64,000 nucleotides of DNA from Clostridia bacterium (GTDB taxonomy: Bacteria > Bacillota > Clostridia > Christensenellales > CAG-138): assembly GCA_017435905.1 (NCBI GenBank), contig JAFSEB010000046.1, positions 1,186 to 65,185 on the forward strand, given 5' to 3'. The notes beneath the pieces were generated by a model. It saw nothing but the letters and a program-made list of their open reading frames with translations, was not told the DNA's origin and did no database searches. Positions within the stretch are counted from its first letter, which is position 1; each line of letters begins with the position of its first letter. A program made the position numbers and the translations under genes. This document shows positions 1 to 64,000 of this stretch, piece after piece.

Positions 1-1780
1 CGTTGTCACCGGTGAGCATGACGACCTTGATGCCCATCTTCTGGAGTTCACGCACAGCGCGGGGGCTGTCTTCCTTGATAACGTCAGCAACAGCGATGAT
101 ACCTTCGAGCTTGTCGTCCTTTGCGAAGAACAGCGGGGTCTTGCCCTGCTCGGCGAGCTTCTCGGAAGCGGCCTTGATCTCGGCGGGAACGGGGGTCTTG
201 GTGCTGATGTACTTGTAGTTACCGCCGTTGAGCACGGAGCCGTTCCACTTTGCGGTAAGACCGTTGCCGGGCAGCGCCTGGAAGTCATCCACGGGATCGG
301 CGGTCATGCCGAGCTCGTCAGCCTTCTTCAGGATGGCACGGGCAAGGGGATGTTCGCTCTTGCTTTCAAGTGCAAAGGCCATCTTGAGGAGATCGTTCTC
401 CTTGACGCCCTTGGCGGGGATGATATCGGTGACCTTGGGTTCGCCGCTGGTGATGGTACCGGTCTTATCGAGGGCTACGATATCGACCTTACCGGTCTCT
501 TCGAGGGAGACAGCGGTCTTGAAGAGGATACCGTTCTTGGCGCCCATGCCGTTACCGACCATGATGGCAACAGGGGTAGCAAGACCGAGTGCGCAGGGGC
601 AGCTGATAACGAGAACGGAGATGCCGCGTGCAAGGGCAAAACCGAAGGTCTCGCCGAGGATGAGCCACACGATGGTGGTCACAACGGCAATGGAGATAAC
701 GACAGGAACGAACACGCCGGAAACCTTATCGGCAACCTTTGCGATGGGAGCCTTGGTGGCGGCAGCGTCGCTGACCATCTGGATGATCTGGGAGAGAGTG
801 GTGTCTTCGCCGACGCGGGTAGCCTGGCACTTAATGAAGCCGGACTGGTTGAGCGTAGCGGCGCTGACCTGGTCGCCTTCGGCCTTATCCACAGGGATGG
901 ATTCGCCGGTGAGGGCGGCTTCGTTCACAGCGCTGTGGCCTTCGATGACAACGCCGTCAACGGGGATGTTTTCGCCGGGGCGGACTACGAAGATGTCGCC
1001 CTTGATGACCTGATCGATGCCGACGGTCATCTCTTCGCCGTCACGGATGACGTTGGCGGTCTTGGGAGCGAGCTTCATGAGGCTCTTAAGAGCATCGGTG
1101 GTACGGCCCTTGGAACGGGCTTCGAGCATCTTACCGACGGTGATGAGGGTGAGGATCATCGCGGCGGCTTCGAAATAAAGGTCATGCAGGTAGGCGTGCT
1201 TGTCGGCAAACTCGGTAGCAGCGGTCATGGCGAACACGCAGTAGGTGGAGTACACGAACGCCGCAGAGGAACCGAGGGCGATCAGAGTATCCATGTTGGG
1301 TGCGCCGTGGAGCAGCGTCTTGAAACCGGAAGTGAAGAACTTCTGGTTGATGATCATAACGATGATCGCAAGGAGCATTTCGGTAAGGCCCAGTGCGATG
1401 GGGTTCTTGTCAAAGAAAGCGGGAACCGGGAAGCCCCACATCTTGGAACCCATGGAGAAATACATCAGGACGAGAAGGAAGCCAAGGGAGGTCCAAAGGC
1501 GCTTCTTGAGCTTCGGGGTCTCGGTATCCTTGAGGGCATCCTCGTTGGCGGCGGCGCTCGGAGCACCTGCAGCGGGGCCAGCGCCCTTTTCGGTAGCACC
1601 ATAGCCGGCCGCAGTAACGGCGGCGATGACGTCGGACGGGTTGGCGCTGCCTTCCACGCCCATGGAGTTAGTCAGCAGGCTGACGGAGCAGGACGTGACG
1701 CCGGGAACCTTATTCACGGCTTTTTCGACCCTGGCAACGCAAGCGGCACAGCTCATGCCAGTGACATTGTATTGCTTCAT
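1..1780 (-). CDS. copA: Copper-translocating P-type ATPase, N-terminal ~593 aa. The C-terminus lies beyond the window start
   Basis: Absent from the supplied ORF track because it runs off the edge. Reverse-strand translation from the ATG at 1780-1778 gives MKQYNVTGMSCAACVARVEKAV (GMSCAAC metal-binding domain). Further on come SCPCALGLATP (CPC motif) and DKTGTIT. GGAGG RBS at 1794-1798. Lies directly downstream of csoR. Confidence 0.9.
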   Translation of the reverse strand, partial: MKQYNVTGMSCAACVARVEKAVNKVPGVTSCSVSLLTNSMGVEGSANPSDVIAAVTAAGYGATEKGAGPAAGAPSAAANEDALKDTETPKLKKRLWTSLGFLLVLMYFSMGSKMWGFPVPAFFDKNPIALGLTEMLLAIIVMIINQKFFTSGFKTLLHGAPNMDTLIALGSSAAFVYSTYCVFAMTAATEFADKHAYLHDLYFEAAAMILTLITVGKMLEARSKGRTTDALKSLMKLAPKTANVIRDGEEMTVGIDQVIKGDIFVVRPGENIPVDGVVIEGHSAVNEAALTGESIPVDKAEGDQVSAATLNQSGFIKCQATRVGEDTTLSQIIQMVSDAAATKAPIAKVADKVSGVFVPVVISIAVVTTIVWLILGETFGFALARGISVLVISCPCALGLATPVAIMVGNGMGAKNGILFKTAVSLEETGKVDIVALDKTGTITSGEPKVTDIIPAKGVKENDLLKMAFALESKSEHPLARAILKKADELGMTADPVDDFQALPGNGLTAKWNGSVLNGGNYKYISTKTPVPAEIKAASEKLAEQGKTPLFFAKDDKLEGIIAVADVIKEDSPRAVRELQKMGIKVVMLTGDN

Positions 1781-1825
1781 AGTTGTTTGTTAACCTCCAA
1801 ATTCCGGTTTGTTTTCTTCCCGCAA

Positions 1826-2134
1826 TTATTTCATAAGTTTCTGAAGAGTTGCTGTCAGTTCATCGATGACCTCATCTTTTCCTTCCCTGATGTCGTGCAC
1901 TACACAGGTGTGGATGTGATTGGTCAGCAATTCCCTGTTGAACGCATTGATCGCTGCGGTAACAGCGGCAGACTGCATCAGAATATCGGTGCAGTAAGCA
2001 TCACGTTCAAGCATCCCTTTGATGCCTCGGATCTGTCCTTCAATTCGGTTCAGCCGGTTTACCAGCTTTTTATACTCCGCCTCAGACCGTTCCTTGGTCT
2101 TATGGGAGCAGCAACCCCCTTCACGTTTCGCCAT
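1826..2134 (-). CDS. csoR: CsoR-family copper-sensing transcriptional repressor
   Basis: MAKREGGCCSHKTKERSEAEYKKLVNRLNRIEGQIRGIKGML...YCTDILMQ...HIHTC carries the CsoR C-H-C ligand pattern. Start taken at MAKREGG inside ORF 1826..2167. Confidence 0.85.
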   Translation of the reverse strand: MAKREGGCCSHKTKERSEAEYKKLVNRLNRIEGQIRGIKGMLERDAYCTDILMQSAAVTAAINAFNRELLTNHIHTCVVHDIREGKDEVIDELTATLQKLMK

Positions 2135-2197
2135 AGAAGTACTTCCTTTCAAAAAACATGCATGCAATTAACTGATATCAGAAGTGTACGTCTATAT

Positions 2198-2225
2198 GTT
2201 ATACCCCGTATAGGTATCATGTCAA
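2198..2225 (-). promoter_or_regulatory. csoR-copA promoter with an embedded CsoR operator (box D, 2201-2217)
   Basis: Minus strand reads TTGACA-tg-ATACCTATACGGGGTAT-AACAT. The -35 TTGACA is at 2225-2220 and the -10 TATAAC at 2203-2198 (16-nt spacer). ATACCC-N5-AGGTAT pseudo-palindrome at 2201-2217. Confidence 0.7.
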
Positions 2226-2359
2226 GGGCTGTGGAAGCGAAAAAAGCCATTTTATCCCGTAATTTATATTTACGTTTTCGCGGTCTTAACATGCATATTT
2301 TGCATGGTTTGTTCACGAAGGGCAAAAGTGGTTTTTCCGCTCACAAAAACGTATTCTTG

Positions 2360-3562
2360 TTACTCTGCCGTGCAGCGAAGAGCGCCGCCGCCAAAGTAGT
2401 ACGCATCAATGCCATCCTTGCTGAGTGCGTGGAGCGCAGCTTCATCAAAGGTATCGGCAATGAAGATCTTTGCCGCTTCAATGGCAATTTTTGCACAGGA
2501 TGCATCCTCCGAAAAAGCGATCAGCTCCGGCAGTGCGCATTTGGGAAGCCCGCTGCGGGCATCGATATACGGCGGAAGGCAGGAACCGTCCTCCCTGACG
2601 AAATAATACCCAAGTTCGGCGCTTTCCGCAGGATAATCACGCAGCTGCACAACGCTGATGCGCCCTGTAAGGGGAAGTGTTTCAAGCAGGAACACGCCTT
2701 CTTCGCCCCTGTGCAGGAAGGGCACGGCGGTAACGGCTTCGTCCGCATCACGCAGCTGGCGGACAAATCCGTCCTCGCTGATGAGCGAACCGTTGACATA
2801 ACCCTTTGCTGTCAGTTCATCCGCAATATAATCGATGATAAAGGCGTTGTTCAGCCAGAAAAAATCCAGGAAGCGGTCGAAGTCATTTTCTTCCGCAAAG
2901 CGAAGATATGCATCCGAAACATGAAGCACAATCATGTTTCCGTCAAGAAATTCCAGTGATACGGCACCGGGATCGGCGGCATAGGCTGCCGCTTCGGCGA
3001 AAAATGTTTTCAGCGCTTCATTTCGGTACGGATCGTATTCCGCCGCTTCCGGTTCCTCGGAAAGGAACAGGGAACGGTACAACCCGTATACCGGCGCAAG
3101 ATAGTGGTATCTGACGCCTGCATCCTCCAGCAGCATCAGCGCACCGTAAAGGGCAGGATCGACTTCGATCACTTCGTTGACATGTGCGTTGATGTAGCAG
3201 AGGTTTTTATGATCCTCATACTCCGCTTCCGCATTGAAGATGCGGTATGCGGCAATGCACGATTCGCTGTAAAGCTTTGTCAGGGCTTTCTTTTCCTCGG
3301 TGGCGGAGGTCTCCCCCGCCCCGAGGTCATAGACAAAGCTGAAATCGTCACCGCAGGTCATCTCTCCCCCATCGGATACGGTGATCTCCATCACCCCCGG
3401 TTCCGTTGTCAGCAGGGCGTTAAGCCCATACCCAAAGGAACCGACGGCGACGATGAGCGCAACTACCAGGAGGGCGATCCTGAGTTTGATCCGCCCTTCC
3501 GGTATTTCGATATGGGTGACCCGCTCGATGAGGGGCCTGTCGTTTGCAAGCGGCCTCTTCAT
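2360..3562 (-). CDS. Membrane-anchored hypothetical protein with distant ApbE (FAD:protein FMN transferase)-like sequence pattern
   Basis: N-terminal TM helix (IALLVVALIVAVGSFGYGL). By-eye resemblance to ApbE blocks: YLAPVYGLY, LDFFWLNNAFIIDYIADELTAKGY, GYYFVREDGSCLPPYIDARSGLP. The ATG at 3562 lies 2 nt after the upstream stop. The longer TTG start at 3583 is less likely. Confidence 0.6.
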   Translation of the reverse strand: MKRPLANDRPLIERVTHIEIPEGRIKLRIALLVVALIVAVGSFGYGLNALLTTEPGVMEITVSDGGEMTCGDDFSFVYDLGAGETSATEEKKALTKLYSESCIAAYRIFNAEAEYEDHKNLCYINAHVNEVIEVDPALYGALMLLEDAGVRYHYLAPVYGLYRSLFLSEEPEAAEYDPYRNEALKTFFAEAAAYAADPGAVSLEFLDGNMIVLHVSDAYLRFAEENDFDRFLDFFWLNNAFIIDYIADELTAKGYVNGSLISEDGFVRQLRDADEAVTAVPFLHRGEEGVFLLETLPLTGRISVVQLRDYPAESAELGYYFVREDGSCLPPYIDARSGLPKCALPELIAFSEDASCAKIAIEAAKIFIADTFDEAALHALSKDGIDAYYFGGGALRCTAE

Positions 3563-3563
3563 C

Positions 3564-4880
3564 TTAGAACGCAGCGGATGCAAGCAGCAGCAGGAACACG
3601 ATGATCAGCAGCAGGATGCACCCGAAGGAAGCGATGAAGCCCTTTCTGCATGCCTTGAAATTGCGGATGTAGTTCTTCTTGCGGAAGATGATCGCCGCAA
3701 TGATGCCGATGATGGGCAGCAGGAAGGAAAGGATCACATAGATGGCGCTGCCGGTATCGTGGATGGGTCTGTCAAGGATGACCTCGCTGGTGGCAAGGTT
3801 CTCTTCTTCCACATCCTCATCCGGAGCTTCCGTGTTCACGCCGATGATGGAAAGGGTCTTGAGCGGCACATTGCGCTCACGGATCTTCTTATACTCGGCG
3901 ATCTCCTCTTCGCTGCCGTACACATAGTGGTCATGACCGATGAGCGTGAGCTCCGGCTCTTTTCCGTTGCTGTAATCGTGCTGGGAAGGATCGTAGGTGA
4001 AAAGCGCCTTGTGCTTTTCAAGCTTGGGATCCGGCAGCGGAATGGCGGAAATGAGCGCACGGGTGTAGGGGTGCAGCGGGTAGTTGAACAGCTCTTCCGA
4101 GGTGGCGATCTCCACGATCTTACCTTTGTAGATAACGCCGATGCGGTCGGAAATGTAACGCACGATGGAAAGGTCGTGGGCAATGAACAGGTAGGTGGTG
4201 TTGCGCTCCTCCTTGAACTTGTTCATCAGGTTGAGGATCTGCGCGCGGATGGATACATCAAGTGCGCTGATGGGCTCGTCCGCCACAACAAATTCCGGTT
4301 CCATGACCATGGCCCTTGCAAGGCCGACACGCTGGCGCTGGCCGCCGGAAAACTCATGGGGATAGCGGGTCAGGTGCTCGGGCAGCAGACCGACATCCTC
4401 GATGATCTTTTCCACCTTGCGGACACGGTCGGTGTCGTCTTCATAAAGATGGAAGTTGTAAAGGCCTTCGGAAATGATGTATTCCACGGTGGCACGCTCG
4501 TTAAGGGAGGCGGCAGGATCCTGGAATACCATCTGGATGTTCCTGACCACTTCACGGTCCAGCGAATGAGGGATCTTGCCGGAAATGCGCACGCCCTTAT
4601 ACTGGATCTCGCCCTTGGAGCAGGTGTTGGCACGGATCACCGCACGGCCGATGGTGGTCTTACCGGAGCCGGATTCGCCCACGAGGGAGAACGTTTCGCC
4701 CTTGTAGATATCAAAGGAAGCATCCTTGACCGCACGGACGATGTTATCGCCCTTGCCGAAGTTGATATCCACATTTTTCACGGAAAGAAGGATCTCTTTT
4801 CCGTTCTCGGCGATGGGCCCATGCTCGGGGAAATGGCCGGTTCTGATCTCCGAAACCTTATTGTTTTTCTCTTTTCCCAT
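3564..4880 (-). CDS. Opp/Dpp-family ABC ATPase (OppF-like) with a ~100-aa C-terminal extension ending in a 2-TM hairpin
   Basis: Walker [18 protein letters not shown] signature and [12 protein letters not shown] oligopeptide C-terminal motif, then the tail ...[25 protein letters not shown]...[23 protein letters not shown] at 4880 is preceded by AGGTGA. Confidence 0.85.
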
Positions 4881-4890
4881 AGCAGTCACC

Positions 4891-6639
4891 TTAAATATTG
4901 AATACTTTTCTCAGGGTACCGTGGATATCGCGGATGATCTCAGGCTTTTCGATCTTCGGTGCCCGGGGGTCAAGCAGCCAGGTCTTGGCATAATGCGTAT
5001 CGGATACCTTGAACATGGGCGGTTCTTCCAGCGTATCCACCGTGAGGCAGTAAGGATTGCGGGGGGCAAAGGCATCGCCCTTGATCCTGTTGTACAGGGA
5101 GGGCGGCGTGCCGCCGATGGAGTAAAGCTTCATACCGCGGTCCATCAGCTGCGGCAAGGAGGAAAGCAGCACCCAGGTATAGGGGTGACGGGGATCGTAG
5201 AAGATCTCCTCCGTGGTGCCGACCTCGATGATCTGGCCCGCATACAGCACCGCAACACGGTCTGCCACGTTGGCAACAACGCCAAGGTCGTGGGTGATGA
5301 ACACGATGGTATACTTGAATTCCTTCTGCAGATCCTTGATGAGCTTCAGGATCTGTGCCTGAATGGTCACGTCAAGAGCCGTGGTGGGCTCGTCGCAGAT
5401 GAGGATCTTCGGATGGCAGGAAAGCGCAATGGCGATAACGATACGCTGGCGCATGCCGCCCGAATACTGGAAGGGATAATCGTCAAAACGCATCTCCGCA
5501 TTGGGGATGCCCACCTTCTTCATCAGCACGATGGCACGCTTCTTCGCTTCCACCTCGGAAACGTTCTGGTGCTTCATGATGACGGAGGTGATCTGGTGGC
5601 CGATGGTCAGGATCGGGTTCAGGGACGTCATCGGATCCTGGAAGATGGTGGCGATCTTGCGGCCGCGGATCTCTGCCCAGTTGGCAACGCAGGAGGTCTT
5701 TGCCACATTCAGTACGGAGGAACCGTAGAGCTTGTTGTTCTTGCCCTGATCGTAGCGCACACGGAACATGACGTTTTCAAAGACGCCGTTGCGCTGCTTT
5801 TCATCGTTCAGATCCACGCCGATGGTGAGAGCGGTCTTCATGCACTTCATGAGCTTGCGCATGAGCGGCGCCCACTTTGCGGAGGGATAGCGGTACAGGG
5901 AAAGATACACTTCCTTGGCAATGACAGCGTTGCGCTTCTTGGTCTCTTCGCTGATCTCGCCGGCGCACTCGGTCCTGTACTGTGCCTTGAGGGCTGCCAT
6001 CTTTTCCGCATATGCCTTGTTGTAGGCCGCATCGTTCTTGGTTTTCGCAGTGTGATCTTTGACAAGTGCCTTGCGCTCGGCGTCAAGCGCCTTGATCTTG
6101 CGGTCGCACTCATCGATCTCCGCCTGCGCCTCGCGGATCATGCCTTTTTCCGTGCGGCGGTCATAAGCCTGCTTGCGGTTGAAAGCTTCCGTGCGGCGGT
6201 AAACGAGTTCCTTACGGGTGGTTTCAAATTTGGTCTGCTCTGCCTCGTCAAGGGTCAGGCGCTCCTGCTTTTCCTTTTCAAGGGCACGCATGGCCTGATA
6301 GGTCTTGGCGCCAAGCTCCAGCTTGGAATACTCGTTGAGCTTCTTTTCCGCCTGTGCCATGATCTTCTCCGCAAGGGAGTGCACGGGGGCAACGGTCTCG
6401 GTGAATTCGTCATCGTTGAAGATGATGTCACCCTGATCGATAAAGCCGTTGTTATCCAGCATGCCGGCAAAGGTCTTGGTAAGAACGGATTTGCCGCAGC
6501 CGGATTCGCCCACGATGGCGATGGATTCGTTTTCGTAAATATCCAGCGATACGCCGCGGATGGCGGTCAGGATCCTGCCGCGCACACGGAAGCGGACGTA
6601 AAGATCGCGGATGGAGAGCAATACTTTCTTTTCTTCCAT
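4891..6639 (-). CDS. Opp/Dpp-family ABC ATPase (OppD-like) carrying a ~240-aa charged insertion
   Basis: Walker [40 protein letters not shown]. Residues ~79-320 are a K/E/A/R-rich segment absent from the paralog at 48743-49804. AGGGAGGG RBS. Confidence 0.9.
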
Positions 6640-6653
6640 TTAAAAGCCCTCCC

Positions 6654-7643
6654 TTACAGCATGTGGGTACGGGGGTCGGCAGCGTCGCCAAGGCTCTGGC
6701 CCACGAGGAACAGAACGATGGAGATGAAGGCCGACAGCATAACGGGGCACCAGAATTCCCAGCCCCAGCCGGGGGTGACCATGGCAGGCTGTGCGTTGTA
6801 AACGAGCTTACCGAGGGTGGTATCGGAAATACCGAGGCCGATGTAGCTGAGGAACGCTTCGGAGCCGATGTAGCCCGGCAGGGAGTTCGCCATCATGGTC
6901 ACGATGAAGGAGATCATGAAGGGCAGGATGTTCTTCGTTGCAATGCGCAGCGTTGAGGTACCGAGGCACTTGGAAGCAAGGTTGTATTCACGGTCACGGA
7001 TAATGATGACCTGCGTACGGATGGAGTAGGCGATACCGATCCAGCCGGTAACACACATGGCGAACACGAGCGTTGCAAAGTTCGGGGAGAATACAAGAAC
7101 GAGAACGGAGGTAACGAGGGTGCCGGGAACGTTGGCAATGACGTTGCGGATCTCGTTCATGATGATATCCACTTTCTTTGAGAAGCCCCACAGCGCACCG
7201 ATCATGATACCGATGGAGAAGTTGATGATGGTGCAGAGGATCGCAAGAGAGATGGAGATACGGGAGCCGTACCACAGCGCATCGAAGGTGGACTGGCCGG
7301 ATTCGCCGGTGCCGAAGATCCATTTAATATGGAAGCCATACTTTTCGATCGCCGCTGCGGGGGTCAGGTGCTTCGAGAGGGGATCCATGATGTTCTCAAA
7401 CTTGTCATAGCCGGTGAAGGTGGGATAGATGTAGGTGAACACAAGGATCAGCACCATCATGGCAATGACAAGGATGTTGGACTTCTTGGAGAAGAACACG
7501 CGGCCTACGCTGCGCCAGTAGGAATAACGGGGCGCAACGATCTTTTCCACCGCCGCCGCATCCTGCGGCGCCCTTTGGAAGAGCTGTTCATCCGTCAAGC
7601 CGGTATGCGCAAGATCAAAAAGCTTTTCTTTTGTTTCTGTCAT
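6654..7643 (-). CDS. Opp/Dpp-family ABC permease (OppC-like)
   Basis: Typical OppC layout (RYSYWRSVGRVFF N-terminus, multiple TM helices, EAFLSYIGLGI block). ATG at 7643 is preceded by AGGTGA. The GTG at 7652 overlaps the upstream stop. Confidence 0.85.
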   Translation of the reverse strand: MTETKEKLFDLAHTGLTDEQLFQRAPQDAAAVEKIVAPRYSYWRSVGRVFFSKKSNILVIAMMVLILVFTYIYPTFTGYDKFENIMDPLSKHLTPAAAIEKYGFHIKWIFGTGESGQSTFDALWYGSRISISLAILCTIINFSIGIMIGALWGFSKKVDIIMNEIRNVIANVPGTLVTSVLVLVFSPNFATLVFAMCVTGWIGIAYSIRTQVIIIRDREYNLASKCLGTSTLRIATKNILPFMISFIVTMMANSLPGYIGSEAFLSYIGLGISDTTLGKLVYNAQPAMVTPGWGWEFWCPVMLSAFISIVLFLVGQSLGDAADPRTHML

Positions 7644-7648
7644 CTTGA

Positions 7649-9220
7649 TCACCTTGCCTTAGTCGTAAAGGAGATACGCGGGTCCATAATGGCCATCGTG
7701 ATGTCGCCGAGAACGGCGGAAATGATGGACAGTACGCCGTAGAACAGCGCAACGCCGACGATCACCTGGTTGTCATAGGCACCGATCGCTTCCACAAGGA
7801 GGCCGCCGACGCCGGGGATGGTGTAGATACGTTCCATCATGATGGAGCCGGACAGCGCCATGATGATGGTGTTGGGGAGACCGTGGGTGATCGGGATCGC
7901 CGCATTCTTGAAGATGTGCTTTGCGAAGATCTCAAACTCGCTCAGGCCCTCTGCACGGGCGAACTTCACGTAATCGGAGTTCATCTGGTCCACCATGTAG
8001 CGGCGCATCCACTTCATGGTACCGGCAACGGAGCTTGCAAGGCTTGCCACCACCGGCGTGATGTACATCAGCACCGTGGGGTTGTCCAGCGAGAAGATGA
8101 CCGGCAGGCCGATCTTCACCGCCACCGCCTTGAACATGAAGTAGTACGCAAGGGACGGCACGGCGATCATGAAGATCACGTATGCGTTGCCGAGGTTGTC
8201 CACCCAGGTATCCTTCTTCTTCGCCATCAGGATGCCGAGGGGCAGGCCGAGGAGGTAGGTAAAGAAGGATGCAAGGATACTGATGATAAAGGAATAGAAG
8301 ATCTTGGACTTGCTGTCCTTATGGAGGTTGATGTTGGTGTAATCATCCGTATAACGGTCGGCAAGAACAAGGTTCAGCTCACGGGAACCGGGAGCATATA
8401 TTGCGCTGTGCAGGTCATCCGCACTTTCCGCCACAAGACCCGTGGGGTAATAGGTGGTGGTAGGCACGTAGGTACCCTGCCGCTGTGTCATCGTCTGGAA
8501 TACATCCACGCCCTTGTTGACGCTGAAGGATGTACCAAGCGTAAGTTTCACGAAGTTCTGGTGTACATAGGGGAAGTACTGATCGAAATAAAGGAGATAC
8601 TTATGCAGCGTGCCGTTACCGAGAATGGCCGGGGAGAATTTCTCGCCGCCGTAAGCAGGGTCATACCAGGTAAAGGTCAGGCCGCGCTCGCCGATGTCCT
8701 CTTCCACATAGTTGATGTCGTCAAAGGTGAGAAGGCTCGAAAAGAAATCCCATACCCTCTCGTGCACCGGCGTATTGATGTAGGCAAACAGCATAGCTGC
8801 GCCGCCCGTTGCAATGCGCTTGGAGTTTGCCATAACGGCATCAAGGCGTTTGACGGTATAGCCGTTTTCTTCGCAGTAATCCAAATACTGCTGGATGTAA
8901 GGCTTTGCAGCCTCGGGATCCTGTTCTGCAGTCCTGCCGATAGAAGCGATGGTGGACTTGAATTCCTCATCCATTTCGCCCTTTGCAACAAGCTCGTTCA
9001 GGTAATCGTTATAGGAGATAAGGTCAAGATAGCCGTATTTCTCCCAGGTAGTATACATGTAGCTGATCTTCTGGTTGTTAGCCAGCTTTGCATACTGTTC
9101 ATCTTCCGAGAAGATGAGCGTATTATCCATCGCATAGAACAGAAGAACCATGATGATGGAGACCGCGATCACCACGGATACACAGCCGCGGCCAACGCGT
9201 TTAAAAAAATACTTTAACAT
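7649..9220 (-). CDS. Opp/Dpp-family ABC permease (OppB-like) with an enlarged first extracytoplasmic loop (523 aa)
   Basis: MLKYFFKRV N-terminus, then TM1, then a ~270-aa loop before TM2, then the conserved permease core (YVKFARAEGLSEFEIFAKHIFKNA, IDPRI C-terminus). AGGGAGAA RBS. Confidence 0.85.
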   Translation of the reverse strand: MLKYFFKRVGRGCVSVVIAVSIIMVLLFYAMDNTLIFSEDEQYAKLANNQKISYMYTTWEKYGYLDLISYNDYLNELVAKGEMDEEFKSTIASIGRTAEQDPEAAKPYIQQYLDYCEENGYTVKRLDAVMANSKRIATGGAAMLFAYINTPVHERVWDFFSSLLTFDDINYVEEDIGERGLTFTWYDPAYGGEKFSPAILGNGTLHKYLLYFDQYFPYVHQNFVKLTLGTSFSVNKGVDVFQTMTQRQGTYVPTTTYYPTGLVAESADDLHSAIYAPGSRELNLVLADRYTDDYTNINLHKDSKSKIFYSFIISILASFFTYLLGLPLGILMAKKKDTWVDNLGNAYVIFMIAVPSLAYYFMFKAVAVKIGLPVIFSLDNPTVLMYITPVVASLASSVAGTMKWMRRYMVDQMNSDYVKFARAEGLSEFEIFAKHIFKNAAIPITHGLPNTIIMALSGSIMMERIYTIPGVGGLLVEAIGAYDNQVIVGVALFYGVLSIISAVLGDITMAIMDPRISFTTKAR

Positions 9221-9241
9221 ATTTCTTTCTCCCTTTTTTGA

Positions 9242-9269
9242 CAGGGCAGGGGGCGAACCCCCTGCCCTG
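9242..9269. other. GC-rich stem-loop in the oppA1-oppB1 spacer
   Basis: CAGGGCAGGGGG-cgaa-CCCCCTGCCCTG, a 12-bp perfect stem. No U-tract follows it in the sense (minus) orientation. Confidence 0.6.
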
Positions 9270-9317
9270 CAAGTTTGCCTCTAAGGTTTTGTTTGAAGCG
9301 TGCGCTTCAGCCGGTTA

Positions 9318-11528
9318 TTACCAGAGACCCATCTTGGGAGTCAGATAACCGTCGCCGTAGGGCAGGAGCGCTTCGGTGTAGCACTGCGGATCGCCGTGGT
9401 CGGAACCGATGGCGCCGAGGCCGCCCATGTCGGTGTTGTGCTCAGCACCGCAGGTGGTGTTGTTCTGTACATTGAGGAACTCGGTGGCGTTGTTCAGCGG
9501 GATCAGGTCGAAGCGGACGCAGTCGCCAAGAGCAGCTTCGATGCAGGTCTTGAGGACGTAGGCCTGGTTTTGACCGGTCTCATTGTAGCCAACGTGCGGA
9601 TAGTCGATGACGATCGGGTTGTCAGGGCTGACTTCAAAGCCAATGGTCTTCAGGTCTTCGATGGCAAGAGCCAGTTCCTGAGCGGCGAGTTCCGGATTGT
9701 ACCAGCCATCCCAACCGTCGGTGGAGAGGTTGGCTTCGTCCCAAACAACTACGGGGAACTCATCGGCGGTCAGCTGAGCCTGCACGATCTCACCGTACCA
9801 GGTGCCGGCGGGGAAGGTAGTGGCTTCACCGTTGATGTCGATGGTCACTTCTTCTGCCAGGGAAGCATAGGTGCCGGGAGTCATGGTGTTGCGGATGCTG
9901 ACAGACTTCAGATCCTCACCAACGCTCTGGGAGATGTAGGAAGCACGGTCGATGGCGAAGTTCAGAGCAAGACGGAAGTGCCTGTTCTGGAACGCAGCGC
10001 AGCTGAGCTCCTTCTCGGCATCGGTCTTCATGGAAGCGCCGGCGCCGTCAGCCATGTTGGCGTAGGTCTGGCGATGGAGGTTGAACCAGAAGAGGAAGGT
10101 CGCACGGCCGGTCTCGGAAGTGGTGGCATACTTTTCAAAGTCGCCGTTGGCCTTTGCGGTCTCGATCTGGGCAGCGCGGAGATACATGTAGGTGGTCAGA
10201 CCGTTCATGAAGTTGTCATAAGCGCGGGAAACGTCGCTGCCATCATCATAAACGAGGCTGAAGTTCTTGAGGGTAACGTTGGCAGCATTCCAGTAGCTCT
10301 CGTTGAGCACGTAGTTGACGGAGTTCTTCTCGGTCATGTTGGTGCAGAGGAACTGGCCGCTGTAGGGGATATGGTTCTGGTCGATACCGTAGGTGTAGCT
10401 GGAGGAAGCAGCAGCTTCGGAATACTCAGCAACGCCGAACGCACCGCCCTGGGAGAGGAAGTAGCTGCGGCAGAGGGGCAGGAAGTCGATGGACTGCCAC
10501 ATGGAATCGAAATAGGTGCAGGGGGTGTTGAGGGTGTACTGGAGGGTGAGGTCATCAAGCGCCTTGACGCCGACGGTGGAGAAGTCGGTGGTCTCACCGG
10601 TGAGGTAAGCAGTCATGCCCGCAACGTAGCTGCCGAGGGTGTAGGCATCCTGAAGGTCAGCCTGATGCTGTGCAGCGGCTACCCAGTCGTCAGCAACGAT
10701 GTCCGCAACCTTACGGCCCTGAGAGTCGACCCAGACCATACCGGGGCGGATCTTGATGGTGTAGGTGAGGCCATCGGGGGAGATCTCATAGCTCTCCGCA
10801 AGGTGGGGAGTGAGAACGCCTTCGGGATTGTAAACGTAGAGAAAGTCGTAAGAGGGGCCGATCAGCTTGCTGTCGTTGGAGGTGGCAGCAGCGAAGATGT
10901 CCCAGGTGGTGGCGTTGTCAACGAAGGTGTCAACAACGGTGTCGCTGAAGGTGTAGCCCTTGCCGGCAAGGTATTCCTTGACCTTGGTGGCATAGGTGCC
11001 GGTGCCGAGGCACTCGAGGTAGATCTTCTTGGTCTCTGCGTAATCCTCAGCGGTGATGATCTCGTTGGTGAGGATGTAGTCGCAGTAGTTGGTCATGCCG
11101 CCGCGCCAGGGAGCATAACCGCCGCTGCGGTAGACCTGACGGGTCATGATGTAGCCGGCAACGGGGCCGTACATGGGAGCACCGGTGGAAGCCTGAAGAG
11201 CCTTTGCTTCCGCAACGGCGAGGAGGGCATGGCGCTCGGATACGGTCGCAGCTTCCATGGCGGCGTTGTAGTACTCATAGAACTCGCCAAGGTTGGCCAT
11301 GTAGATCTCTTCGTCAGTCTCGTAGATGGCGAAGGGTTCCTCTACCTCTTCAGGCTCTTCGGAAGCTTCGGGTTCGGTGGAGGCTTCGGGAGCGGTGGAG
11401 GTTTCGGGAGCGGTGGAGGTTTCGGGGGCAGTGGAAGCTTCGGGAGCGGTGGTGTTATCGCCGCCGCAAGCGACCAGCAGGGGGAGCATCAGAGCCAGAA
11501 TAAGGGTGATTGCTGCCAGTTTCTTCAT
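9318..11528 (-). CDS. Family-5 (Opp/Dpp-type) extracellular solute-binding lipoprotein, 736 aa
   Basis: Signal peptide plus lipobox LLVAC(21)GG, a PEAST-rich linker, then a large SBP body. First gene of the five-gene transporter operon. AAAGGAG RBS. Confidence 0.85.
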   Translation of the reverse strand: MKKLAAITLILALMLPLLVACGGDNTTAPEASTAPETSTAPETSTAPEASTEPEASEEPEEVEEPFAIYETDEEIYMANLGEFYEYYNAAMEAATVSERHALLAVAEAKALQASTGAPMYGPVAGYIMTRQVYRSGGYAPWRGGMTNYCDYILTNEIITAEDYAETKKIYLECLGTGTYATKVKEYLAGKGYTFSDTVVDTFVDNATTWDIFAAATSNDSKLIGPSYDFLYVYNPEGVLTPHLAESYEISPDGLTYTIKIRPGMVWVDSQGRKVADIVADDWVAAAQHQADLQDAYTLGSYVAGMTAYLTGETTDFSTVGVKALDDLTLQYTLNTPCTYFDSMWQSIDFLPLCRSYFLSQGGAFGVAEYSEAAASSSYTYGIDQNHIPYSGQFLCTNMTEKNSVNYVLNESYWNAANVTLKNFSLVYDDGSDVSRAYDNFMNGLTTYMYLRAAQIETAKANGDFEKYATTSETGRATFLFWFNLHRQTYANMADGAGASMKTDAEKELSCAAFQNRHFRLALNFAIDRASYISQSVGEDLKSVSIRNTMTPGTYASLAEEVTIDINGEATTFPAGTWYGEIVQAQLTADEFPVVVWDEANLSTDGWDGWYNPELAAQELALAIEDLKTIGFEVSPDNPIVIDYPHVGYNETGQNQAYVLKTCIEAALGDCVRFDLIPLNNATEFLNVQNNTTCGAEHNTDMGGLGAIGSDHGDPQCYTEALLPYGDGYLTPKMGLW
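11335..11465 (-). repeat. Tandem ~18-bp coding repeats for the (T/S)APE(A/T)S linker of the SBP
   Basis: Plus strand shows GCTTCGGGAGCGGTGGAGGTTTCGGGAGCGGTGGAGGTTTCGGGGGCAGTGGAAGCTTCGGGAGCGGTGG. The protein reads TAPEASTAPETSTAPETSTAPEASTEPEASEEPEE. Confidence 0.8.
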
Positions 11529-11691
11529 TGACGTTCTCCTTTCGCAATTTGTTTCTTATCATTTCCGCGTGGTTTGGGATTGCGCGGAAACGGCTGCAAT
11601 AATTCGGCAAAGCCGAAATCAAGATCGAATTTGGAAATCGGGCAGAATTGTGAATAAATTCTTAAATTCGAAAAATGCGACGCCCTTCGTA

Positions 11692-11720
11692 TTGACAAAT
11701 ACCCGACGGGGGTATATATT
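11692..11720 (+). promoter_or_regulatory. Consensus-like promoter on the plus strand with an embedded CsoR-type operator (box A, 11699-11715)
   Basis: TTGACA (11692-11697)-a-ATACCCGACGGGGGTAT-ATATT. The -10 is TATATT at 11715-11720 with a 17-nt spacer. Perfect ATACCC-N5-GGGTAT palindrome. Confidence 0.5.
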
Positions 11721-11905
11721 GTGTTTGTCGGGATGGTTGCCGGACAAACAGGCAACCGTTCCATCCTGCCTCACGTTTCAAAAAAACGAAGAAAGCCGCC
11801 TTGCGTTTGCATAACAACATTGGCGAAATCTTTTGCTTCAACAGGATTCACTTCAAATAAACATTTTTATTTATATGCCCATGCGGAACCGCACGGGTAA
11901 AAGAG

Positions 11906-11922
11906 ATACCCAAATAGGGTAT
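11906..11922. promoter_or_regulatory. CsoR-type operator (box B), perfect palindrome
   Basis: ATACCCAAATAGGGTAT. The extended palindrome AGATACCC-aaata-GGGTATCT spans 11904-11924. It lies just downstream of the minus-strand promoter at 11927-11955. Confidence 0.55.
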
Positions 11923-11926
11923 CTAA

Positions 11927-11955
11927 ATGTTATACCCCTTCCGAGTATTTGTCAA
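11927..11955 (-). promoter_or_regulatory. Minus-strand promoter with an embedded CsoR-type operator (box C, 11932-11948). Candidate promoter of the Opp1 operon
   Basis: Minus strand reads TTGACA-a-ATACTCGGAAGGGGTAT-AACAT, the same layout as the csoR promoter, and both share the 12-mer GGGGTATAACAT. It lies 427 nt upstream of the oppA1 ATG. Confidence 0.5.
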
Positions 11956-12242
11956 TAGGCTTTTCACGAAGTTTTTGCTTTTTTGTCGTTTTTTACAATC
12001 AAACGCTGAAAATATTTGCATTGTTCCTGATACACATTACATTTCTTCATGCATGCACCTGTTTTTTCACTTGCATGCATGCTTTTTTTCTGTTGTCCGC
12101 ATGCATTCGCTTTCGCTTCACTTCACTGAAGCCATCCTGAAAAAAGTGCCGAAATCAGCCACCTTTCTTTCGTTCCTGTTTCAGCTTTTGCAGTGTGCGG
12201 GATGCGATGAGCGAAGGGCTGTTTTTTGCCGAACATAAAGAA

Positions 12243-12282
12243 AGCAAATGACCTTTTCTTTTATTTACAAAGGTCATTTGCT
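12243..12282. terminator. Bidirectional rho-independent terminator
   Basis: AGCAAATGACCTTT-12 nt loop-AAAGGTCATTTGCT, a 14-bp stem with an A-run on one side and a T-run on the other. It lies downstream of the minus-strand lipoprotein gene. Confidence 0.75.
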
Positions 12283-12420
12283 TCTTTATTATGGTTTTGC
12301 TAAATTCAGCTTGCTGAAAAGCCGTGCTTTTCGAGGCTGTTTCTTTCCATATATGGGGGGTATATCCGGAATATCCTTGTATTCAGGGCGTTTTCAGACC
12401 CCGTTTTCATATATTGCGCA

Positions 12421-13137
12421 TTATGCCCAGCGTCCGCCCCTGCGTCCGCCCCGGCAGCCGCCGCTGTAGCTTCCGGAATTTTCGCTGTAATCCCAGCTGC
12501 CGCCAACGGCATTTCCGTTTTCATCGGCACCCCAGCAGCCGTACCAGCCGTTGCCGTCCCAGCAGTAGTATTCACCGCTGAAGCAGCCATTCCTGTTGCT
12601 GTTCCAGCAGCCTTCCCAGTTTTCACCGTTCCAGCAGTAGTACGCATCGCCATCCCAGCAGTAATAGTCGCCGTTCCAGCAATAGTACTCCACATCGCTG
12701 CTGCCTTCAAAGGCAGGGATGCCGCCCTCATAGGTAAGGGTGCTGACATAGCTGACAGTCTCTTCCTGCGCTGCGGTGATCTGCGGTGCAGCTGCTGCCG
12801 CAGGCGCTTCGTAGCTTTCTTCCACAGGTGCGGCAGGCACACCGGGATCGGCAGCAGCATCCTGTACGGATGCCGCAAACTGTTCCTGCTGCGCTTCGGC
12901 GGAGGTTTCCCCATCTCCATCGGCCGCATACAGGTTATAATATGCCGCCAGCGCATCAAGATCCTCGACGCCCGTTGCGGCTGCAATTTCCATCACATCA
13001 TTTACATTGACTTTGCTCAGCAATTCCTCACTCACCCCGGGCAGGAGCGCACCCGTTTCGGTGCAGGCAGCCATCATGGGGACCGCCGCCAGGAACAGTG
13101 TGAGTGCCACGATCCGTTTCATCCAATCCCGTTTCAT
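12421..13137 (-). CDS. Cys/Trp/Tyr-rich repeat lipoprotein, hypothetical (no family recognised)
   Basis: MKRDWMKRIVALTLFLAAVPMMAAC lipobox, an acidic Ala/Pro linker, then a C-terminal region with four YYCW(N/D)G repeats plus GCW and GCF variants, ending in a GGCRGGRRGGRWA tail. AAAGGAG RBS before the ATG at 13137. Confidence 0.75.
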   Translation of the reverse strand: MKRDWMKRIVALTLFLAAVPMMAACTETGALLPGVSEELLSKVNVNDVMEIAAATGVEDLDALAAYYNLYAADGDGETSAEAQQEQFAASVQDAAADPGVPAAPVEESYEAPAAAAAPQITAAQEETVSYVSTLTYEGGIPAFEGSSDVEYYCWNGDYYCWDGDAYYCWNGENWEGCWNSNRNGCFSGEYYCWDGNGWYGCWGADENGNAVGGSWDYSENSGSYSGGCRGGRRGGRWA

Positions 13138-13192
13138 TTTTTCTCTCTTTTCTCCTTTCGTTTTTGATCTGCCTTGTTTTGGCATGCCTGAT

Positions 13193-13220
13193 TGTATACC
13201 CCACACAGGTATTTTGTCAA
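13193..13220 (-). promoter_or_regulatory. Promoter of the Cys/Trp-rich lipoprotein gene with an embedded CsoR-type operator (box E, 13196-13212)
   Basis: Minus strand reads TTGACA-aa-ATACCTGTGTGGGGTAT-ACAAT, nearly superimposable on the csoR promoter TTGACA-tg-ATACCTATACGGGGTAT-AACAT. Confidence 0.6.
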
Positions 13221-13444
13221 CGCAGCACGGACATCTTTTAATAAATCTTAATAAACGGCGAACAGCTGTTTTACATGTCCGTGAGAAGTTTCCCGTGCCG
13301 GCCGTTCTTCGCTCCCATTTTTCGCCGCGGTCAGGAGTTTCTTCCTTTTATATAATATATACTTTCATGTCAAGTATCAGGTTTCCTTATCCTTTGCAAT
13401 ACATTTTATGCTCCGTAAAAATATATTATTTTCCACCATGCGGC

Positions 13445-13473
13445 TTGACAATATATTGATGTTGTGTTATGAT
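13445..13473 (+). promoter_or_regulatory. Promoter of the ilv-leu leader
   Basis: TTGACA (13445-13450), 17-nt spacer, TATGAT (13468-13473). Confidence 0.6.
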
Positions 13474-13479
13474 TCTCTG

Positions 13480-13770
13480 CAATTGGTCATACTATAAAAA
13501 TGCGCAGACGGAATTATGCCCGCATCAGAAGGTCAAGAGAGCCGGCGGCTGCTGTGAGCCGGTCCGGAAGATGCTGCGGCAGCCTCCTTCCCGAGCAGAG
13601 CGCCCCAACAAAACAGTAAGGCGTTCCGGTCGCCCCGTTACAGGCTATAAGCTTGACTGAGCTTTGAATTTGAGTGATCGCCCGTTTGCATTTGGCATGC
13701 AGCGGCGATAATCAGGGTGGTACCGCGATTGATTCGTCCCTGAAGCCGATAACGGCTTCAGGGATTTTTT
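13480..13770 (+). promoter_or_regulatory. T-box riboswitch leader of the ilv-leu operon (candidate Leu CUC specifier)
   Basis: AGAGAG bulge and GCUGUGA distal loop in stem I. F-box-like CCGTTA. Canonical T-box AATCAGGGTGGTACCGCG at 13710-13727 overlaps the terminator stem. CTC at 13584-13586 sits in the predicted specifier loop. Confidence 0.85.
13738..13770 (+). terminator. T-box leader terminator
   Basis: CCCTGAAGCCG-ataa-CGGCTTCAGGG followed by ATTTTTT. Confidence 0.85.
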
Positions 13771-13843
13771 AAAACCGTTAAAAAAACATTTAGAATACAT
13801 CATCCCCCGGCAAGAACCGGGCGGAAGCAGGAGGTTTGAACAC

Positions 13844-15550
13844 ATGCAACTGACTGGCGCAGAGATCCTGATGGAATGCTTGATGGAGCAGGGCGTCGAT
13901 ACCATTTTCGGTTACCCCGGCGGCACCATCCTCAACGTTTACGACGCTCTTTGCAGCTACAAAGGCAGGGTACGCCACATTCTCACATCCCATGAGCAGG
14001 GCGCTGCCCACGCAGCGGACGGTTATGCCCGTTCCACCGGCAAGGTGGGCGTATGCTTCGCCACTTCCGGCCCCGGCTGCACCAACCTGACAACCGGCAT
14101 CGCCACCGCTTATATGGATTCTTCCCCCGTCGTCTTCATCACCTGCAACGTCAGCGAAAACCTGGTGGGCAAGGATTCCTTCCAGGAAGTGGACATCACC
14201 GGCATCACCATGCCCATCACCAAGTGTAATTATATGGTAAAAAGTGCCGATGACATCGCAGACGTGGTGCGGCAGGCCTTTGCCATCGCCCGTGGCGGAC
14301 GCCCCGGCCCCGTCCTCATCGACATCGTGAAAAACGCCACCGCACAGAAGGCGGAATACATCCCCCTTACCCGTGAACAGCACGGCAGCGAAGGCCGCCT
14401 CGGTGCCCTCATCAAGCGTGCTTCCCACGACCTCAAGGCACCCGAACCCAACATGGCGGATGTGAAAAAGCTGGCGGAGATGATCCGCAAAAGCGAAAAG
14501 CCCCTCCTCATCTGCGGCGGCGGTGTGGTGCGAGGCAGGGCGGATAAAGAGCTTCTTGCCTTTGCGGAACGGATCGATTCCCCCGTTTGCGTCACCGTGA
14601 TGGGCGCCGGCGGCTTCAGAGGCAGGAATCCCCTCACCACCGGCATGATCGGCATGCACGGTTCGCAGGCTTCCAACATGGCCTGCGACAGCTGCGATCT
14701 TCTCATCGCCATCGGCTGCCGCTTCTCCGACCGTGTGGCACTTGACCCCGCAAGCTTCGCCAAGCAGGCCCAGATCGTGCAGATCGACATCGACCGTGCG
14801 GAGATCAACAAGAACGTGCAGACAGATCACCACATCATCGGCGATGCGAAGCAGGTGCTGCAGCTGCTCCTTGACGAGCTTGACCAGATGGATCATACCC
14901 CCTGGAAAGATTATGTATTCTCCTTCAAGACGGAGACCGAATACGAAGAAGAAAGCGATACCCTGACACCCAAGCAGATCAGTGATTCCATCGCAAGGCT
15001 GATGCCCGAGGATACCATGGTCGCTACCGATGTGGGCCAGCACCAGATGTGGGTCATCCAGCACTTCCACTACGATTATCCCGGCCAGCTGATGACTTCC
15101 GGTGGTTTTGGCACCATGGGCTTCGGCCTTGGCGCAGCCATCGGCGCAAAGGTGGGCAACCCGGAAAAGACGGTCATCCACATCACCGGCGACGGCAGCT
15201 TCCGCATGAACTGCAACGAGCTTGCCACCGAGGAGCATTACGATATCCCCGTCATCACCTTCATCTTCAACAACAGGACCCTCGGCATGGTGCGCCAGTG
15301 GCAGACGCTCATTTATGACAAGCGCTACAGCGAGACCACCCTTGAACACGGTCCCGATTTCGTGAAGCTTGCCGAGGCATACGGCCTCAGGGGCAGGCAT
15401 GTATGCACCGTGGAACAGCTGGAAGATGCCATCCGTGAGGCGCTTGCGTGGAACCACGGCTTCGTCATCGACTGCGCCATCGAGCAGGACGAGATGGTCC
15501 GCCCCATGGTGAGCGGCGGCAGCCGTATCACCCAGTTCATCATCGACTAA
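13844..15550 (+). CDS. ilvB: Acetolactate synthase large subunit
   Basis: MQLTGAEILMECLMEQGVDTIFGYPGG..., ThDP-enzyme motifs (GDGSFRMN), 568 aa. Confidence 0.95.
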   Translation: MQLTGAEILMECLMEQGVDTIFGYPGGTILNVYDALCSYKGRVRHILTSHEQGAAHAADGYARSTGKVGVCFATSGPGCTNLTTGIATAYMDSSPVVFITCNVSENLVGKDSFQEVDITGITMPITKCNYMVKSADDIADVVRQAFAIARGGRPGPVLIDIVKNATAQKAEYIPLTREQHGSEGRLGALIKRASHDLKAPEPNMADVKKLAEMIRKSEKPLLICGGGVVRGRADKELLAFAERIDSPVCVTVMGAGGFRGRNPLTTGMIGMHGSQASNMACDSCDLLIAIGCRFSDRVALDPASFAKQAQIVQIDIDRAEINKNVQTDHHIIGDAKQVLQLLLDELDQMDHTPWKDYVFSFKTETEYEEESDTLTPKQISDSIARLMPEDTMVATDVGQHQMWVIQHFHYDYPGQLMTSGGFGTMGFGLGAAIGAKVGNPEKTVIHITGDGSFRMNCNELATEEHYDIPVITFIFNNRTLGMVRQWQTLIYDKRYSETTLEHGPDFVKLAEAYGLRGRHVCTVEQLEDAIREALAWNHGFVIDCAIEQDEMVRPMVSGGSRITQFIID

Positions 15551-15565
15551 AGGAGGAAAAGCATT

Positions 15566-17117
<1,552 letters not shown>

Positions 17118-17145
17118 ACGCACTTCACTTTTGAATCCTCTTGTG

Positions 17146-17167
17146 GCGGGCGAAGGCTTCGCCCGCC
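17146..17167 (+). other. Intra-operon GC-rich stem-loop between ilvC and ilvD
   Basis: GGCGGGCGA-aggct-TCGCCCGCC with no U-tract after it. Confidence 0.5.
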
Positions 17168-17208
17168 GCAACCCTAAAGCAATCCTTCCCAACACGAGGT
17201 AAACCGCC

Positions 17209-18870
17209 ATGCTTTCCAACAACATCAAAAACGGCGTGGAACGCGCCCCCAACCGCAGCCTTCTTTATGCGCTCGGCTATACTCAGGAAGAGCTTTCCCG
17301 CCCCATCATCGGCGTCGTCAGCTCCCATAACGAGATCGTCCCCGGCCACATGGATCTTGACAAGGTCGCCGAGGCGGTCAAAGCAGGTGTGCGCGCCGCC
17401 GGCGGCACGCCCGTCATGTTCCCTGCCATTGCCGTATGCGACGGCATCGCCATGGGACACATCGGCATGAAATACTCTCTCGTCACCCGTGACCTCATTG
17501 CGGATTCCACCGAGGCCATGGCCATGGCCCACCAGTTTGACGGCCTTGTGATGATCCCCAACTGCGATAAAAACGTGCCCGGCCTGCTGATGGCGGCGGC
17601 ACGTCTCAATATTCCTGCCATCATCTGCTCCGGCGGCCCCATGCTTGCAGGCAAGCTGAAGGACGGCAGGCGCACCTGCCTCAGCCACATGTTTGAGGCC
17701 GTCGGTGCATTCCATGCCGGCACCCTTGATGCAAAGGGCGTTCTCGATTACGAAGAAAATGCCTGCCCCACCTGCGGCAGCTGCTCCGGCATGTACACCG
17801 CCAACTCCATGAACTGCCTTGCGGAAGCCATCGGCATGGCACTGCCCGGCAACGGCACCATTCCTGCCGCCTACAGCGCACGCCTTCGCCTTGCCAAGCA
17901 CGCCGGCATGAAGATCATGGAGCTTGTGGAAAAGAACATCCGTCCCCGTGACATTATGACCGCAGCGGCGTTCCGCAATGCGGAAACCGTGGATATGGCC
18001 CTTGGCTGCTCCACCAACACCATGCTGCACCTGCCTGCCATCGCCCATGAAGCCGGCGTGGAGGTCAGCCTTGACGGCTGCAACCAGATCAGCGCACGCA
18101 CCCCGAACCTCTGCCACCTTGCCCCTGCCGGCGATACCTTCATGGAAGACCTTGACCTTGCAGGCGGCGTTCCGGCGGTCATGAAGGAGCTTGCGAAGCG
18201 TGACCTTCTGAACCTTGATGTGATGACCGTCACCGGCAGGCCCATGCGTGACACCGTAGAAGCTGCCGAAAACCGCAACAGCGAGATCATCCGCCCCATT
18301 GAGAACCCCTACAGCGAAAACGGCGGCATCGCCGTGCTGAAGGGCAACCTTGCAAAGGACGGCTGCGTGGTAAAGCAGGCTGCCGTTGCCCCCAGCATGA
18401 TGGAGCACGAAGGCCCTGCCCGTGTGTTCAACAGCGAGGAAGAGGCCATCACCGCCATTTACAACAGGAAGATCAACCCCGGCGATGTGGTGGTCATCCG
18501 CTACGAAGGCCCCAAGGGCGGTCCCGGCATGCGTGAAATGCTCAACCCCACCAGCGCCATCTGCGGCATGGGTCTTGGCGAAAGCGTTGCCCTCATCACC
18601 GACGGCCGCTTCTCCGGCGCTACCCGGGGCGCTTCCATCGGCCATGTGAGTCCGGAAGCTGCGGCAGGCGGCACCATCGCCCTTGTGGAAGAGGGCGACA
18701 GGATCCACATCAACATCCCCAAGTGTGAGATCACCCTGCTTGTTTCCGAGGAAGAGCTTGACCGCCGCCGCGCAAACTGGGTCTGTCCGGAACCGAAGGT
18801 GAAGACCGGCTACCTTGCCCGGTATGCAAAGCTCGTCAGCTCCGCCGATAAGGGCGCCATCCTGCAGTAA
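17209..18870 (+). CDS. ilvD: Dihydroxy-acid dehydratase
   Basis: [23 protein letters not shown]...CDKNVPG...[15 protein letters not shown], 553 aa. Confidence 0.95.
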
Positions 18871-18885
18871 ACGAGGTAAGTGTGC

Positions 18886-20430
18886 ATGAAGCAGATCAAG
18901 ATCTTTGATACCACCCTCCGTGACGGCGAACAATCCCCCGGCTGCAGCATGAACCTGCGGGAGAAGATCGAAGTGGCACGCTGCCTTGAACGGCTGAAGG
19001 TGGATGTCATCGAAGCCGGCTTTGCCATCTCCTCCCCCGGCGATTTTGAATCCGTACAGACCATTGCCCGTACGGTAAAGGAATGCTCCGTTGCATCCCT
19101 TGCCCGTGCTGCGGTGAAGGATATCGACACCGCATGGGAAGCGGTGAAGGATGCCGTGGATCCCCGTATCCACCTTTTCATCGCCACAAGCCCCCTGCAC
19201 ATGGAATACAAGCTGCGCATGAAGCCCGAAGAGGTGCTCGCACGCACCGCAGAAATGGTGAAGTATGCGAAGCATTACTGCAGCAACATCGAGTTTTCCG
19301 CAGAGGATGCCACAAGAAGCGATCCCGCCTTCCTTGCAAAGATTGTGGATGTTGCCATCCGCAACGGTGCCACCACCGTGAATATCCCGGATACCGTGGG
19401 CTACACCACCCCCTCCGAGATGCGCTGGCTGATCGAATATCTGCGTGAAAACGTGGAAAACAGCGACACGGTGGATTTCTCCGTGCACTGCCACAACGAC
19501 CTTGGCATGGCATGCGCCAACTCCCTTGCGGGCGTGCTTGGCGGCGCCACCCAGATCGAGTGCACCATCAACGGCCTTGGCGAGCGTGCCGGCAACACCT
19601 CCATGGAGGAGGTCGTCATGGCCATGCGCACCCGGGGCGATATCTACAAAGCCACCACCCGTATCGATACCACCCAGATCTACCGTGCCAGCAAAACGGT
19701 CTATGACATCATCGGTCAGAGTGCGCCCCTCAACAAGCCCATCGTGGGCAAAAATGCCTTCATGCATGAATCCGGCATCCACCAGCACGGCGTGCTTGCC
19801 AACAAGCAGACCTATGAGATCATGACCCCCGAATCCATCGGCATCCGGGCGGACAACATCGTGCTCGGCAAGCACAGCGGCAAGCATGCCTTTGAGACCC
19901 GCCTCAAGGAACTGGGCTACGCCCTTTCCACGGAAGAGCTGCTGCGCTGCTTCGAGGAATTCAAGATCCTCTGCGACAAGAAAAAAACCGTCAGCGATGC
20001 GGACCTTGAAGCCCTTGTTGCCCACAGCGCCAAGAAGGAAGCGAAGGCGGTGGGCGGCTACGAGCTTGACTGGTTTGCGGTGCACACCTCCAACTTCACC
20101 ACCGCCACCAGCACCATCAGCCTCAAACGGGGCGAAGAACGCTTTGAAGCGGTCTGCCTTGGCGACGGCCCCATCGATGCTTCCTTTAAGGCCATCGATG
20201 CCATCATGAAACCCGTTCCCCATTCCTTTGCGGAGTACACCATCAACTCCATCTCCGAAGGTAAGGATACCCTCGGCAGCGTTACCCTCAGGCTCTGCGC
20301 ACAGGGCCGTGTATTCCCCGGCAGGGGTCTTTCCACGGACATCATCGAGGCGAGTATCCTTGCCTATATCGATGCGGCAAACCGCCTGCAGGATACCTTC
20401 CCCAACAGCGAAACCGATAAGGAGGCATAA
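18886..20430 (+). CDS. leuA: 2-Isopropylmalate synthase
   Basis: MKQIKIFDTTLRDGEQSPG...HCHNDLGMA, with a C-terminal regulatory domain. GAGG RBS 9 nt before the ATG at 18886. Confidence 0.95.
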   Translation: MKQIKIFDTTLRDGEQSPGCSMNLREKIEVARCLERLKVDVIEAGFAISSPGDFESVQTIARTVKECSVASLARAAVKDIDTAWEAVKDAVDPRIHLFIATSPLHMEYKLRMKPEEVLARTAEMVKYAKHYCSNIEFSAEDATRSDPAFLAKIVDVAIRNGATTVNIPDTVGYTTPSEMRWLIEYLRENVENSDTVDFSVHCHNDLGMACANSLAGVLGGATQIECTINGLGERAGNTSMEEVVMAMRTRGDIYKATTRIDTTQIYRASKTVYDIIGQSAPLNKPIVGKNAFMHESGIHQHGVLANKQTYEIMTPESIGIRADNIVLGKHSGKHAFETRLKELGYALSTEELLRCFEEFKILCDKKKTVSDADLEALVAHSAKKEAKAVGGYELDWFAVHTSNFTTATSTISLKRGEERFEAVCLGDGPIDASFKAIDAIMKPVPHSFAEYTINSISEGKDTLGSVTLRLCAQGRVFPGRGLSTDIIEASILAYIDAANRLQDTFPNSETDKEA

Positions 20431-20433
20431 CAT

Positions 20434-21705
20434 ATGGGCATGACCATGACAGAAAAGATCCTTGCCGCCCATGCAGGCCTTGATTCCGTCAAGGCGGGCG
20501 ACCTGATCGAAGCGAAGCTGGATCTCGTTCTTGGCAACGATATCACCACCCCCGTTGCCATCACCACCTTTGAAAAGGCCGGTTTGACCAAGATCTTCGA
20601 CAAGGACAAGATCGCCATCGTTCTCGATCACTACACCCCCTGCAAGGATATCAAATCCGCAGAGCTCTGCGCACAGGCCCGTGCCTTCGCCGCAAAGCAT
20701 AACATCACCCATATTTACGATGTGGGCGAAGCCGGCATCGAGCATGCGCTCCTTCCCGAAAAGGGTCTTGTTGCCCCCGGCGACTGCGTGATCGGCGCTG
20801 ACTCCCACACCTGCACCTACGGCGCTCTCGGCGCCTTCTCCACCGGTGTCGGCTCCACGGATATGGCTGCCGGCATGGCCATGGGCGAAAACTGGTTCAA
20901 GGTGCCTGCCGCCATCAAGGTGGTGCTCAAGGGCACGCTGCAGCCCTATGTGAGCGGCAAGGATGTCATCCTGCACCTCATCGGCATGATCGGCGTGGAC
21001 GGTGCGCTGTACCAGTCCCTTGAATTCACCGGCGAAGGCGTAAAAGCCCTTTCCATGGATGACCGCTTTACCATTGCCAACATGGCGATCGAAGCCGGCG
21101 CCAAGAACGGCATCTTCCCCGTGGATGAAAAGACCATTGAGTATGTAACGGGCCGTGTTGAGCGCCCCTACACCGTATACGAAGCGGATGCGGATGCGCA
21201 GTATGTGCGTGAGGTGGAGATCGACCTTTCCGCCCTTGAACCCACCGTATCCCTGCCCCACCTGCCCTCCAACACCAAAACGGTGAAGGAAGTGAAGGGC
21301 ATGCCCATCCAGCAGGTGGTCATCGGCTCCTGCACCAACGGCCGCATCAGCGATCTTCGTGAAGCGGCAAAGATCCTTGCCGGCAAGCGTGTTGCCAAGG
21401 GCGTCCGCTGCATCGTGATCCCTGCCACCCAGCAGATCTACATGCAGTGCATCAAAGAAGGGCTTGCAGAGACCTTCATTTCTGCCGGCTGCGCCCTTTC
21501 CACCCCCACCTGCGGCCCCTGCCTCGGCGGTCACATGGGCGTGATGAGCGCCGGTGAGCGCTCCGTTTCCACCACCAACCGCAACTTCGTGGGCCGCATG
21601 GGCCATGTGAAGAGCGAAGTGGTGCTCGCTTCCCCGGCAGTTGCCGCCGCAAGCGCCGTGATGGGCTATATTGCAGACCCCCAGGAGATCATGAAAGGAG
21701 AATAA
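20434..21705 (+). CDS. leuC: 3-Isopropylmalate dehydratase large subunit
   Basis: Aconitase-family motifs ([28 protein letters not shown]). Confidence 0.95.
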
Positions 21706-21711
21706 GCAGCT

Positions 21712-22212
21712 ATGGCAAAAGGCATCGTGCATAAATTCGGCGACAACATCGATACCGATGTGATCATCCCTGCAAGGTATCTCAACGCCCCCTCCCCGGA
21801 AGAGCTTGCCAAGCACTGCATGGAAGATATCGATCCCACCTTTGCAAGCCGTGTGCAGCAGGGCGAGATCATCGTGGGCGGCGCCAACTTCGGCTGCGGT
21901 TCCCCCCGTGAGCATGCGCCCATCGCCATTCAGGCCAGCGGCGTTGCCTGTGTGATCGCAGCAAGCTTCGCCCGTATCTTCTACCGCAACTCCATCAACA
22001 TCGGCTTCCCCATCCTCGAGTGCCCGGAAGCCGCCGAAAAGATCAGCGCCGGCGATGTGATCAGTGTGGACTTCACCACCGGCGAGATCGTCGATGAGAC
22101 CACCGGAGAGACCTTCAAAGCCACCGCTTTCCCGGCCTTCATCACCCGCATCATTGAAAACGGCGGTCTTCTCCCCTACCTCAAAGCCCGTCAGGAGGCG
22201 GAAAAGGAATGA
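21712..22212 (+). CDS. leuD: 3-Isopropylmalate dehydratase small subunit
   Basis: [24 protein letters not shown]...[13 protein letters not shown]. Confidence 0.95.
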
Positions 22213-23282
22213 ATTACAACATCGCACTCATCAAGGGTGACGGCATCGGCCCCGAGATCGTATCGAGCGCCGTGCGTGTGCTTGAAAAGATCGGCGAGCG
22301 CTTCGGCCACACCTTCACCTTTACCGATTACCTGATGGGCGGCATCGCCATCGATACCTGCGGCACGCCCCTGCCCCGGGAGACCGTTGACGGCTGCCGT
22401 GCCTCCGACAGCGTGCTGCTTGGCGCAGTGGGCGGCCCCAAGTGGGATAAGAACCCTGCTGCCCTCCGCCCCGAAAAGGGTCTTCTCGGCATCCGCAGCG
22501 CCCTCGGCCTTTATACCAACCTGCGCCCTGCAAAGCTTTACAGCGCCCTCAGCGAAGAATGCCCCCTGCGTGCGGACATCGTGGAAAAGGGCTTTGATCT
22601 GATGATCGTCCGTGAGCTGACCGGCGGCATCTACTTCGGCGAGCGGGGCCGCCGTGAAGGCAAATACGGCCCCGAAGCCTACGACACCGAAGCCTACAGC
22701 GTGATGGAGATCGAGCGCATTGCCCGTGTTGCCTTTGAAACGGCGCAAAAGCGGGGCAAAAAGCTCATGAGCATCGACAAGGCCAACGTGCTTGAAACAA
22801 GCCGCCTGTGGCGTGAGATCATGCACCGCATGGCGGAAGAATATCCCGATGTGGAGCTTTCCGACATGCTGGTGGACAATGCCGCCATGCAGCTGGTGCG
22901 CTGCCCCTCCCAGTTTGATGTCATCGTTACCTCCAACATGTTCGGCGACATCCTTTCCGATGAGGCATCCCAGATCACCGGTTCCATCGGTCTTCTGCCC
23001 TCCGCCTCCCTCGGCGACAGCAAATGCGGTCTTTATGAGCCCATTCACGGCTCCGCACCGGATATTGCCGGGCAGGATAAGGCAAACCCCATTGCCACCA
23101 TCCTTTCCGCAGCCATGATGCTCCGCTATTCCTTCGGTCTTGCAAAGGAAGCGGACGCCATCGAAGCGGCGGTGGACAGCGTGCTGAAAGCAGGTCTTCG
23201 CACGGCGGATATCATCGGCTCCAGCGACAAGGCGCCCCTTGGCTGCACCGCCATGACCGATGCCATCCTTGCCGCCATCTGA
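22209..23282 (+). CDS. leuB: 3-Isopropylmalate dehydrogenase
   Basis: [18 protein letters not shown]...[12 protein letters not shown]...[14 protein letters not shown]. Its start overlaps the leuD stop. Confidence 0.95.
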
Positions 23283-23295
23283 CAGGAAGCAACAT

Positions 23296-24609
23296 ATGGA
23301 TCGCCTTGTATCGAATTTGATCTTATACCGTGACCTCGGTGAGGGAAGCATTCTTGCTTCCCTTGCCGCCGTTTTCCGCAACCACCGGAACGGCGCCGAC
23401 AGGCAGGAAACGGTCTGCCGCATTTACGGCGAAGTGAAGCGGCTGCTTGGCCTTGCCACCAAGTATGGCTTTGACACCAACCTGTGGCACAATTACCTCA
23501 CCTTCCTGCTCATTACAAACGAAAACTCCTTCACCCTTACCGCAGAGCGCCGGGGTGCCAAGGAGGGCAGCGTGAACCGCTTTGCAAAGGCGGATTTCCG
23601 CATTTTCAAGCAGCTTTTCGACTATGACTTTTCCGCTGTCGAAGCGGAGCTTGGCATTGACTGCTTCAGCATCCTTTCCGACTATCACGCCGTGGAAAAG
23701 CCGGAAAAGAGCTATTACAAGAGCGTCAGCGATGAGGTGCGTGCCCTGTCCCTTGCCCTTTCCTCCGCAAAGGATGAGGAGGCGTTTTTCAGCACCATCA
23801 CCGACTTTTACAGGGATCATGGCGTGGGCATGTTCGCCCTCAACAAAGCCTTCCGCATCCGCAAGGCAGAAAACGGTGTGGAATTTATCCCCATCAACAA
23901 TGCGGATAAGATCGCCCTTTCCGACCTTATCGGCTATGAGGTACAGAAAAAGGAGCTCATCGCCAACACGGAGGCCTTCGTTTACGGGCGCAGCGCCAAC
24001 AACGTGCTCCTTTACGGCGACAGCGGCACGGGCAAATCCTCCAGCGTGAAGGCGGTGCTCAACGAGTATGCCGGAGAAGGTCTCCGCATGATCGAGATCT
24101 ACAAGCACCAGTTCCGGGAGCTTTCCGCCGTCATCGCCGCCATCAAGAACCGCAATTACCGCTTCATCATCTTCATCGATGACCTTTCCTTTGAAGAGCA
24201 CGAGGTGGAATACAAGTTCCTCAAGGCGGTCATTGAGGGCGGTGTGGAAACACGCCCCGATAACGTGCTGCTTTACGCCACCTCCAACCGCCGCCACCTT
24301 GTAAAGGAGACCTGGAACGACCGCAATGACATGGAGTTTCAGGGCGATATCCACCGCAGCGATACGATGGAAGAAAAGCTTTCCCTTGCAAGCCGTTTCG
24401 GCGTTGCCATCAACTATTCCGTTCCCAACCGGGAACAGTACCACGACATCGTGCGCGGCCTTGCCAGGCGCACGGGCAGGGTAGATATGGATGAAAAGGA
24501 GCTCCTGCTTCTCGCCAACCGCTGGGAGATCCGCCACGGCGGCGTTTCCGGCCGCACGGCACAGCAGTTCATCAATTACCTTGCCGGAAAGGACAATAAC
24601 GAATGCTGA
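23296..24609 (+). CDS. DUF815/COG2607-type AAA+ ATPase of unknown function, embedded in the ilv-leu operon
   Basis: LLYGDSGTGKSSSVKAVLNEY (Walker A), IIFIDDLSFEE (Walker B), LLYATSNRRHLV. An N-terminal ~200 aa has no recognisable motif. Start at MDRLV with an AGGAAG RBS. Confidence 0.8.
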   Translation: MDRLVSNLILYRDLGEGSILASLAAVFRNHRNGADRQETVCRIYGEVKRLLGLATKYGFDTNLWHNYLTFLLITNENSFTLTAERRGAKEGSVNRFAKADFRIFKQLFDYDFSAVEAELGIDCFSILSDYHAVEKPEKSYYKSVSDEVRALSLALSSAKDEEAFFSTITDFYRDHGVGMFALNKAFRIRKAENGVEFIPINNADKIALSDLIGYEVQKKELIANTEAFVYGRSANNVLLYGDSGTGKSSSVKAVLNEYAGEGLRMIEIYKHQFRELSAVIAAIKNRNYRFIIFIDDLSFEEHEVEYKFLKAVIEGGVETRPDNVLLYATSNRRHLVKETWNDRNDMEFQGDIHRSDTMEEKLSLASRFGVAINYSVPNREQYHDIVRGLARRTGRVDMDEKELLLLANRWEIRHGGVSGRTAQQFINYLAGKDNNEC

Positions 24610-25799
24610 CCCTCGATAAGATCTACCATGCGGCATATGTTCTCAAGGAGGTCGCCAGAATGACCGACCTTATTGCCGCCCCCAAACTGCCCACAAAGGC
24701 GGAGCTGTACCTGAAGACCGAAAACCTGCAGGTAACGGGCAGCTTCAAGCTGCGGGGCGCATACTACAAGATCAGCCAGCTCAATGAAGAGCAGAAGGCT
24801 GCCGGCATCATCGCCTGCAGCGCAGGCAACCACGCCCAGGGCGTTGCCCTTGCCGCCACACGGCAGGGCGCAAAGAGCGTTGTTTACATGCCCGACAGCG
24901 CCCCCATCAGCAAGGTGGAAGCCACAAAAGCCCTCGGCGCAGAGGTATGCCTCACAAAGGGCACCTATGACGATGCCTATGAAGCTGCCGTGAAAAAGCA
25001 GCAGGAGACCGGTGCCACCTTCATCCACCCCTTCAACGATGACGAGGTGATCGCAGGTCAGGGCACCATCGGCCTTGAGATCATGGAACAGATGCGGGAT
25101 GTGGAAGTCATCATCGTACCCATCGGCGGCGGCGGACTCATCAGCGGCGTTGCCTATGCGGCAAAGCACCTCAATCCCAACGTGAAGGTATACGGCGTGC
25201 AGGCGGCAAATGCCCCCAGCATGTACGAAAGCGTCCGCACCGGCGATACCGTCACGCTGCCCAAGGTTGCCACCTTTGCGGACGGCATTGCCGTGAAGCG
25301 CCCCGGCGACAATACCTTCGCCCTTGTGAAGGAATATGTGGATGAGATCGTTACCGTTTCGGAGGATGAGATCGCCGCAGCCATCCTTGCCATGATGGAA
25401 AAGCAGAAGCTCGTTGCAGAAGGCGCAGGCGCCGTTTCCGTGGCGGCTGCCATGTTCGATAAGCTGCCCATTGAAGGAAAAAAGACGGTGTGCATCGTTT
25501 CCGGCGGCAATATTGATGTAAGCATCCTTTCAAGGGTCATCACCAGGGGTCTTATGACCAGCGGCCGCAGCAGCACGCTGCAGATCGCCCTTGAGGATAA
25601 GCCCGGTCAGCTTGTGGGCGTCAGCGAGATCATCGCCCGCTGCGGCGCAAACGTGGTGCGTGTGAACCACGAGTACAGCGACCCCAACATGGCCATCACC
25701 AGCTGCTTCCTGACCGTTGCCATGGAGACCCGTGATTTCGCCCAGATCAACGAGATCAAGCAAGAACTAACGGAAGCGGGCTTCAAAATCGTTGGCTGA
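24603..25799 (+). CDS. ilvA: Threonine ammonia-lyase (threonine dehydratase) with a C-terminal ACT-like domain
   Basis: SFKLRGAYYK PLP-lysine motif, GNHAQGVA, 398 aa. Its ATG overlaps the upstream stop (ATGCTGA). Confidence 0.9.
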   Translation: MLTLDKIYHAAYVLKEVARMTDLIAAPKLPTKAELYLKTENLQVTGSFKLRGAYYKISQLNEEQKAAGIIACSAGNHAQGVALAATRQGAKSVVYMPDSAPISKVEATKALGAEVCLTKGTYDDAYEAAVKKQQETGATFIHPFNDDEVIAGQGTIGLEIMEQMRDVEVIIVPIGGGGLISGVAYAAKHLNPNVKVYGVQAANAPSMYESVRTGDTVTLPKVATFADGIAVKRPGDNTFALVKEYVDEIVTVSEDEIAAAILAMMEKQKLVAEGAGAVSVAAAMFDKLPIEGKKTVCIVSGGNIDVSILSRVITRGLMTSGRSSTLQIALEDKPGQLVGVSEIIARCGANVVRVNHEYSDPNMAITSCFLTVAMETRDFAQINEIKQELTEAGFKIVG

Positions 25800-25812
25800 T
25801 ATAAGCTGCCTT

Positions 25813-25846
25813 GCGCCTTCCGCACATTGCCGAAGGCGCTTTTTTC
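25813..25846 (+). terminator. Terminator of the ilv-leu operon
   Basis: GCGCCTTC-11 nt-GAAGGCGC followed by TTTTTT. Confidence 0.8.
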
Positions 25847-25918
25847 TGCTTACATAGCACCGTTTTTCTGTGGTAAAATCAGTTTGAGGCATCATATTTC
25901 CAAAGAAGGAGACTTTCC

Positions 25919-26422
25919 ATGTACAAGGAAGGCGATTTGATCATCTATGGCGGCGACGGCGTGTGCAAAGTCGTCTCCATCGGCCCGGCGCCCTTTTCAT
26001 CCCTTGATCAGACAAAGCTTTACTATACCCTTGCACCCCTTTACCGCAGCGGCACCGTTTATGCCCCTACGGATGTTTCCGTTACCATGCGCCCCATCCT
26101 GACGGAGGAAGAGGCGCTTGCCCTCATCCGCCGCATTCCTTCCATGGAACCGGAACAGCTTTCCTTTTCCGGCAGCCGTGAAGCGCAGCAGGGATATAAG
26201 GCAATGCTGCAGACCTACGACATCGAAAACCTCGTGAAGCTCATTCGCATCATCTACACCAAAAATGCGCAGGCCATCGCATCAAAAAGAAGCTACAGCC
26301 ATGTGGAGGAGCGGTTTTTGAAGCGTGCGCAGGAGCTGCTGCACGGCGAGCTTGCCGCCGCCCTTCACATCCCCGTGGGCGAGGTAGCGGCTTTCATCAC
26401 AAACGCCGTAAAGGGCGAATAA
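25919..26422 (+). CDS. CarD/CdnL-family RNA-polymerase-binding regulator
   Basis: MYKEGDLIIYGGDGVCKVVSIG Tudor-like N-terminus typical of CarD_CdnL_TRCF, 167 aa. Confidence 0.75.
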   Translation: MYKEGDLIIYGGDGVCKVVSIGPAPFSSLDQTKLYYTLAPLYRSGTVYAPTDVSVTMRPILTEEEALALIRRIPSMEPEQLSFSGSREAQQGYKAMLQTYDIENLVKLIRIIYTKNAQAIASKRSYSHVEERFLKRAQELLHGELAAALHIPVGEVAAFITNAVKGE

Positions 26423-26445
26423 TGCCTTTTGTTTCTTTTGCAAAA

Positions 26446-26475
26446 AGTGCCGGAAACCGGCGCTTTTTCTTTTTT
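26446..26475 (+). terminator. Rho-independent terminator
   Basis: AGTGCCGG-aaa-CCGGCGCT followed by TTTTCTTTTTT. Confidence 0.7.
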
Positions 26476-26493
26476 ACACTTCCGCCATTTTAA

Positions 26494-26522
26494 TTGACAG
26501 GAGCGAACGCAAAGTGTATAAT
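26494..26522 (+). promoter_or_regulatory. Perfect-consensus sigma-A type promoter upstream of the glutamine synthetase gene
   Basis: TTGACA (26494-26499), 17-nt spacer, TATAAT (26517-26522). Confidence 0.7.
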
Positions 26523-26563
26523 TCCGGCAAAAGTATTACCTTTTCATTCTCAGGAGGAACCCG

Positions 26564-28660
<2,097 letters not shown>

Positions 28661-28672
28661 CGAACAGCTTCA

Positions 28673-28705
28673 ATCCCCGGCACATTTTGTGTCGGGGATT
28701 TTTTA
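28673..28705 (+). terminator. Rho-independent terminator
   Basis: ATCCCCG-13 nt-CGGGGAT followed by TTTTTT. Confidence 0.75.
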
Positions 28706-28740
28706 TGGTATACTGAAACAAATCACGAAAGGAGCGCACC

Positions 28741-29622
28741 ATGCGTACCCTCACACTCGTTGTGACAGAAGCCCTTGCAGGGCGTGATATCAAAAGCCTG
28801 CTGCAGCGTGAAATGCGGATATCGGAATCGCTGACACGCAGGCTGAAGCTGCGTGAAACGGGCATTATGCTCAACGGGCGCCGTGCCTTCACCACCGCAC
28901 GGGTGCAGACGGGCGATGTGCTCACCGCAGAGATCGGAGATGCACCGGATGCGCCGCGGCCAAAGCCCATGCCGGCAGCGCTTCCCGTGCTGTATGAGGA
29001 TGAAGACATCCTGATCCTCAACAAGCCTGCAGGGCTTGCGGTGCACCAATCTACCCGTGATCCCGAGGAGCTGACCCTTGAAAACGCCCTTGCGGCCTAT
29101 CTTCCCCCGGAAGACTTCCCTCACCCCGTAAGCCGCCTTGACAGGGGCACCACGGGCGTGATCACCTTTGCGAAAAACGGCTATATGCACGAGCTTCTCC
29201 GGCAGCAGCTGCACACCGCCGATTTTTATCGGGAATACAGGGGCATCGCCTGCGGCAATGTGGAAAGCGGCAGCGGCAGCATCTCTTCGCCCATCGGCCT
29301 TGCGGAAAACTCCACCTACAAACGGGCAGTCCGGGCGGACGGTGCTCCGTCGCTGACGGAATATGAAGTCCTTGCCCGAAAAAACGGCTTCACGCTGCTC
29401 AGGCTCATCCCCCACACGGGGCGCACGCACCAGCTTCGGGTGCACATGGCTTCCCTCGGCCATCCCCTTGCAGGGGATTGGCTTTACGGGGAACGGCACC
29501 CCCATATCGAAAGACCGGCGCTCCATTCCCATTTACTGCACCTTAAGCACCCCCTGACGGGCGCTGTGCTCGACATCACCGCACCGCTGCCGGAGGATAT
29601 GGCAAATTTGCTGCAGGAATAA
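28741..29622 (+). CDS. RluA-family 23S rRNA pseudouridine synthase (RluD/RluC-like)
   Basis: S4-like N-terminus, HPVSRLDRGTTGVITFAK catalytic Asp motif, HTGRTHQLRVH. Confidence 0.85.
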   Translation: MRTLTLVVTEALAGRDIKSLLQREMRISESLTRRLKLRETGIMLNGRRAFTTARVQTGDVLTAEIGDAPDAPRPKPMPAALPVLYEDEDILILNKPAGLAVHQSTRDPEELTLENALAAYLPPEDFPHPVSRLDRGTTGVITFAKNGYMHELLRQQLHTADFYREYRGIACGNVESGSGSISSPIGLAENSTYKRAVRADGAPSLTEYEVLARKNGFTLLRLIPHTGRTHQLRVHMASLGHPLAGDWLYGERHPHIERPALHSHLLHLKHPLTGAVLDITAPLPEDMANLLQE

Positions 29623-29627
29623 AACAA

Positions 29628-29656
29628 ACGCCCTTCCGGATAAACCGGAAGGGCGT
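29628..29656. terminator. Bidirectional terminator between convergent genes
   Basis: ACGCCCTTCCGG-ataaa-CCGGAAGGGCGT flanked by A-rich and T-rich runs. Confidence 0.8.
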
Positions 29657-29678
29657 TTGTGTATATGCGTATATGCGC

Positions 29679-30701
29679 TTATTTCTTCAGATCGAGGATG
29701 GAGACCTGCTTGGCAAAGCTCATATCGAGCATGCGCTGGGGCGCATAATCGAACATGTTGCTGACGGGCTCACGGTCGTGGATGCGGCGAACGGCTTCCG
29801 CAAACATGGGCGCAGCGGAGATGATGTCGATCTTGTCGCTGTGAAGCGCAGGCTCGCACTCAACGGAGTCGGTGGAAACGAGCAGGGAAATGGGGCTGTC
29901 TTCAATGCGCTTGACGGCCTTTTCGTTCATGACAACGTGGGAAAGGAAAGCATAAATGTTGTTGGCGCCCTTTTCCTTCAGGCCGGTCGCCACGTCTACC
30001 AGCGTGCCGCCGGAGATGGTGAAGTCATCCACCACGATGCAGTCCTTGCCCTTAACATCGCCGATGATCTCGAGGACCTTGGCGTTCTCATCGTGACCGG
30101 AGCGCATCTTGTCGCCGATGGCAACGGGGCAGCCGATCTCATCCGCCATGGCACGGGCACGCTTGGCGCTGCCGGCATCGGGAGATACCACAACGGTGTT
30201 GGGGGTCACGATACCCTTATGCTTTGCATAGGCGCAAAGGAGGGAGTTGGCATACAGGTTGTCCACAGGCTTGGTGAAGAAGCCCTGGATCTGCGCTGCA
30301 TGAAGGTCCATGGTCACAATGCGGTCTGCGCCGCACTGCTCGATGGCATCTGCGCAAACACGGGCACGGATGGAAACACGGGGTTCATCTTTCTTATCGC
30401 CCTTGGCATAGCTGAAGAAGGGCATGATGACGGAAATAGAGTTGGCGCTGGCACGCTTTGCTGCATCGATGTAGAACAGCAGCTCCATGAATTCATCGTT
30501 GGAATGAAGGCCGATCGTCTGAACGAAGTAAACGTCCATGTCACGGATGCACTCGTCAAAGCGCACATAGGTATTGCCTTCGGAGAAATGGATCGTGGTG
30601 CTGTGGCCCATGGGGCTGCCGAGGTAATCACACATTTTCTGCGCAAACTGTTTGCTTGCGCTGCCCGCAAAAATCTTGATATGATCGTTTCCGACAAGCA
30701 T
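29679..30701 (-). CDS. prs: Ribose-phosphate pyrophosphokinase family protein (non-canonical variant)
   Basis: IKIFAGSASKQFAQKMCDYLG, VSPDAGSAKRA, VVDDFTISGGT. The flexible-loop motif reads FSYAKGDKKDE rather than the YARQDRK I recall for canonical Prs. Confidence 0.75.
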   Translation of the reverse strand: MLVGNDHIKIFAGSASKQFAQKMCDYLGSPMGHSTTIHFSEGNTYVRFDECIRDMDVYFVQTIGLHSNDEFMELLFYIDAAKRASANSISVIMPFFSYAKGDKKDEPRVSIRARVCADAIEQCGADRIVTMDLHAAQIQGFFTKPVDNLYANSLLCAYAKHKGIVTPNTVVVSPDAGSAKRARAMADEIGCPVAIGDKMRSGHDENAKVLEIIGDVKGKDCIVVDDFTISGGTLVDVATGLKEKGANNIYAFLSHVVMNEKAVKRIEDSPISLLVSTDSVECEPALHSDKIDIISAAPMFAEAVRRIHDREPVSNMFDYAPQRMLDMSFAKQVSILDLKK

Positions 30702-30769
30702 TGTTTCTTTCCCCTATCGATCGTTATGTATTTGGTGCACCGGAAAGAATCCCGTTTTTCACCGCTTAA

Positions 30770-30798
30770 ATTATAACAAAAATCCACAAAAGAAGCAA
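30770..30798 (-). promoter_or_regulatory. prs promoter
   Basis: Minus strand reads TTGCTT, 17-nt spacer, TATAAT. The spacer ends in TGT just upstream of the -10. Confidence 0.55.
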
Positions 30799-30902
30799 CT
30801 TGCGCTGCAATCAAAGCAACACCTTTCGCCGTTTTCGATAAGTTTTGTTTATATCCGCACGAAAGCCGCTGAATGGCGTCTTTCAAAAACTTGCGTTTGG
30901 GG

Positions 30903-30947
30903 AAAAATTAACGCCCGTCCTGCGTGAAAGCGCAGCGAAGCGGGCGT
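30903..30947 (-). terminator. Terminator downstream of the PHP gene
   Basis: ACGCCCG...CGGGCGT outer stem with an inner CTGCG/CGCAG stem, followed on the minus strand by TAATTTTTCC. Confidence 0.65.
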
Positions 30948-30990
30948 GTGTTTTGCATGACGTCTCCTGCATTTGCGGCAAAAAAGCATT

Positions 30991-31803
30991 TTATGCCATA
31001 AACCTTTCGAATATGGGGCGGAGCACCTCCACATCCTGAAACGCACAGCCCAATGTGGCTGCCGGGCGGTTTGCCCCGTGGTGGTCGCTGCCGGAGGATA
31101 CAAGCAGCCCGTACTGGGCGGCAAGGGACAAATACAGCACCCTTTCCCCATCGGTGGTGCCGGGGTAATAGGCTTCAATGCCGTCAATGCCGCCTTCCAC
31201 CGCTGCAAGGATCGCCTTGTGCTTGTCGCCCCGGATCTGGCAGGGATGGGCAAGCACGGCAATGCCGCCTGCCTTGTGGATGACCTCCACCGTTTCCCGG
31301 ATGGGCAGATTTTCCGCCCTGACGAAGGCCGGACGCCCCTTGAGCATATACTTGTCGAAGGCTTCGCCCCAAGTGGCAGCGTAGCCCTTCCTGACAAGCG
31401 CCTCCGCAATGTGCAGCCGTGTTTTGAGCCCCACGCTGTGCACATCCTCCATGGAAATATCCATGCCGAGGGCACGGAGCTTTTCGATCATGACGTGGTT
31501 GCGGATATCCCGTTTCCGTGCGCTTTCCCTGACCGCTTCCTGCAGCGCAGGGGCGTTTACATCGATCCCAAGGCCAAGGATATGCATGGTGACATCGTAA
31601 TCCACATCAAATTCCACACCGGGGATCACCTTCATGCCGATGCGTTCCCCCTCGGCAAGGGCTTCATTGACGCCATCCGCCGTATCGTGATCGGTGATGG
31701 CCACCATGGCAAGGCCAAGGCGCTGCGCTTCCCGTACGATCTCCGCCGGGGATGCGGTGCCGTCGGAATAAAGGGAATGGGTGTGAAGATCAAAGGGCTG
31801 CAT
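30991..31803 (-). CDS. PHP-domain metal-dependent phosphoesterase (TrpH/YciV-like)
   Basis: MQPFDLHTHSLYSDGT...AITDHDT...AHP. AAAGGAGAG RBS before the ATG at 31803. Confidence 0.8.
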   Translation of the reverse strand: MQPFDLHTHSLYSDGTASPAEIVREAQRLGLAMVAITDHDTADGVNEALAEGERIGMKVIPGVEFDVDYDVTMHILGLGIDVNAPALQEAVRESARKRDIRNHVMIEKLRALGMDISMEDVHSVGLKTRLHIAEALVRKGYAATWGEAFDKYMLKGRPAFVRAENLPIRETVEVIHKAGGIAVLAHPCQIRGDKHKAILAAVEGGIDGIEAYYPGTTDGERVLYLSLAAQYGLLVSSGSDHHGANRPAATLGCAFQDVEVLRPIFERFMA

Positions 31804-31860
31804 AAACTCTCCTTTTCTCATATGGGAAGGGGCGGCACATGCCGCCCCCGGTTCTTTGTG

Positions 31861-33933
31861 TTATTCGTCTTTCTTATCCTCTTCGGAGGCTTCCGCATCC
31901 TCACGCAGCTTATCCCACATGGGCTTTTCCTTGGCGGCTTCGGCGGCTTTGCGCTCCGCCTCTTCCGCTTCCTTCTGCCTGCGCTCCGCTTCTTCCGCTG
32001 CGAGCACTTCGGGATCCGCCTTCTCAAGCTCCTGCTGCTTTTCACGGTAGGAAACAAGCTGCACTTCTTCGCCGTCGTAGATCTTCTCGAACTCTTCGCC
32101 GGTGATGCGCTCGTATTCGATCAGCGCCGCCACAACACGCTCCATGGCAGGCAGATCGGATTCAATGGCTTCCTTTGCACGGGCAAACTGCTCATCAAGA
32201 ATGCGGCGCACTTCCGCATCCACCTTTGCCGCCACCTCTTCGGAGAAGTTGCGCTGGTGGCCCCAATCCTTGCCGATGAACACTTCCGCCTGACCGCCGA
32301 GGAACACGGGGCCGATGGCATCGGTCATGCCAAATTCCACGACCATTTTACGGGCAAGGGCGGTAGCACGCTGCAGGTCGTTGTAAGCGCCGGTGCAGAT
32401 ATCGTCAAGGGCTACGGTCTCCGCCACACGGCCGCCGAGCATCATGGCGATCTCGTCAAGGATCTTACCGCGGGACATATGGTTGTCATCGTTCTCGGGC
32501 ATGGTCATGGTGTAGCCTGCCGCCATGCCGCGGGGAATGACGCTGACTTCATGCACGGGATCGCAGTTCTTGAGCTTCTTTGCCACGATGGCGTGGCCTG
32601 CCTCATGGTAAGCGGTGATGCGCTTATCCTCGGGGGTGATAACACGGCTGCGCTTTTCGGGGCCCACCACCGTGCGGGTGATGGCTTCTTCCAGCTCGAT
32701 CATGGAGATCTTCTTCTTCTTGAAACGGGCAGCAAGAATGGCAGCCTCATTGAGCACGTTGGCAAGATCCGCACCGGTGAAGCCGGGGGTACGCTTGGCA
32801 AGCACGGTAAGGTCCACATCGTCCGCCAGGGGCTTGCCCTTTGCATGGAGGCGAAGGATGGCTTCACGGCCCTTCACATCCGGGGTGTTGACGGTGATCT
32901 GCCTGTCAAAACGGCCGGGGCGCAGCAGCGCCGGGTCAAGGATATCCGGGCGGTTGGTGGCAGCCAGCACAATGATGCCTTCATTGGCGGCAAAGCCGTC
33001 CATTTCAACGAGAAGCTGGTTCAGCGTCTGTTCACGCTCATCGTGACCGCCGCCAAGACCTGCGCCGCGCTGACGGCCCACCGCATCGATCTCATCGATG
33101 AACACAACGGCAGGTGCGCACTTCTTTGCGGTGGTGAACAGGTCACGCACACGGCTTGCGCCGACGCCCACGAACATTTCAACAAAGTCGGAACCGGAGA
33201 TGGAGAAGAAGGGTGCGCCCGCTTCGCCGGCCACAGCCTTGGCAAGCAGGGTCTTACCGGTGCCCGGAGGGCCCACCAACAGCACGCCCTTGGGGATCCT
33301 GGCGCCCATTTCGGTGAAGCGCTTGGGGGAGCGCATGAATTCCACGACTTCCTTCAGCTCTTCCTTTTCCTCCTCGGCGCCCTCCACATCCGCAAAGGTG
33401 ACCTTGTTATTGGGGTCAATGTGGGTGCGTGCACGGGATTTGCCGAAGCTCATCATCTGGTTGCCGCCGCCCTGAGAGCGGAACATGAAGTAGTAGAATA
33501 CCGCAAACACACCGAGGATGATGATGTAGGGCAGGATCAGCTCGAAGATGGAAGCCTCCGGCGGCGGATTGTAGGTATACTTAAAGCTGTAATCCGCTTC
33601 GGTGATGGCATCCGCATCCTTGCCGGTCTTTTCCGCCGCCACGGCGTTCATGGTGCTGCGGAAGCTCTGCTCGGAAGGAATGTAGCAGTAGAAATCATAC
33701 CTTGCCGGGAAAAGGGTCTTATCGATCTCGGAATTGGTCTTGAGGCCGATGAGCTCACGCTCGGTGATCTCCACCATGGCGACCTCGCCCTTCCTGACCA
33801 TCTCCACAAAATCGGTGTATTCCACCTTTTTCGTTTCGGCGTTCCTGTCGCCTTCAAGCCCGGTGATGGCAAGCACGATCACAAGGATGATGGCAAGATA
33901 TATCAGCGGTGTCTTAAACTTTTTCAAAAACAT
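31861..33933 (-). CDS. ftsH: ATP-dependent zinc metalloprotease FtsH
   Basis: Two N-terminal TM helices, [18 protein letters not shown] Walker A, HEAGHAIV zinc site. Extra charged C-terminal tail ([23 protein letters not shown]). AGGAGG RBS before the ATG at 33933. Confidence 0.95.
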
Positions 33934-34125
33934 ATCCTCCTGTGGGTCCAACACGATTAGCATACCTCTTGCGAGGATAACTATCCTTGTGATTTTACCA
34001 CAAAAAGCAGCACTGTTCAAACACCATTTCGCTCTTTGTTGTGAACTTACGGAAAACCTGCCGCATATTTCCGGGCGTCTGCCGTTTTGCACGCATTTTC
34101 ATAGGAAGAACAGGCTTTCTTTCCC

Positions 34126-34154
34126 TTTACAAACTCTTTCTTTGCCGCTATAAT
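34126..34154 (+). promoter_or_regulatory. Promoter of the ileS leader
   Basis: TTTACA (34126-34131), 17-nt spacer, TATAAT (34149-34154). Confidence 0.6.
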
Positions 34155-34159
34155 AAAAT

Positions 34160-34396
34160 AGTTAATGCGATGAACGGGACACACGGCAAACAACCGCCCC
34201 CAAGCGAGCTGCGGCACGGTGAGAGCGCAGCGGGAAACGGGTTCTGCACGCATCCCCCGTGAGTGCGCAGCCGAACTTTTATCAGTAAGCTGCGCCGTGA
34301 GCGCACGTTACAGCGCAAATGGAGCGGGCGGCGTATGCCGTCAATCCGGGTGGTACCGCGCAGCGTCCTGCGTCCCGTTTTGGGACGCAGTTTTTT
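34160..34396 (+). promoter_or_regulatory. T-box riboswitch leader of ileS (candidate Ile AUC specifier)
   Basis: GGUGAGA distal loop, F-box-like CGTTAC, T-box AATCCGGGTGGTACCGCG at 34343-34360. Terminator CTGCGTCCC-gtttt-GGGACGCAG plus TTTTTT at 34368-34396. ATC at 34252-34254 in the predicted specifier loop. Confidence 0.85.
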
Positions 34397-34424
34397 ATTT
34401 TCAATAACGCTTAGGAGTGAAAGC

Positions 34425-37400
34425 ATGTACAAAAAAGTTTCTACCTCGCTGAACTTCGTGGAACGTGAAAAGGAGACCCTTGCGTTCTGGAAGGAAAACA
34501 AGATCTTTGAAAAGAGCGTGGAACTTCGCAAGGGCGCAGAGCCCTACACGTTCTACGACGGCCCGCCGACCGCCAACGGCAAGCCCCACATCGGTCACAT
34601 CCTGACCCGTGCCATCAAGGACATCATTCCCCGTTACCGCACCATGAAGGGCTACGATGTGCTCCGCAAGGCCGGCTGGGATACCCACGGCCTGCCCGTT
34701 GAGCTTGAAGTGGAAAAGATGCTTGGCCTTGACGGCAAGGAGCAGATCGAAGAATACGGCGTGGAATCCTTCATCCAGAAGTGCAAGGAATCCGTATGGA
34801 AGTATAAGTCCGAATGGGAGCAGATGAGCGACCGTGTCGGCTATTGGGCCGATATGGACGATCCCTACGTCACCTATGAGGACAACTACATCGAATCCGA
34901 ATGGTGGGCCATCAAGAAGATCCACGAAAAGGGGCTTCTTTACAAGGGTCACAAGATCGTGCCCTACTGCCCCCGCTGCGGCACCGCCCTTGCCTCCCAC
35001 GAAGTGGCGCAGGGCTACAAGGATGTCAAAGAAGTTTCCGCCACGGTGCGCTTCCGCTGCGTGGATGAAGACGCTTCCTTCCTTGCCTGGACCACCACCC
35101 CCTGGACCCTTCCCTCCAACGTCTGCCTGTGCGTAAACGCAGACGTGGTTTACTGCCGTGCGGAAAAGGACGGCGAGGCCTTCATCCTTGCGAAGGATCT
35201 TGTTCCCTCCGTTCTCGGCGAAGAGGGTGTGACCATCGTGCGTGAATTCCCGGGCAGCGAGCTCGTTGGCCGTGATTACGAACCCCTCTTTGACTTCACC
35301 GCAAAGGCCTGCGGCAAGAAGCGTGCCCACTACATCGTGGCGGATGATTATGTCACCACCACCGACGGTACCGGCATCGTTCACAACGCCCCTGCCTTCG
35401 GTGCGGACGACCAGCGTGTCTGCGCAGAAAACGATATGCCCTTCATCCAGCTGGTGAACACCCGCGGCGAAATGTGCGGCGGCACCCCCTGGGACGGCGT
35501 TTTCGTAAAGGAAGCGGATCCCATGATCCTCGAGGCGCTCAAGGAAAGCGGTCACCTGTTTGCCGCTCCGCCCTTTGAGCACAGCTATCCCTTCTGCTGG
35601 CGCTGCGACACCCCCCTCATCTACTACGCCCGTGAAAGCTGGTTCATCCGCATGACCGCCATCAAGGACAGGCTCATCGAGTACAACCGCCGGGTCAACT
35701 GGATCCCCGAGACCATCAAGGAAGGCCGCATGGGCAATTTCCTTGAGAACGTCATCGACTGGGGTCTTTCCCGTGAGCGTTACTGGGGCACTCCCCTGCC
35801 GGTATGGGTATGCGAAGAGTGCGGCGAGGTGCACGTTGTGGGCAGCCGTCAGGAGCTTTGCGAACTGAATCCCGAAGTTCCTGCGGATATCGAGCTGCAC
35901 AAGCCCTTCCTTGATCCCATCACCTTCCCCTGCAAAGCCTGCGGCGGCAAGATGAAGCGTGAACCCGTCGTCATCGACTGCTGGTTCGATTCCGGCTCCA
36001 TGCCCTTCGCCCAGTGGCACTATCCCTTTGAAAACAAGGAGCTCTTCGAGCGCCGCTACCCCGCCAACTTCATCAGCGAAGCCCTTGACCAGACCCGTGG
36101 CTGGTTCTACACCCTGCTTGCCATCTCCACCTGCCTGTTCGATGAGCCCAGCTTCAAGAACTGCGTGGTGCTCGGCCTTGTGTGCGATAAGGACGGTCTC
36201 AAGATGTCCAAGCACAAGGGCAACGTGGTCGATCCCTGGACCGTTCTCAACAACCAGGGTGCCGACGCCGTCCGCTGGTATTTCTACACCGGTTCCATGC
36301 CCTGGCTGCCCAGCCGCTTCTCCGCAGAAGCCGTTTCCGAAGCACAGCGCAAGTTCATGGGCACCCTGTGGAACACCTATGCCTTCTACATCCTCTATGC
36401 GGAGATCGACGGCTTTGATCCCACCAAGTATGCGCTCAGGTCCGAAAACCTCACCGCAATGGATAAGTGGGTGCTCTCCCGTCTCAACACCCTCGTGAAG
36501 ACCGTGGATGAAGACCTTGCCGCCCTCAAGATCACCGAGGCCGGCCGTGCCCTTTCCGCCTTCACCGATGAGCTTTCCAACTGGTATGTGCGCCGCTGCC
36601 GTGAGCGTTACTGGGGCAAGGAAATGACGGCCGATAAGGAAGCCGCCTACATGACCCTTTACACCGTGCTCAAGACCATGACGCTGCTGAGCGCACCCTT
36701 CATCCCCTTCATGGCGGAAGAGATCTACCAGAACCTCGTCCGCAGCGTGGATGAAACCGCCCCCGAAAGCGTACACCTTTGCGACTTCCCGGCGGTGGAA
36801 GAATCCTTCATCGATCCCGCCCTTGAAGAGCACATGGCAGCCGTTCTCAACATCGTGGTCCTCGGCCGTGCGGCCCGCAACGCTGCGAATGTGAAGAACC
36901 GCCAGCCCCTTGCAAGGATGTATGTGCAGGGCAGCGAGCTCCCCGAAATGTATGTGAACATCATTGCGGACGAGCTGAACGTGAAGGAAGTGAGCTTCGT
37001 TTCCGATGCCAGCGCCTTCATCAGCTACAAGGTGAAGCCCCAGCTCAAGACCCTTGGCCCCCGTTACGGCAAGGTGCTGCCCAAGATCAACGCCTACCTG
37101 CAGGGCGAAGGCATCGGCGATCTCGTCGTGGCTGCCCACAAGGCCGGCAAGAACTACGAGTTCGACCTGGAAGGCGTGGCCGTTTCCCTGGCGGAAGCGG
37201 ATGTTCTCACCGAGCCCATGCAGAAGGCAGGCTTCGTGAGCCAGACCGACCGTGATCTTTCCGTGGTGCTCGACACCAACCTCACCGCAGAGCTTATCGA
37301 AGAGGGCTTCGTGCGTGAGCTTGTGTCCAAGCTGCAGACCATGCGTAAGGAAGCCGGCTTTGAGGTCACCGACCACATCGCCGTCACCTATGCAGGCACC

Positions 37401-37550
37401 GAGCGTATCGCCGCCATCTTTGCCGCCCACGGCGAAGAGATCGCCGCCGATACCCTTGCTGACAGCGTAGCCGCCGGTGAAGCCGCCGGTTATGTCAAGG
37501 AATGGGATGTCAACGGCGAAAAGGTCATCCTTGGCGTGGAAAAGAAATAA
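34425..37550 (+). CDS. ileS: Isoleucine--tRNA ligase, long (~1041 aa) form
   Basis: MYKKVSTSLNFVEREKETLAFWKENKIFEKS, PPTANGKPHIGH (HIGH motif), LKMSKHKGN (KMSKS motif). AGGAG RBS. Start is the ATG at 34425, not the ORF-track start at 34263. Confidence 0.95.
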   Translation: MYKKVSTSLNFVEREKETLAFWKENKIFEKSVELRKGAEPYTFYDGPPTANGKPHIGHILTRAIKDIIPRYRTMKGYDVLRKAGWDTHGLPVELEVEKMLGLDGKEQIEEYGVESFIQKCKESVWKYKSEWEQMSDRVGYWADMDDPYVTYEDNYIESEWWAIKKIHEKGLLYKGHKIVPYCPRCGTALASHEVAQGYKDVKEVSATVRFRCVDEDASFLAWTTTPWTLPSNVCLCVNADVVYCRAEKDGEAFILAKDLVPSVLGEEGVTIVREFPGSELVGRDYEPLFDFTAKACGKKRAHYIVADDYVTTTDGTGIVHNAPAFGADDQRVCAENDMPFIQLVNTRGEMCGGTPWDGVFVKEADPMILEALKESGHLFAAPPFEHSYPFCWRCDTPLIYYARESWFIRMTAIKDRLIEYNRRVNWIPETIKEGRMGNFLENVIDWGLSRERYWGTPLPVWVCEECGEVHVVGSRQELCELNPEVPADIELHKPFLDPITFPCKACGGKMKREPVVIDCWFDSGSMPFAQWHYPFENKELFERRYPANFISEALDQTRGWFYTLLAISTCLFDEPSFKNCVVLGLVCDKDGLKMSKHKGNVVDPWTVLNNQGADAVRWYFYTGSMPWLPSRFSAEAVSEAQRKFMGTLWNTYAFYILYAEIDGFDPTKYALRSENLTAMDKWVLSRLNTLVKTVDEDLAALKITEAGRALSAFTDELSNWYVRRCRERYWGKEMTADKEAAYMTLYTVLKTMTLLSAPFIPFMAEEIYQNLVRSVDETAPESVHLCDFPAVEESFIDPALEEHMAAVLNIVVLGRAARNAANVKNRQPLARMYVQGSELPEMYVNIIADELNVKEVSFVSDASAFISYKVKPQLKTLGPRYGKVLPKINAYLQGEGIGDLVVAAHKAGKNYEFDLEGVAVSLAEADVLTEPMQKAGFVSQTDRDLSVVLDTNLTAELIEEGFVRELVSKLQTMRKEAGFEVTDHIAVTYAGTERIAAIFAAHGEEIAADTLADSVAAGEAAGYVKEWDVNGEKVILGVEKK

Positions 37551-37570
37551 AAAATCGACTGATGCAAAAC

Positions 37571-37600
37571 AAAGCCAAGCTGCAAATGCAGCTTGGCTTT
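37571..37600. terminator. Bidirectional terminator between ileS and the convergent XRE gene
   Basis: AAAGCCAAGCTGCA-aa-TGCAGCTTGGCTTT. Confidence 0.8.
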
Positions 37601-37618
37601 CTTATTGCCGCTGTATGC

Positions 37619-38230
37619 TTACTCTTTGGTAAGCTTCTTTTTCTGCCAGGATCTTTGCCCGCACTCGGGGCAGCGCATATAGCGTGTTCTGCCCACATGC
37701 ATTGCAAGATTCACAGTCTTATAGGTGGGCACATAGCGGTGTCCGCATTTTCCGCACTCGTAATAGCCTGCCACCTGCTCGATCCGCAGGGCAAAAAAGG
37801 CTCCCACAAAAAACAGGATGAAGCCAAGCACGATAAGCGCGACACGCAGCCCGGTCTCCATCTGCACATAGGAAGCAACGCCGACCAATGAAAGCAGAAT
37901 GACCACCGTCATGATGCCGATCACCCACTCCAAAGCCAGCAGGTGTTTATCCGCCTGTTCCTTTTGGCGTATCATTTCCAGCAGGTTATTTTCCAGTTCC
38001 CTGTTATAGTTTTCCACGGTTACGACCTCCCCACACAATAAGTCATTGACGCTGATGTTGAGCACATCACACAGCGCAAGCATGATCGAGGAATCCGGCA
38101 TCGCTTTGCCCCTTTCCCATTTCGATACCGCCCTGTCGGTGATGTTCAGTTTTTCCGCCAGCTGCATTTGCGTCAGGTTTTCCTTTTTTCTGCATGCGGC
38201 TATGAATTTTCCGATTTTGATCTGATCCAT
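37619..38230 (-). CDS. Membrane-anchored XRE-family HTH regulator with a C-terminal zinc-ribbon
   Basis: HTH block LTQMQLAEKLNITDRAVSKWERG, two TM helices, then CGKCGH...CPECG. AAAGGAGAA RBS before the ATG at 38230. Confidence 0.8.
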   Translation of the reverse strand: MDQIKIGKFIAACRKKENLTQMQLAEKLNITDRAVSKWERGKAMPDSSIMLALCDVLNISVNDLLCGEVVTVENYNRELENNLLEMIRQKEQADKHLLALEWVIGIMTVVILLSLVGVASYVQMETGLRVALIVLGFILFFVGAFFALRIEQVAGYYECGKCGHRYVPTYKTVNLAMHVGRTRYMRCPECGQRSWQKKKLTKE

Positions 38231-38389
38231 TCCTTTTCTCCTTTCGCTTTCAGCATAGTGGATTTGGGAGAAAAAATACACATACCGTTGGTTGAGTGGG
38301 GGAAATTCAACCAACGGGAGGGTGAAAAAGCCGTTTTCTTCCGCAGCCGGATGGGATGCATACGCAAACCGCTCCCATCTTTAACGAAA

Positions 38390-38411
38390 CCCCCGGCAAT
38401 GCAGCCGGGGG
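38390..38411. terminator. Stem-loop or terminator downstream of dsdA
   Basis: CCCCCGGC-aatgca-GCCGGGGG with T-rich flanks. Confidence 0.6.
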
Positions 38412-38421
38412 TCTTTTCGTT

Positions 38422-39741
38422 TTACTTCAAATGCGTGTTCACATATTCCTGCCGCATTTCTTCCGGCACAAGGCGTCCGCCCGTGGCCCAAAGCACATGC
38501 ACGGCATTTTCCATGTGGGGTGCAAGGCCCTTTTCTGCGATATATGCCTGCATATCTGCACTGCCGCCCAGCATAGCCGGGGCAATGATGCCTGCACAGG
38601 CGGAAGGCTCAATGAAGATGCTTTCCGTGTCAAGCAGGGCGCGCATCAGGTCATACAGCCTGTAATCTTCCACCGTGTATTCGCCGGCAAGCAGCTCCTT
38701 CACCACGCTGCCCACGAAACCGGATGGACGTCCCACCGCAAGACCGTCCGCATGGGTGCGGCCGTGAAGACCGATATCCTGCACGCTGATGTCGCTGTTT
38801 TTGCCGCTGGCAAGGCCGAGCAGCATGCAGGGACACTGGGTAGGTTCCGCATAAAACACATGCACATTGTCACCGTAAAGCAGCTTCAGACCGAAGGTAA
38901 TGCCGCCGGGTGCACCGCCTACGCCGCAGGGGATGGTCACAAACAAGGGATGCTGTGCATCCACCGTGATGCCCTGTGCTGCGAACTGGGCGTCAAGCCG
39001 CTCTGCCGCCACCGCATAACCCATGAAAAGATCCACGGAGTTTTCATCATCCACGAAATAGCTCATGGGGTCCGCATCGGAAATGGCACGGCCCTGCCGT
39101 ACAGCTTCGGAATAATCGCCGTCGTATTCCATGACGGTAACGCCCTTGCTGCGAAGAAGATCCTTCTTCCACTGCTTTGCATCCGCACTCATATGCACCG
39201 TGACACGGAAGCCGAGGGCTGCGCTCATGATGCCGATGGAAAGGCCAAGGTTGCCGGTGGAGCCCACCGCCGCCTCATGCTGTTTGAAAAAGGCTTTGCA
39301 TTCGGGGGAAAGAAGCTTCGTGTAGTTTTCCTCTGCGCTGAGAAGCCCTGCAGCCATAGCAAGGGTCTCCGCATGCTTCAGCACCTCATAAATGCCGCCC
39401 CGTGCTTTCACGGAACCGGCCGCCTGCAGGTCGCTGTCACGCTTGAGGAACAGCCTGCCGGGCAGGGTCTCCGGCATTTCGCTGCGAAGCCATGCCGCAA
39501 AATGCGGTATCTCCGTCAGCGGCGATTCGATCAGACCGCCATTCTCCTCCGTTTCCGGGAACACCTCCCGAATATAGGGGGCAAAGCGCAGCAGGCGGTC
39601 TGCCGCATCCTTCACATCCGCTTTCCCGTAGGGAATGGCGGCAAGGGCAGCCGCTGCATCCGTAAGGGCGGGGTTGATCCACACGCATTCCTCCGCTGCG
39701 GCAAGTTTTTTGATAATAGCCTGTTCCATAGGATCTTTCAT
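38422..39741 (-). CDS. dsdA: D-serine ammonia-lyase (D-serine dehydratase)
   Basis: 439 aa. WINPAL..., SVKARGGIYEV PLP-lysine motif, overall DsdA layout. Confidence 0.85.
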   Translation of the reverse strand: MKDPMEQAIIKKLAAAEECVWINPALTDAAAALAAIPYGKADVKDAADRLLRFAPYIREVFPETEENGGLIESPLTEIPHFAAWLRSEMPETLPGRLFLKRDSDLQAAGSVKARGGIYEVLKHAETLAMAAGLLSAEENYTKLLSPECKAFFKQHEAAVGSTGNLGLSIGIMSAALGFRVTVHMSADAKQWKKDLLRSKGVTVMEYDGDYSEAVRQGRAISDADPMSYFVDDENSVDLFMGYAVAAERLDAQFAAQGITVDAQHPLFVTIPCGVGGAPGGITFGLKLLYGDNVHVFYAEPTQCPCMLLGLASGKNSDISVQDIGLHGRTHADGLAVGRPSGFVGSVVKELLAGEYTVEDYRLYDLMRALLDTESIFIEPSACAGIIAPAMLGGSADMQAYIAEKGLAPHMENAVHVLWATGGRLVPEEMRQEYVNTHLK

Positions 39742-39753
39742 CTTGATCTCCTT

Positions 39754-40566
39754 TTATTTACTGCGATAAATGCGGCAAAGCCACTTCCAGCATACCGCCA
39801 GCGCAGCCAGCGACAGCACAAAAAGCACCACGCTTGCCGGCAGGTATTCCGTCAGGTAGCCGCCCACAAGGTTGAATGCCACATGCATGATGACGGTCGC
39901 CCAAACGGTGCCCGTGCGTTCCATCACAACGGCGAACAGCACGCCCAGCACGAATGCATAGGCGATCCAGAGGATCTGCCCGTGCAGCAGGGCAAACACA
40001 AGGCTTGAAATCAGGCAGGCAGCCCAAACCGGCATGCCCCGGCGCAGCCTTGTGTAAACGAGACCGCGGAACACCACTTCCTCCGCAATGGGGGCAATGA
40101 GCACCGTGGATACCGCATCAAGGAAGGTGGGCGACCCGAGGGAGGCTGCCGCATCCGCATATTCGAGCATCATTTCTTCCGGAATGGGGAGAAGCGACAG
40201 CAGCAGCGTTACGCCAAACACGGAGCTGATGCCAATGCCGATCAGCGGCCAAATGGCGCCCTGCGCCAAGGGGTACAGGGATATTTCGTTGAAATAGCTC
40301 TTTTTCTGCGTTGCAAACACGGGCCACAGCATGAGAAGCGTCAGGATGCCGGAAACAAGCGCCAGCGTGCCCGTGGACTCCATCAGCTTTTCCGTCAGCG
40401 CCGTTTCGATGGCGGTCATGTCCGGCATGGTACCGGACATGCCTGCCTCCACACCCATTTCGATGCCAAAGGCAAACATCATTGCAAAGCTGACGAGGAA
40501 CTGCATGCCCACAAACAGCAGCGCATAGGCCAGCGCCTTGAGGAAAGCCTGAAAAAAGCGTTTCAT
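39754..40566 (-). CDS. CPBP-family intramembrane glutamic endopeptidase (CAAX protease-like)
   Basis: Polytopic membrane protein with EEVVFRGLVY and ALLHG motifs. Confidence 0.8.
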   Translation of the reverse strand: MKRFFQAFLKALAYALLFVGMQFLVSFAMMFAFGIEMGVEAGMSGTMPDMTAIETALTEKLMESTGTLALVSGILTLLMLWPVFATQKKSYFNEISLYPLAQGAIWPLIGIGISSVFGVTLLLSLLPIPEEMMLEYADAAASLGSPTFLDAVSTVLIAPIAEEVVFRGLVYTRLRRGMPVWAACLISSLVFALLHGQILWIAYAFVLGVLFAVVMERTGTVWATVIMHVAFNLVGGYLTEYLPASVVLFVLSLAALAVCWKWLCRIYRSK

Positions 40567-40737
40567 TTTGGCGGATTACCTCCTCCGCAAATAATTTGTT
40601 TTGAATGTCATTTTATCACATTCGCATCTATTGTGGAATACCTTTTGATTCGGTATAATATAGGCAGAATGGATGATTTTTTGCTTTGCTTTCCATTCCT
40701 TCCAATGCATTTATTAACAGTAACAGGAGTATATACC

Positions 40738-41646
40738 ATGCTGAAAGACCATCTTCTTATTTCCCCCGAGGTGCAGGATGCCCTTGCCACCGGCAAGCCC
40801 ATCATCGCCCTTGAATCCACCATCATCTCCCACGGCATGCCCTATCCGCAGAATCTGGAGACCGCCCGTGGCTGCGAGGCGGTGGCCCGTGCCCACGGTG
40901 CCGTACCCGCTACCTGCGCCATCCTTGGCGGTAAGCTTTGCGTCGGCCTGACCGATGAACAGCTTGATTACCTTGCCCGTACCGGCACCAAGGTCATCAA
41001 AGCCAGCCGCCGTGATATCCCCCTGCTGGTCGCCCGTAAGCTTGACGGCGCCACCACCGTGACCGGCACCATGATCCTTGCCTCCATGGCAGGCATCCGC
41101 ATCCACGCCACCGGCGGCATCGGCGGCGTACACCGCGGCGCACAGGAGACCATGGACATCTCCGCCGACCTTGAAGAACTCGGCAAGACTCCCGTTGTTG
41201 TGGTCTGCGCCGGCGCCAAGAGCCTGCTTGACCTGCCCCTCACCATGGAATACCTTGAGACCCGTGGTGTGCCGGTCATCGGCTATGGCACCGATGAGCT
41301 GCCCGGCTTCTATACCCGCAACACCGGTCTCCCCGTTGATGCCCGTATGGACGATGTAAAAGAGATCGCCGCCGCCATCCGTGCCCAGTATGAGCTCGAC
41401 TACAAGGGCGGCATGGTTGTCGCCAACCCCATCCCCGAAGAGGATGCTCTTGATTCCGAGTACATCGAGAAGGTCATTCAGGACGCCGTAGACGAAGCCA
41501 AGGAAAAGGGCATCCGCGGCAAAGCCACCACCCCCTTCCTTCTCCAGCGCATCCACGAGATCACCGGCGGCAACAGCCTTGCCTCCAACATCAAGCTCGT
41601 TTACAACAACGTAGCCGTTGCATCCGAGATCGCAAAGCATCTGTAA
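40738..41646 (+). CDS. psuG: Pseudouridine-5'-phosphate glycosidase
   Basis: MLKDHLLISPEVQDALATGKPIIALESTIISHGMPYPQN. CAGGAG RBS before the ATG at 40738. Confidence 0.9.
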   Translation: MLKDHLLISPEVQDALATGKPIIALESTIISHGMPYPQNLETARGCEAVARAHGAVPATCAILGGKLCVGLTDEQLDYLARTGTKVIKASRRDIPLLVARKLDGATTVTGTMILASMAGIRIHATGGIGGVHRGAQETMDISADLEELGKTPVVVVCAGAKSLLDLPLTMEYLETRGVPVIGYGTDELPGFYTRNTGLPVDARMDDVKEIAAAIRAQYELDYKGGMVVANPIPEEDALDSEYIEKVIQDAVDEAKEKGIRGKATTPFLLQRIHEITGGNSLASNIKLVYNNVAVASEIAKHL

Positions 41647-41659
41647 AAACAGCGCAGCT

Positions 41660-41691
41660 GCGCCGCACGGGTCACCGTGCGGCGCTTTTTT
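41660..41691 (+). terminator. Rho-independent terminator after psuG
   Basis: GCGCCGCACGG-gtca-CCGTGCGGCGC followed by TTTTTT. Confidence 0.85.
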
Positions 41692-41798
41692 GTAAAGTTC
41701 ACATTTCCTCCCCATCTTTTTTGGCGGAAACACTTTCGTTTCATTCGCTTTTCTAATACAATATAGCTATAAGATTCATAATAAGGATTATTCTTTTC

Positions 41799-42278
41799 AT
41801 GGAATACACGAAAACCGATCAAGTCAATCTCGACTCTGCTGCTTCCGGGCAGGAAACGCCGGGCGTTGTGTGTCCAAACTGCGGCCATGTGCATGAGCAC
41901 CACAGTCTGTTTCACTTCGGTCACAAGCACGAAAAACCGGCAGAAATAAAGCAGGAACAACACTCTCACCATGCGCAGGAGGAGGAACCCGAACACCGCA
42001 AATCCCTGAGCGACCTCAGCCCCAGCTCCCTGTTCCTCCGCAATGCCCTTGCGGTCATTGCCGCATGGCTCTTCTTCCTTTCCATGATCTTCGATTATGG
42101 GCACATGACCCTCAAAGCCCTCGCCTACATCATCGGCGCTCTTGCCTACTTTGGCGAGATCCTGCTGTTAACGGACTGTTTCCGCCACAGACCCCAAAAA
42201 GGCGAAATGTTCATGCCCTACCTGTTCGGCGTCATGTACATCATGCTGGGCCTGAGCTATGCGTTTTCCAAGCACTGA
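41799..42278 (+). CDS. Small membrane protein with a His-rich, CxxC-containing N-terminus (hypothetical)
   Basis: CPNCGHVHEHHSLFHFGHKHEK...HSHHAQ, followed by three predicted TM helices. Weak RBS. Confidence 0.55.
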   Translation: MEYTKTDQVNLDSAASGQETPGVVCPNCGHVHEHHSLFHFGHKHEKPAEIKQEQHSHHAQEEEPEHRKSLSDLSPSSLFLRNALAVIAAWLFFLSMIFDYGHMTLKALAYIIGALAYFGEILLLTDCFRHRPQKGEMFMPYLFGVMYIMLGLSYAFSKH

Positions 42279-42294
42279 AATAGCATCATAAAAA

Positions 42295-42324
42295 AGACAA
42301 GGCAGTTTTTGCCTTGTCTTTTTT
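42295..42324. terminator. Bidirectional terminator
   Basis: AGACAAGGCA-gtttt-TGCCTTGTCT flanked by an A-run and a T-run. Confidence 0.8.
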
Positions 42325-42335
42325 GTTTGTGTTTC

Positions 42336-43034
42336 TTATTCTTTTACTTTCACGCCGGCGAATTTGAGCGCCGCTTCCGCCAGCACACGGGTGGGATCCA
42401 CCACCGGGTAAGGCAGCTTGTAGTCATCAAAGGCGATGGGCAGCTCCGTGCAGCCGAGCACAAAGCTTTCCACACCCTCTTCGAGCATGCTGTCAAGCAG
42501 GGCGCAGAAGGGTGCGGTGTCAAAATCCATGTTGCCGGCCTTGACGCCATCGTAAATGACGCCCATTACCAGCTTCTGGTGCTCCGCATCGGGCTTGATG
42601 ACCTTCACGCCGTGCTCCTCAAAGAGCTTTTCGTAAATGCCCGTGTTGATGGTGCCGTCGGTGGCAAGAAGGCCCACGGTCTTGATGCCCCGGCGGTCGA
42701 TCTCCTCCGCCGTCAGCTGCAGCATGTGCAGGATGGGCAGGCTCGTTGCCGCCTTCACGCCATCATAGAAGAAGTGCGCCGTGTTGCAGGGCATCATCAG
42801 CACATCCGCACCGGCACGCTCCAGCGTCCTTGCGGAGGTTGCAAGGGCAGGAATGGGGTTTTCGCCGCCGGAAAGAATGGCAGCGGTACGGTCGGGGATC
42901 TCGGTATTGCTGTCAATGAGCACACGGGGATGACCCTGATCGGAAGAAACATCCGCAAGGAGCACGATCTTGCGGAACAGATCCGCCGTGGCAAGCGGCC
43001 CCATGCCGCCGATGATACCGATTGTCTTTTTCAT
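42336..43034 (-). CDS. Aspartate/glutamate racemase family protein
   Basis: MKKTIGIIGGMGPLATADLFRKIV...MPCNTAH...LGCTELP (two catalytic Cys motifs). GGAAGGAA RBS before the ATG at 43034. Confidence 0.85.
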   Translation of the reverse strand: MKKTIGIIGGMGPLATADLFRKIVLLADVSSDQGHPRVLIDSNTEIPDRTAAILSGGENPIPALATSARTLERAGADVLMMPCNTAHFFYDGVKAATSLPILHMLQLTAEEIDRRGIKTVGLLATDGTINTGIYEKLFEEHGVKVIKPDAEHQKLVMGVIYDGVKAGNMDFDTAPFCALLDSMLEEGVESFVLGCTELPIAFDDYKLPYPVVDPTRVLAEAALKFAGVKVKE

Positions 43035-43057
43035 ACTGTTTTCCTTCCTGTTGAAGA

Positions 43058-43080
43058 GCCGGGGCGCAAAGCGCCCCGGC
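43058..43080. other. GC-rich stem-loop between the DcyD-like and racemase genes
   Basis: GCCGGGGCGC-aaa-GCGCCCCGGC, with no clear U-tract. Confidence 0.5.
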
Positions 43081-43098
43081 CTGTTTGTGTTGATGCTG

Positions 43099-44076
43099 TT
43101 ATGCTTCCACCACGTCTTCGGGATCGATGGCAAAGAGGCTGGCTGCGCCGCCGCTGTGCAGGAACACAATGTTTTCGCCCTCTTTGATCTCGCCCTTCTC
43201 GCACATATCGAGCAGGCCGGCGAAGGTTTTGCCGGTATAGACGGGGTCCACCATGATGCCTTCCTTCTGTGCCATCAGCTGAATGGCAGCAAGGCCTTCT
43301 CTGGAGGGCATGGCATAGCCGGCGCCGTAATAACGGCGAACGTCCACATCCTCCCTGGTGATGGAAACGTCCACGCCAAGGATCTTGGCGCACTCGTTCA
43401 CAAGCTCTTCGGTGATCTCTTCAAAGGGATCGTCGCACACGGCAATGCCGGTGACCTTTGCGCCCTCGCCATACAGCATGGTGCCAAGCAGGATACCGCC
43501 AAGGGTGCCGCCGCTGCCGGCGGTGCAGATCACACGGTCGATCTTCACGTTTGCGGCCTTCGCCTGCTCAAAGATCTCCTTTGCGCAATCCACATAGCCC
43601 ACGGTGCCAAGGGGCACGCTGCCGCCCACGGGGATCAGGTAGGGCTTTTTGCCTGCTGCACGGAGTTCCTCCGCCAGCTTATCCATTTCCTCATAAACCA
43701 CATCGTAGGAAGGGGTATCCACAAAGCGGACATCCACATCCATCAGCGCCTCAAGGAGAAGGTTGCCCTTGCGGCCCATGACGCCGCGCTTTTTGAGCAT
43801 CAGGATGGGTTCCATCCCCAGCATGCGGCAGCAGGCCGCAGTCAGCATGGCATGGTTGGACTGGGCACCGCCGGTGGTGATGACCACATCACAGCCCTGT
43901 TCCTTTGCATCTGCCAGCAGGTACTCGAGCTTTCTGACCTTGTTGCCGCCAAGGCTGACGCCGGTCATGTCATCACGTTTGATGAACACATTGCGGCCGA
44001 TGGCAGCGCTGACGTTGTTGAGCTTATAGAAGGGAGTCGGAAGCTGTGCAAGGGGGATACGGGAAACCTGATTCAT
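43099..44076 (-). CDS. PLP-dependent D-cysteine desulfhydrase / ACC deaminase family enzyme
   Basis: TPFYKLNNVS...IKRDDMTGVSLGGNKVRKLEYLLADA. Its start overlaps the upstream stop (TAATG). Confidence 0.8.
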   Translation of the reverse strand: MNQVSRIPLAQLPTPFYKLNNVSAAIGRNVFIKRDDMTGVSLGGNKVRKLEYLLADAKEQGCDVVITTGGAQSNHAMLTAACCRMLGMEPILMLKKRGVMGRKGNLLLEALMDVDVRFVDTPSYDVVYEEMDKLAEELRAAGKKPYLIPVGGSVPLGTVGYVDCAKEIFEQAKAANVKIDRVICTAGSGGTLGGILLGTMLYGEGAKVTGIAVCDDPFEEITEELVNECAKILGVDVSITREDVDVRRYYGAGYAMPSREGLAAIQLMAQKEGIMVDPVYTGKTFAGLLDMCEKGEIKEGENIVFLHSGGAASLFAIDPEDVVEA

Positions 44077-45344
44077 TATTTCACCTCATCAAGACGGGGC
44101 AAGCCCAGGAAATCAAAAGTAGCAAAGTAATCCTTGGTGGTTTCGGCACGGCGGATGAGCTTCACGCTGCCATCCTCACGGAGAAGGAGCTCGGCGCTGC
44201 GGAGCTTGCCGTTGTAGTTGTAACCCATGGAGAAGCCGTGGGCGCCGGTATCGTGGATGGCGATGATGTCGCCGATCTCGATCTCGGGCAGCATGCGGTC
44301 GATGGCAAAGCGGTCATTGCTCTCGCAGAGGGAGCCGGTGATGTCGTAAAGATGATCGCAGGGCGCATCTTCCTTGCCAAGGACGGTAACATGGTGGTAA
44401 GCGCCGTACATGGCGGGACGCATCAGGTTTGCAGCGCAGGCATCGCAGCCGATGAAGTCCTTATGGGTCTTCTTCTCATGGAGGACGGTGGTCACAAGGG
44501 TGCCCACGGGGCCGGTCACATAGCGGCCAAGCTCGGTAAAGATGCGGGGCTTGATGTTGGTGCCGGCGAATGCCTTTTCGTAGGCTTCCTTGACCTTATC
44601 GCCAACGAACTGGATGTCGGTCTCGGCATCTTCGGGACGGTAGGGGATGCCAACGCCGCCGGAAAGGTTGACGAAGCCGATCTTGATATCGAGCTCTTCG
44701 CTCAGTTCCTTGACGACCTCAAAGAGGAGCGCCGCAAGGGTGGGATAATACATGTTATCGATGTTGTTGGAGGACAGGAAGGAGTGGATGCCGAATTCCT
44801 TCACGCCCATTTCCTTCAGCTTACGCATACCCTCGGTAAGCTGCTCACGGGTGAAGCCGTACTTTGCTTCTGCCGGGTTGCCCATGATCTGGGTGCCGAT
44901 CTTGAACTCACCGCCGGGGTTGAAACGGCAGGAGATGACCTCCGGGATGCCGCCGTGCTTGGCGAGAAAGTCGATGTGGGAGATGTCATCAAGGTTGATG
45001 GTGGCGTTCAGGCGGCGTGCATACTCGAAATCCTCGGCAGGGGTAGCGTTGGAGGAGAACATGATGCCATCGCCGGTGATGCCCACGGATTCGCTCAGCA
45101 TAAGCTCTGCGTAGCTGGAGCAGTCCATGCCGCAGCCCTCTTCCTTCATGATCTGCATGAGGACGGGGTTGGGGCATGCCTTTACGGCATAGTACTCACG
45201 GTAGCCTTCGTTCCAGGAGAAAGCCTTCTGCAGCGCACGGATACGGGAGCGCAGGGCTTTTTCGTCATAGATGTGGAAGGGAGTGGGGTACTCTTTGATG
45301 ATCTCGCGGATCTGGGCCTCGTTGTAGGGAAGGGTCTTTTTCAT
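44076..45344 (-). CDS. Orn/DAP/Arg decarboxylase family 2 enzyme (diaminopimelate decarboxylase-like)
   Basis: YYAVKACPNP (PLP Lys), GSLCESNDRF, GAHGFSMGYNYNG. Confidence 0.8.
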   Translation of the reverse strand: MKKTLPYNEAQIREIIKEYPTPFHIYDEKALRSRIRALQKAFSWNEGYREYYAVKACPNPVLMQIMKEEGCGMDCSSYAELMLSESVGITGDGIMFSSNATPAEDFEYARRLNATINLDDISHIDFLAKHGGIPEVISCRFNPGGEFKIGTQIMGNPAEAKYGFTREQLTEGMRKLKEMGVKEFGIHSFLSSNNIDNMYYPTLAALLFEVVKELSEELDIKIGFVNLSGGVGIPYRPEDAETDIQFVGDKVKEAYEKAFAGTNIKPRIFTELGRYVTGPVGTLVTTVLHEKKTHKDFIGCDACAANLMRPAMYGAYHHVTVLGKEDAPCDHLYDITGSLCESNDRFAIDRMLPEIEIGDIIAIHDTGAHGFSMGYNYNGKLRSAELLLREDGSVKLIRRAETTKDYFATFDFLGLPRLDEVK

Positions 45345-45369
45345 TGATTTTTCTCCGTTCTATGCAAAA

Positions 45370-46758
45370 TTAAATTTCTTCGTGAGAAAGCACATTGAAG
45401 ATGCGCTTGTATTCGGGGCCGGTCAGACCGCGGTCTTCGTATTCCACTTCGCCTGCCTGATTATCGTAGGGATCCTTGCGCCAGTGGGTCTTCGGCGGAT
45501 CGAAAGCCGCCTGGAACTCACGGTTTGCCACCATGCGGTAGGGCTCAAGGTTGCCGAAGTAGTGCTGCCTGCGCTTCTCGTTATGGTTGCGGTATGCGCT
45601 GCCGCCGAAGGAGGGATCCGCATACATCCAGCCATGGGGGGCAATGTAGATCTGTACCCAGTCATGCATGCCGGCATCTCCGGGCTCCACATAAAGGCCG
45701 CTCTGCCAGCGTGCAGGGATGCCTGCGCAGCGGCAAAGGGTGATGAGCAGCAGTGCCTGTACGCCGCAGTCGCCGCGGAAGTTGCGTGCGCAGCTTTCGG
45801 CAATGTTTTCAAGGCCGAAGTATTCACGCATGAAGGAGTACTTCACCTTGGTGGTCACGAAATCGTAGAAGATGCGTGCCTTTTCAACGGGGTTCGTCAC
45901 GCCCTCGGTCAGCGTTTCCACAAGGGAACGGATGTAGGGAGTGAAGACGATGTGGGGTGCGATCTCCTCCGTATGGAAGGTGGGCTGTACCGCATTGGGC
46001 ACGATCTTGGCGGGGTCCACATAGGGTGCTTTGTGCACATAGGAATATTCCACCCAGAATTCGTGGTTCTCCTCCGTCACCTCTTCCCAGTAAACGGTGC
46101 GCTGCAGCGCATCTTCGGGGGCGATGTAAGTGGGTTCGGAAGAGAAGGCTTCAAAGCGGATCTCGCTCTGCTGGTCGCAGGCGGCCGGGATCGGCACATG
46201 CACACGCACAAGCTTGCCCTTCTCGAAGTATTCATCCTTGATGCGGACGCCTGCATGGATGCGGATGCGGCAGGTCATTTCACCGTTTTCACGCATCAGC
46301 CTTGCGCTGCGGTCGAGGATGCCCTCCTCGCCTTCCTTGGCGTTGTCTTCGCCGTCCACATGGCCCTTGTCCACGATGCCCGCACGCTTGGCAAATTCCG
46401 CATTGGTCTTGATGAGCGTGCCGTAAAAGGCGTCGAAATAATGGGGCTCGCCATTGATATAGATCCAGTCGATCTTGTTGTCGTCCACCATTTCATCGAA
46501 TTCTTCTTCGGTGAAATCCGCAATGGCTGCACGGATCTTTGCAAGGGCGGTCTCCCTTGTGTAGGAGTAATCATCCGGCAGGCGCAGGATCATTTCCCTT
46601 TCGCAGATCAGGCAGGCACGGAGTGCTTCCGGAATGTCCGTTGCAAGGTGCTTATCGATCAGGCGCACGGCACCTTCGAAATCGCCCCAGGTCTTCCTGC
46701 GAAGAATGTCCTCCGGCAGGCCCACATTGAGGTGCTTGAAGTTGCTGTTGATGTTCAC
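45370..46758 (-). CDS. Transglutaminase-like (Cys-His-Asp) domain protein, cytoplasmic
   Basis: GDCGVQALLLITLCRCAGIPARWQSG...GMHDWVQIYI...YADPS. No signal peptide. GTG start with an AAGGAGGG RBS. Confidence 0.75.
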   Translation of the reverse strand: MNINSNFKHLNVGLPEDILRRKTWGDFEGAVRLIDKHLATDIPEALRACLICEREMILRLPDDYSYTRETALAKIRAAIADFTEEEFDEMVDDNKIDWIYINGEPHYFDAFYGTLIKTNAEFAKRAGIVDKGHVDGEDNAKEGEEGILDRSARLMRENGEMTCRIRIHAGVRIKDEYFEKGKLVRVHVPIPAACDQQSEIRFEAFSSEPTYIAPEDALQRTVYWEEVTEENHEFWVEYSYVHKAPYVDPAKIVPNAVQPTFHTEEIAPHIVFTPYIRSLVETLTEGVTNPVEKARIFYDFVTTKVKYSFMREYFGLENIAESCARNFRGDCGVQALLLITLCRCAGIPARWQSGLYVEPGDAGMHDWVQIYIAPHGWMYADPSFGGSAYRNHNEKRRQHYFGNLEPYRMVANREFQAAFDPPKTHWRKDPYDNQAGEVEYEDRGLTGPEYKRIFNVLSHEEI

Positions 46759-46808
46759 GGTTCAGGCCCTCCTTTTTTGTTATTGGTGTTTGTTTCCGGC
46801 TTCAGCGA

Positions 46809-47633
46809 TCAAAAAATGGAACCGACCGCATTGATGCTCTTGGCAAGATCATCACGGTACAGGGGATGACCGGGGATGAGGCTGTTGAGCACAACGCCAT
46901 CGCTGCCGGCACGGCTGGTGGAATGGATGTACATGCCATCGCCAAGGTACATGGCAACATGGCCGGGGAAGAAGAGAAGGTCGCCCTTCTTCATATGGGC
47001 ACGGTCGATGGCGTGGCAGGGGAAGCCTTCACGGATGCTGGCGTTGCGGTAGATCTTCACACCGTTGAGCAGGTATGCGGTGCCCACAAGACCGGAGCAA
47101 TCGATGCCGCAGGGAGTCTTGCCGCCCCAGCGGTACTGGACGCCCATGTACATCTTCGCAGCTTCGCAAACGTTGTTGCGGAACTCTTCTTCGCCGGCGG
47201 AAGCTTCTTTGTAGTAGTTGCCCAGCTGGTTCTGGCGCACAAAGCCTTCACGGCCGTCAGCAAGGCGTACCTTCGCCCAGCCAAGAGGCTTTTCGGGATC
47301 CGCCACATACTCAACGAGGGCGCCGCGGCAAAGGGTGATGTGCTTGGAGAACTTCACGCCGTCGCCCATCTGGATGTCCGCAAAGGCAGCCCATACACGG
47401 CGCAGGTCGGCCTGTTCCCACTTTTCGCAGGCTTCATCATCCATCAGCAGATGGCAGCCTTCCACGTAGGTCACGTAGTTGTAGGGAGTGCGGATCTTAT
47501 AAAAACCGTTTTCCGCCTCTTCCAGGATCTCTACGATATGGCCGTACCAGCCTTCATCATCGGGTTCGCAGAGGGGCTTGGGTTCGCAGAAATAGGGAGC
47601 GATCATAGAGATGATAATTGCACGTTTGGACAT
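46809..47633 (-). CDS. Cytoplasmic SH3b-NlpC/P60 peptidase, YkfC-like (gamma-D-glutamyl-L-diamino acid endopeptidase family)
   Basis: GIDCSGLVGTAYLLNG catalytic Cys, GHVAMYLGDGMYIHS His, SH3b-like GWAKVRLADGREGFV. No signal peptide. Confidence 0.8.
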   Translation of the reverse strand: MSKRAIIISMIAPYFCEPKPLCEPDDEGWYGHIVEILEEAENGFYKIRTPYNYVTYVEGCHLLMDDEACEKWEQADLRRVWAAFADIQMGDGVKFSKHITLCRGALVEYVADPEKPLGWAKVRLADGREGFVRQNQLGNYYKEASAGEEEFRNNVCEAAKMYMGVQYRWGGKTPCGIDCSGLVGTAYLLNGVKIYRNASIREGFPCHAIDRAHMKKGDLLFFPGHVAMYLGDGMYIHSTSRAGSDGVVLNSLIPGHPLYRDDLAKSINAVGSIF

Positions 47634-47801
47634 GGTTATTTTCTCCTTTTTTCAGTCTGTATTTATCTTACCAAAGCAACAAAAAGACCGCAACCCGCCC
47701 TTACACAGCTGCAAAGATTTTTTTGCGCTGCGCAAGGGCGAATATCAGTCTTTTATTGTTTTGTTCGGTTCCCTTTAGGGTTCATATGCGCTGACCGTTG
47801 T

Positions 47802-48743
47802 TTAGTCCTTCAGGCGCTCGCGGTATTCCGCAAGTTCCTTTTCGTTGCCCATGATGAAGTGGCCTTCTTCGATCTCGGTCCAAACCGGCTTATCCACGGA
47901 ATAGTCGTGCATGGAGGGATCGTAGGTCTCAAGCTTCTTCTGCTTTTCGGAGATGGGATCCGGCATGGGGATGGCGGAAAGCAGAGCACGGGTATAGGGA
48001 TGCAGCGGATGTGCAAAGAGCTTCTCGGTCTCTGCAAGCTCCACGATCACGCCCTTATGGATAACGGCGATACGGTCCGTAATGAAGCGCATAACGGAAA
48101 GATCGTGAGCGATGAAGAGATAGGTAAGGCCGCGCTCCTTCTGCAGGGCGGAAAGGAGGTTGAGCACCTGTGCACGGATGGAAACGTCAAGAGCGGAGAT
48201 GGGCTCGTCCGCAATGATGAATTCCGGCTCCATGATAAGGCTGCGGGCAATACCGATACGCTGACGCTGACCGCCGGAGAACTCGTGCGGGAAGCGGCTG
48301 GCGAACTCAGGAAGCAGACCGACCTCGGAAAGCGCCTTGGAGACCTTTGCCTCACGCTGTTCCTTGGTAAGATCCTTCTGCACGTTCATGAGGCCTTCGG
48401 AGACGATGTAGTCTACCTTGGCGCGCTCATTGAGGGAAGCCATGGGATCCTGGAAGATCATCTGGATCTGCTGGGTGACCCGCTTGTCGAGTTCACGGGA
48501 GATCTTGCCGTTGATCTTCTCGCCCTTGAAGATGACTTCGCCGGCGCTGGTGGGGTTGATGCGGATGATGGCACGGCCGATGGTGGTCTTACCGGAGCCG
48601 GATTCGCCCACAAGGCCGAAGGTCTCGCCCTTGTAGATGTCGAAGCTGACGCCCTTGACCGCCTTGAAAGGCTTGCGCTTGCTGCCGAAGGTCACTTCAA
48701 GGTCTTTGACAGAAAGGAGGACTTCACGGTTGTTGTTTTCCAT
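47802..48743 (-). CDS. Opp/Dpp-family ABC ATPase (OppF-like), canonical length
   Basis: [29 protein letters not shown]. Its start overlaps the upstream stop (TAATG). Confidence 0.9.
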
Positions 48744-49804
48744 TATTCTTCGCCTCCGTCTTCAATCAGTTTTGCACCGCGGATCTTGCGGATGTTCTTG
48801 AGGGATGCCGGGGGTTCCACCTTGGGTGCACGGGGATCGAGCAGCCAGGTACGCGCCTTATGGGTGGGGCTCACCTCAAAATACGGCGGGCGGTGCAGGA
48901 AGTCGATCTTGAGCGCCTTGGGGTTACGGGGAGCAAAGGCATCGCCGCGAACCTTGTTGAACAGGTTCGGAGGAGTACCTTTGATGGAGTAAAGGTCTTC
49001 GCCCTTGATGCCAAGCTGCGGCAGGGAGCTGAGCAGCGCCCAGGTGTAGGGATGCTGCGGCTGATAGAACACCTCATCACAGGTGCCGATCTCCACGATG
49101 TCGCCGGCATACATGACCGCAATACGGTCCGCAACGTTGGCGACCACGCCGAGGTCGTGGGTGATGTAGATGGTGGTCAGCTGATACTTCTTCTGCAGCT
49201 CACGGATGAGGTCCAGGATCTGTGCCTGAATGGTAACGTCAAGCGCAGTGGTGGGCTCGTCGCAGATGAGGATCTTGGGGTTACATGCCATGGCGATGGC
49301 GATAACGACACGCTGGCGCATACCGCCGGAGAACTCGTGCGGATACTGCTTATAGCGGCGTTCGGGCTCCTGAATGCCAACGTCGGAAAGGATCTCGATG
49401 GCCTTCTTCCTGGCAGCCTCACCGGAAAGATCCTGGTGGAGCCTGAGGGCTTCTTCGATCTGCCAGCCAACGGTCTTCAGGGGGTTCAGGCTGGTCATGG
49501 GGTCCTGCATGACCATGGCAACTTCCTTACCGCGGATCTTGACCCATTCCTTTTCGGTCTTGAACTTGGCAAGGTCCATGCCGTTGTAGATGATCTCACC
49601 GCTGTCCACCCAGCCGTTCTTATCGAGCAGGCCGATGAAATTCTTGGTGAAAACAGACTTGCCGGAGCCGGATTCGCCCACGATGGCAAGGCTTTCGCCC
49701 TTGTAAAGATCAAGGGAGATGCCGCGGATGGCATGGAGCACCTGACCGCGGAGGCTGAACTTGACGTTAAGGTCTTTTACGGACAAAATGACTTCGCGTT
49801 CCAT
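48743..49804 (-). CDS. Opp/Dpp-family ABC ATPase (OppD-like), canonical length
   Basis: [49 protein letters not shown]. Confidence 0.9.
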
Positions 49805-49819
49805 AATGTTAAGACCTCC

Positions 49820-51508
49820 TTATACGTGGTTCTTCGGATCGGCGGCGTCAGAGAAGGCGTTACCGACCAGATAGAAGCAGATGGTGATGACGGACAGGAT
49901 GACCGCCGGGATGATCAGCTGATAACGAAGGGTGGGTGCCATCATGAGGGCACGGCCCTTGTTAACAAGGTTGCCGAGGGACGGGATGTTGATCGGCAGA
50001 CCAAGGCCGATGTAAGCCATGAACACTTCGCTGCCGATGGCGCCGGGAATGGCAAGAGCCATGCGGAGCATAACGACGGATACCATGTGGGGCAGCAGGT
50101 TCTTCATGATCACGCGGCGGGTCGGAGTACCGAGGCAGCGGGATGCAAGGTTGAAGTCACGGTCACGGATGATGATGACCTGGTTGCGGATGAAGCGGGC
50201 AAGGCCGATCCAGCCGGTGATGCACATTGCGATGATCAGCGTGATGACGCTCGGACGCATGATGTAGGTCGCAAGGATCAGGATGATGGTGCTGGGGATG
50301 TTGTTGATGATGTTGTAGATCTCGGTGAAGATGAAGTCCAGCTTGCGGACATAACCCCAAAGGAGACCGGCAAGAATACCGACAACAGCCTCAACAAGGG
50401 CAACCACGATACCGATAAGCAGGGAGGTACGGGTACCGCTCCACATACGGGACCAGAGGTCCTGACCGATATCGTTGGTACCGAACCAGAAGATCTCGTT
50501 GGGACGCTGGTTCTCAACGAAGCCCACCTGCGGTACGATCTCCATGGGATCGCCAACCTTGGCGATACCGTCGTTCTTGGTCTTCAGGGAGCCATCCTCA
50601 GAGGTGATCACAAGACGCATCTGCTCCACGGGAACGAAGGCGTAGTACCAGCCGGCGTTCGCAGGGTCTGCGGTGAGTTCAAGCTCTTTCTCTTCGCTGC
50701 CGCGGAGCATGCCGGCGGCAACAACATTGGGCTTGCCCCAGCTTTCGGGCAGGAAGAAGTAGGTAAGGATGTGGCCTTCGGGCACATCGGCAACAATCTC
50801 GCCGACAGTCTGCTTTACGCTGCGGGAGTAAACGCCGCCGGTGGGTTCATCGAAGGTCACCCAAACAGCCTGATGGTAGGTGGTCTCAACGCCGTCGGCG
50901 CTGGTCACATACATATGGGGCTGCTCTTCGGAAACAGCGGTATAGTACCATTCGGGGTTGGCAGGATCCTGATTTGCGGCAACCTCAACAGCTTCGCCGC
51001 CGGATTCCTGCACGAAGAACTTGGGGGTACCCCAGGTCTCGGGAACCTTGACGTAAGCGAGGGTCTCGCCCTCCTTGAGCTCCACGGCATAGTCTCCCTT
51101 GGTGTACTTTACGCCGGAGATAGTAGCGGTGCCGTCTTCGGTCACATCGATCCACACGGCGTGGGCATCGTAATAGTTGACCTGGTTGGCATCGAACTGG
51201 TTGGGGAGCAGGGGCTGGATGAAGGTAAATACCAACAGCACCAGCATGATAGTGAGCATTGCCACCGCCATCTTGTTCTTGAAGAACATGCGGAAAGTGC
51301 TGCGCCAGTAGGAATAGTTGGAGTAACCGATGCGCTCCGCTTCGGTCTCGTCATATTCCACGAAATCGAACATGTCGCTGTCAAGTGCTGCGATCTCTTC
51401 TGCGTTAAGATCGTCCTTCTCGCTGACAGCCAGCTCAGTAAGATTCTGCTCAACGCTCTCTTCCAGCTTGCGGCTGAGTTTTTCGTTCGGGGAGTATTTG
51501 CTGCTCAT
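49820..51508 (-). CDS. Opp/Dpp-family ABC permease (OppC-like) with a ~235-aa extracytoplasmic insertion made of two tandem repeats
   Basis: YSYWRSTFRMFF, TM1, insertion at residues ~100-335, then the conserved core (GTNDIGQDLWSRMW...EVFMAYIGLGLP). The ATG overlaps the upstream TGA (ATGA). Confidence 0.85.
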   Translation of the reverse strand: MSSKYSPNEKLSRKLEESVEQNLTELAVSEKDDLNAEEIAALDSDMFDFVEYDETEAERIGYSNYSYWRSTFRMFFKNKMAVAMLTIMLVLLVFTFIQPLLPNQFDANQVNYYDAHAVWIDVTEDGTATISGVKYTKGDYAVELKEGETLAYVKVPETWGTPKFFVQESGGEAVEVAANQDPANPEWYYTAVSEEQPHMYVTSADGVETTYHQAVWVTFDEPTGGVYSRSVKQTVGEIVADVPEGHILTYFFLPESWGKPNVVAAGMLRGSEEKELELTADPANAGWYYAFVPVEQMRLVITSEDGSLKTKNDGIAKVGDPMEIVPQVGFVENQRPNEIFWFGTNDIGQDLWSRMWSGTRTSLLIGIVVALVEAVVGILAGLLWGYVRKLDFIFTEIYNIINNIPSTIILILATYIMRPSVITLIIAMCITGWIGLARFIRNQVIIIRDRDFNLASRCLGTPTRRVIMKNLLPHMVSVVMLRMALAIPGAIGSEVFMAYIGLGLPINIPSLGNLVNKGRALMMAPTLRYQLIIPAVILSVITICFYLVGNAFSDAADPKNHV

Positions 51509-52446
51509 CTGGAGCCCTCCTTCTTTGCGAAGCTGATGCGCGGGTCAACAATGCCCATGAGGATGTCGCCCAGCAGCAGGCCGAGGATACTCATAGCCGC
51601 AAACAATACGACCAGCGCAAGCACCATGCTGTTGTCCTGGCGCTTGATAACGTCTACAAGGAGACCGCCCATGCCGGGGATGGAATAGAGGGACTCGGTG
51701 TAGATGGAACCGGAGATCGTCATCAGGACGCTGCCGGGGATCAGGTTCACCATGGGAACAACGGAGTTGCGGAACACGTGGCGGAACCAGATGGTGGTGT
51801 TGGGAACGCCCTTTGCACGGGCCAGCTTGATGTAGTCCTTGTTGGTCTCGTCGACCATGTAGCGGCGCAGCCACATGGCATAGCTGGAAATGGAGGGCAG
51901 CGCAAGGGAGGTAACGGGCAGGATGAGGGTGGTCCAGTCACCTTCCTGGTAGAGCATGTTCACACCCAGCAGGCTGGAGCCGTAAAGCTGGATGAAGATG
52001 AAGTAAACGGCGTTGGGAACGGCCTGGATGAACACGATGTAAGCGTTGCCCAGACGGTCGGCAAGACCGTTCTTTTTACGGGCCATCAATGCGCCAAGGC
52101 ACATGCCAAGCGGCAGGCTGACAGCCATGGAGATGAGACCGAGGCGCATGGAGACGCCGATCTTGGACTTCACGATCTCGGAAATGGGGTAGTTGACACG
52201 GTAACGGTAAGAAACACCAAGGTCACCCATGAGAAGGTTCTTGATGAAACGGCCAACCTGAATATACAGCGGATCCTTCAGACCCATATTGCGCAGGGCG
52301 GTATCGATCTGCACGCGGGACATCTTTTCATAGTTTTTGAAATAGCCCTCTTCCGGCATGAACTGCAGGAGCGCATAGATGATGGTGATGAGGATCACCA
52401 ACGTGAGCACCGAGCGCAGAAGTCGCTTCAAAGTATATTTCAGCAC
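51505..52446 (-). CDS. Opp/Dpp-family ABC permease (OppB-like), canonical length
   Basis: MLKYTLKRLLRSVLTL..., YIKLARAKGVP, VDPRI. GTG start with a GAAGGAGAAG RBS. Confidence 0.9.
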   Translation of the reverse strand: MLKYTLKRLLRSVLTLVILITIIYALLQFMPEEGYFKNYEKMSRVQIDTALRNMGLKDPLYIQVGRFIKNLLMGDLGVSYRYRVNYPISEIVKSKIGVSMRLGLISMAVSLPLGMCLGALMARKKNGLADRLGNAYIVFIQAVPNAVYFIFIQLYGSSLLGVNMLYQEGDWTTLILPVTSLALPSISSYAMWLRRYMVDETNKDYIKLARAKGVPNTTIWFRHVFRNSVVPMVNLIPGSVLMTISGSIYTESLYSIPGMGGLLVDVIKRQDNSMVLALVVLFAAMSILGLLLGDILMGIVDPRISFAKKEGSR

Positions 52447-52571
52447 TTTTGCTTCTCCTTCAATTTTCGATAAAAAAGACAGTAAAGATCAGTAAAACGA
52501 TAAGATTGATAAGCTCGAAAAAGGGCTCTACCCCGCAAAGACAGAGCAGAGCCGCTTCTTTTGAATGGTTT

Positions 52572-52591
52572 GGGGGGCGGTAAAGCCCCCC
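52572..52591. other. GC-rich stem-loop in the oppA2-oppB2 spacer
   Basis: GGGGGGC-ggtaaa-GCCCCCC. The T-run lies on the plus strand only, which is antisense to the operon. Confidence 0.5.
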
Positions 52592-52629
52592 TTTTTATAA
52601 GCAGCTTAGCTTATTGGAAAGTGTGTGGC

Positions 52630-54753
52630 TTATTCGGCAGCGCCGCCGTTGAGCCAAGCTTCATACTGGGCGTCGTACATATCCATGCTCATGGCAGTGG
52701 CATATACGTGCTGGCCCTTATAACGGCTGGTGGCCTGACCCATCATGGCGAACTGGCCTTCGAAGCCGTTGAGCTTGGTAGCCTGATAGGAACCGCCGGA
52801 GATGAACATCGGGACAACGATGGCGTGGTCAATGTAGAAGGCTTCGGCAGCGGCGAAGGCTTCGTAACGCTCATCGATATCGGTGACGCAGGTACGGGCG
52901 TGCTCGCAGAGAGCAAAGTACTCGTCGATCAGAGCGTGAGTTTCAGCAGACTTGGTATCCTTGAACACACGGTAGCCGGTGCTGTCGGGTACGAAGAAGT
53001 TGTAGCTCTGCTCAGGATCATGGAAGGGATCTGCCCAGGTCTCGGGATCCATGAAGTCGGCGCCCCAGTTGAGCTCCTGGATAGCATAGTTACCGTTGCG
53101 GCGGGTCTCGTTAAGGAAGCTGGTACCGGCATATTCAACGACGATGATATCGATGAAGTCGGCGCCGAGGAGGCCTTCAAGCTGCTGCTCGAGAACGACG
53201 GAGGCGTTGCCCCAGGCAGAGGTGGAGGGGTTGTAGTTGATGGGAGCCTGGATCGGGAAGACAGCGCCGGCAGCGGTCAGTTCTTCCACAGCCTTGGCCT
53301 TGTACTCAAGGGCAAGAGCCTCGTTGAAGGATTCGCCGGTGGTGTACTTGGCAAGCTCGCCGTACATGGTGAAGTCCTTACCGTTGTTGACGGAGAAGCC
53401 GGTGGGGGTCACGCAGTTGATCTTGTGGACCTCGGGATCGTCGCCGGGGTAACGGGCGGCAATGTAGTTGGTCCTGTCGATTGCGTGGAAGATGGTCTTA
53501 CGGAAGTTCTCGTTGTTAACGGCGATCACCCAGTTGTCGGGGTTGTAAGCTTCATCGAAGGTGGGTTCGAAGTTGAAGCCCATGAAGTAGGAGTAGTCAC
53601 CGGTAACACGGCTGGTGGAAACCATCTGGCTCTTTTCGGGATCGGCCAGCCATTCGGCGGCGATATCGGAGCTCAGGCCGGTACCGTCGATCTCACCGCG
53701 GAGGAAGAGCTCGGGGGAGATGGTGGCAGATTCGGTGTTGTAGGTCTGCTCGATGCGCTCGATGTAAACATGCTCGGCATCCCAGTTGTTCTCGTTCTTG
53801 GTGTAGATGCGCTTGGACTGGGGCTCAAAGGTGGAAAGGATGTAAGCGCCGTTGAACCACATGCTGTAGTTGTCCATACCGAAGTTTTTGCCAAGCTCCT
53901 CAAGGAGAGCAGCGGGGGCGGGCCAATAGGTACCGAACTGGAGAACGGTGAGGAAGTAAGGACGAACCTTTACGAGGTGATACTCGAGGGTGTAGTCGTC
54001 AACAGCAACAACGCCGACCTGGTCGGGGGTGACAACGGGAACTTCGACCCACTCGGTGTACTTCTCGGTGGCGTCGTCCCAGCTCCTGCCTTCCCAGATG
54101 ACGCCGTTTTCGTCGATGACAGCATCCTGATCCTTGCCGGACTCGGTGCCCTTTTCAACGGCGGCATTAGCATAAGCGGTGTAGTAGATGGACTCTTCAG
54201 CGTTTACGATCCAGCCTTCCATGAGGTAGGAGTTGGAGCACTCGGTGGTGGCGTCGCAAACATAGCGGGCAGCGGCTACGAAGTCATGCGCGGTAACGGG
54301 ATCCTTCTGGTTGCCGTCTGCATCGTACCAGTACTGGCCTTCACGGAGATGGAAGGTCCAGGTGAGGCCGTCGGGGCTGACTTCCCAGCTCTCGGCAGCG
54401 CTGGGAACGATGTTGCCGTAAGCGTCGTTCTCCACGAGGGAGTCAACGCAGTTTGCACCGACAACGAGTTCCGCAGTGGAACCGGAGTAGAGGTAGTTCA
54501 TGGTGTCGAGTTCGCCGGAGTACAGGGCACGGTAAACCTGCTCTTCAGCAAATTCGCGGCCGTCGGGGCCGGTGGTGGCTTCAGGCTCTTCGGAAGCTTC
54601 GGGGGCTTCGGAGGCCTCGGGGGCGGTGGAAGCTTCGGGAGCGGTGGAAGCTTCGGGTTCGGGAGCAACTCCAGGTTCGGTGTTGCCGCCGCAAGCAGCA
54701 AACACGCCCATGACCATCACGATGGCCATCAGGAGGGCAAGAAGTTTCTCCAT
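52630..54753 (-). CDS. Family-5 (Opp/Dpp-type) solute-binding lipoprotein, 707 aa
   Basis: MEKLLALLMAIVMVMGVFAAC(21)GG lipobox, APEPEASTAPEASTAPEASEAPEASEEPE linker, large SBP body. AAGAGGAGAG RBS before the ATG at 54753. Confidence 0.85.
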   Translation of the reverse strand: MEKLLALLMAIVMVMGVFAACGGNTEPGVAPEPEASTAPEASTAPEASEAPEASEEPEATTGPDGREFAEEQVYRALYSGELDTMNYLYSGSTAELVVGANCVDSLVENDAYGNIVPSAAESWEVSPDGLTWTFHLREGQYWYDADGNQKDPVTAHDFVAAARYVCDATTECSNSYLMEGWIVNAEESIYYTAYANAAVEKGTESGKDQDAVIDENGVIWEGRSWDDATEKYTEWVEVPVVTPDQVGVVAVDDYTLEYHLVKVRPYFLTVLQFGTYWPAPAALLEELGKNFGMDNYSMWFNGAYILSTFEPQSKRIYTKNENNWDAEHVYIERIEQTYNTESATISPELFLRGEIDGTGLSSDIAAEWLADPEKSQMVSTSRVTGDYSYFMGFNFEPTFDEAYNPDNWVIAVNNENFRKTIFHAIDRTNYIAARYPGDDPEVHKINCVTPTGFSVNNGKDFTMYGELAKYTTGESFNEALALEYKAKAVEELTAAGAVFPIQAPINYNPSTSAWGNASVVLEQQLEGLLGADFIDIIVVEYAGTSFLNETRRNGNYAIQELNWGADFMDPETWADPFHDPEQSYNFFVPDSTGYRVFKDTKSAETHALIDEYFALCEHARTCVTDIDERYEAFAAAEAFYIDHAIVVPMFISGGSYQATKLNGFEGQFAMMGQATSRYKGQHVYATAMSMDMYDAQYEAWLNGGAAE
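54568..54690 (-). repeat. Tandem coding repeats for the APEAS linker. Shares 23-24-nt identical stretches with the linker of the other SBP gene (11335-11465)
   Basis: Both loci contain TTCAGGCTCTTCGGAAGCTTCGGG and GGTGGAAGCTTCGGGAGCGGTGG (plus-strand reading). Confidence 0.75.
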
Positions 54754-54834
54754 GTTTGTTCTCTCCTCTTTTATTTTTTTCGCTGCCGTGGGGGACGGCA
54801 ACATAAAATGCACGCAATGGAATGCGCTTATTGT

Positions 54835-54863
54835 ATTTTATAATCTTACGGAAAATAATTCAA
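54835..54863 (-). promoter_or_regulatory. Candidate promoter of the Opp2 operon
   Basis: Minus strand reads TTGAAT (54863-54858), 17-nt spacer, TAAAAT (54840-54835). Confidence 0.5.
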
Positions 54864-54889
54864 CAGCTTTTCCGACATATGTTTATTAC

Positions 54890-54933
54890 AAAAAAGAAAT
54901 AAACGTGTATACAAAATACCTGTATACACGTTT
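54890..54933 (-). terminator. Rho-independent terminator after the DmpA-like gene
   Basis: Minus strand reads AAACGTGTATACA-ggtatttt-TGTATACACGTTT followed by ATTTCTTTTTT. Confidence 0.85.
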
Positions 54934-54953
54934 ACTTCATGTTTGTCTTTCCA

Positions 54954-56012
54954 TTACGGACATTTATGGCTGTTTTCAATATTCTGCATCCTTTCGGCCA
55001 GGGAAAGGCGCACATGGCCCGCTCTGCCCTTTGTGGTCTTCGCATGCAGCATGGAACTAATCACGGATTCCTCCACGCATTCGATCACCGCACGGAAGAT
55101 GACATCCATATCATCCTCGTAAAGGAGGCTGATGGTCTCCGCCTTGCCGCTGCCGTAATGGCTGAGCCTGTTGGCGGTGGTGAAGGCAAGGGCGATCTCG
55201 CCGCTGCCGTTGCCGCTGATGCTGCCCGTGCGGGCAAGACCGCTCTGGGCACGCTTTGCAGCCCTGCCAAGCTGCCTTGCGGAAAGGGGCGCATCCGTTG
55301 CGATGAGGATGATGACGCTGCCCTTATCCTGCTCCGCCTTGGCCTTTTCCGCCCGGTACATCCTTTCGCCCACCCTGTCGCCGCCGATGGCAAGATCCCT
55401 GAGGCTGCCGAAGTTGGTCAGAAGCAGCGTGCCGAGGGTGTATTTCTGCCCGTAAAGTTCAAACACACGGGAAGCGGAACCGATGCCGCCCTTGCAGGAA
55501 TAGCAGCTCATACCGGTGCCGGCGCCGACAGCGCCCTCTTCAAAGGTCTCCGCCGCCGCTTCGATGGCCTGACGGGCATGCTCTTTTGTGACATGCAGAC
55601 CGCGGATATCACTCAGATGGCCGTCGTTGCACTCCATGACAACGGAGTTCACAGTGCCGGTGGAAACGCCGATATCCTCGTTCTGCTCCAGCATATACTC
55701 CACGAGTGCCGTGGTCACCGTGCCGACGCTCAGCGTGTTGGTCAGAAGGATCGGCGTTTCAAGGGTGCCAAGCTCCTGCACCTGCAGAAGGCCGGCGCTC
55801 TTGCCGAAGCCGTTGATCACATGGGCTGCCGCCACGCATTTATCCTGAAACATGTTGCCGCCGTGGGGGATGACCGCCGTTACGCCGGTGTTGATCTCCT
55901 CGCCCTGCAGCGTCACATGACCCACGCGCACGCCGGGAACATCCGTGATCAGATTGCGCTCACCGGGTTCCATATAGCCGAATTTGTAACCGTACTTTTT
56001 CTCAACGCCCAT
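54954..56012 (-). CDS. DmpA/BapA-family (peptidase S58, P1) aminopeptidase
   Basis: GPGNLITDVPG-like NLITDVPGVRVGH, NTGVTAV, GAGTGMSCYSCKGGIGSASRV. AAGGAG RBS before the ATG at 56012. The ORF-track N-terminal extension was rejected. Confidence 0.8.
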   Translation of the reverse strand: MGVEKKYGYKFGYMEPGERNLITDVPGVRVGHVTLQGEEINTGVTAVIPHGGNMFQDKCVAAAHVINGFGKSAGLLQVQELGTLETPILLTNTLSVGTVTTALVEYMLEQNEDIGVSTGTVNSVVMECNDGHLSDIRGLHVTKEHARQAIEAAAETFEEGAVGAGTGMSCYSCKGGIGSASRVFELYGQKYTLGTLLLTNFGSLRDLAIGGDRVGERMYRAEKAKAEQDKGSVIILIATDAPLSARQLGRAAKRAQSGLARTGSISGNGSGEIALAFTTANRLSHYGSGKAETISLLYEDDMDVIFRAVIECVEESVISSMLHAKTTKGRAGHVRLSLAERMQNIENSHKCP

Positions 56013-56196
56013 GCATCCATCTCCTTGATATGAAAAAATAGATATATCCTGCGGCTGCTGTGCAGCCATGCTTTTCCATTTATTATCATAACCCGAACAT
56101 GGCGCTTTTGCAACACGGAACGTTTCGGGACATGATTCATATAAAAAAAGCCCGTCCTGCGCTGCGGCGGGAAGGGCGATTGTCTTATTCTGCCGG

Positions 56197-57132
56197 TCAT
56201 TTCTGTTTCGTGACCTCGTGGATGCCCACAAGGATCAGCACGGCGCCGATGAAGATGGCGACGGTGAGCGGCTCATCGAGGAAGATGACGCCGGCAAACA
56301 TGGAGCAGAGCGTTGAAAGCGAACCGAAGGAGGAATATTTGATCACGGTCATGCTCTTCACGGAATAGTTGACGAGCAGGTTTGCGCCGATGGAGCAGAA
56401 CACGCTGAGCACCAGCATGGGGATCAGGAACTGCGGATCTGCAAGGGGCGATACAAAGGCTTTGATGTCGAAGCCGTTGGAAACAAGCGCCATGATCACA
56501 TAGCCGACAGCGGAAGCCGCCAGCACGAAATAGCTGCGCTCGAAGGAGCTGAAGCTTTCCGCCGTTTTGCGGTTCACGGTCTTATAGGCACCGGAAACCA
56601 CGCAGGTGACGATCAGGCAGGCAAGGCCGATGGGCTGAATGATGCCGAGGGAGCTGCCCGAAAGCGTCATCACGATCACGCCGATCACGGGCAGGAAGCA
56701 GAACAGCACCTGCCGCCTTGAAGGGTATTCCTTCAGGAAGAGCAGCGCAAACAGGATGGACAGCACCGGCGATACCGCCAGCACCACGCCGGAAAACGTG
56801 GTGTTCGTATAGTAGACGCTGTAGCTTTCCGTGATGTAGTAGATCAGCTGCAGCACAACGAGCAGAATGGCAGGCCCCCACTGCTTGCCCTTAAAGGATA
56901 CATGTACCCTTTTTGTGAGCACGAGCACGGTCATGATCAGCGTCGCCACCAGGAAGCGCCACGCCAGCAGCACATCCGGATCCGCCACACGGATAGCCAT
57001 CCTTGTGAACAGCAGGCTGAAGCCCCAGATGATGTGCCCAAGGTAGGCGCACAGCATGGCAATGCGGTATTTTCTTTTTTCCGCTTTTTCGGTTTCCTGT
57101 TCCGAAAGCGCAGGGATATCTTTGGTCTCCAT
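56197..57132 (-). CDS. EamA/DMT-family transporter
   Basis: About 10 TM helices in two EamA-like halves. ATG at 57132 chosen. The start is uncertain. Confidence 0.75.
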   Translation of the reverse strand: METKDIPALSEQETEKAEKRKYRIAMLCAYLGHIIWGFSLLFTRMAIRVADPDVLLAWRFLVATLIMTVLVLTKRVHVSFKGKQWGPAILLVVLQLIYYITESYSVYYTNTTFSGVVLAVSPVLSILFALLFLKEYPSRRQVLFCFLPVIGVIVMTLSGSSLGIIQPIGLACLIVTCVVSGAYKTVNRKTAESFSSFERSYFVLAASAVGYVIMALVSNGFDIKAFVSPLADPQFLIPMLVLSVFCSIGANLLVNYSVKSMTVIKYSSFGSLSTLCSMFAGVIFLDEPLTVAIFIGAVLILVGIHEVTKQK

Positions 57133-57301
57133 GATAGCACGGTCCTTCCCTTTCAATATCCCCTACATTGTATTTCCACCGTGTATGATTGTAAAATTCC
57201 TTTTTATCAAAAATCTTATTTATATTTATCAATAACATAGATGGGCAGGATGTTTTTTTCGCCGTTCTTCGCCGGCTTGCCACACTTTTTTTGTATTATG
57301 C

Positions 57302-57333
57302 GAAAAACCGCCTGCCGGTCTCCCGGCAGGCGG
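57302..57333 (-). terminator. Terminator after the desulfoferrodoxin gene
   Basis: CCGCCTGCCGG-tctc-CCGGCAGGCGG followed on the minus strand by TTTTTCG. Confidence 0.8.
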
Positions 57334-57363
57334 TGCTGCATTTCTTTGTTTCTGTCCGTTTTG

Positions 57364-57747
57364 TTATTTGACTTCGCTCATCCACAGCCCGTGGAGATTG
57401 CAGTAAGCAAAGACCGCTTTGGGCTTCTCATCGCCAAGGTTGAACACTGCCTTGGGCGCTTCGCCGCTGACGAGTGCCCTGCGCAGTTCGCCTTTCTCCG
57501 TTTCCACGAACACCCACTCAATGTAGTGTTCCGGGATCATCGGATGATCCACCGCACCCACATTCACTTCAAGAACGCCGTTTTCGTACTTCACCACGGG
57601 AAGGTGCTTTTCGCCGCTCGCTTCCACTGTGTTGGGAACAAGCTCTTTCATCTTTTCGCCGCAGCAGAAGACGGGTACCTTTGAATCGTGGATCTTGGTG
57701 ATGATATTGCCGCAATGGCTGCAGATGTAGAATTTCGTTTTGATCAT
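57364..57747 (-). CDS. dfx: Desulfoferrodoxin (2Fe superoxide reductase)
   Basis: N-terminal desulforedoxin-like CSHCGN...FCCGEKM, then EKHLPV...HPM...C..H centre II motifs, 127 aa. Confidence 0.9.
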   Translation of the reverse strand: MIKTKFYICSHCGNIITKIHDSKVPVFCCGEKMKELVPNTVEASGEKHLPVVKYENGVLEVNVGAVDHPMIPEHYIEWVFVETEKGELRRALVSGEAPKAVFNLGDEKPKAVFAYCNLHGLWMSEVK

Positions 57748-57880
57748 GGTTTTTGTCTCCTTCCTTTTCCTTCAAGTCTCTTTATCTTTTTGTCATGCTC
57801 CTCTTTCCTTTGGGAGCCGTCTCTCTTTTGTTGTGCTTATGATAGCAGTTTTCCAACTGCGTTTCCGTGATAATGTCACA

Positions 57881-58627
57881 CTACGTTCTTGCCATGCCGT
57901 CCACGCTGAGCACCACGCCCGTGATATAGGAGGCTTCCTCCGATGCAAGGAACACGAAGGCGTTTGCCACATCCTCCGGCTTGCCGAGGCGGCGAAGGGG
58001 GATACGGGCGATCATCGGCTCGATGACCTCTTTGGGCACAGCCTTCATCATATCGGTCTCGGTGATGCCCGGGGCAACGGCGTTGACACGGATTCCCTTT
58101 GGGCCAAGCTCCCTTGCAAGGGACACCGTCAATCCGTTCACGGCGAATTTCGATGCCGGGTATGCAAAGCCGCTGGGCTGGCCGGAAATGCTCACCATGG
58201 AGGAGGTGGAAAGAATGACCCCTTCCCCCTTCGCCACCATGCATTCGCTGGCGGCACGGGTGGCGTTGAACACGCCCTTGACGTTCAGATCCATGACCCT
58301 GTCGAAGGTCTCCTCGGTGTATTCGGTGAAGGGCGTGCTTTCCGATATGCCGGCATTGTTCACAAGGATATCCACGCAGCCGTATTTCGCCGCCGTTTCC
58401 GCAAAGGCTTCCCGGACGGACTTCAGATTGGAAAGATCGGGGCTGATGCCCGCCACGGTGGCTTCCGGATACTTTTCCTGCAGCTTTGCCGCTGCGGCTT
58501 GTGCAGATTCCTTCGTGCTGGCGGTGAGGATGACGGTGGCACCCTCCTGCAGGAAGCGCTCTGCCGTTGCATAGCCGATGCCCCTGCTGCCGCCTGTGAT
58601 GATCGCTACTTTATCTTTTAACCTCAT
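57881..58627 (-). CDS. Short-chain dehydrogenase/reductase (FabG-like)
   Basis: TGGSRGIG, NNAG, YPASK. 248 aa. Confidence 0.85.
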   Translation of the reverse strand: MRLKDKVAIITGGSRGIGYATAERFLQEGATVILTASTKESAQAAAAKLQEKYPEATVAGISPDLSNLKSVREAFAETAAKYGCVDILVNNAGISESTPFTEYTEETFDRVMDLNVKGVFNATRAASECMVAKGEGVILSTSSMVSISGQPSGFAYPASKFAVNGLTVSLARELGPKGIRVNAVAPGITETDMMKAVPKEVIEPMIARIPLRRLGKPEDVANAFVFLASEEASYITGVVLSVDGMART

Positions 58628-58773
58628 ATCGGGTACCTCCGTTTGGCTGTTTTGTATTCTATGGTCATAGCATACCCGATTATTTCCCTTTCTTCCGTGA
58701 TGATGTTACGGAAAAAGTGCGAAAAACGACATAGCAGTTTTTCCTGCCGTGCCGAACGCACATTGCATTTACA

Positions 58774-59574
58774 TTACATAATAAACTGACCGCAGCGCAG
58801 CACTTCCATGAAATCATCGGACTCAAAGCGCACGGTGAGCGGATCGATGAGCCTGCAGCCCGGGTAGGCGGACATGCGTGCCGCCACCTTGTGCTCCTTG
58901 TAGGAGATCTCGAACACAAAGTGGTCGGGAAGCTCCGCAAGGGCATCGGAAAGATCCTGCCGGAGAGCTTCCTCCGCCGCAGCGCGGATCTTATCGCAGG
59001 CAACCTTCGGGTGCAGGCAGCGGATGGAACCGCCAAGACCGTCCTTCACAGCAACGGTCTTGAGTTTCGGGTGGATGCCCTGGCTGTCCTCGGTGAGCAT
59101 CTTATCGCCGGCGAGCATCACGGTGGGCACGCCCATCATGGCGCAGGCCCAGCTGTAAAGCAGGAACTCGCTGCACACCATGCCGTTGAGCCTGACGGAG
59201 GTGGACTGGGTGCTCTCCGTGTGGGAAAGGGGGTTGCCCTTGCGGCCGGCGGCACTGTGGTAGCCCACGAACATAGCGGCATCAAAGGTCTCATCGCAGC
59301 CGGAGGCCATGGAAAGAGGATCGCCCACCCAGTTGCGGATGAGCTTTGCGCACTCGGGCAGCTCGTTGATGTCGATGTTGATGCCGCTGCCGTGACCGTC
59401 CTTGATGAGGATCTCGGTGGCGCCGGCGGCAATGGCACCTTCGCAGGCAGCCTTGACCTCGGCGGTCATCTGCCTGCAGTGGGGCTTTGCCTGCGCATCG
59501 CTGAGGGTGCTGGTCTGGTTCCAGTATGTGGTCAGCGTGGTGCCTTCAATGTCGGCACTGATAAATACCTTCAT
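58774..59574 (-). CDS. M55-family D-aminopeptidase (B. subtilis DppA-like), copy 1
   Basis: MKVFISADIEGTT...DGHGSG...FVGYHSAAG..GNPLSHT. AAGGAGGAG RBS. Confidence 0.85.
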   Translation of the reverse strand: MKVFISADIEGTTLTTYWNQTSTLSDAQAKPHCRQMTAEVKAACEGAIAAGATEILIKDGHGSGINIDINELPECAKLIRNWVGDPLSMASGCDETFDAAMFVGYHSAAGRKGNPLSHTESTQSTSVRLNGMVCSEFLLYSWACAMMGVPTVMLAGDKMLTEDSQGIHPKLKTVAVKDGLGGSIRCLHPKVACDKIRAAAEEALRQDLSDALAELPDHFVFEISYKEHKVAARMSAYPGCRLIDPLTVRFESDDFMEVLRCGQFIM

Positions 59575-59584
59575 GGGCTCCTCC

Positions 59585-60382
59585 TTACAGGATGAACTGC
59601 ACGGCACGGAGCACATCCTCGAAATCCTTGGTCTCGAGCACCACGGTGCGGTCGCCCACAAGGCGGCAGCCCGGGAAGTAGGAGCGGCGCACCGCATCCT
59701 TATGCTCCTTGTAGCTGACTTCGAACACGAATTCTTCCGGCAGGGCGATCTTCGCCTCCGCAAGCTCTTCCTTCATGGCAGCTTCCGCCTGCTCACGGAT
59801 CAGCTTGCAGGAAAGCTTCGGGTTCAGGCAGCGGGTGGAGCCGCCGAAGCCGTCCTTCACCGCCACGGTGTGCAGTTTCGGGTGCAGGCCCTCGCTGTCC
59901 TCGGTGAGCATCTTGTCGCCGCAAAGAAGCACGGTGGGCACGCCCTTCATGGCGCAGGCCCAGCTGAAGAGCAGGAACTCGGAGCAGACCATGCCGTTGA
60001 GCTTCACGGAAGTGGTCTTGGTGGTAAAGGTATGGGAAAGGGGATTGCCGTTGCGGCCCGCTGCGCTGTGGTAGCCCACGAACATGGCAGCATCAAAGCT
60101 TTCGTCCACGCCGTCCGCCATGCCGAGGGGAGCGCCGCTCCAGCCGCGGATGACTTCCACGCACTCGGGCAGCTCGTTCACATCGAGATTGACGGCATAA
60201 TCATGGGCGTCGTTCACAAGGATGTAGTCCGCACCGGCGGCGATGGCGCCTTCGCAGGCAGCCTTGACTTCCGCAGTCATCTGCTTTGCGGCGGCAGCAT
60301 ACATATGGTGCCCAAGCTCGGTCTCATCCCAAAGGGTAGTAAAGGTGGTACCCTCGATATCGGCACTGATAAAAACACGCAT
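59585..60382 (-). CDS. M55-family D-aminopeptidase (DppA-like), copy 2 (tandem paralog)
   Basis: MRVFISADIEGTT...NDAHDYA...FVGYHSAAGRNGNPLSHT. Collinear with copy 1 over the full length. Confidence 0.85.
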   Translation of the reverse strand: MRVFISADIEGTTFTTLWDETELGHHMYAAAAKQMTAEVKAACEGAIAAGADYILVNDAHDYAVNLDVNELPECVEVIRGWSGAPLGMADGVDESFDAAMFVGYHSAAGRNGNPLSHTFTTKTTSVKLNGMVCSEFLLFSWACAMKGVPTVLLCGDKMLTEDSEGLHPKLHTVAVKDGFGGSTRCLNPKLSCKLIREQAEAAMKEELAEAKIALPEEFVFEVSYKEHKDAVRRSYFPGCRLVGDRTVVLETKDFEDVLRAVQFIL

Positions 60383-60595
60383 TTGAACGATCCTCCTGTA
60401 GATTTGGTTTACTTCTTCATTATCCGTATTTTACCATCCGAACACAAGCCCCATTTGTCGGTTTTTGCAACTTTCTTTCCAATGGGATACTTTTTCCCTC
60501 TTGAAAAAAACCGCACTTTGCAGCATGATTAACAGGATGCGCCCTTCCCCTTCCGGCCGAAGGCGCAGTATTTGAACAAAGAAAGGATATCCCCC

Positions 60596-60865
60596 ATGAG
60601 TATTTTTGAAGCTGTCATGCTGCTTTGTTTCGGCCTTGCGTGGCCCATTTCCCTCGTAAAATCCTACCGCAGCCGCTCCACAGGCGGCAAAAGCCCCCTG
60701 TTTTCCGTGGCGATCATCGTCGGCTATATCTCGGGCATCATCCACAAGCTCATGTTCAACCCCGATATCGTGATGGCGCTTTACATCCTCAACCTGCTCA
60801 TGGTCAGCGCAGACCTTGCGCTTTGGTTCCGCAACCGCCGCATCGAAAAGCGCCAGGCCGCATAA
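60596..60865 (+). CDS. Small 3-TM membrane protein, PQ-loop/SemiSWEET-like
   Basis: 89 aa. TM1 ends in GLAWPISLVKSYRSRSTGGKS, which resembles the PQ-loop pattern (FAPQ..K..R.R.T.G.S). Two further TM helices follow. Confidence 0.5.
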   Translation: MSIFEAVMLLCFGLAWPISLVKSYRSRSTGGKSPLFSVAIIVGYISGIIHKLMFNPDIVMALYILNLLMVSADLALWFRNRRIEKRQAA

Positions 60866-60877
60866 AAATTCGAAAAA

Positions 60878-60911
60878 GAGCCTCTGTCTCAAAAGAGAGA
60901 GGCTCTTTTTT
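60878..60911. terminator. Bidirectional terminator
   Basis: GAGCCTCT-12 nt-AGAGGCTC with an A-run upstream and TTTTTT downstream. Confidence 0.8.
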
Positions 60912-60920
60912 ATTATTTGT

Positions 60921-61658
60921 TTATGCCCGTTCGCCGAATTCGTGCTCCTTCACATAGGAAAGGAACAGCTGCATGGCATTGGAAAGCCATTTATCACGGT
61001 GATGGATCAGCTGCTTCCAGATCTCCGTTTTCACATCCACCACATCAAGGTACACAAGCATTCCCTCCCTTACCTGTTTCTCGGTGGTAAAGTCCGGCAG
61101 GTAAGAGATGCAGTCGTTTTCCTCCAGCAGCCTGATGATGATATCCGTTCTGCCCACCTCAAGGATGGGGGTGATCTCAATGGAACGCCTGGCAAGTTCC
61201 TTATCGAGCACACGCCTGTAGCCCATGCCCTTCTCCGTCAGGATGAAGGGCGCATCCGCGATATCCCGGATGGAGAGACCCTTTTTCCCCGCAAAGCGGG
61301 AACGGGGATTCGCCACAAAGTGCACCCCTGCCGCTTCTTCCTTTGCGATCACGTATTCCTTGCGGTAAATGTGGTTATCAAGGGTAATGACGGCATCCGC
61401 CTCGTTGCGGTCGAGCATATCGAACATCACCGCCGTGTCGGCGTTGGTGAACTTCAGGTCGATACCGGGATAGTGGCGGTGAAAATCCGCATAGTTGCGA
61501 AGAAGCATATCCTCACAGACGGAATCCGGCGTCACGAAATGGATGTAGCCCGCAGGCACCTCCGGCGAGCTGATGCGCTGCATGAAGGCGTCCGTCAGTG
61601 CGGTGATCTCGTGGGCATAGGCAAGAAGCTGCCTTCCCCTGTCCGTCAGGGAAATGGA
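60921..61658 (-). pseudogene. LysR-family regulator remnant lacking the N-terminal wHTH DNA-binding domain
   Basis: Homology begins at SISLTDRGRQLLAYAHEI, the LT..G..L segment that normally sits ~60 aa into LysR proteins. It continues through a full substrate-binding domain. The upstream 22 codons of the ORF are non-LysR sequence. Confidence 0.7.
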
Positions 61659-62184
61659 AGCGCTCACCGTGGGCTTTGAAGAGACCATGGATCTTGATGT
61701 GATCTCCCAGGGCCCCCGGTTCATCGATTACTGCGTGAAGGAGCTTGACTCCCTCGGCGTGCCCGTGATCACCCCCGGCGTCGGTCTTGGCGCCCACATC
61801 GATGCCAGCGACTTCGTTTCCCACATTCCGCAGGAACAGTACCCTGCCGGCGCCCTCGTGTGTGCGCTGTACCTTTGCAGCGGCATCCGCAGCATGGAGC
61901 GCGGCACCCTTTCCGAAGAGCGCAATGCGGACGGCAGTGAGCGCTTCGCTTCCATGGAGCTTGTGCGCCTTGCTCTCCCCCGCCGTGTGTTCACCCTTTC
62001 CCAGGTGGAATACGTCATTGACCGTGTAAAGTGGCTCTTTGACCACAGGGATCTCATCGGCGGTCTGCGCTTCGTGCATGAGCCCAAGACCCTCCGCTTC
62101 TTCACCGGCAGGCTTGAGCCCGTGTCCGATTGGCCGGAGAAGCTCGTTGCCGCATACAAGGCGGATTTCGGCGAGGATCAGTAA
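61654..62184 (+). pseudogene. tnaA: Tryptophanase / tyrosine phenol-lyase (beta-eliminating lyase) C-terminal fragment, ~176 of ~460 aa
   Basis: MEALTVGFEETMDLDVISQGPRFIDY...HIPQEQYPAGAL...ELVRLALPRRVFT...FVHEPKTLRFFTGRLEP aligns by eye with the C-terminal third of TnaA. The PLP-lysine region is absent. Confidence 0.7.
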
Positions 62185-62263
62185 AAAAAGACTTTCCACC
62201 CATAATTGACAGCGCAAAAGACCTCATTTATACTGTTTTTACGGATAAAGGAGGTCTTCTTTT

Positions 62264-62920
62264 ATGGATTTTCGGGATCATTTCCCCATGTGGGATAAGC
62301 TTACCGCTGCGCAGCAGCAGCGGCTTTCCGGCCCGTCTTTTTCCCGTACGGTGGGAAAAGGGACCATCCTTCACGACGGCAGCGAATGCACCGGTCTTCT
62401 GCTCATTCGCTCCGGGCGGATCAGGGGCTACATCCTTTCCCCCGAGGGGCGTGAGATCACCATTTACCGCCTGTTTGAACGTGACATCTGCATGGTGAGC
62501 GCATCCTGCATCATGAACAGCCTGCAGTTTGACATCACCATTGAAACGGAAACGGAGGCGGAGCTTTGCGTCATTCCGCCGGATGCCTTCCGGGATGTGA
62601 TGCAGGCAAGCGCACCCCTTGCCAACTACATGAACGAGATCATGGGTGCCCGGCTGTCGGAAGCCATGTGGCGCATCGAGCAGATCCTCTGGAAAAGCAT
62701 GGATAAGCGCATTGCCGCCCTGCTGCTGGAGGAATCCGTCATTGAAGAAAGCACCACGCTGCACATCACCCATGAAACCATTGCCAACCACCTTGGCACC
62801 CACCGTGAGGTGGTCACAAGGCTGATGCGCTATTTCCAGAGCGATGGGCTTTTGCGCCTTTCCCGGGGCACGGTGGAGCTGCTCGACGAGAAAAAGCTCC
62901 GTGAACTGTGCGATCAATAA
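62264..62920 (+). CDS. Crp/Fnr-family transcriptional regulator
   Basis: cNMP-binding-like N-terminal domain and a C-terminal HTH (ETIANHLGTHREVVTRLMRYFQSDGLL). Confidence 0.85.
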   Translation: MDFRDHFPMWDKLTAAQQQRLSGPSFSRTVGKGTILHDGSECTGLLLIRSGRIRGYILSPEGREITIYRLFERDICMVSASCIMNSLQFDITIETETEAELCVIPPDAFRDVMQASAPLANYMNEIMGARLSEAMWRIEQILWKSMDKRIAALLLEESVIEESTTLHITHETIANHLGTHREVVTRLMRYFQSDGLLRLSRGTVELLDEKKLRELCDQ

Positions 62921-62931
62921 TGCGAAATAAA

Positions 62932-62969
62932 CCACTGCCCCGCTTTCTTAGGCGGGGCAGTGGTTTTTT
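62932..62969. terminator. Bidirectional terminator between the crp/fnr-like gene and trxA
   Basis: CCACTGCCCCGC-tttcttag-GCGGGGCAGTGG followed by TTTTTT. Confidence 0.85.
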
Positions 62970-63007
62970 ATGTTCATGATGACAGAGGAGAGTGTTTCTG
63001 CTTTCTT

Positions 63008-63316
63008 TTATACGACCATCTCAAGGATCTCCTCCTTGGGCTTGGCGCCCACGGAGCGCTTCACGGCTTTGCCTTCCTTGACGACCACCAGCGTCGGGAT
63101 GCTCATGACACGGAACTGTCTTGCAAGCTCCGGTTCCTCATCCACGTTCACCTTGCCGACCTTGATATCCTGCCTTTCCTCGGCGATCTCCTCCACAAGG
63201 GGTACCACCATCCTGCAGGGGCCGCACCAGGGTGCCCAGAAATCGAGCAGCACCGGCTTTTCGCTGTTGAGTACTTCTTCATTAAAATTGTTTTTATTGA
63301 TGTTCAGAGCGGACAT
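63008..63316 (-). CDS. trxA: Thioredoxin
   Basis: WAPWCGPCRM active site, 102 aa. Confidence 0.95.
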   Translation of the reverse strand: MSALNINKNNFNEEVLNSEKPVLLDFWAPWCGPCRMVVPLVEEIAEERQDIKVGKVNVDEEPELARQFRVMSIPTLVVVKEGKAVKRSVGAKPKEEILEMVV

Positions 63317-63468
63317 TTTCTGTTCCTCCTTGGTCTCTTTCTTTTGATGGCCTTAGTATACCCGTTTTTTTGAAAGCCTTCCGTGATGAGATCACATTTC
63401 TCTTCGCCTTGCCGCCCTTTCACCGCTGTGCTATACTGGTTTTTGAATAAAAAAGGAGAGAACACACC

Positions 63469-64000
63469 ATGCTGCAGGATCTTTCATTCGGCACGCTCGA
63501 TAACCAGTACAAATATCAGCTGCCCGGGGAGGACGATATCGCCGTCTGCATCCGTGGCGGAGAGATCCTCGTCCGCCGGGATGAAAACGGTCTTCTTCAT
63601 CTGCCCACCGTGGGCGAAGCATCGCTTTGGCTTGCAGGCTGGCAGCTTTGGTTCGACGAGCCCTTCCGCTATGCCTTCACCATGCAGGAAAAGCGTTATT
63701 TCCTTTATTTCGGCGCAGCAGGCGACTGTGCGGACGAACGGTATGCATACATCCCTGCCGCAAAGCTCCGGGAGCCTGCCTCCAGGGATGCCTGCCACGC
63801 CATGATGACCGCATGGCACATTTACTGCTGGTACCGTAACAACCGCTTCTGCGGCAGGTGCGGCGCCCCCACAAAGCACGATGACAAGGAGCGCATGATG
63901 CGCTGCGCCGCCTGCGGCAACATGATCTTCCCCCGCATCGCCCCGGCTGCCATCATCGGCGTCACCCACGGGGACAAGCTGCTTTTAAGCAAATACGCCA
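63469..64000 (+). CDS. nudC: NADH pyrophosphatase (NudC-like Nudix hydrolase), N-terminal part. Continues beyond the window end
   Basis: Absent from the ORF track because it runs off the edge. The ATG at 63469 follows AAAGGAGAG. MLQDLSFGTLDNQY...NRFCGRCGAPTKHDDKERMMRCAACGNMIFPRIAPAAI (zinc ribbon preceding the Nudix fold). Confidence 0.75.
   Translation, partial: MLQDLSFGTLDNQYKYQLPGEDDIAVCIRGGEILVRRDENGLLHLPTVGEASLWLAGWQLWFDEPFRYAFTMQEKRYFLYFGAAGDCADERYAYIPAAKLREPASRDACHAMMTAWHIYCWYRNNRFCGRCGAPTKHDDKERMMRCAACGNMIFPRIAPAAIIGVTHGDKLLLSKYA

Follow-up and report, generated by a model that had tools for sequence, protein, structure and literature searches.

A predicted CsoR regulon in an uncultured Clostridia bacterium sets a peptide importer and a Cys/Trp-rich lipoprotein beside a copper pump

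What might a copper repressor control when boxes of its operator type recur far beyond its own promoter? The locus raising this question lies in a Clostridia bacterium, an uncultured rumen-type MAG species, of whose genome a 64-kb stretch (hereafter the window) was scanned with the pattern ATACCCNNNNNGGGTAT (ATACCC-N5-GGGTAT), allowing at most one mismatch. The scan returned exactly five matches, the same two perfect (A and B) and three one-mismatch (D, C and E) sites that a preliminary description of this DNA had listed; they begin at 2201 (D), 11699 (A), 11906 (B), 11932 (C) and 13196 (E) and span 2201-13212. All five are intergenic. As had also been described, D, A, C and E follow a TTGACA by 1-2 nt, in exact register, and run into -10-like hexamers placed 17-18 nt beyond it, so that they fill the -35/-10 spacer. 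Site B lies approximately at the transcription start expected for the promoter around C.

Site D belongs to a gene pair for copper regulation and export:

1-1780, minus strand: copA, copper P-type ATPase (Pfam HMA, E1-E2_ATPase and Hydrolase); the window holds its N-terminal 593 codons only
1826-2134, minus strand: csoR, 102-aa repressor of the CsoR/RcnR family (PF02583)
2196-2225, minus strand: promoter P_D, TTGACA-18-TAACAT, enclosing operator D (2201-2217) and predicted to drive csoR-copA

The csoR product covers the full Trns_repr_metal profile (PF02583; 104 bits, E 4e-30). Among solved structures Geobacillus CsoR (4M1P) is its best match; the Cys and His-x3-Cys of the two proteins align, and the AYC and HIHTC stretches of the window protein fall on the ligand residues in 4M1P, 4ADZ and 2HH7 (Geobacillus, S. 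lividans and M. tuberculosis CsoR, respectively). The Cys-His-Cys triad (the x-C-H-C fingerprint) is retained in all four CsoR orthologues examined. The gene is linked to a copper ATPase, with copA beginning 46 nt past csoR, and has, as previously proposed, an operator at its own promoter, since D sits in the minus-strand spacer of P_D. Same-species contigs show a copA of 915 aa with two copZ (HMA) genes after it. These data support identification of the 102-aa product as a CsoR-family repressor with a copper triad, a predicted Cu(I) sensor.

The five sites likewise have the features of type-2 CsoR operators, namely TACCC and GGGTA arms that form a G/C-tract pseudo-palindrome and are separated by 5 nt. 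The Streptomyces consensus operator is ATATACCCCTNAGGGGTATAT, bound at a tetramer:DNA ratio of 2:1 (PMC3902906), and S. aureus CsoR sites with EMSA support are ATACCtataGGGGGTAC and ATACCctggGTGGGTAT (PMC5947656). The match to the operators of Streptomyces lividans and Staphylococcus aureus supports the earlier assignment of all five predicted sites to this class.

Upstream of csoR on the same strand lies an operon of six genes:

2360-3562, minus strand: gene X, last gene of the operon, membrane-anchored, ApbE/Ftp-type fold (AlphaFold2 and Foldseek)
3564-4880, minus strand: oppF-like ATPase with a hydrophobic C-terminal tail (ABC_tran and oligo_HPY; 438 aa in same-species contigs)
4891-6639, minus strand: oppD-like ATPase with an insertion of ~240 aa in the nucleotide-binding domain (ABC_tran in two stretches, and oligo_HPY)
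6654-7652, minus strand: oppC-like permease (BPD_transp_1)
7649-9220, minus strand: oppB-like permease whose large N-terminal part lies outside the membrane (BPD_transp_1 at residues 325-517 only)
9318-11528, minus strand: oppA-like substrate-binding lipoprotein, 736 aa (SBP_bac_5; lipobox LVAC seen in the translation)

The operon thus encodes a complete Opp/Ami importer set, comprising an SBP_bac_5 binder, two BPD_transp_1 permeases and two oligo_HPY-tailed ATPases. The closest solved structures to the binder are pneumococcal AmiA, AliC, AliB and AliD (E 1e-57 to 1e-45; 1.3e-57 for AmiA 8A42), and the oppD-like ATPase scores 710 bits against the NCBIfam model of Mycoplasma-type OppD. By sequence the transporter belongs with the oligopeptide importers of the Ami/Ali and Mycoplasma-Opp kinds, peptides being its predicted substrate. 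The name Opp1 given to it earlier is not retained. In S. aureus that name denotes Cnt, an importer of nickel/cobalt metallophores, and a metal-chelate importer of the Cnt/Opp1 or Nik kind was rejected here, as the binder reaches only 18 bits against CntA (cut-off 800) and 25.6 bits against NikA (cut-off 393). Opine synthesis genes were not found near the operon.

Gene X matches no Pfam or NCBIfam family. Its AlphaFold2 model (mean pLDDT 89) has Ftp, ApbE and FmnB as top Foldseek matches (best E 2.8e-12, TM 0.58/0.69), with 32 ApbE, Ftp or FmnB chains at E <=1e-3, and on the basis of this model the product has an ApbE-type fold. At the level of profiles, the Pfam ApbE model recognized 0/28 members of the gene X family at E <=0.001 and gave weak matches to 3/28 (best E 0.016). 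The gene comes after oppF in every related locus that has a full-length X. By eye, a KGY...S-x-DG stretch is kept, and L-R-D-Y stands at the position of the ApbE motif T/S-S-G-x-Y.

The outermost box, E, belongs to a third transcription unit:

12241-12284, minus strand: terminator hairpin ending the lipoprotein unit (from reading of the sequence; hairpin-type Rfam matches on the stretch were below threshold)
12421-13137, minus strand: lipoprotein, 238 aa (translation: an acidic linker, and Cys/Trp/Tyr repeats forming the C-terminal domain)
13191-13220, minus strand: promoter P_E, TTGACA-18-TACAAT (11/12 matches), enclosing operator E (13196-13212) and predicted to drive the lipoprotein gene

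The repeat domain carries four copies of YYCW[ND]G and two of GCW. The lipoprotein has no Pfam or NCBIfam match, and searches among 5.8 billion and 1.84 billion proteins recovered its own cluster only. Because it has no orthologues, conservation of operator E has no comparator, and because it is restricted to one species, its membership of the regulon rests on a single-species promoter.

The remaining three boxes lie between these two units, at the start of the opp operon:

11692-11720, plus strand: promoter P_A, TTGACA-17-TATATT (11/12 matches), with perfect operator A (11699-11715) inside it; reads antisense to the opp leader
11878-11897, minus strand: opp-leader hairpin just downstream of operator B (predicted fold)
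11906-11922, unstranded: operator B (perfect), in tandem with C, 26 bp start to start, as its downstream partner
11927-11955, minus strand: promoter P_C, TTGACA-17-TAACAT, enclosing operator C (11932-11948), predicted promoter of oppABCDF-X

Between P_C and oppA, the minus strand gave no further promoter and no terminator in the scan. In strains L005 and L006 one G:C pair of the opp-leader hairpin is replaced by A:U, a compensatory change. The preliminary description had seen, with no strand given for any promoter, the layout of the csoR promoter at D, A, C and E and a promoter-like context at all five boxes. This holds for D, C and E, which are minus-strand promoters of their respective units. 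B has no promoter of its own and is the downstream tandem partner of C; a 26-bp spacing class has been reported for CsoR promoters of gut Firmicutes (PMC4938975). P_A is a plus-strand promoter and is thus not pointed at the opp operon: it lies inside the ~400-nt opp leader, is directed away from opp and converges on P_C. Such a convergent promoter could reduce rather than increase opp expression.

We compared the arrangement with that of related loci. Tandem boxed opp promoters occupy the same place as the C-B pair in L001, L002 and L003, a single boxed opp promoter is present in L014, and in L020 the opp promoter lies beyond the DNA analysed. Spacings of 24-26 bp are seen both for C-B and for the tandem pairs at the copA promoters of relatives. 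In L022 the order is P(box,box)-csoR-copZ-oppABCDF-X. Across the clade with the Opp operon beside csoR/copA we counted 70 boxes in 482 kb (14.5 per 100 kb), against 1 box in 828 kb in a distant clade without copA, and in the lineages examined in detail the boxes are intergenic, at opp, csoR and copA promoters; operators are conserved at the orthologous promoters of all three in other species. A human-gut lineage (L025-L044) has its box ahead of oppA placed behind a terminator, ~210 bp upstream of an unboxed promoter, which makes direct CsoR control of opp doubtful there. Together, these comparisons support a predicted CsoR-opp link that recurs in related gut and rumen Clostridia. The earlier proposal of a CsoR regulon including both transporter and lipoprotein is supported by comparative genomics for the transporter. 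The lipoprotein has its own promoter-operator, of textbook layout, to which the related loci add one analogue: the boxed opp promoter of L002 is followed first by a gene for a 163-aa secreted Cys/Tyr/Gly/Asn-rich protein of similar composition.

It is unlikely, in our judgement, that site A, and possibly also the isolated human-gut box, is a relic with no present regulatory role, left by a promoter-operator module that was duplicated or inverted as the copper island was rearranged. Site A does resemble the L003 opp promoter, inverted relative to opp; the order of csoR, copA and opp varies among lineages, an IS element lies between box and oppA in L041, and no reading frame is conserved after P_A, the sole plus-strand frame downstream of it being broken by frameshifting indels in two strains. 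Decay, however, would be expected to erode both operator and promoter, which here are perfect and 11/12, and the half-sites of A are intact across strains that differ at ~3% of leader positions, with a single change in the unspecified spacer. Whatever its origin, a repressor bound within the leader would hinder transcription.

Somewhat less probable again is that boxes A, B, C and E are bound by another CsoR-family paralogue, such as a CstR-like persulfide sensor, with opp and the lipoprotein answering sulfur or thiol stress instead of copper. An identical ATACCC-N5-GGGTAT core occurs in the cst operator of S. mitis, ATATACCCTTATGGGGTATAT (PMC8643695), so CsoR and CstR cannot be told apart from operator sequence alone. 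A peptide importer and a Cys-rich protein would also suit sulfur metabolism, and the paralogue search covered 64 kb of the genome. CstR has two Cys and no His, and thus not the Cys...His-x3-Cys copper triad, whereas all regulators seen are of the Cys-His-Cys type, and neither the window nor the inspected loci contain a second PF02583 family member. Moreover, every boxed lineage has opp in physical linkage with csoR and copA, the boxes are lost wherever opp is not beside copA, and csoR, copZ and opp of L022 appear to share one boxed promoter.

Two further explanations fare much worse. The inverted arms around a short segment upstream of a surface-protein operon (A and C, 24 nt each, sharing TTGACAAATAC) might suggest an invertible 216-bp switch (11716-11931) for phase-variable opp expression, but this is very improbable: the similarity of the arms follows from their shared -35 plus operator, the orientation is the same in four independent metagenome assemblies of the species, and inversion would leave both promoters facing inward, so that nothing would be switched. 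Clustering by chance or composition, favoured by nothing but the small size of the window, can be dismissed given that dinucleotide shuffles predict 0.08 boxes (maximum 1) with 0/100 reaching five, that the other 51 kb contain no box at one mismatch or fewer, in agreement with the preliminary description, that the distant-clade loci, taken as controls, have 1 in 828 kb, and that all sites are intergenic and four in TTGACA register. At two mismatches only two extra matches appear elsewhere (29462 and 60587), against 1.15 expected by chance. The expectation quoted earlier for 64 kb, ~0.004 perfect and ~0.14 one-mismatch sites, is arithmetically right under equal base frequencies.

From the computed sites, promoter positions and gene identities, and the conservation of the opp link across lineages, we infer with a probability of roughly three in four that one CsoR governs a copper-response island reaching from before position 1 to ~13.2 kb; CsoR binding, the response to copper, the role of site A and the purpose of the arrangement are predictions of this reading. 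When copper is absent, CsoR would occupy the ATACCC-N5-GGGTAT operators that fill the spacers of consensus sigma-70-type promoters, probably as two tetramers per site, as published for homologues. Three minus-strand units would be repressed: csoR-copA(-copZ) from P_D, oppABCDF-X from P_C and the Cys/Trp-rich lipoprotein from P_E. At the opp promoter the tandem pair would place repressor between -35 and -10 (C) and around the transcription start (B), and operator A, further down the leader, may act as a bound roadblock, while its predicted promoter would send antisense transcripts into the leader. Cu(I) at the Cys-His-Cys site would free CsoR from DNA, and all units would turn on together.

Induction of an importer by a toxic metal is counter-intuitive, and the physiological reason that we propose is speculation. 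Our best guess is that, with thiols consumed and the Fe-S dehydratases of amino-acid synthesis poisoned by copper, imported peptides could serve as a source of amino acids or of thiol buffers containing cysteine; the lipoprotein might be a surface Cu(I) sink. More generally, and quite tentatively, CsoR-gated Ami/Opp peptide import with an ApbE-fold extracytoplasmic partner may aid detoxification beside copper export during copper stress in this gut and rumen Clostridia clade, with lineage-specific Cys/aromatic-rich surface proteins trapping Cu(I) outside. If true, the bacterial copper response would gain a new physiological arm, and the ApbE-fold Opp accessory family a first function. The operator type and a csoR-copA regulon are known already; the new part is the peptide transporter and lipoprotein under predicted copper control, and we found no description in the literature of CsoR control of such a pair beside a copper pump.

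Among known systems, the S. aureus Opp1/CntABCDF staphylopine-metal importer shares with the window the ABC superfamily, an SBP_bac_5 binder and Opp-type permeases and ATPases, but differs in its opine synthesis genes and in a binder class whose cut-offs the window protein falls far below. The pneumococcal Ami/Ali and Mycoplasma-type Opp systems have the same five components, a binder that aligns over ~500 residues (AmiA/Ali) and, in the Mycoplasma OppD models, a large insertion also present here, whereas the window operon adds a terminal ApbE-fold gene, a hydrophobic OppF tail and predicted CsoR operators at its promoter. For Ami or Opp, no described connection with copper is known to us. The reported CsoR meta-regulon, which includes the 26-bp spacing class, shares the operator class, an autoregulated csoR, an operator box at the promoter of copA and a fixed spacing of tandem operators; it consists to 96% of csoR and copA, the remainder being HMA and DUF2318 proteins, in contrast to the peptide ABC importer, ApbE-fold protein and Cys/Trp-rich lipoprotein found here, and holds no described counterpart of the convergent operator-promoter A. 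The predicted control of the lipoprotein unit has a parallel in copXL (copB-copL) of S. aureus, a CsoR-repressed unit with a surface lipoprotein proposed as a copper sink (PMC5947656), but CopL has tandem DUF1541 domains with proposed Met and His ligands, whereas the window protein has YYCW[ND]G repeats and lacks DUF1541. Finally, RicR of M. tuberculosis is a CsoR-family copper repressor of a multi-locus regulon (ricR, lpqS, mymT, socAB, mmcO and Rv2963) sharing one palindromic promoter motif, whose mostly lineage-restricted targets also include a lipoprotein, a Cys-rich copper-binding metallothionein and a membrane permease (PMC3944814). RicR belongs to another phylum (the window CsoR scores 67 bits against its model, cut-off 175) and its targets are non-homologous and in separate loci, whereas those predicted here all lie within one 13-kb island.

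Five sequences in the window match the pseudo-palindrome ATACCC-N5-GGGTAT with at most one mismatch, all of them located in intergenic DNA, and the shorter core TACCC-N5-GGGTA retrieves the same five. Dinucleotide-preserving shuffles predict only 0.08 matches and none of them reached five, which bears out the cluster of CsoR-type sites claimed in a preliminary description of this DNA. When two mismatches were allowed, two further matches appeared elsewhere in the window, versus 1.15 expected. The sites start at the following positions.

2201, site D
11699, site A
11906, site B
11932, site C
13196, site E

Sites D, C and E each begin 1-2 nt past a minus-strand TTGACA and extend into the -10 element of the enclosing promoter.

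P_D, minus strand, TTGACA-18-TAACAT, the csoR-copA promoter
P_C, minus strand, TTGACA-17-TAACAT, the promoter of a peptide transporter (opp) operon
P_E, minus strand, TTGACA-18-TACAAT, the promoter of a Cys/Trp-rich lipoprotein gene

The copper regulon that the preliminary description read from these sites appears right in substance, but the strand of site A, the role of site B and the 'Opp1' label of the transporter need correcting. Site B, which had been counted among the sites in promoter-like contexts, lacks its own promoter. It is located 26 bp downstream of C (start to start), at about the P_C transcription start, and C and B are therefore regarded as a tandem operator pair.

Several characterized operators resemble these sites. 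The streptomycete CsoR consensus, ATATACCCCTNAGGGGTATAT, has conserved arms that flank a 5-nt spacer and accommodates two tetramers per site (PMC3902906), and site A also has the flanks GACAAATACCC...GGGTATATAT in common with the csoR operator of S. lividans. Promoter fragments containing ATACCtataGGGGGTAC and ATACCctggGTGGGTAT are shifted by S. aureus CsoR (PMC5947656). However, the cst operator of S. mitis CstR, a persulfide-sensing paralogue, is ATATACCCTTATGGGGTATAT, with a core identical to the window motif (PMC8643695); the operator sequence alone therefore indicates the repressor family and not its signal. The assignment to copper is based on the Cys-His-Cys triad of the encoded repressor and on its linkage to copA and copZ.

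copA, 1780 to before 1, minus strand: HMA, E1-E2 ATPase and HAD domains
csoR, 2134-1826, minus strand: 102 aa, PF02583

This csoR encodes the only CsoR/RcnR-family member in the 64 kb. Its product aligns best with Geobacillus CsoR (4M1P), followed by InrS and the CsoR proteins of S. lividans and M. tuberculosis, and alignment with these solved relatives shows that the Cys and His-x3-Cys ligand positions are conserved. Exact protein matches place the same species in ruminant-gut metagenomes and in MAG GCA_017398525.1, where two copZ genes come after copA (915 aa). The N-terminus of the window CsoR (2092-2134) also carries an extra Cys cluster preceding the helical bundle. Such a cluster is present in all orthologues of the clade (CCSH, CHC, CCC, CNCH and CCHCH in the window and the related loci L002, L003, L014 and L020), and may constitute an additional metal site.

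Other repeated words were observed nearby. CATGCATG/ATGCATGCA words recur at 2157-2166 (csoR 5' UTR), 2290-2306 (downstream of the last opp gene, X) and 12048-12108, with three occurrences in the 290 nt that precede P_C. Of the seven CATGCATG copies in the window, three fall in these spots by csoR, by gene X and upstream of P_C. Another regulator may bind these words. A lone half-site, GGGGGTATAT, whose partner arm is absent, is located at 12352-12368, in the 3' UTR of the lipoprotein gene.

The operon downstream of P_C encodes a complete peptide transporter and one additional protein, all on the minus strand.

11528-9318, minus strand: oppA-like lipoprotein, 736 aa, SBP_bac_5
9220-7649, minus strand: oppB-like permease (Pfam domain match)
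7652-6654, minus strand: oppC-like permease (Pfam domain match)
6639-4891, minus strand: oppD-like ATPase with a long insertion (Pfam and NCBIfam matches)
4880-3564, minus strand: oppF-like ATPase (Pfam domains; same-species gene call)
3562-2360, minus strand: gene X, unannotated, 400 aa

The nearest solved relatives of OppA are the pneumococcal oligopeptide binders AmiA, AliC, AliB and AliD (E 1e-57 to 1e-45 over ~500 residues). Since it scores far under the cut-offs of the CntA and NikA models, the name 'Opp1' is unsupported. OppB, OppC, OppD and OppF score highest against Mycoplasma-type Opp models, which fit the ~240-aa charged-residue-rich insertion within the nucleotide-binding domain of OppD (4891-6639) and the ~300 additional N-terminal residues of OppB (7649-9220) better than classical ones do. 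The C-terminus of OppF (3564-3760) contains two hydrophobic helix-like segments of ~20 residues each, an unusual feature among ABC nucleotide-binding subunits; a hydrophobic tail is also present in the L001 orthologue. Gene X begins with a membrane helix and, at every locus where it was found and upstream sequence was available, closes an operon of this type. Its confident AlphaFold2 model (pLDDT 89) matches only the flavin-transferase structures ApbE, Ftp and FmnB (E down to 3e-12, TM 0.58/0.69). Because X falls below threshold for the Pfam ApbE profile, we call it, from this model, a putative ApbE-fold protein and not ApbE.

Site A differs from the other promoter-associated sites in orientation. 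Its enclosing promoter, P_A (TTGACA-17-TATATT, 11/12 matches), is on the plus strand and thus fires toward P_C and away from oppA, which the preliminary description had missed. Neither a promoter scan nor inspection by eye found a minus-strand promoter at or downstream of A, so that opp is apparently transcribed from P_C via a ~400-nt leader containing A; the scan flagged no minus-strand terminator in this leader. In our reading, A is an additional operator serving as a roadblock within the opp leader, and probably also a copper-inducible antisense promoter. It resembles the opp promoter of L003 yet is inverted relative to opp, and a relic of rearrangement is possible; the half-sites of A, B and C are all intact in two strains that have diverged by ~1.5% overall and by ~3% in the leader. 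An invertible switch at A/C is unlikely, as the orientation is identical in four assemblies and neither promoter would be redirected by inversion.

Other leader features were considered as well. The only plausible small ORF between A and C, a 55-aa frame after P_A, was rejected because no ribosome-binding site precedes it and indels in two strains (a 2-nt deletion and a 1-nt insertion) disrupt it, and a 103-aa frame at 11927-12238 was rejected as a gene for its AT-rich, non-coding composition. A candidate CodY box has, by eye, only 7/15 matches and was discarded. Rfam searches at gathering and E-value thresholds found no known RNA families in the leader or near the sites; the hairpin-type matches, none of which reached the gathering score of its family, fell on the lipoprotein terminator. 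Just downstream of B lies a hairpin (11878-11897) in which strains differ by a single compensatory change, G:C to A:U.

The gene downstream of P_E encodes an orphan lipoprotein.

13137-12421, minus strand: lipoprotein, 238 aa, with a C-terminus of YYCW[ND]G and GCW repeats

Neither a word-indexed search of 5.8 billion proteins nor a full HMMER search of 1.84 billion found relatives beyond its own 94-96% identical cluster. The near-consensus promoter-operator ~50 nt upstream of the start codon makes this lipoprotein a predicted member of the CsoR regulon. Indirect support comes from L002, where the first gene after the boxed opp promoter codes for a secreted protein of 163 aa and similar composition, rich in Cys, Tyr, Gly and Asn (11 Cys), in which no homology to the lipoprotein was detected. 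A composition screen found no other Cys/aromatic-rich secreted protein in the related loci, and a 50-aa Cys-containing frame in L001 is a doubtful candidate. Beyond the lipoprotein promoter, two T-box leaders reach the Rfam gathering score, at 13496-13744 and 34161-34380, both on the plus strand; the first (promoter 13445) diverges from the lipoprotein promoter and precedes an acetolactate synthase gene (13844-15550).

Related loci were collected by way of OppA, exact look-ups of gene X homologues and a metagenome scan with the X alignment; a contig scan with OppA returned three loci only, the genome of the window not among them. These loci form two clades. In clade I (X at least 43% identical, OppA at least 51%) the operon has csoR and/or copA next to it in every case, and 70 motif matches were counted in 482 kb (29 partly redundant loci). 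In clade II (X at most 40% identical) csoR and copA are absent nearby, with one motif match in 828 kb (58 loci). Among the clade I lineages inspected closely, matches lie at opp, csoR and copA promoters; gene architecture varies, and the link to CsoR-type boxes persists. Directly upstream of oppA, L001, L002 and L003 have TTGACA, a box and the -10 element, with a second box 33-34 bp further. L014, from a MAG labelled Coprococcus sp., has copA-copZ, a terminator and a boxed promoter ahead of oppA, while L022 has a doubly boxed promoter before csoR-copZ-oppABCDF-X and then a doubly boxed copA promoter. Support is weaker from a human-gut lineage (L025-L044), where the box upstream of oppA lies just past a terminator and ~210 bp upstream of an unboxed promoter, and from L020, where the fetched DNA excludes the opp promoter.

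Some of these loci have additional features. On one human-gut contig, L041, the box and oppA are separated by a transposase-like gene of 404 aa (611-1825) that runs in the opposite direction. The copper island of L003 encodes a 669-aa protein (4824-6833) with, by eye, HMA, multi-pass membrane and cupredoxin-like parts, ending in CCCRGGY; it is followed by a two-component system (6931-9110) preceded by a two-mismatch box, ATACGGGCGGGGGGTAT. Box-like palindromes directly after the stop codons of csoR in L003 (CCCATACCCTCTTTGGGTATGGG, 9545-9567) and oppF in L001 (GTGTGGGGGTATGTCCCCCACAC, 20277-20310) look like terminator hairpins; motif matches at gene ends thus need not be operators.

Computation establishes where the sites lie, the identities of the genes and the conserved opp link. 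From these we infer that apo-CsoR would repress P_D, P_C (with B and A) and P_E, and that Cu(I) would release it. Why copper should induce peptide import is speculative. Copper destroys the Fe-S clusters of dehydratases of branched-chain amino-acid synthesis, as Macomber and Imlay reportedly showed in 2009, and imported peptides could bypass copper-blocked amino-acid synthesis. Thiol peptides, once imported, could also buffer Cu(I); a study of Streptococcus pyogenes reportedly assigns glutathione a role in buffering excess intracellular copper. The Cys/Trp-rich lipoprotein would trap Cu(I) outside the cell, a role comparable to that of S. aureus CopL. Firmicutes CsoR regulons are generally thought to be minimal, comprising csoR, copA and a chaperone. 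The conserved link would bring both a nutrient importer and surface proteins rich in cysteine under control of this one repressor, and suggests that anaerobic gut bacteria answer copper with metabolic compensation and extracellular sequestration besides efflux. As copper is both a common livestock feed additive and a host antimicrobial, the copper tolerance of rumen and gut Clostridia has practical weight. Three protein families without annotation also gain a first regulatory context here, and with it a condition that can be tested: those of the ApbE-fold partner of Opp, the lipoprotein with YYCW[ND]G repeats and the secreted Cys/Tyr-rich protein.

The operators have been described before, as has the concept of a multi-locus regulon under a CsoR-family repressor. 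In the published CsoR meta-regulon of gut Firmicutes, csoR and copA account for 96% of promoters and the rest belong to HMA and DUF2318 proteins, with tandem sites spaced 26, 36-38 and 51/56 bp (PMC4938975); unlike the window, it lists no peptide transporter. In the literature searched, we found neither a peptide importer with an ApbE-fold partner nor Cys/aromatic-rich surface proteins as CsoR-regulon members; their predicted membership is conserved across several gut and rumen Clostridia lineages. M. tuberculosis RicR, whose targets are a lipoprotein, a metallothionein, a permease and small genes specific to the lineage (PMC3944814), provides a precedent for a CsoR-family repressor acting over several loci, a lipoprotein gene included.

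Follow-up and report, generated by a model that had tools for sequence, protein, structure and literature searches.

The question raised by this locus is why a complete Opp-type importer should be encoded next to a copper-sensing repressor and a Cu(I) ATPase. A preliminary description of the window (the whole 64,000-nucleotide stretch analysed) placed an atypical importer and an ApbE-like protein between CsoR-controlled promoters, and proposed copper-responsive uptake of a peptide, thiol or metallophore. The reading that we favour, with a probability of roughly 0.55, is that of an Ami/Mollicutes-type oligopeptide importer with an ApbE-fold accessory protein, repressed by CsoR and induced by copper within a copper-efflux locus. 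Beside copA and copZ, the predicted CsoR regulon would here take in exported Cys-rich proteins and all genes of an Opp-type importer, which sets it apart from the CsoR operons of B. subtilis and S. lividans.

Gene order and predicted CsoR operators

The opp block, the ApbE-fold gene, csoR and copA are all located on the minus strand, and gene calls confirmed the order given earlier, from binding protein via permeases and ATPases to the ApbE-like gene and csoR-copA. The cassette starts with oppA1 (9318-11528, substrate-binding lipoprotein, 736 aa), followed by the permease genes oppB1 (7649-9220, 523 aa) and oppC1 (6654-7643, 329-332 aa, canonical size), the ATPase genes oppD1 (4891-6639, 582 aa) and oppF1 (3564-4880, 438-441 aa) and, as sixth gene, that of the ApbE-fold protein (2360-3562, 400 aa), the ATG of which lies 1 nt past the oppF stop. 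Downstream are found csoR (1826-2134, 102 aa, CsoR/RcnR family) and the 5' part of copA (1-1780, P1B-type), cut by the window start. No terminator-like site was found between the ApbE-like gene and csoR, and no further minus-strand promoter-like site between 11927 and the oppA ATG; the operon-like layout of the region is correct.

The repressor matched Pfam PF02583 (E 5.5e-30), with RicR as best NCBIfam match, and its translation displays the Cu(I) ligand pattern Cys48, His73 and Cys77, i.e. the C-H-C ligands of CsoR in repressed efflux systems such as B. subtilis copZA and Streptomyces lividans csoR/copZA. The N-terminus of copA shows a GMSCAAC metal-binding motif. A contig of the same strain (L094, 99.97% identity across 14.5 kb) holds copA at full length (915 aa), with two copZ genes and then a terminator downstream; gene calls in its copA region gave HMA, E1-E2_ATPase and Hydrolase domains.

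Scanning the 64-kb window for ATACC-N7-GGTAT with up to one mismatch (ATAC-N9-GTAT type) returned five CsoR-type boxes, starting at 2201, 11699, 11906, 11932 and 13196, against 0.54 expected by chance. None of 100 shuffles reached five, and the window outside 2201-13212 contained zero boxes. The operators match the published definition of a CsoR site, TAC-N9-GTA with a G-tract (PMC3902906), and overlap promoters in the manner of the B. subtilis and S. lividans operons, with which the locus also shares the targets copA and copZ. In the csoR-copA promoter-like site (2196-2225, minus strand, TTGACA-18-TAACAT), the operator at 2201-2217 falls in the spacer and −10 region. The opp promoter-like site (11906-11955, minus strand, TTGACA-17-TAACAT at 11955-11927) carries one operator in its spacer (11932-11948) and a second directly downstream of the −10 element (11906-11922); this tandem arrangement, with an inverted third operator 210 nt downstream, is unlike the B. 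subtilis and S. lividans promoters.

Two of the boxed sites had escaped the preliminary description. The inverted operator (11699-11715) occupies the spacer of a plus-strand promoter-like site (11692-11720, TTGACA-17-TATATT) that converges on the opp promoter and is an inverted copy of the module at 11931-11957 (27 nt, 85% identity); it could act as an extra roadblock operator or as an antisense promoter. A fourth boxed promoter-like site (13220-13191, operator 13196-13212) reads into a lipoprotein gene (12421-13220 with its promoter, minus strand, real length ~233-237 aa). Its product ends in Cys/Trp-rich repeats, YYCW[ND]G, found no family in Pfam or NCBIfam, and is predicted to be a neighbouring member of the CsoR regulon. 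The oppA leader (11529-11926, minus strand), ~395 nt from the boxed promoter to oppA, folds as a whole with z = −3.0. It gave no match in Rfam scans, its small ORFs are not conserved, and no convincing terminator was found, the sole T-tract hairpin (−8.1 kcal/mol) not going beyond shuffles.

In the favoured reading, transcription of the cassette would start at a promoter of sigma-70 type whose spacer contains a CsoR operator, a second operator lying directly downstream. At low copper, CsoR would occlude the opp, csoR-copA-copZ and Cys-rich lipoprotein promoters; when cytoplasmic Cu(I) rises it would leave the DNA, and all three units would be expressed together. The importer would then take up oligopeptides. 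The likeliest benefit would be amino-acid supply, notably of branched-chain amino acids, the synthesis of which uses copper-sensitive Fe-S dehydratases; copper poisons this pathway (PMC9576991, citing Macomber and Imlay 2009). Peptides containing Cys, His or Met may additionally contribute to cytoplasmic copper buffering, as glutathione imported by streptococci buffers copper (PMC7733945).

Copper linkage among relatives

Relatives of the cassette, all represented by MAGs or metagenome contigs, are widespread among gut Clostridia, in both Lachnospiraceae and Oscillospiraceae, and the family is found in ~300 species. Of 76 related loci, 75 have the ApbE-fold gene immediately behind oppF, and a full oppABCDF set precedes it in 55 of 58. 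Judged by gene neighbourhood, the six-gene cassette is normally unrelated to copper in these groups; seven of the non-cop loci have a PepF-like M3 peptidase (identity judged by eye) upstream. Copper linkage is confined to one Oscillospiraceae clade, to which this genome belongs, of at least 14 species or lineages, the cop-linked set being counted as ten GTDB species and three further metagenomic lineages. Within this clade the opp1-csoR-copA linkage is kept despite rearrangement of csoR, copZ and the Cys-rich gene, which occur in at least five different arrangements.

Every cop-linked locus that reaches the upstream flank shows a boxed promoter before oppA and a boxed copA after the cassette. 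Three of the ten species (L003, L007, L008) have loci that end before the region upstream of oppA, so that only the csoR-copA box and the cop genes behind the cassette are visible there. The upstream flank is also missing from L001 and L005, and the L001 contig ends before any cop gene, only the box after the ApbE-fold gene being seen. The two-operator promoter module recurs in L002, L081-L085 and L087-L093, where it precedes either oppA or csoR/Cys-rich gene and oppA. The cop-linked loci contain 70 ATAC-N9-GTAT sites in 351 kb and the others 17 in 1.155 Mb, and none of 50 non-cop loci has a box in the 900 nt before oppA. The earlier proposal of an importer between CsoR-controlled promoters thus gains from comparison, with predicted operators embedded in promoters both in the window and in its cop-linked relatives. 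As the cassette is boxed across the cop-linked clade and in none of the 50 distant loci, the predicted control of the importer by CsoR is well supported by comparison. From the predicted CsoR sites in the promoter before the cassette we infer that copper stress probably induces the uptake of peptides in this bacterial group.

Alternatively, the linkage may be a historical accident: the cassette would have entered an ancestral csoR-copZ-copA locus in a single event, and any copper response of opp would be unselected read-through. The boxed promoters would then belong to, or be relics of, the csoR, copZ and Cys-rich protein genes, with the real opp promoter unrecognised or expression constitutive at a low level. 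We consider this rather unlikely, albeit several features speak for it. In L002, csoR and copZ stand between the boxed promoter and oppA, and in L092 and L093 this place is taken by the gene of a secreted Cys/Gly/Tyr/Asn-rich protein, different from the lipoprotein of the window. Since the boxed promoter of L002 and L092 first drives csoR-copZ or the Cys-rich gene, opp could be a passenger. The copA gene has always retained a boxed promoter of its own. The gene-free ~395 nt after the promoter in the window resemble a deletion scar, and this leader holds the inverted copy of the promoter module; its length and its convergent boxed site count against the favoured reading. So do the Scatomorpha loci, where the promoter-proximal site deviates (TAG-N9-GTA, not TAC-N9-GTA) and a perfect box is found ~200 nt upstream of the −35 element. 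Finally, each cop-linked locus has its nearest relatives among the other cop-linked loci, and since they make up a single clade, common descent accounts for some of the conservation.

Still, linkage and operators have persisted despite an OppA identity of only 52-65% across the cop-linked lineages and although csoR, copZ and the Cys-rich gene were rearranged. The boxed promoter of L091, cut off from csoR by a strong terminator, stands directly before oppA at a distance of 170 nt, is the best match there (11/12, with two weaker matches nearby) and is not separated from oppA by a terminator. Likewise, no terminator was found in L092 between the upstream small genes and oppA, and the leader in the window offers no alternative promoter-like site.

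An Ami- and Mollicutes-type importer and its cargo

The best NCBIfam matches of all five subunits are the Mollicutes Opp models (MMSYN1_0165-0169, JCVI-syn/Mycoplasma mycoides; MMSYN1_0166 for OppC1, which has BPD_transp_1 and OppC_N domains). OppD1 aligned end to end, a charged ~234-aa insertion (residues ~76-309) between Walker A and the remainder of the domain included. No subunit reaches its equivalog cutoff (OppD1 scores 710 vs 740 bits; the others 433 vs 800, 308 vs 370, 191 vs 350 and 50 vs 650), and the cassette differs from the Mollicutes systems in its oppA-first gene order, in the membrane hairpin of OppF and in its ApbE-fold partner, the latter two not being described by those models.

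Likeness to the S. pneumoniae Ami system (AmiACDEF with AliA/AliB/AliC/AliD) is seen in several subunits. OppA1 combines an LVAC lipobox, a Pro/Glu/Ser/Thr linker and an SBP_bac_5 domain, and its nearest solved relatives are the large lipoprotein binders AmiA, AliC, AliB and AliD (E 1.3e-57 to 1.3e-45, over residues 197-729). OppB1 has the layout of the oversized permease AmiC (498 aa, extracellular domains at residues 31-278, PMC11192437), with a ~280-aa extracytoplasmic insert between TM1 (13-31) and the next TM segment (312-330) and BPD_transp_1 restricted to residues 325-517. Both ATPases carry the oligo_HPY tail, and extra tandem binders occur in some relatives of the cassette. Unlike Ami, OppA1 has a ~200-aa extra N-terminal region, OppD1 has its insertion, on either side of which it is ~60% identical to the second OppD of the window, and OppF1 (ABC_tran and oligo_HPY) has a C-terminal extension, kept in relatives, that ends in a transmembrane hairpin (383-401, 418-436). 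The sixth, ApbE-fold gene and the predicted CsoR-operator control are further differences.

The atypical subunit sizes pointed out in the preliminary description are present. They lose their value as a sign of copper-related cargo, being traits of an Ami/Mollicutes-type family that occurs in ~300 species, most without cop linkage. The second Opp system of the window (47802-54813; 727, 313, 562, 353 and 313 aa), described as canonical in its ATPases and OppB, is so; its OppC, however, is not (562 aa).

Our best guess for the cargo is ordinary oligopeptides, a reading drawn from homology alone at ~25-30% identity. A dedicated cargo instead of general peptides, i.e. a copper-buffering thiol (glutathione or gamma-Glu-Cys type), a metallophore or a metal-peptide complex, appears doubtful. 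Glutathione, nickel and opine metallophores are indeed taken up by members of the Opp family (NCBIfam models exist), copper is buffered by imported glutathione in S. pyogenes (PMC7733945), and the Opp-type GisABCD of S. aureus imports both GSH and GSSG (PMC10355420). Secreted Cys-rich proteins are predicted to be co-regulated, and OppA of the cop-linked clade has Met77, His386, Cys395 and Cys662 at positions occupied by non-ligand residues in the other clades, albeit this may merely mirror phylogeny. OppA1, however, resembles promiscuous binders of peptides of up to 16 residues and scores far below the cutoffs of the NikA (25.6 bits, cutoff 393), CntA (18 bits, cutoff 800) and GsiB (28.4 bits, cutoff 594) models, which renders the nickel or metallophore cargo suggested earlier unlikely. 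Moreover, the cassette has no copper linkage in most species, and the two or three tandem oppA paralogues of the cop-linked lineage L081-L090 are typical of broad nutritional peptide uptake.

The ApbE-fold protein

The ApbE-like identity assigned to the sixth protein holds at the level of the predicted fold. The protein has zero Pfam or NCBIfam matches, but with its AlphaFold model (pLDDT 92) each of the best 35 Foldseek matches in the PDB was an ApbE, Ftp or FmnB structure (best E 4.5e-12, with TM-scores of 0.62-0.73 on normalisation by target length). The fold is shared with these FAD:protein FMN transferases across ~360 aligned columns, at 10-19% identity. Like them, the protein is membrane-anchored and extracytoplasmic; its N-terminal TM helix spans residues ~35-55. 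GisABCD-Ggt of S. aureus, relevant to thiol supply (PMC10355420), likewise encodes an ABC importer with one accessory enzyme-like protein; the likeness is by layout alone, copper regulation is unreported for Gis, and its gamma-glutamyl transpeptidase is cytoplasmic.

The conserved catalytic residues of ApbE are His257, Ser241 and Asp285 (PMC12052999). An alignment of 31 family members has no conserved His at any column; the position aligned to His257 is Pro, Ala or Leu, and that of Asp285 is Lys in the protein of the window. As the family is without a conserved histidine, the protein is probably not a flavin transferase; we assign it, again as probable, to a non-catalytic or differently catalytic accessory role. 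No cassette protein carries a flavinylation motif. The family profile retrieved just 1129 proteins (~1000 clusters at 50% identity) out of 1.84 billion and thus does not reach canonical ApbE. Against this background, it is very improbable that the protein is catalytically active as flavin transferase or FAD pyrophosphatase and that the system handles flavins outside the cytoplasm instead of taking up peptides, despite the clear fold, the membrane anchoring, weak Pfam ApbE matches in 2 of 31 family members and the ApbE-like FmnB of Listeria, which works with a transporter (PMC9973259). The ApbE-fold gene has been lost from the cop-linked lineage L081-L090, and its product is therefore dispensable for whatever the copper link confers.

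CsoR-type operators and the promoters of the cassette

The preliminary description placed all genes of this region on the minus strand, in the order of a solute-binding protein, two permeases, two ATPases, an ApbE-like protein, csoR and copA, and both order and strand were confirmed across positions 1-13220. On the basis of Pfam, oppA1 (9318-11528; 736 aa; PF00496, family-5 solute-binding protein), oppB1 (7649-9220; 523 aa) and oppC1 (6654-7643; both permeases PF00528, BPD_transp_1), oppD1 (4891-6639; 582 aa) and oppF1 (3564-4880; 438 aa; both ATPases PF00005 plus PF08352, oligo_HPY) provide the binding protein, two permeases and two ATPases of an Opp/Dpp-type (peptide/nickel) ABC importer. 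They are followed by the gene of the 400-aa ApbE-fold protein (2360-3562), csoR (1826-2134; PF02583, E 5.5e-30) and the start of copA (1-1780). On the upstream side, 0.9 kb of intergenic DNA separates oppA1 from a lipoprotein gene on the same strand (ORF 12421-13206, true start probably near 13134), the product of which carries C-terminal Cys/Trp-rich YYCW[ND]G repeats and is without known family. On a public contig of the same strain (L094; 99.97% identity across 14.5 kb), copA is complete at 915 aa, and two copZ genes and then a terminator come after it; L094 is the only same-species contig and, at this level of identity, too similar to inform on operator polymorphism. csoR adjoins copA-copZ-copZ, and the Cu(I) ligand pattern C-H-C is present in its translation as Cys48/His73/Cys77.

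A scan of the 64-kb window for ATACC-N7-GGTAT with at most one mismatch returned predicted CsoR boxes at 2201, 11699, 11906, 11932 and 13196, compared to 0.54 expected; none of 100 shuffles attained five, and the remaining 50 kb of the window held zero boxes. All match the published operator definition, i.e. TAC-N9-GTA dyads around G/C tracts with the consensus ATATACCCCTNAGGGGTATAT (PMC3902906). Minus-strand promoter-like sites were found by pattern scan at 11955-11927 and 2225-2196. In the former, which precedes oppA1, one box (11932-11948) lies within the spacer and a second (11906-11922) past the -10 element. The same scan gave no further minus-strand promoter-like site from 11927 to the oppA1 ATG, and no terminator-like site separating the 400-aa gene from csoR. 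The claims that CsoR-boxed promoters flank the importer, that no better promoter lies between 11900 and oppA1, and that no strong terminator precedes csoR are thus all borne out.

Two sites can be added. The box at 13196-13212 lies inside the lipoprotein gene's own promoter (gene 12421-13220, minus strand). At 11692-11720, a promoter-like site on the plus strand (TTGACA-17-TATATT, 11/12 matches) holds the box 11699-11715 in its spacer; the site is an inverted copy of the opp promoter module and faces the opp promoter at a distance of 210 nt. No conserved ORF was found downstream of it. This operator could serve as a roadblock, or its flanks as a copper-controlled antisense promoter.

The leader between the opp promoter and oppA1 (ca. 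395 nt) folds more stably as a whole than its shuffles (z = -3.0) and contains a strong 5' hairpin at 11870-11897. Rfam reported no riboswitch or T-box at gathering or permissive thresholds, and no RNA element was found upstream of oppA in seven cassette loci without neighbouring cop genes (csoR, copA or copZ). A hidden small gene was rejected, as the ORFs of 20-103 aa in the leader or in 11720-12240 have no relatives in any locus. The sole T-tract hairpin (ca. 11790-11818; -8.1 kcal/mol) was discarded as a terminator because shuffles are equally good, and a csoR remnant was dismissed when tblastn of the window CsoR against the window matched the csoR gene alone. Outside the boxes, the intergenic DNA is too diverged to be aligned with that of the relatives by blastn.

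Several features of the surroundings were recorded in passing. On L094, the two copZ genes downstream of copA (17699-18184) are near-identical, and past the terminator a 477-aa protein without a Pfam match on record (18477-19910) carries four C-terminal CxxC...CxxC zinc-ribbon repeats; hydF and hydG/hydE-like genes come next. In the window, T-box leaders at 13496-13744 and 34161-34380, both on the plus strand, barely exceed the Rfam gathering score. The first of these stands upstream of ilvB-ilvN-ilvC according to the L094 gene calls and is divergent from the CsoR-boxed lipoprotein gene.

Operator conservation in related loci

Among the loci examined, cop genes adjoin the cassette in the closest relatives only. 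These comprise Candidatus Scatomorpha species and unnamed Oscillospiraceae (L002-L009 and L013) and the metagenome contigs L081-L093, the OppA proteins of which are 56-65% identical to OppA1. L001 is grouped with them on weaker grounds: its contig breaks off ahead of any cop gene, and the assignment relies on a CsoR-type box just past the ApbE-fold gene. The preliminary description had proposed conservation of the opp-csoR-copA linkage as a check; a link to cop genes is seen in this cop-linked clade, in varied arrangements. The window and Scatomorpha share the order promoter, opp, ApbE-fold gene, boxed promoter, csoR and copA. In L002, a boxed promoter is followed by csoR, copZ, opp, the ApbE-fold gene, a box and copA. 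L092 and L093 show csoR, a boxed promoter, a secreted Cys/Gly/Tyr/Asn-rich protein, opp, the ApbE-fold gene, a box and copA. L081-L090 run from a boxed promoter through two or three oppA paralogues and oppBCDF to boxes and copA and have no ApbE-fold gene. Finally, csoR in L091 is followed by a strong terminator, a boxed promoter and, 170 nt on, oppA.

A common design recurs in the upstream promoters of the window, L002, L081-L085 and L087-L093 (L086 starts inside the oppA array and was left out): TTGACA is separated by a single base from an operator that takes up the spacer, and the -10 element is followed 4-16 nt on by a second, more degenerate operator. The Scatomorpha loci keep a conserved opp promoter; ca. 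200 nt upstream of it, immediately behind the terminator that ends the preceding gene, stands a perfect box, the perfectly conserved TATACCCGTATTTGGTATAT. Counting ATAC-N9-GTAT gave 70 sites in 351 kb of cop-linked loci versus 17 in 1.155 Mb of other loci, and 0 of 50 non-cop loci had such a site within 900 nt upstream of oppA. That operators are kept before oppA through these rearrangements is the chief argument for control of the importer by CsoR, which is probable in the cop-linked clade. From the observed components, fold, operators and operator conservation, a mechanism can be proposed in which apo-CsoR would sit on three boxed promoters, those of the lipoprotein gene, opp and csoR-copA-copZ, and Cu(I) would release it from all three.

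It could be argued that the importer is a passenger or relic, the upstream promoters belonging to csoR, copZ or Cys-rich genes with opp merely downstream. The arrangements in L002 and L092 and the empty leader of the window are in line with such an origin. The explanation is weakened by the persistence of the operators and by L091, in which the terminator insulates the boxed promoter from csoR; L091 is the clearest case in favour of CsoR control of the importer.

Further variation was seen within the clade. The Scatomorpha loci L004, L006, L009 and L013 carry a conserved 17-nt ATAGGG-N4-GGGGTAT ca. 110-130 nt upstream of oppA, just past the -10 element of the opp promoter; it agrees with a CsoR box in length and in the right half and has GGG, not CCC, in the left half. 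L081-L090 represent one species with two or three tandem oppA paralogues (e.g. L081 7692-14523) that are 57-70% identical to OppA1; the ApbE-fold gene is lost, and most copies have two CsoR boxes upstream of copA. The secreted Gly/Asn/Tyr/Cys-rich proteins of L092 (9405-9905; 166 aa) and L093 (359-994; 211 aa) feature GGCYG repeats, differ from the window lipoprotein, and are encoded between the CsoR-boxed promoter and oppA. These proteins and the window lipoprotein may represent undescribed, copper-induced extracellular copper-binding proteins.

Transporter family and possible cargo

The best NCBIfam matches of all five Opp subunits are the Mycoplasma/JCVI-syn (Mollicutes) Opp models NF043077-NF043081, each scoring below the equivalog cutoff (OppD1, 710.3 versus 740 bits; OppF1, 433.5 versus 800; OppC1, 308 versus 370; OppB1, 191.2 versus 350; OppA1, 50.4 versus 650). 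OppD1 aligns end to end with its model. The nearest solved relatives of OppA1, as detected by phmmer against the PDB, are AmiA (1.3e-57), AliC (7.3e-52), AliB (1.3e-50) and AliD (1.3e-45), with matches that span ca. 510 residues. The pneumococcal AmiA/Ali binders are large and promiscuous and accept peptides of up to 16 residues, and the permease AmiC reaches 498 aa owing to two extracellular domains past TM1 (PMC11192437). Compared by topology and length, OppB1 has an AmiC-like layout, with TM1 at residues 13-31 and the next TM helix at 312-330. The ATPases differ from those of the Ami permease: AmiE and AmiF have ca. 355 and 308 aa, whereas OppD1 (582 aa) and OppF1 (438 aa) are not of canonical size. 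OppD1 corresponds to the second OppD of the window (ca. 60% identity) with a 234-aa insertion at residues 76-309. The C-terminal extension of OppF1 (residues ca. 335-438; window 3564-3890, minus strand) ends in two TM helices, and its motif, HDTGS...LSFLLP...FRKxNYxRNxKACxKG, is kept in all relatives examined, even those without the ApbE-fold gene. Taken together, the Mollicutes-model matches, the AmiA/Ali relatives, the AmiC-like layout, the OppD1 insertion and the OppF1 hairpin identify the odd subunit sizes as family hallmarks, which are uninformative on copper. The suggestion that these sizes hint at a copper-related cargo is hence not upheld.

The second Opp system (47802-54813, minus strand) has ATPases and an OppB of canonical size, as the preliminary description noted (OppF 313 aa, OppD 353 aa, OppB 313 aa), together with an oversized OppC (562 aa) and an OppA of 727 aa. 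With ca. 60% identity between its ATPases and OppD1 and OppF1, this system is a fairly close paralogue of the first, and the two carry their inserts in different permeases. This more canonical system can cover housekeeping uptake.

The CsoR-linked importer would, by family, import oligopeptides. Amino-acid supply is the best-supported physiological rationale for such an importer under copper: cells exposed to copper become auxotrophic because it inactivates the Fe-S dehydratases needed to make branched-chain amino acids (PMC9576991, citing Macomber and Imlay 2009). A second possibility, by analogy with S. pyogenes, in which imported glutathione buffers copper (PMC7733945), is that the importer takes up peptides with Cys, His or Met, which would add to copper buffering.

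The first interpretation of this region envisaged a dedicated thiol or metallophore importer. Its link to CsoR stands; a metallophore- or nickel-type cargo is unlikely, the scores of OppA1 against non-peptide binder models being negligible and far under cutoff (NikA, 25.6/393; CntA, 18/800; GsiB, 28.4/594). A dedicated importer of this kind is further weakened by the oligopeptide binders among the relatives of OppA1 and by a cassette that is widespread independent of copper. The co-regulated Cys-rich exported proteins speak in its favour, as do four clade-specific OppA residues: the 11 sequences of the cop-linked clade have Met77, His386, Cys395 and Cys662 with little or no variation, whereas D/E/N, N/S/T, V/I and S, respectively, occupy these positions in 52 sequences of other clades. 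These residues may be phylogenetic noise. A more novel reading would be a copper-stress module of new composition, in which CsoR co-derepresses CopA/CopZ efflux, exported Cys-rich repeat proteins for extracellular copper binding, and an Ami-type importer that is assisted by an ApbE-fold accessory and dedicated to thiol- or His/Met-rich peptides. Such peptides might derive from the exported Cys-rich proteins or be thiol peptides from host or diet. We regard this as unlikely, with about one chance in eight. If true, cytoplasmic copper buffering would be transcriptionally responsive rather than passive, and, with the ApbE-fold pseudo-enzyme, Opp-type ABC importers would have an extracytoplasmic accessory subunit of a new class. 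In streptococci, thiol buffering has been described as a transcriptionally unresponsive part of copper tolerance (PMC7733945).

Returning to control of an oligopeptide importer by CsoR, the novelty would consist of known kinds newly combined, namely a CsoR regulon into which an oligopeptide importer of the Ami/Mollicutes type appears to have been drawn and, attached to this importer type, an ApbE-fold accessory family not described before. No CsoR-controlled Opp system was found in the literature searched. If confirmed, a metal-sensor regulon with a complete peptide importer would be new; for strict anaerobes of the animal gut, it would tie copper intoxication to the acquisition of nutrients or thiols. 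Many of the relatives are gut MAGs from poultry and other livestock, animals that are commonly given copper-supplemented feed; the locus may therefore bear on the feed-copper tolerance of gut commensals.

The ApbE-fold protein and its distribution

The 400-aa protein was modelled with a pLDDT of 92 using 31 relatives. The top 35 Foldseek matches in the PDB are all ApbE, Ftp or FmnB (E down to 4.5e-12; target-normalised TM-score 0.62-0.73), so that the label "ApbE-like" is apt at the level of the predicted fold. Sequence profiles hardly reach it: the protein has no Pfam match even at E <= 1 (PF02424 included) and no NCBIfam match, and just 2 of the 31 relatives match PF02424 (best E 2e-5). The conserved catalytic residues of ApbE are His257, Ser241 and Asp285 (V. 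cholerae numbering; PMC12052999). The position of His257 is taken by Pro338 (P/A/L family-wide), that of Asp285 by Lys365 (E/D/Q in the family), as mapped from HMMER-PDB alignments. The alignment to ApbE is weak; independent of it, no invariant or near-invariant His occurs anywhere in the alignment of the 31 family members. A profile of the family retrieved 1129 proteins (ca. 1000 sequence clusters) out of 1.84 billion representatives and hence does not extend to canonical ApbE. The flavinylation motif Dxx(s/t)gA(T/S) was not found in OppA/B/C/D/F, CsoR, CopA or the lipoprotein. Given this motif search, the profile range, the family-wide loss of the catalytic His and the Lys at the Asp285 position, an active flavin transferase seems unlikely despite the shared fold. 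As no true ApbE gene is present in any locus examined, the comparison with genuine ApbE relied on the HMMER-PDB alignments and on the absence of a conserved His across the family. We conclude that the protein has an ApbE fold, is not a canonical flavin transferase, and is tethered outside the membrane via its N-terminal helix.

When a single genome was scanned for each species, 301 relatives were obtained, the best 80 of which were examined. Directly upstream of the ApbE-fold gene, oppF was found in 75 of the 76 loci with enough flank, and a full oppABCDF in 55 of 58; the true unit is thus a six-gene cassette, for which no description was found in the literature searched. That the gene almost always stands directly after oppF speaks for an accessory role of its product. 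As the gene is absent from one cop-linked lineage, the copper link does not depend on the protein. Loss of the OppF hairpin together with the gene, considered as a hint of physical coupling, was discarded: the lineage without the gene keeps the hairpin. If confirmed, a family of ca. 1000 clusters of ApbE-fold proteins without the catalytic histidine, nearly always directly after oppF of a distinctive Opp system, would be new, and it points to an unrecognised accessory of a transporter class that is very common in Lachnospiraceae and Oscillospiraceae, major gut taxa. The hosts of the cassette belong to these two families and include MAGs and isolates. In the non-cop loci, no recurrent regulator or metal gene stands next to the cassette. 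Their flanks are variable, with a signal peptidase, a HAD hydrolase, an ABC exporter or a PepF-like peptidase (identities assigned by eye), the latter upstream of the cassette in 7 loci.

What the first reader, a model, noticed from the sequence alone, without database searches (positions are those of the whole stretch)
11692..11955. Two face-to-face TTGACA promoters, each with a CsoR box in the spacer, plus a third box between them
A plus-strand promoter (TTGACA 11692-11697, box A, TATATT) points right. A minus-strand promoter (TTGACA 11955-11950, box C, TATAAC/TAACAT) points left. They are 260 bp apart, so their transcripts would overlap in antisense.

Box B, a perfect palindrome extended to AGATACCC/GGGTATCT, sits just downstream of the minus-strand promoter. 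It would also fold as an RNA hairpin followed by CUUUUAC.

I found no convincing small ORF with an RBS between the promoters. The interval also holds mutually exclusive inverted repeats (GGTTGCC/GGCAACC versus GTTTGTC/GACAAAC, 11725-11765) that look like alternative leader structures.

Convergent, co-repressed promoters suggest transcriptional interference or an antisense RNA layer on top of CsoR control of the Opp1 leader.
Basis: seen in the sequence. Interest (0 to 1): 0.65.

Follow-up and report, generated by a model that had tools for sequence, protein, structure and literature searches.

The report
Copper-switched promoter pair facing each other
In front of a copper-regulated transporter operon of an uncultured gut Clostridia bacterium, the normal copper-repressor-controlled promoter is faced by a second, equally copper-controlled promoter. 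The second promoter probably makes a roughly 365-base non-coding antisense RNA, a layout found only in this species and not yet backed by RNA data.

Summary
Two sigma-70-type promoters face each other, and each has a CsoR operator in its spacer:
- P(+) has its -35 at 11692 and matches 11 of 12 consensus positions.
- P(-) has its -35 at 11955 and matches 10 of 12.
- A third operator, box B, lies just after the -10 of P(-).

Only six sites in the 2.24-Mb genome match the operator at 11 of 12 or better. Five lie in this window and the sixth is a chance coding-region hit.

P(-) with boxes C and B is the ordinary promoter of the Opp-like operon. Every relative examined has the same co-directional two-box design. 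P(+) is the unusual part. It sits inside the operon's roughly 390-nt leader on the opposite strand, and none of the relatives or 400 other genomes of the order has it.

I found a plus-strand-only intrinsic terminator at 12048-12090. Together with P(+) it defines a unit of about 365 nt that starts with a stable 5' hairpin and covers both the first ~194 nt of the leader and P(-). Indels in other strains break every ORF, so the unit is non-coding.

My best reading is a copper-induced cis-antisense RNA acting by transcriptional interference on the importer operon (confidence 0.45). No transcript data cover it, so a functionless duplicated promoter remains a serious rival.

The parts
11692..11720 (+). 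P(+): -35 TTGACA (11692-97), 17-nt spacer holding CsoR box A (11699-11715), -10 TATATT (11715-20). The predicted start is near 11727.
   Evidence: 11/12 match; box 12/12. The -35 and -10 are unchanged in seven other strains.
11730..11762 (+). A 12-bp hairpin (core GGTTGCC/GGCAACC) that begins 3 nt after the predicted P(+) start. It would act as a 5' stabiliser of the plus RNA, and it also folds in the minus-strand leader.
   Evidence: -21.5 kcal/mol, z = -3.8. SNP 11738 T>C keeps a G.U pair only in the minus RNA.
11722..11750 (-). Alternative pairing TGTTTGTC/GACAAACA, interleaved with the hairpin above. It is possible only in the minus-strand leader.
   Evidence: interleaving seen in 0.7% of shuffles. 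The terminal pair is broken by 11743 G>C in one strain.
11878..11897 (-). Hairpin CCCGUGCGG-UU-CCGCAUGGG at about +24 to +43 of the P(-) transcript. It is fully paired in the minus RNA through a G.U pair, and has an A.C mismatch in the plus RNA.
   Evidence: A compensatory pair, 11883 G>A with 11892 C>T, occurs together in five runs.
11904..11924 (.). CsoR box B, a perfect palindrome. It is the second operator of P(-) and covers about -4 to +17 of that promoter.
   Evidence: 12/12. The same position is occupied in relatives. It is invariant in the strains.
11927..11955 (-). P(-): -35 TTGACA (11955-50), spacer with CsoR box C (11932-11948), -10 TAACAT (11932-27). The predicted start is near 11920. 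This is the operon promoter.
   Evidence: 10/12; box 11/12. It is orthologous by design to the promoters of G124, G141 and G143.
11958..12000 (-). A-tract-rich stretch just upstream of the P(-) -35, resembling an UP element. It reads as U runs in the plus RNA.
   Evidence: Sequence. This is inference only.
12048..12090 (+). Plus-strand intrinsic terminator: a 10-bp stem CATGCATGCA/TGCATGCATG, a 14-nt loop, then C and U7. The minus strand has no U run after the stem.
   Evidence: -15.9 kcal/mol, z = -5.4. SNP 12052 C>T keeps a U.G pair in the plus RNA but gives an A.C mismatch in the minus RNA. Other strain changes fall in the loop.
12240..12288 (.). Long AT-rich hairpin with U runs on both sides. 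It is the two-way terminator of the upstream lipoprotein gene and a back-stop for the plus RNA.
   Evidence: -22.6 and -25.6 kcal/mol.
9318..11528 (-). First gene of the operon: a 736-aa family-5 solute-binding lipoprotein. Two permeases, two ATPases and a 407-aa protein follow it.
   Evidence: PF00496, 6e-30. RNA contigs cover 11187-11651.

Best explanation
P(-) with operators C and B is the normal CsoR-repressed promoter of the Opp-like importer operon. It gives a leader of about 390 nt.

P(+) with operator A is a second real CsoR-repressed promoter that arose in this species inside that leader, on the opposite strand. It makes a non-coding RNA of about 365 nt, from roughly 11727 to 12090. 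This RNA begins with a stable hairpin and ends at its own terminator. It is complementary to the first ~194 nt of the leader and runs across P(-) itself.

When copper releases CsoR, both promoters fire. Polymerases from the stronger-looking P(+) collide with or dislodge those at P(-), and the two RNAs can pair. The importer operon is therefore damped, delayed or given a threshold relative to the exporter (csoR-copA) and the lipoprotein gene, which have no opposing promoter.

Shown here: the sequence elements, their rarity, their absence in relatives, the non-coding nature of the stretch, and the terminator fold. Inferred: that P(+) fires, that CsoR binds box A, and the effect on the operon.
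For: - P(+) is the best sigma-70 match of the four CsoR promoters in the window (11/12).
- Its core is 93% identical over 27 nt to the csoR-copA promoter of a genus mate.
- Box A is one of only two perfect operators in the genome. It satisfies the TAC-N9-GTA requirement for CsoR binding (PMC3902906).
- A single CsoR with the Cys-His-Cys copper ligands is encoded in the window.
- A plus-strand-only terminator lies 365 nt downstream, and nothing else on that strand could use it.
- A 5' hairpin starts at +4 of the predicted RNA.
- Strain SNP 12052 keeps the terminator stem paired only in the plus RNA.
- Both promoters' hexamers are unchanged in seven other strains, while 26 sites vary in the 501 nt around them.
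- Frameshifting indels at 11781, 11872 and 12068 rule out the ORFs. All five SNPs in the 79-aa ORF are non-synonymous.
- Co-induced sense and antisense pairs that act by interference are known, for example S1290/opuB (PMC7186363) and ubiG (PMC2566862).
Against: - No RNA evidence exists. Three metatranscriptomes hold only 11187-11651 at depth 3-5, and no RNA run holds 11700-12110.
- P(+) is absent from all relatives with the same operon and from 400 genomes of the order. There is therefore no evolutionary conservation beyond one species.
- The lack of changes in the functional elements is not statistically significant: 1 variable site observed against about 3 expected.
- SNP 11738 weakens the 5' hairpin in the plus RNA.
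- The RNA contigs stop at 11651, well short of the predicted P(-) start. This could mean the leader is processed, or that the real start lies elsewhere.
Confidence: 0.45

Rival explanations
1. P(+) is an evolutionary by-product. On this view it is a copy of the common TTGACA-A-ATACC...GGTAT-A promoter module that landed inverted in the leader. It may fire, but it has no selected role, and the hairpin and U run at 12048-12090 are a coincidence of the GCATGC palindromes.
For: P(+) is restricted to one species. P(+) and P(-) share a 13-nt inverted repeat, TATTGACAAATAC, and 27 of 31 positions, which is consistent with a recent duplication. There is no transcript evidence. Strain-level conservation is not significant.
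Against: The promoter is near-perfect and is kept intact in all eight strain versions. It is paired with a strand-specific terminator and a 5' hairpin at the positions expected for an RNA gene. A strong unopposed antisense promoter inside a leader is unlikely to have no effect.
Confidence: 0.3
2. Box A works mainly as a third, distal operator for the operon. CsoR bound there would block polymerases coming from P(-) at about +205, or would help CsoR load at boxes B and C. On this view the promoter hexamers around it are incidental.
For: Box A lies inside the P(-) transcription unit. CsoR operators placed after the start site are normal in this family (box B and its equivalents in relatives).
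Against: A perfect TTGACA 1 nt from the box and a TATATT overlapping its end, at the ideal 17-nt spacing, match the exact layout of working CsoR promoters. A pure roadblock site needs neither. Relatives manage with two boxes.
Confidence: 0.12
3. P(+) drives a small protein, or a trans-acting small RNA whose targets lie elsewhere. On this view its overlap with the operon leader is incidental.
For: It has a discrete promoter-to-terminator unit. Relatives carry small cysteine-rich genes next to their CsoR promoters.
Against: No ORF in it has a ribosome-binding site. Indels in other strains break every ORF. No second copy or extended complementarity exists elsewhere in the genome. There is no Rfam match and no remnant of copZ, csoR or the cysteine-rich genes.
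Confidence: 0.08

Closest known systems
CsoR-repressed cop promoters of Firmicutes and Actinobacteria (type 2 operator ATATACCCC-N-GGGGTATAT; PMC3902906)
   Same: The operator sequence, the TAC-N9-GTA dyad and the operator placed inside the promoter spacer are the same. A second operator lies just downstream, as in the genus mate's csoR-copA promoter.
   Different: Here one operator-promoter module points against the operon it sits in. The regulon also includes an Opp-type importer as well as the exporter.
S1290 antisense RNA of the Bacillus subtilis opuB operon (PMC7186363)
   Same: The same stress switches on both an ABC importer operon and an opposing antisense promoter. In that system, interference between converging polymerases delays induction of the importer.
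   Different: S1290 is driven by a different regulator (SigB) from the sense promoter and covers the coding region. Here both sides carry operators for the same repressor, and the overlap is confined to the 5' leader and the sense promoter.
[quoted passage not shown]
   Same: This is also a Clostridia operon with two functional convergent promoters, in which an antisense RNA tunes the sense transcript in response to a related signal.
   Different: There the antisense promoter lies downstream of the operon and is gated by an S-box riboswitch. Here it lies in the leader and is gated by a protein repressor.
prgQ/prgX of Enterococcus plasmid pCF10 and phage 186 pR/pL face-to-face promoters (discussed in PMC4519249 and PMC5001618)
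   Same: Face-to-face promoters a few hundred bp or less apart, in which polymerase collision plus RNA pairing set the output.
   Different: Those pairs form a two-state switch between two protein-coding programmes. Here one side is non-coding, and both sides are opened by the same signal.

Membership tests
CsoR type 2 operator | 5'-TAC-N9-GTA-3' dyad within a G/C-tract pseudopalindrome (ATACCC-N5-GGGTAT) | tested here: met
   Boxes A and B match 12/12 and box C matches 11/12. Only six such sites exist in the genome. The definition comes from PMC3902906.
CsoR type 2 operator | A cognate CsoR with Cu(I) ligands Cys-His-Cys is encoded in the genome | tested here: met
   The ORF at 1826-2167 (-) matches PF02583 at 5.5e-30. 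By inspection, Cys, His at +25 and Cys at +29 are present. It is followed by the genome's only CopA-type P-type ATPase.
CsoR type 2 operator | Copper-reversible binding of CsoR to the site | not testable with these tools
   This needs EMSA or footprinting with purified protein.
Sigma-70-type promoter | -35 and -10 hexamers at 16-18 nt spacing | tested here: met
   P(+) matches 11/12 and P(-) matches 10/12, both with 17-nt spacers.
Sigma-70-type promoter | A mapped transcription start downstream | tested here: inconclusive
   No RNA run holds 11700-12110. RNA contigs cover only 11187-11651 at depth 3-5.
Cis-antisense RNA / convergent-promoter interference system | Opposing promoters whose transcripts overlap | tested here: met
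   The predicted starts near 11727 (+) and 11920 (-) give an overlap of about 194 nt. This rests on sequence only.
Cis-antisense RNA / convergent-promoter interference system | A defined 3' end for the antisense RNA | tested here: met
   A plus-strand-only hairpin followed by U7 lies at 12048-12090.
Cis-antisense RNA / convergent-promoter interference system | Both RNAs are detected and the antisense promoter affects sense output | not testable with these tools
   Public metatranscriptomes are too thin. Reporter or Northern experiments are needed.
Cis-antisense RNA / convergent-promoter interference system | The arrangement is kept in related genomes | tested here: not met
   It is absent in G124, G141, G143, the metagenome loci with captured upstream DNA, and 400 genomes of the order. 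It is kept only within the species.
Small protein gene | An ORF with a ribosome-binding site, kept in frame among strains | tested here: not met
   No SD-plus-start combination exists on the plus strand between the promoters. Indels at 11781, 11872 and 12068 break the ORFs. All five SNPs in the 79-aa minus-strand ORF are non-synonymous.
Known RNA family (Rfam) | A match at or near the gathering score | tested here: not met
   Between 11700 and 12100 there is nothing at E <= 1 and one weak chance-level hit (PrrF, 18.8 bits against a gathering score of 90, E 1.9). The only hits at E < 0.01 sit on the 12240-12288 hairpin.

The most novel reading that the evidence does not exclude
One metal repressor gates both a sense promoter (two operators) and an opposing antisense promoter (one operator) in the leader of an importer operon. 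On this reading copper dose and time are filtered. The single-operator antisense promoter opens first and holds the importer off. The importer comes on only under strong or lasting copper stress, while the exporter responds at once. This would be the first CsoR-controlled antisense RNA and a natural incoherent feed-forward circuit built from one repressor.
Probability: 0.25. Interest if true: 0.55.

Novelty: new variant of a known kind. Interest (0 to 1): 0.36.

Why it matters
Metal-sensor regulons are usually described as simple on/off sets of co-directional promoters. A repressor that opens a promoter and its own antisense brake together would show how one sensor can give different genes in one regulon different thresholds or timing. 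Here the contrast is between an importer on one side and the exporter and a surface protein on the other.

The finding also defines a compact cassette of about 700 bp that can be tested directly in a laboratory host. Its weight is limited because it occurs in a single uncultured species and has no expression data.

Tried and rejected
- **Riboswitch or known RNA.** Rfam at gathering and at permissive thresholds gave nothing relevant.
- **Small ORFs.** The candidates were the 55-aa and 103-aa ORFs on the plus strand and the 38-aa and 79-aa ORFs on the minus strand. All were rejected on missing ribosome-binding sites, strain indels and an all-non-synonymous SNP pattern.
- **Decayed gene remnant** (copZ, csoR, cysteine-rich proteins, lipoprotein). 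tblastn gave only chance-level hits.
- **Mobile or phage/plasmid cassette.** There was no match in phage or plasmid collections or in 41 relatives.
- **Trans targets or second copies in the genome.** None were found.
- **Invertible segment or misassembly.** There were no alternative joints, and single contigs from four other samples span the whole stretch.
- **A separate minus-strand promoter near the RNA contig end at 11651.** No acceptable -35/-10 exists there.
- **H-type pseudoknot from the interleaved repeats.** The connecting loops are 1 nt long, which is too short to cross a 7-bp stem. This is my own reasoning.
- **Literature on CsoR plus antisense RNA.** Two full-text searches returned no relevant paper.

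Full report
**Setting**

The window comes from a 2.24-Mb metagenome-assembled genome of an uncultured Clostridia bacterium. The same species is found in animal gut metagenomes, sheep among them. The genes around the finding all lie on the minus strand:
- a Cys/Trp/Tyr-rich lipoprotein gene (12421-13206);
- an Opp-like ABC operon: a 736-aa solute-binding protein (9318-11528), two permeases, two ATPases and a 407-aa protein;
- csoR (1826-2167), then copA.

This CsoR has the Cys-His-Cys copper ligands, and no second CsoR-linked CopA-type copper exporter turned up in the genome.

**The observation**

- P(+) is TTGACA-17-TATATT (11692-11720, 11/12), with box A in the spacer.
- P(-) is TTGACA-17-TAACAT (11955-11927, 10/12), with box C in the spacer.
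- Box B is a perfect extended palindrome at 11904-11924.

A whole-genome scan for ATACCC-N5-GGGTAT found two perfect sites where 0.13 are expected by chance, and these are boxes A and B. It found six sites at 11/12 or better. Five are in this window: boxes A, B and C, one in the csoR promoter (2201) and one in the lipoprotein promoter (13196). The sixth lies inside a coding region on another contig.

All three boxes satisfy the TAC-N9-GTA dyad that CsoR needs for binding (PMC3902906).

The layout is not an assembly artefact. Contigs from seven other metagenomes carry it. In four samples a single contig spans 11640-12140, and three of those four differ from the window at 12-17 positions.

**Which promoter is the ordinary one**

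Relatives with the same operon were found in three species genomes, where the solute-binding protein is 56-68% identical, and in 13 metagenome loci.

Wherever the upstream DNA was captured, there is exactly one CsoR promoter. It is co-directional with the operon and built as TTGACA-A-box-(T)ATTAT or AATAT, with a second box about 16 nt further on. The csoR-copA promoter of a genus mate has the same two-box layout.

P(-) with boxes C and B follows this design. The 'third box' is therefore the second operator of P(-) and covers its start site.

In the relatives, a further CsoR promoter downstream of the transporter genes drives copA-copZ. This places the importer firmly inside a copper regulon.

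**What is unusual**

P(+) sits 165-190 nt upstream of the solute-binding protein's start codon. That puts it inside the roughly 390-nt leader made from P(-), pointing the opposite way.

None of the relatives has an antisense promoter in the leader. A strict search for two such promoter-operator modules facing each other within 40-400 nt matched only this genome among 401 genomes of the order.

The core of P(+) is a textbook CsoR promoter. It is 93% identical over 27 nt to the genus mate's csoR-copA promoter, and it is the best consensus match of the four CsoR promoters in the window.

**A transcription unit for P(+)**

The automated scan missed a plus-strand terminator because its loop is long. 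It has a 10-bp stem, CATGCATGCA/TGCATGCATG (12048-12057 and 12072-12081), followed by C and U7. Its free energy is -15.9 kcal/mol with z = -5.4.

On the minus strand the same hairpin is followed by AAGAAAUG, so it terminates only plus-strand transcription. The only plus-strand promoter upstream of it is P(+).

The predicted RNA runs from about 11727 to 12090, roughly 365 nt. It begins 3 nt into a 12-bp hairpin (-21.5 kcal/mol) and as a whole folds better than shuffles (z = -3.9). It is complementary to the first ~194 nt of the P(-) transcript, then crosses boxes B and C and P(-) itself.

**Coding or not**

No ORF on the plus strand between the promoters has a ribosome-binding site.

Other strains carry a 1-nt insertion at 11781, a 2-nt deletion at 11872 and a 1-nt deletion at 12068. 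These frameshift the 55-aa and 103-aa plus-strand ORFs and the 38-aa minus-strand ORF.

A 79-aa minus-strand ORF (11764-11525) has a GAGG before its ATG, and its stop overlaps the solute-binding protein's start. However, all five strain SNPs inside it change the amino acid.

No remnant of copZ, csoR or the cysteine-rich genes of relatives is detectable. The stretch is non-coding.

**Hints from strain variation**

Twenty-six sites vary across 501 nt among eight strain versions. None falls in either promoter's hexamers or in boxes B and C. Box A has one half-site change (11704 C>G) and one central change (11707). This is fewer changes than expected, but not significantly so (1 observed against about 3 expected).

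Three changes are informative about structure:
- 11883 G>A and 11892 C>T occur together in five runs. They convert a G-C pair to A-T in the hairpin at 11878-11897. That hairpin is fully paired only in the minus RNA (G.U against A.C), at about +24 to +43 of the P(-) transcript.
- 12052 C>T keeps a U.G pair in the plus-RNA terminator stem but would give an A.C mismatch in the minus RNA.
- 11738 T>C keeps a G.U pair in the minus RNA but gives a C.A mismatch in the plus RNA's 5' hairpin.

These few events fit transcription of both strands, but they are too few to prove it.

**RNA data**

No RNA run in the index holds 11700-12110. Three metatranscriptomes from one study contain only fragments covering 11187-11651 at depth 3-5.

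One contig ends at 11651 in a fold-back, as happens when reverse transcriptase reaches an RNA 5' end. No promoter fits there. It may therefore be a processing site, which would suit cleavage of a sense/antisense duplex further upstream. With one thin contig this remains anecdotal.

**Mechanism I commit to**

Without copper, CsoR occupies A, B and C and both promoters are shut. With copper, both open.

P(+) has the better -10 and one operator. P(-) has a weaker -10, two operators and an A-tract upstream. Polymerases from P(+) run over P(-), and polymerases from P(-) run over P(+). The two RNAs can also pair over about 194 nt. The net effect is to lower, delay or set a threshold on importer expression relative to csoR-copA and the lipoprotein gene, which face no opposing promoter.

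Working precedents exist:
- the stress-induced S1290 RNA, which delays opuB importer induction by polymerase interference in B. subtilis (PMC7186363);
- the convergent promoters of the ubiG operon in C. acetobutylicum (PMC2566862);
- modelling of such promoter pairs (PMC4519249, PMC5001618).

I put this reading at 0.45. The main rival, at 0.30, is that P(+) is a recently duplicated promoter module without a selected role. This is suggested by the 13-nt inverted repeat shared by the two promoters and by the restriction to one species.

**The interleaved repeats**

The interleaved repeats are statistically unusual. The GGTTGCC/GGCAACC hairpin dominates both folds. The left arm of the rival pairing lies before the P(+) start, and one strain breaks that pairing. 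I see no U run or ribosome-binding site that either form would hide, so a switch function is unsupported.

**Verdict**

This is a new variant of a known kind of control. I found no report of a CsoR-controlled antisense RNA in the searchable literature. Interest is moderate to low until a transcript is shown.

Noticed in passing
window 11878-11897: Strain SNPs 11883 G>A and 11892 C>T always occur together, in five runs, and swap a G-C pair for A-T in a 9-bp hairpin. The hairpin lies near the 5' end of the P(-) transcript and is probably a 5' stabiliser of the operon mRNA.
   Followed up: partly
window 11187-11651: In three metatranscriptomes only the 5' end of the solute-binding-protein mRNA and 123 nt of its leader are assembled. 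One contig folds back exactly at 11651, which suggests an RNA 5' end (a processing site?) well downstream of the predicted P(-) start.
   Followed up: partly
L029 14757-14909 (-), and L002 2231-2722 (+): Relatives carry small cysteine-rich genes between the CsoR promoter and the solute-binding-protein gene. G141 has a 50-aa peptide with a good AGGAGG site. G124 has a secreted Cys/Gly/Tyr/Asn-rich protein of about 164 aa. These are possible copper-binding partners of the transporter.
   Followed up: no
L028 3266, L029 1861, L030 17559: In relatives a further CsoR-box promoter directly after the transporter genes drives copA (and copZ in G124). The Opp-like importer and the copper exporter are therefore neighbours in one regulon across genera.
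   Followed up: partly
L030 7936-7962: Directly after csoR in G143, a perfect CsoR-type palindrome is extended to an 11-bp stem followed by a T run. It could serve as both terminator and operator.
   Followed up: no
window 12048-12106: The 'GCATGCA palindromes' noted by another first-stage finding are largely explained. The first two form the stem of the plus-strand terminator. The third (12099-12106) remains unexplained.
   Followed up: partly
window 11370-11460: The repeated Ala/Pro/Glu/Thr/Ser linker after the lipobox of the solute-binding protein varies in length between strains, with 21-nt and 3-nt deletions.
   Followed up: no
window 13496-13744 and 34161-34380: Two T-box leaders score just above the Rfam gathering score. 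The first precedes the ilvB-ilvN-ilvC-ilvD-leuA-leuCD cluster.
   Followed up: no

Follow-up and report, generated by a model that had tools for sequence, protein, structure and literature searches.

For CopL of Staphylococcus aureus, a surface lipoprotein under the control of CsoR, a role as a copper sink outside the cell has been proposed (PMC5947656). In Mycobacterium tuberculosis, the RicR regulon (ricR, lpqS, mymT, socAB, mmcO and Rv2963) brings together a Cys-rich protein that binds Cu(I), a putative lipoprotein and orphan ORFs restricted to the lineage (PMC3944814). Here, we analysed a 64-kb stretch of DNA from a Clostridia bacterium (the window) which carries, 11 kb from csoR and copA and in the same strand block, a gene for a lipoprotein with Cys- and aromatic-rich repeats. 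The best explanation for this protein, to which we give about an even chance of being right, is that of a CsoR-repressed, copper-induced and lipid-anchored sink which would hold Cu(I) by thiolates outside the cytoplasm. By analogy, CopL could serve as a precedent for such a role at the surface. We infer for the protein that copper induces it, that its thiols are free and that it binds copper.

The gene occupies positions 12421..13137 (-) and encodes 238 aa, with the stop codon at 12421-12423. Its full ORF spans 12421..13206 (-); the 5′ extension from a GTG overlaps the promoter, and the realistic start is either ATG 13137 (MKRDWMKRIVALTLFLAAVPMMAAC...) or ATG 13122, the latter being the choice of the gene caller for the alleles. 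A purine-rich, Shine-Dalgarno-like stretch (AAGGAGAAAAGAGAG) can be read upstream of ATG 13137 at 13143..13157 (-). Codon usage backs the annotated frame, with a CAI-like score of 0.60 compared with 0.27-0.43 in the other five frames, and the GC3 of the gene is 0.64. The promoter (13191..13220 (-)) is composed of a -35 box TTGACA at 13220-13215, an 18-nt spacer and a -10 box TACAAT at 13196-13191. It reads TTGACA-aa-ATACCTGTGTGGGGTAT-ACAAT, scores 11/12 in a consensus scan and aligns with the promoters of csoR, of opp and of relatives. At the 3′ side, an intrinsic terminator (12235..12289 (-)), folded as a hairpin of 21 bp with a U-rich tract behind it (-35.6 kcal/mol, z = -5.2), is probably bidirectional; a search of Rfam with the surrounding 2 kb gave merely chance hairpin-type matches, on this terminator. 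Since it has a promoter to itself and ends at a strong terminator, the gene is predicted to be a separate monocistronic transcription unit. Judged from the sequence, the lipoprotein signal, the gene's own terminator and its codon usage indicate that the gene is real, expressed and exported.

The original prediction had described a lipobox (MMAAC) and an acidic Ala/Pro-rich linker, and both are present. Residues 1-25 (...VPMMAAC; 13063..13137 (-)) read as a signal peptide with lipobox: the N-terminus, MKRDWMKR-IVALTLFLAAVPM-MAAC, combines a basic region, a hydrophobic core and the lipobox in the manner of a lipoprotein processed by Lgt and LspA. Ala at -2 and -1 is canonical and -3 is Met instead of Leu, so that only the relaxed pattern fits; Cys25 would be the lipid-modified residue. 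An acidic tether rich in Ala, Pro and Glu with a pI of about 4 follows (residues 26-126; 12760..13062 (-)), which is predicted to be helical in part and then disordered.

The 93-aa C-terminal module is built of (Y)YCW(N/D)G units and contains 8 Cys (positions 153, 160, 168, 177, 185, 192, 201 and 228), 10 Trp, all past residue 145, and 11 Tyr. The counts of Cys, of Trp and of the four YYCW(N/D)G units with GCW and GCF variants had been given exactly; the variants are GCW, GCF and GCW. The core of the hairpin repeats, residues 150-202 (12532..12690 (-)), reads EYYCWNG DYYCWDG DAYYCWNG ENWEGCWNSNRNG CFSG EYYCWDG NGWYGCW, with Trp or Phe after all seven Cys and with NG/DG turns which join the strands. 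At the DNA level, the repeat CCAGCAGTA(G/A)TA, predicted around 12540-12700, was found four times (12559, 12631, 12655 and 12676) compared with 0.16 expected. The C-terminal tail (residues 203-238; 12424..12531 (-)) carries a degenerate GG(C/S)WDY unit and a basic GGCRGGRRGGRWA end, and holds a polymorphic 14-aa indel site as well as a Ser/Cys214 change. Within the repeats, Cys are spaced by 7-9 residues and CxC, CxxC and CC are absent; His is missing from the mature protein, Met occurs in it once, and neither Met nor His motifs are present. The structure prediction and fold search that had been proposed as a check gave models of low confidence: AlphaFold2 reached a pLDDT of 39 for the full protein and of 41 for the module, and places a short strand on 6/7 core units. 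Foldseek found no match in the PDB below E = 0.058 (TM about 0.3), with generic beta-propeller blades first, a result which we treat as carrying little information. In a simple hairpin register with 2-residue turns, each Cys would face a Tyr of the neighbouring strand, so that multi-thiolate sites are not obvious.

The link to copper comes from the promoter. Its spacer is filled by a CsoR-type operator (ATACCTGTGTGGGGTAT; 13196..13212 (-)), a TAC-N9-GTA pseudopalindrome with G-tract of the type ATACC-N5-GGGGTAT, which overlaps the -10 box. This operator agrees with the published type-2 CsoR consensus ATATACCCCTNAGGGGTATAT and its TAC-N9-GTA core (PMC3902906), and also with the proposed CsoR sites ATACCtataGGGGGTAC and ATACCctggGTGGGTAT of S. 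aureus, where promoter fragments bound CsoR in EMSA (PMC5947656). Its placement between -35 and -10, in a position suited to block the promoter, is that of the autoregulated csoR promoter. The two promoters had been called nearly superimposable, and both read as described: the csoR-copA promoter, TTGACA-tg-ATACCTATACGGGGTAT-AACAT, lies at 2196..2225 (-) with its operator ATACCTATACGGGGTAT at 2201-2217. The number of CsoR-like promoters has to be raised from these two, which stand, to four, the others lying at 11955 (-) and 11692 (+). The former is the opp operon promoter TTGACA-a-ATACTCGGAAGGGGTAT-AACAT, which together with a second CsoR box (11906-11922) just downstream of its -10 covers 11906..11955 (-); the same architecture recurs upstream of oppA in relatives. 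It precedes the genes of an Opp-type ABC importer, oppA (9318-11528), oppB, oppC, oppD and oppF (together 3564..11528 (-)). The latter, TTGACA-a-ATACCCGACGGGGGTAT-ATATT (11692..11720 (+)), is oriented antisense to opp, within the leader of that operon. In the whole window, the composite TTGACA-N1-2-ATAC-N9-GTAT occurs only at these four places, all within 13 kb, compared with 0.00 expected, and ATACCN5GGGGTAT with at most one mismatch gives 7 strand matches at 5 sites compared with 0.09 expected. A further motif near the promoters, ATGCATGC, is locally clustered and not enriched window-wide (6 found, 5.9 expected).

The cognate regulator is encoded at 1826..2134 (-): this 102-aa CsoR (Pfam PF02583 at 4e-30) has the RLNR motif in helix 1 and the Cu(I) C-H-C fingerprint Cys48, His73 and Cys77 with B. 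subtilis-like spacing. The adjoining copA (1..1780 (-)), a Cu P1B-ATPase gene with an N-terminal MxCxxC HMA domain, is partial at the window edge; contigs of the same species, obtained via the CsoR and OppB sequences, carry the full 915-aa copA plus two copZ genes. Samples which contain the species include ERZ27256761, SRR24653657, SRR24653777 and DRR848995. CsoR regulation of the lipoprotein gene is well supported in silico. The locus would represent a compact CsoR regulon with four operator-promoters in 13 kb in which copper sensing is tied to an Opp-type ABC importer, a connection for which our literature searches found no report.

The original prediction could not assign the protein to any family, and our searches agree. 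The whole protein has no match in Pfam or NCBIfam (E up to 0.01) or in PADLOC, and the module alone has none in Pfam even at E = 1. An exhaustive HMMER search of 1.8 billion representatives recovered only alleles from the same species (cluster P0001), apart from an Ig-like repeat protein (P0002) which was rejected as a spurious match. In a word-indexed search with the whole protein, saturated by low-complexity words, the same-species cluster was the only one among the matches listed, and the module on its own returned nothing. The GTDB species-representative genomes contained no relative, tblastn against plasmids gave no match, and an exact-sequence look-up had neither the lipoprotein nor the OppA of the window on record. 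By these searches the protein is a species-restricted orphan that matches no known family. With the gene in a single species, the conserved CsoR response cannot depend on it.

Comparison of alleles reveals where the gene varies. One repeat unit of 14 aa (an in-frame indel of 42 nt) is present in some and absent from others, and a Cys/Ser change adds to this, which gives 8 (as in the window), 9 or 10 Cys; one allele encodes 247 aa. There are 2-3 synonymous and 2-4 non-synonymous substitutions, too few for dN/dS. Each of the five alleles retains the promoter, the Shine-Dalgarno-like stretch, the lipobox, the reading frame and the terminator; in one of them (L001), a single spacer base of the operator varies and a second change lies just upstream, and both half-sites are kept. 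Variation by whole repeat units and in Cys count suits additive ligands rather than obligate disulfide pairs.

A copper sink of this kind might operate as follows. At low copper, apo-CsoR tetramers on the spacer operator would shut out RNA polymerase. When cytoplasmic Cu(I) increases, CsoR would bind it via Cys48, His73 and Cys77 and leave the DNA, and the derepressed lipoprotein would be made alongside CopA, CopZ and the Opp transporter. After export and acylation of Cys25, the acidic tether of roughly 100 residues would space the module from the membrane. The 90-residue module could be a stack of short aromatic beta-hairpins, with (Y)YCW strands and NG/DG turns; under the reducing conditions of the gut or rumen it would display its free thiolates in a row, each next to Tyr or Trp. 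Cu(I), and probably Ag(I) as well, would be bound there on the outer side of the membrane, which would lower copper entry and buffer the copper exported by CopA; the capacity of such a surface-tethered, metallothionein-like sponge would scale with the repeat number. The absence of clustered Cys motifs and of Met or His motifs speaks against a sink, as does the absence of similarity to copper proteins in Pfam, NCBIfam and PDB sequence searches. The low confidence of both structure models, the pairing of each Cys with a Tyr in the simple register, a lectin hairpin as the sole outside likeness and the restriction to one species also count against it.

Copper is a common feed additive, an antimicrobial and part of host defence. 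To our knowledge, its handling in strict anaerobes of the gut and rumen has been little studied compared with efflux by CopA and CopZ. If the module binds Cu(I), it would represent an extracellular, lipid-anchored and metallothionein-like layer of defence of a sequence type which is absent from databases and probably previously undescribed for a candidate copper sponge. Homology-based annotation would then systematically miss such proteins. Moreover, a repeat of this kind, in which each strand of an aromatic hairpin bears a single thiol, might be of interest as a minimal metal-binding scaffold.

A compositional analogue occurs in a sister lineage. Undescribed secreted repeat proteins rich in Gly, Tyr, Asn and Cys (L004 2230-2721, L017 5405-5905 and L026 359-994) are encoded by the first gene behind a TTGACA-N-ATACC...GGTAT promoter-operator, upstream of the orthologous oppA. 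Like the target, they have about 8% Cys and at least 20% aromatic residues, are rich in NG and vary in repeat number, and both sets contain a Cys-aromatic dyad (GGCYG in the sister lineage, YGCWG in the target). Unlike the target, they have Tyr in place of Trp, a signal-peptidase-I type signal without lipobox and no acidic tether. Furthermore, the L004 gene appears to be operonic with opp, as no terminator was found between it and oppA when this locus was scanned, whereas the target has its own unit. Among 2227 six-frame ORFs from 550 kb of related DNA, a screen for 80-aa stretches containing 6 or more Cys and 16 or more aromatic residues passed only the target and the sister-lineage gene sets, plus one spurious frame. 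We do not claim that the target module is homologous to the L004-type proteins: BLAST without composition correction gave promising E values down to 1e-9, and composition-preserving shuffles gave z values of only 0.1-3.2. A profile search with the sister-lineage proteins, which was saturated or bias-filtered, gave no match, to which we attach no weight. Shared composition and a shared dyad without significant sequence order are the pattern expected if composition rather than fold is selected, and the analogue supports a class through composition and position only.

We tentatively suggest, as a possibility clearly short of an even chance, that the two sets exemplify a new class in gut and rumen Clostridia: composition-defined extracytoplasmic copper sponges, wired by CsoR together with an Opp-type peptide importer, whose short Cys-aromatic NG-turn hairpins (YYCWNG; GGCYGNG) evolve by repeat slippage that outruns homology searches. 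If this is true, the copper response of these anaerobes would comprise efflux, surface sequestration and peptide import.

The alternative which survives best, and which we nevertheless consider unlikely, is that the module is a glycan- or cell-wall-binding aromatic hairpin repeat, similar to lectin or choline-binding repeats. Copper would then induce an adhesin, or a factor that remodels the envelope or serves as an anchor, and its Cys would be structural. Its composition of Trp, Tyr, Asn, Asp and Gly is typical of carbohydrate-binding repeats, and the weak fold-search matches are to beta-propeller blades. In the PDB, phmmer found a single outside likeness, to a hairpin of RSL fucose lectins, with a marginal E of 0.05-0.1. 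The stretch E-YY-CWDGNGW-Y-G within the repeat core follows the motif E-x(1,2)-C-W-D-G-N-G-W-(Y/T)-x-G and is near-identical to RCWDGKGWY and WCWDGNGWT, hairpins from the blades of RSL in which Trp76 and Trp81 contact fucose (PMC3466270). This lectin likeness had not been considered originally. Clear homology to a family of unrelated function, which had been named as an outcome that would speak against copper binding, was not found, the RSL match being marginal (E~0.05) and limited to one 9-residue hairpin. The blades of RSL/AAL lectins are about 45 aa long and depend on Arg/Glu partners from neighbouring blades, whereas the target has a period of 7-9 aa and lacks such partners. The fungal/RSL lectin families and CW_binding_1 (choline- and cell-wall-binding repeats of about 20 aa, GW...WYY) have no match in Pfam even at E = 1. 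Moreover, glycan binding leaves both the CsoR operator and the Trp-less, Cys-rich analogue unexplained.

It is improbable, in our view, that the protein is instead a partner of the CsoR-controlled Opp importer, either as an extracellular thiol/redox buffer or as a Cys-rich reservoir or decoy for OppA-dependent peptide uptake. Such a partnership would make sense because copper disables amino-acid biosynthesis, so that peptide uptake would be useful. The target gene directly precedes the opp promoter, the L004 analogue appears to be co-transcribed with oppABCDF from one promoter, and the CsoR boxes upstream of oppA are conserved in three related lineages. However, the target's own promoter and strong terminator separate it from opp, and relatives of the L003, L005 and L018 type link CsoR and opp without any such repeat protein. 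We also know of no Opp system that requires a partner of this kind.

A disulfide-stapled structural repeat, in which inter-strand disulfides would rigidify a surface module of unrelated function, corresponds to the alternative named in the original prediction and is kept here as a very unlikely rival. The regular recurrence of Cys in predicted adjacent beta-strands and their even number in the window allele would suit it. The presence of 8, 9 or 10 Cys among alleles, however, is hard to square with a fixed disulfide knot, as is a single position where either Cys or Ser is tolerated. With turns of 2 residues, the partner of each Cys would be Tyr rather than another Cys, and extracytoplasmic thiols would tend to remain reduced in a gut or rumen member of the Clostridia, which this organism probably is. 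Equally doubtful is a young ORF which arose by slippage and contributes little or nothing to fitness, expressed with the regulon yet dispensable and perhaps born from a duplicated CsoR promoter and lipoprotein 5′ end: its occurrence in a single species in the search of 1.8 billion representatives, its repeat-unit polymorphism and weak hints of similarity between its N-terminal half and OppA N-termini (best shuffle z of 4.1 for one paralogue, about 0 for the window's own OppA) would fit, but all expression and export signals are intact in every allele, the indel preserves the reading frame, codon usage resembles that of the host and another lineage has, independently, a compositional analogue in the equivalent regulatory position.

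A CsoR-controlled copper sink at the surface remains the reading which we prefer, and it differs from the described systems in distinct ways. CopL and YdhK of B. subtilis (copXL (copBL) operon) are, like the target, Firmicute surface lipoproteins behind a CsoR-repressed promoter with a copper P-type ATPase alongside. They differ by a folded tandem DUF1541 domain with His/Met ligands, whereas the target has short Cys/Trp/Tyr repeats on a long acidic tether and no DUF1541 match in Pfam or NCBIfam at E up to 0.01, which sets it apart from the CopL/YdhK family. With the RicR regulon, the locus shares a CsoR-family repressor which acts at several separate promoters through one palindromic operator. 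That regulon belongs to another phylum and holds no homologous protein; MymT is cytoplasmic whereas the target is predicted to be exported, and an Opp transporter is part of the target's regulon, not of RicR's. Metallothioneins and Csp proteins (MymT, SmtA/BmtA and Csp1, the last of which is exported) resemble the target in their high Cys density, acidic character and presumed Cu(I)-thiolate sequestration. Neither clustered Cys motifs nor a match to these families in Pfam or NCBIfam places the target among them: they use CxC, CxxC or CC clusters or, in Csp1, a Cys-lined four-helix bundle, whereas the target has a single Cys every 7-9 residues, followed by Trp or Phe throughout the core, in predicted beta-hairpins.

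The gene for this 238-aa lipoprotein lies in an ORF on the minus strand from 12421 to 13206, with a realistic start at ATG 13137 behind a purine-rich AAGGAGAAAAGAGAG stretch; the next ATG, at 13122, is the start chosen by gene callers for the alleles. Codon usage of the annotated frame is host-like, with a CAI-like score of 0.60 versus 0.27–0.43 in the other five frames and a GC3 of 0.64. By its motifs the product is a predicted lipoprotein with export signals: the signal region, MKRDWMKRIVALTLFLAAVPMMAAC, comprises a basic n-region, a hydrophobic core and the lipobox MAAC, whose cysteine is Cys25. After ~100 residues of acidic Ala/Glu/Pro tether comes the repeat core, which runs from residue 150 as EYYCWNG DYYCWDG DAYYCWNG ENWEGCWNSNRNG CFSG EYYCWDG NGWYGCWG. 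A degenerate GGSWDY unit follows, and the protein closes with a basic GGCRGGRRGGRWA stretch. Among the final 93 residues (pI ~4), 20 are Gly, 11 Tyr, 10 Trp, 10 Asn and 8 Cys. What the original prediction observed in the DNA alone was confirmed (ORF, lipobox, counts, DNA repeat and promoter): its Cys, Trp and repeat-unit counts agreed with our recount, its DNA repeat occurs in 4 copies versus 0.16 expected, and its promoter string was read correctly. Since the gene has its own promoter and, 130 nt past the stop, a 21-bp hairpin with a U-tract (z = -5.2), we regard it as a separate unit. Two T-box leaders scoring at the Rfam gathering threshold were also found, at 13496–13744 (+) and 34161–34380 (+); the first is divergent from the lipoprotein gene and is followed by ilvB-ilvN-ilvC (13844–17117).

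The promoter (13220–13191, minus strand) consists of TTGACA, an 18-nt spacer filled by ATACCTGTGTGGGGTAT, and TACAAT, and scores 11/12 in a consensus scan. The box is a predicted CsoR operator of textbook form. The Streptomyces type-2 CsoR consensus is ATATACCCCTNAGGGGTATAT, and binding requires a TAC-N9-GTA inverted repeat (PMC3902906); the sites proposed in S. aureus are ATACCtataGGGGGTAC (copA) and ATACCctggGTGGGTAT (copX), and EMSA was used there to test whether CsoR binds the two promoters (PMC5947656). Within the 64 kb, ATACC-N5-GGGGTAT with at most one mismatch occurs at five sites versus 0.09 expected, all confined to 2201–13212, and the composite TTGACA-N1-2-ATAC-N9-GTAT occurs four times versus 0.00 expected. 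The composites lie at 13220 (minus) before the lipoprotein gene, at 11955 (minus) ~400 nt upstream of oppA, at 11692–11720 (plus; TTGACA-a-ATACCCGACGGGGGTAT-ATATT) within the opp leader on the opposite strand, and at 2225 (minus) upstream of csoR. From 13220 to 1, a single strand carries in order the lipoprotein gene, the opp promoter, oppABCDF, a 407-aa ORF, the csoR promoter and csoR-copA. CsoR (1826–2134) matches PF02583 at 4e-30 and carries the RLxR helix-1 motif with Cys48, His73 and Cys77; next comes a Cu P-type ATPase, which has an MxCxxC domain and runs off the window edge. Contigs of the same species show copA at its full 915 aa, with two copZ genes after it. The regulatory side of the prediction is well supported: the operator occupies the repressor position, and the block also holds copA and a CsoR of the Cu(I) type. 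Expression of the lipoprotein very probably depends on CsoR.

Several further features were observed in this block. The copZ genes are tandem, identical 69-aa HMA genes downstream of copA (11194–11403 and 11470–11679 in locus L037) and belong to the window's species, beyond the left window edge. The 407-aa ORF between oppF and csoR encodes a membrane-anchored protein of no family; a 400–450-aa protein with one N-terminal transmembrane helix is kept in synteny between oppF and csoR/copA (window 2360–3583 (-), L004 10583–11938, L037 6572–7774), with no match in Pfam, NCBIfam or PADLOC. The plus-strand composite at 11692 would yield a transcript of ~550 nt, antisense to the opp promoter and ending at a probably bidirectional hairpin (12235–12289); neither a convincing ORF nor an Rfam match was found in this transcript. 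The octamer ATGCATGC adjoins CsoR-controlled promoters (12049–12106 and 2158–2165) in five of its six window copies: four precede the opp promoter by 60 nt or less, and the fifth falls in the 5′ leader of csoR. Its count across the window (6 versus 5.9) is not above chance.

The opp operon (3564–11955, minus strand) is preceded by a CsoR-operator promoter, and a further box lies at 11906–11922, just past the -10. Using OppA as an anchor, we collected 3 species-representative and 31 metagenome loci with 40–66% OppA identity, and nearly all loci with sufficient upstream DNA have CsoR-type boxes before oppA. In the L003-, L004- and L005-type groups of related lineages, these lie within a TTGACA-N-ATACC...GGTAT-AT(T/C/A)AT promoter, as in the window; in the L018-type group there is one box and no TTGACA composite. 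Because boxes precede oppA in relatives and csoR is directly upstream in L004 and L005, the CsoR-opp link is conserved across related lineages. Boxes before oppA (51–66% OppA identity) were located at L003 7093–7164, L004 1988–2045, L005 9786–9842 and L020 5689. We found no description of a copper-controlled peptide importer in the literature searched; speculatively, a CsoR-linked Opp might make up for the harm that copper does to amino-acid biosynthesis, or it might take up thiol peptides.

In L003-type genomes, the CsoR-operator promoter is followed by two or three oppA paralogues in tandem (L003 7674–9887, 9983–12199 and from 12304), whose lipoprotein signal MK-x-RW-x-K-x-I-x-AL-L-LA resembles that of our protein, a likeness not significant after shuffling. 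Downstream of three CsoR boxes, the L003 opp leader contains a 50-codon ORF (7335–7487; MKRQRIWIPYISGICMPFCGLKQSMHLDGNSCSYGIKSRGNRLNNSSGMC) with 5 Cys and a good AGGAGG ribosome-binding site; it recurs in L006–L010, L013–L015, L032, L035 and L036, near-identical genomes in which conservation is uninformative. L005 encodes a 669-aa fusion (4824–6833 (+)) of HMA, a DsbD_2 membrane domain and a weak cupredoxin-like match, whose end, ...SCCCRGGY, recalls in its C-R-G-G the GGCRGG tail of the lipoprotein; a CsoR-like box at 6931 lies just past this gene, 2.3 kb upstream of csoR.

The leading reading, which we hold at about even odds, is that the lipoprotein serves as a copper sink, copper binding being predicted from its residues. 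At low copper, CsoR would occlude the promoter; once Cu(I)-CsoR dissociates, the lipoprotein would be produced together with CopA, CopZ and Opp. Held out on its tether, the module would then present reduced thiolates with Tyr or Trp on either side, which could bind Cu(I) outside the membrane with a capacity that scales with repeat number. In CusF, Trp participates in Cu(I) binding. The weak points of a copper sink are that the protein has no metallothionein-like Cys clusters, no confident structure and a restriction to one species. The AlphaFold2 models were of low confidence (pLDDT 39 for the full-length protein, 41 for the module), and both runs placed a 4–6-residue strand on most (Y)YCW-type units with NG/DG turns between. 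Foldseek returned nothing significant (best E = 0.058, TM 0.3, generic propeller blades on top). A PDB sequence search gave marginal matches (E 0.05–0.1), all to the Ralstonia fucose lectin RSL, in which EYYCWDGNGWYG aligns with RCWDGKGWY and WCWDGNGWT; in RSL, fucose is contacted by both Trp of this hairpin, Trp76 and Trp81, which correspond to Trp31 and Trp36 (PMC3466270). This resemblance keeps a glycan-binding alternative in play, and a lectin-like or wall-binding module is an unlikely reading. The likeness is limited to one hairpin, and the protein has no blade, Arg/Glu partner or Pfam match; we therefore rejected membership of the RSL family and consider the match a shared or convergent aromatic NG-turn hairpin.

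In one sister lineage, with loci L004, L017 and L026 (2230–2721, 5405–5905 and 359–994, plus a fragment at L033 1–138), the first gene behind the CsoR-operator promoter, upstream of oppA, encodes a secreted 163–211-aa protein. These Gly/Tyr/Asn/Cys-rich proteins, an undescribed family, consist of NGYS, NGFGGCYG and RYGCYGY units in varying number and end in GACFN(Y/C)(C/F)Y. They had no Pfam match, and a profile search with them in a large protein collection, saturated or bias-filtered and therefore uninformative, gave no hits. All 2227 stop-to-stop ORFs no shorter than 80 aa, taken from the six frames of 550 kb of related DNA, were screened for any 80-aa segment containing 6 or more Cys and 16 or more aromatic residues. 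The only ones to pass were our lipoprotein (5 alleles), the three sister-lineage proteins and one spurious frame. This reveals two gene sets of rare composition, each directly behind a CsoR-operator promoter beside orthologous opp. Uncorrected tblastn between the two gave E down to 1e-9, whereas composition-preserving shuffles gave z of 0.1–3.2 only, and homology is not demonstrable. The two sets have in common their composition, their NG turns and a dyad of Cys and an aromatic residue (YGCWG in the lipoprotein, GGCYG in its counterparts), and they may form a composition-based class. In L004, a single promoter precedes the secreted protein, and no terminator separates it from oppA. An Opp-associated thiol or peptide function of the lipoprotein seems improbable.

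As the original prediction had found, the lipoprotein could be assigned to no family in Pfam, NCBIfam or PADLOC. A word-indexed search of 5.8 billion clusters matched only P0001, a same-species cluster (94% identity over the BLAST local alignment, with a 14-aa indel counted), and exhaustive HMMER with the C-terminal 112 residues against 1.84 billion 50%-identity representatives returned P0001 and a spurious Ig-repeat protein only. GTDB species representatives and plasmids contained no relatives, confining the gene to one species across these searches. Judging from record names alone (XIEF21 ruminant gut metagenomes, RUG and UMGS MAGs), the species probably belongs to Clostridia of the rumen or gut. 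Same-species contigs, found via identical CsoR and OppB proteins, carry three allele types, with 98–100% identity over ungapped aligned positions: the window form with 8 Cys and Ser214; L045, of equal length, with Cys214 and so 9 Cys; and L046 and P0001, with an extra 14-aa unit GGCWDYDESTDTYE from an in-frame 42-nt indel and 10 Cys. Both operator half-sites are kept in the promoter alleles. A disulfide-stapled structural repeat is doubtful, since both the varying Cys count (8, 9 or 10) and the tolerance of a Cys214Ser change speak against disulfides of obligate topology; the same variation would fit additive ligands. The alleles differ by too few substitutions for dN/dS. A young, near-neutral ORF is similarly doubtful.

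Precedents for a copper-regulated protein of this type are known. CopL is a CsoR-controlled surface lipoprotein and proposed copper sink (PMC5947656), and the RicR regulon includes a lipoprotein, a metallothionein and orphan ORFs (PMC3944814). The putative copper sink described here resembles in kind the copper-induced, copper-binding lipoproteins already known outside the cytoplasm; by its sequence it belongs to no known family.
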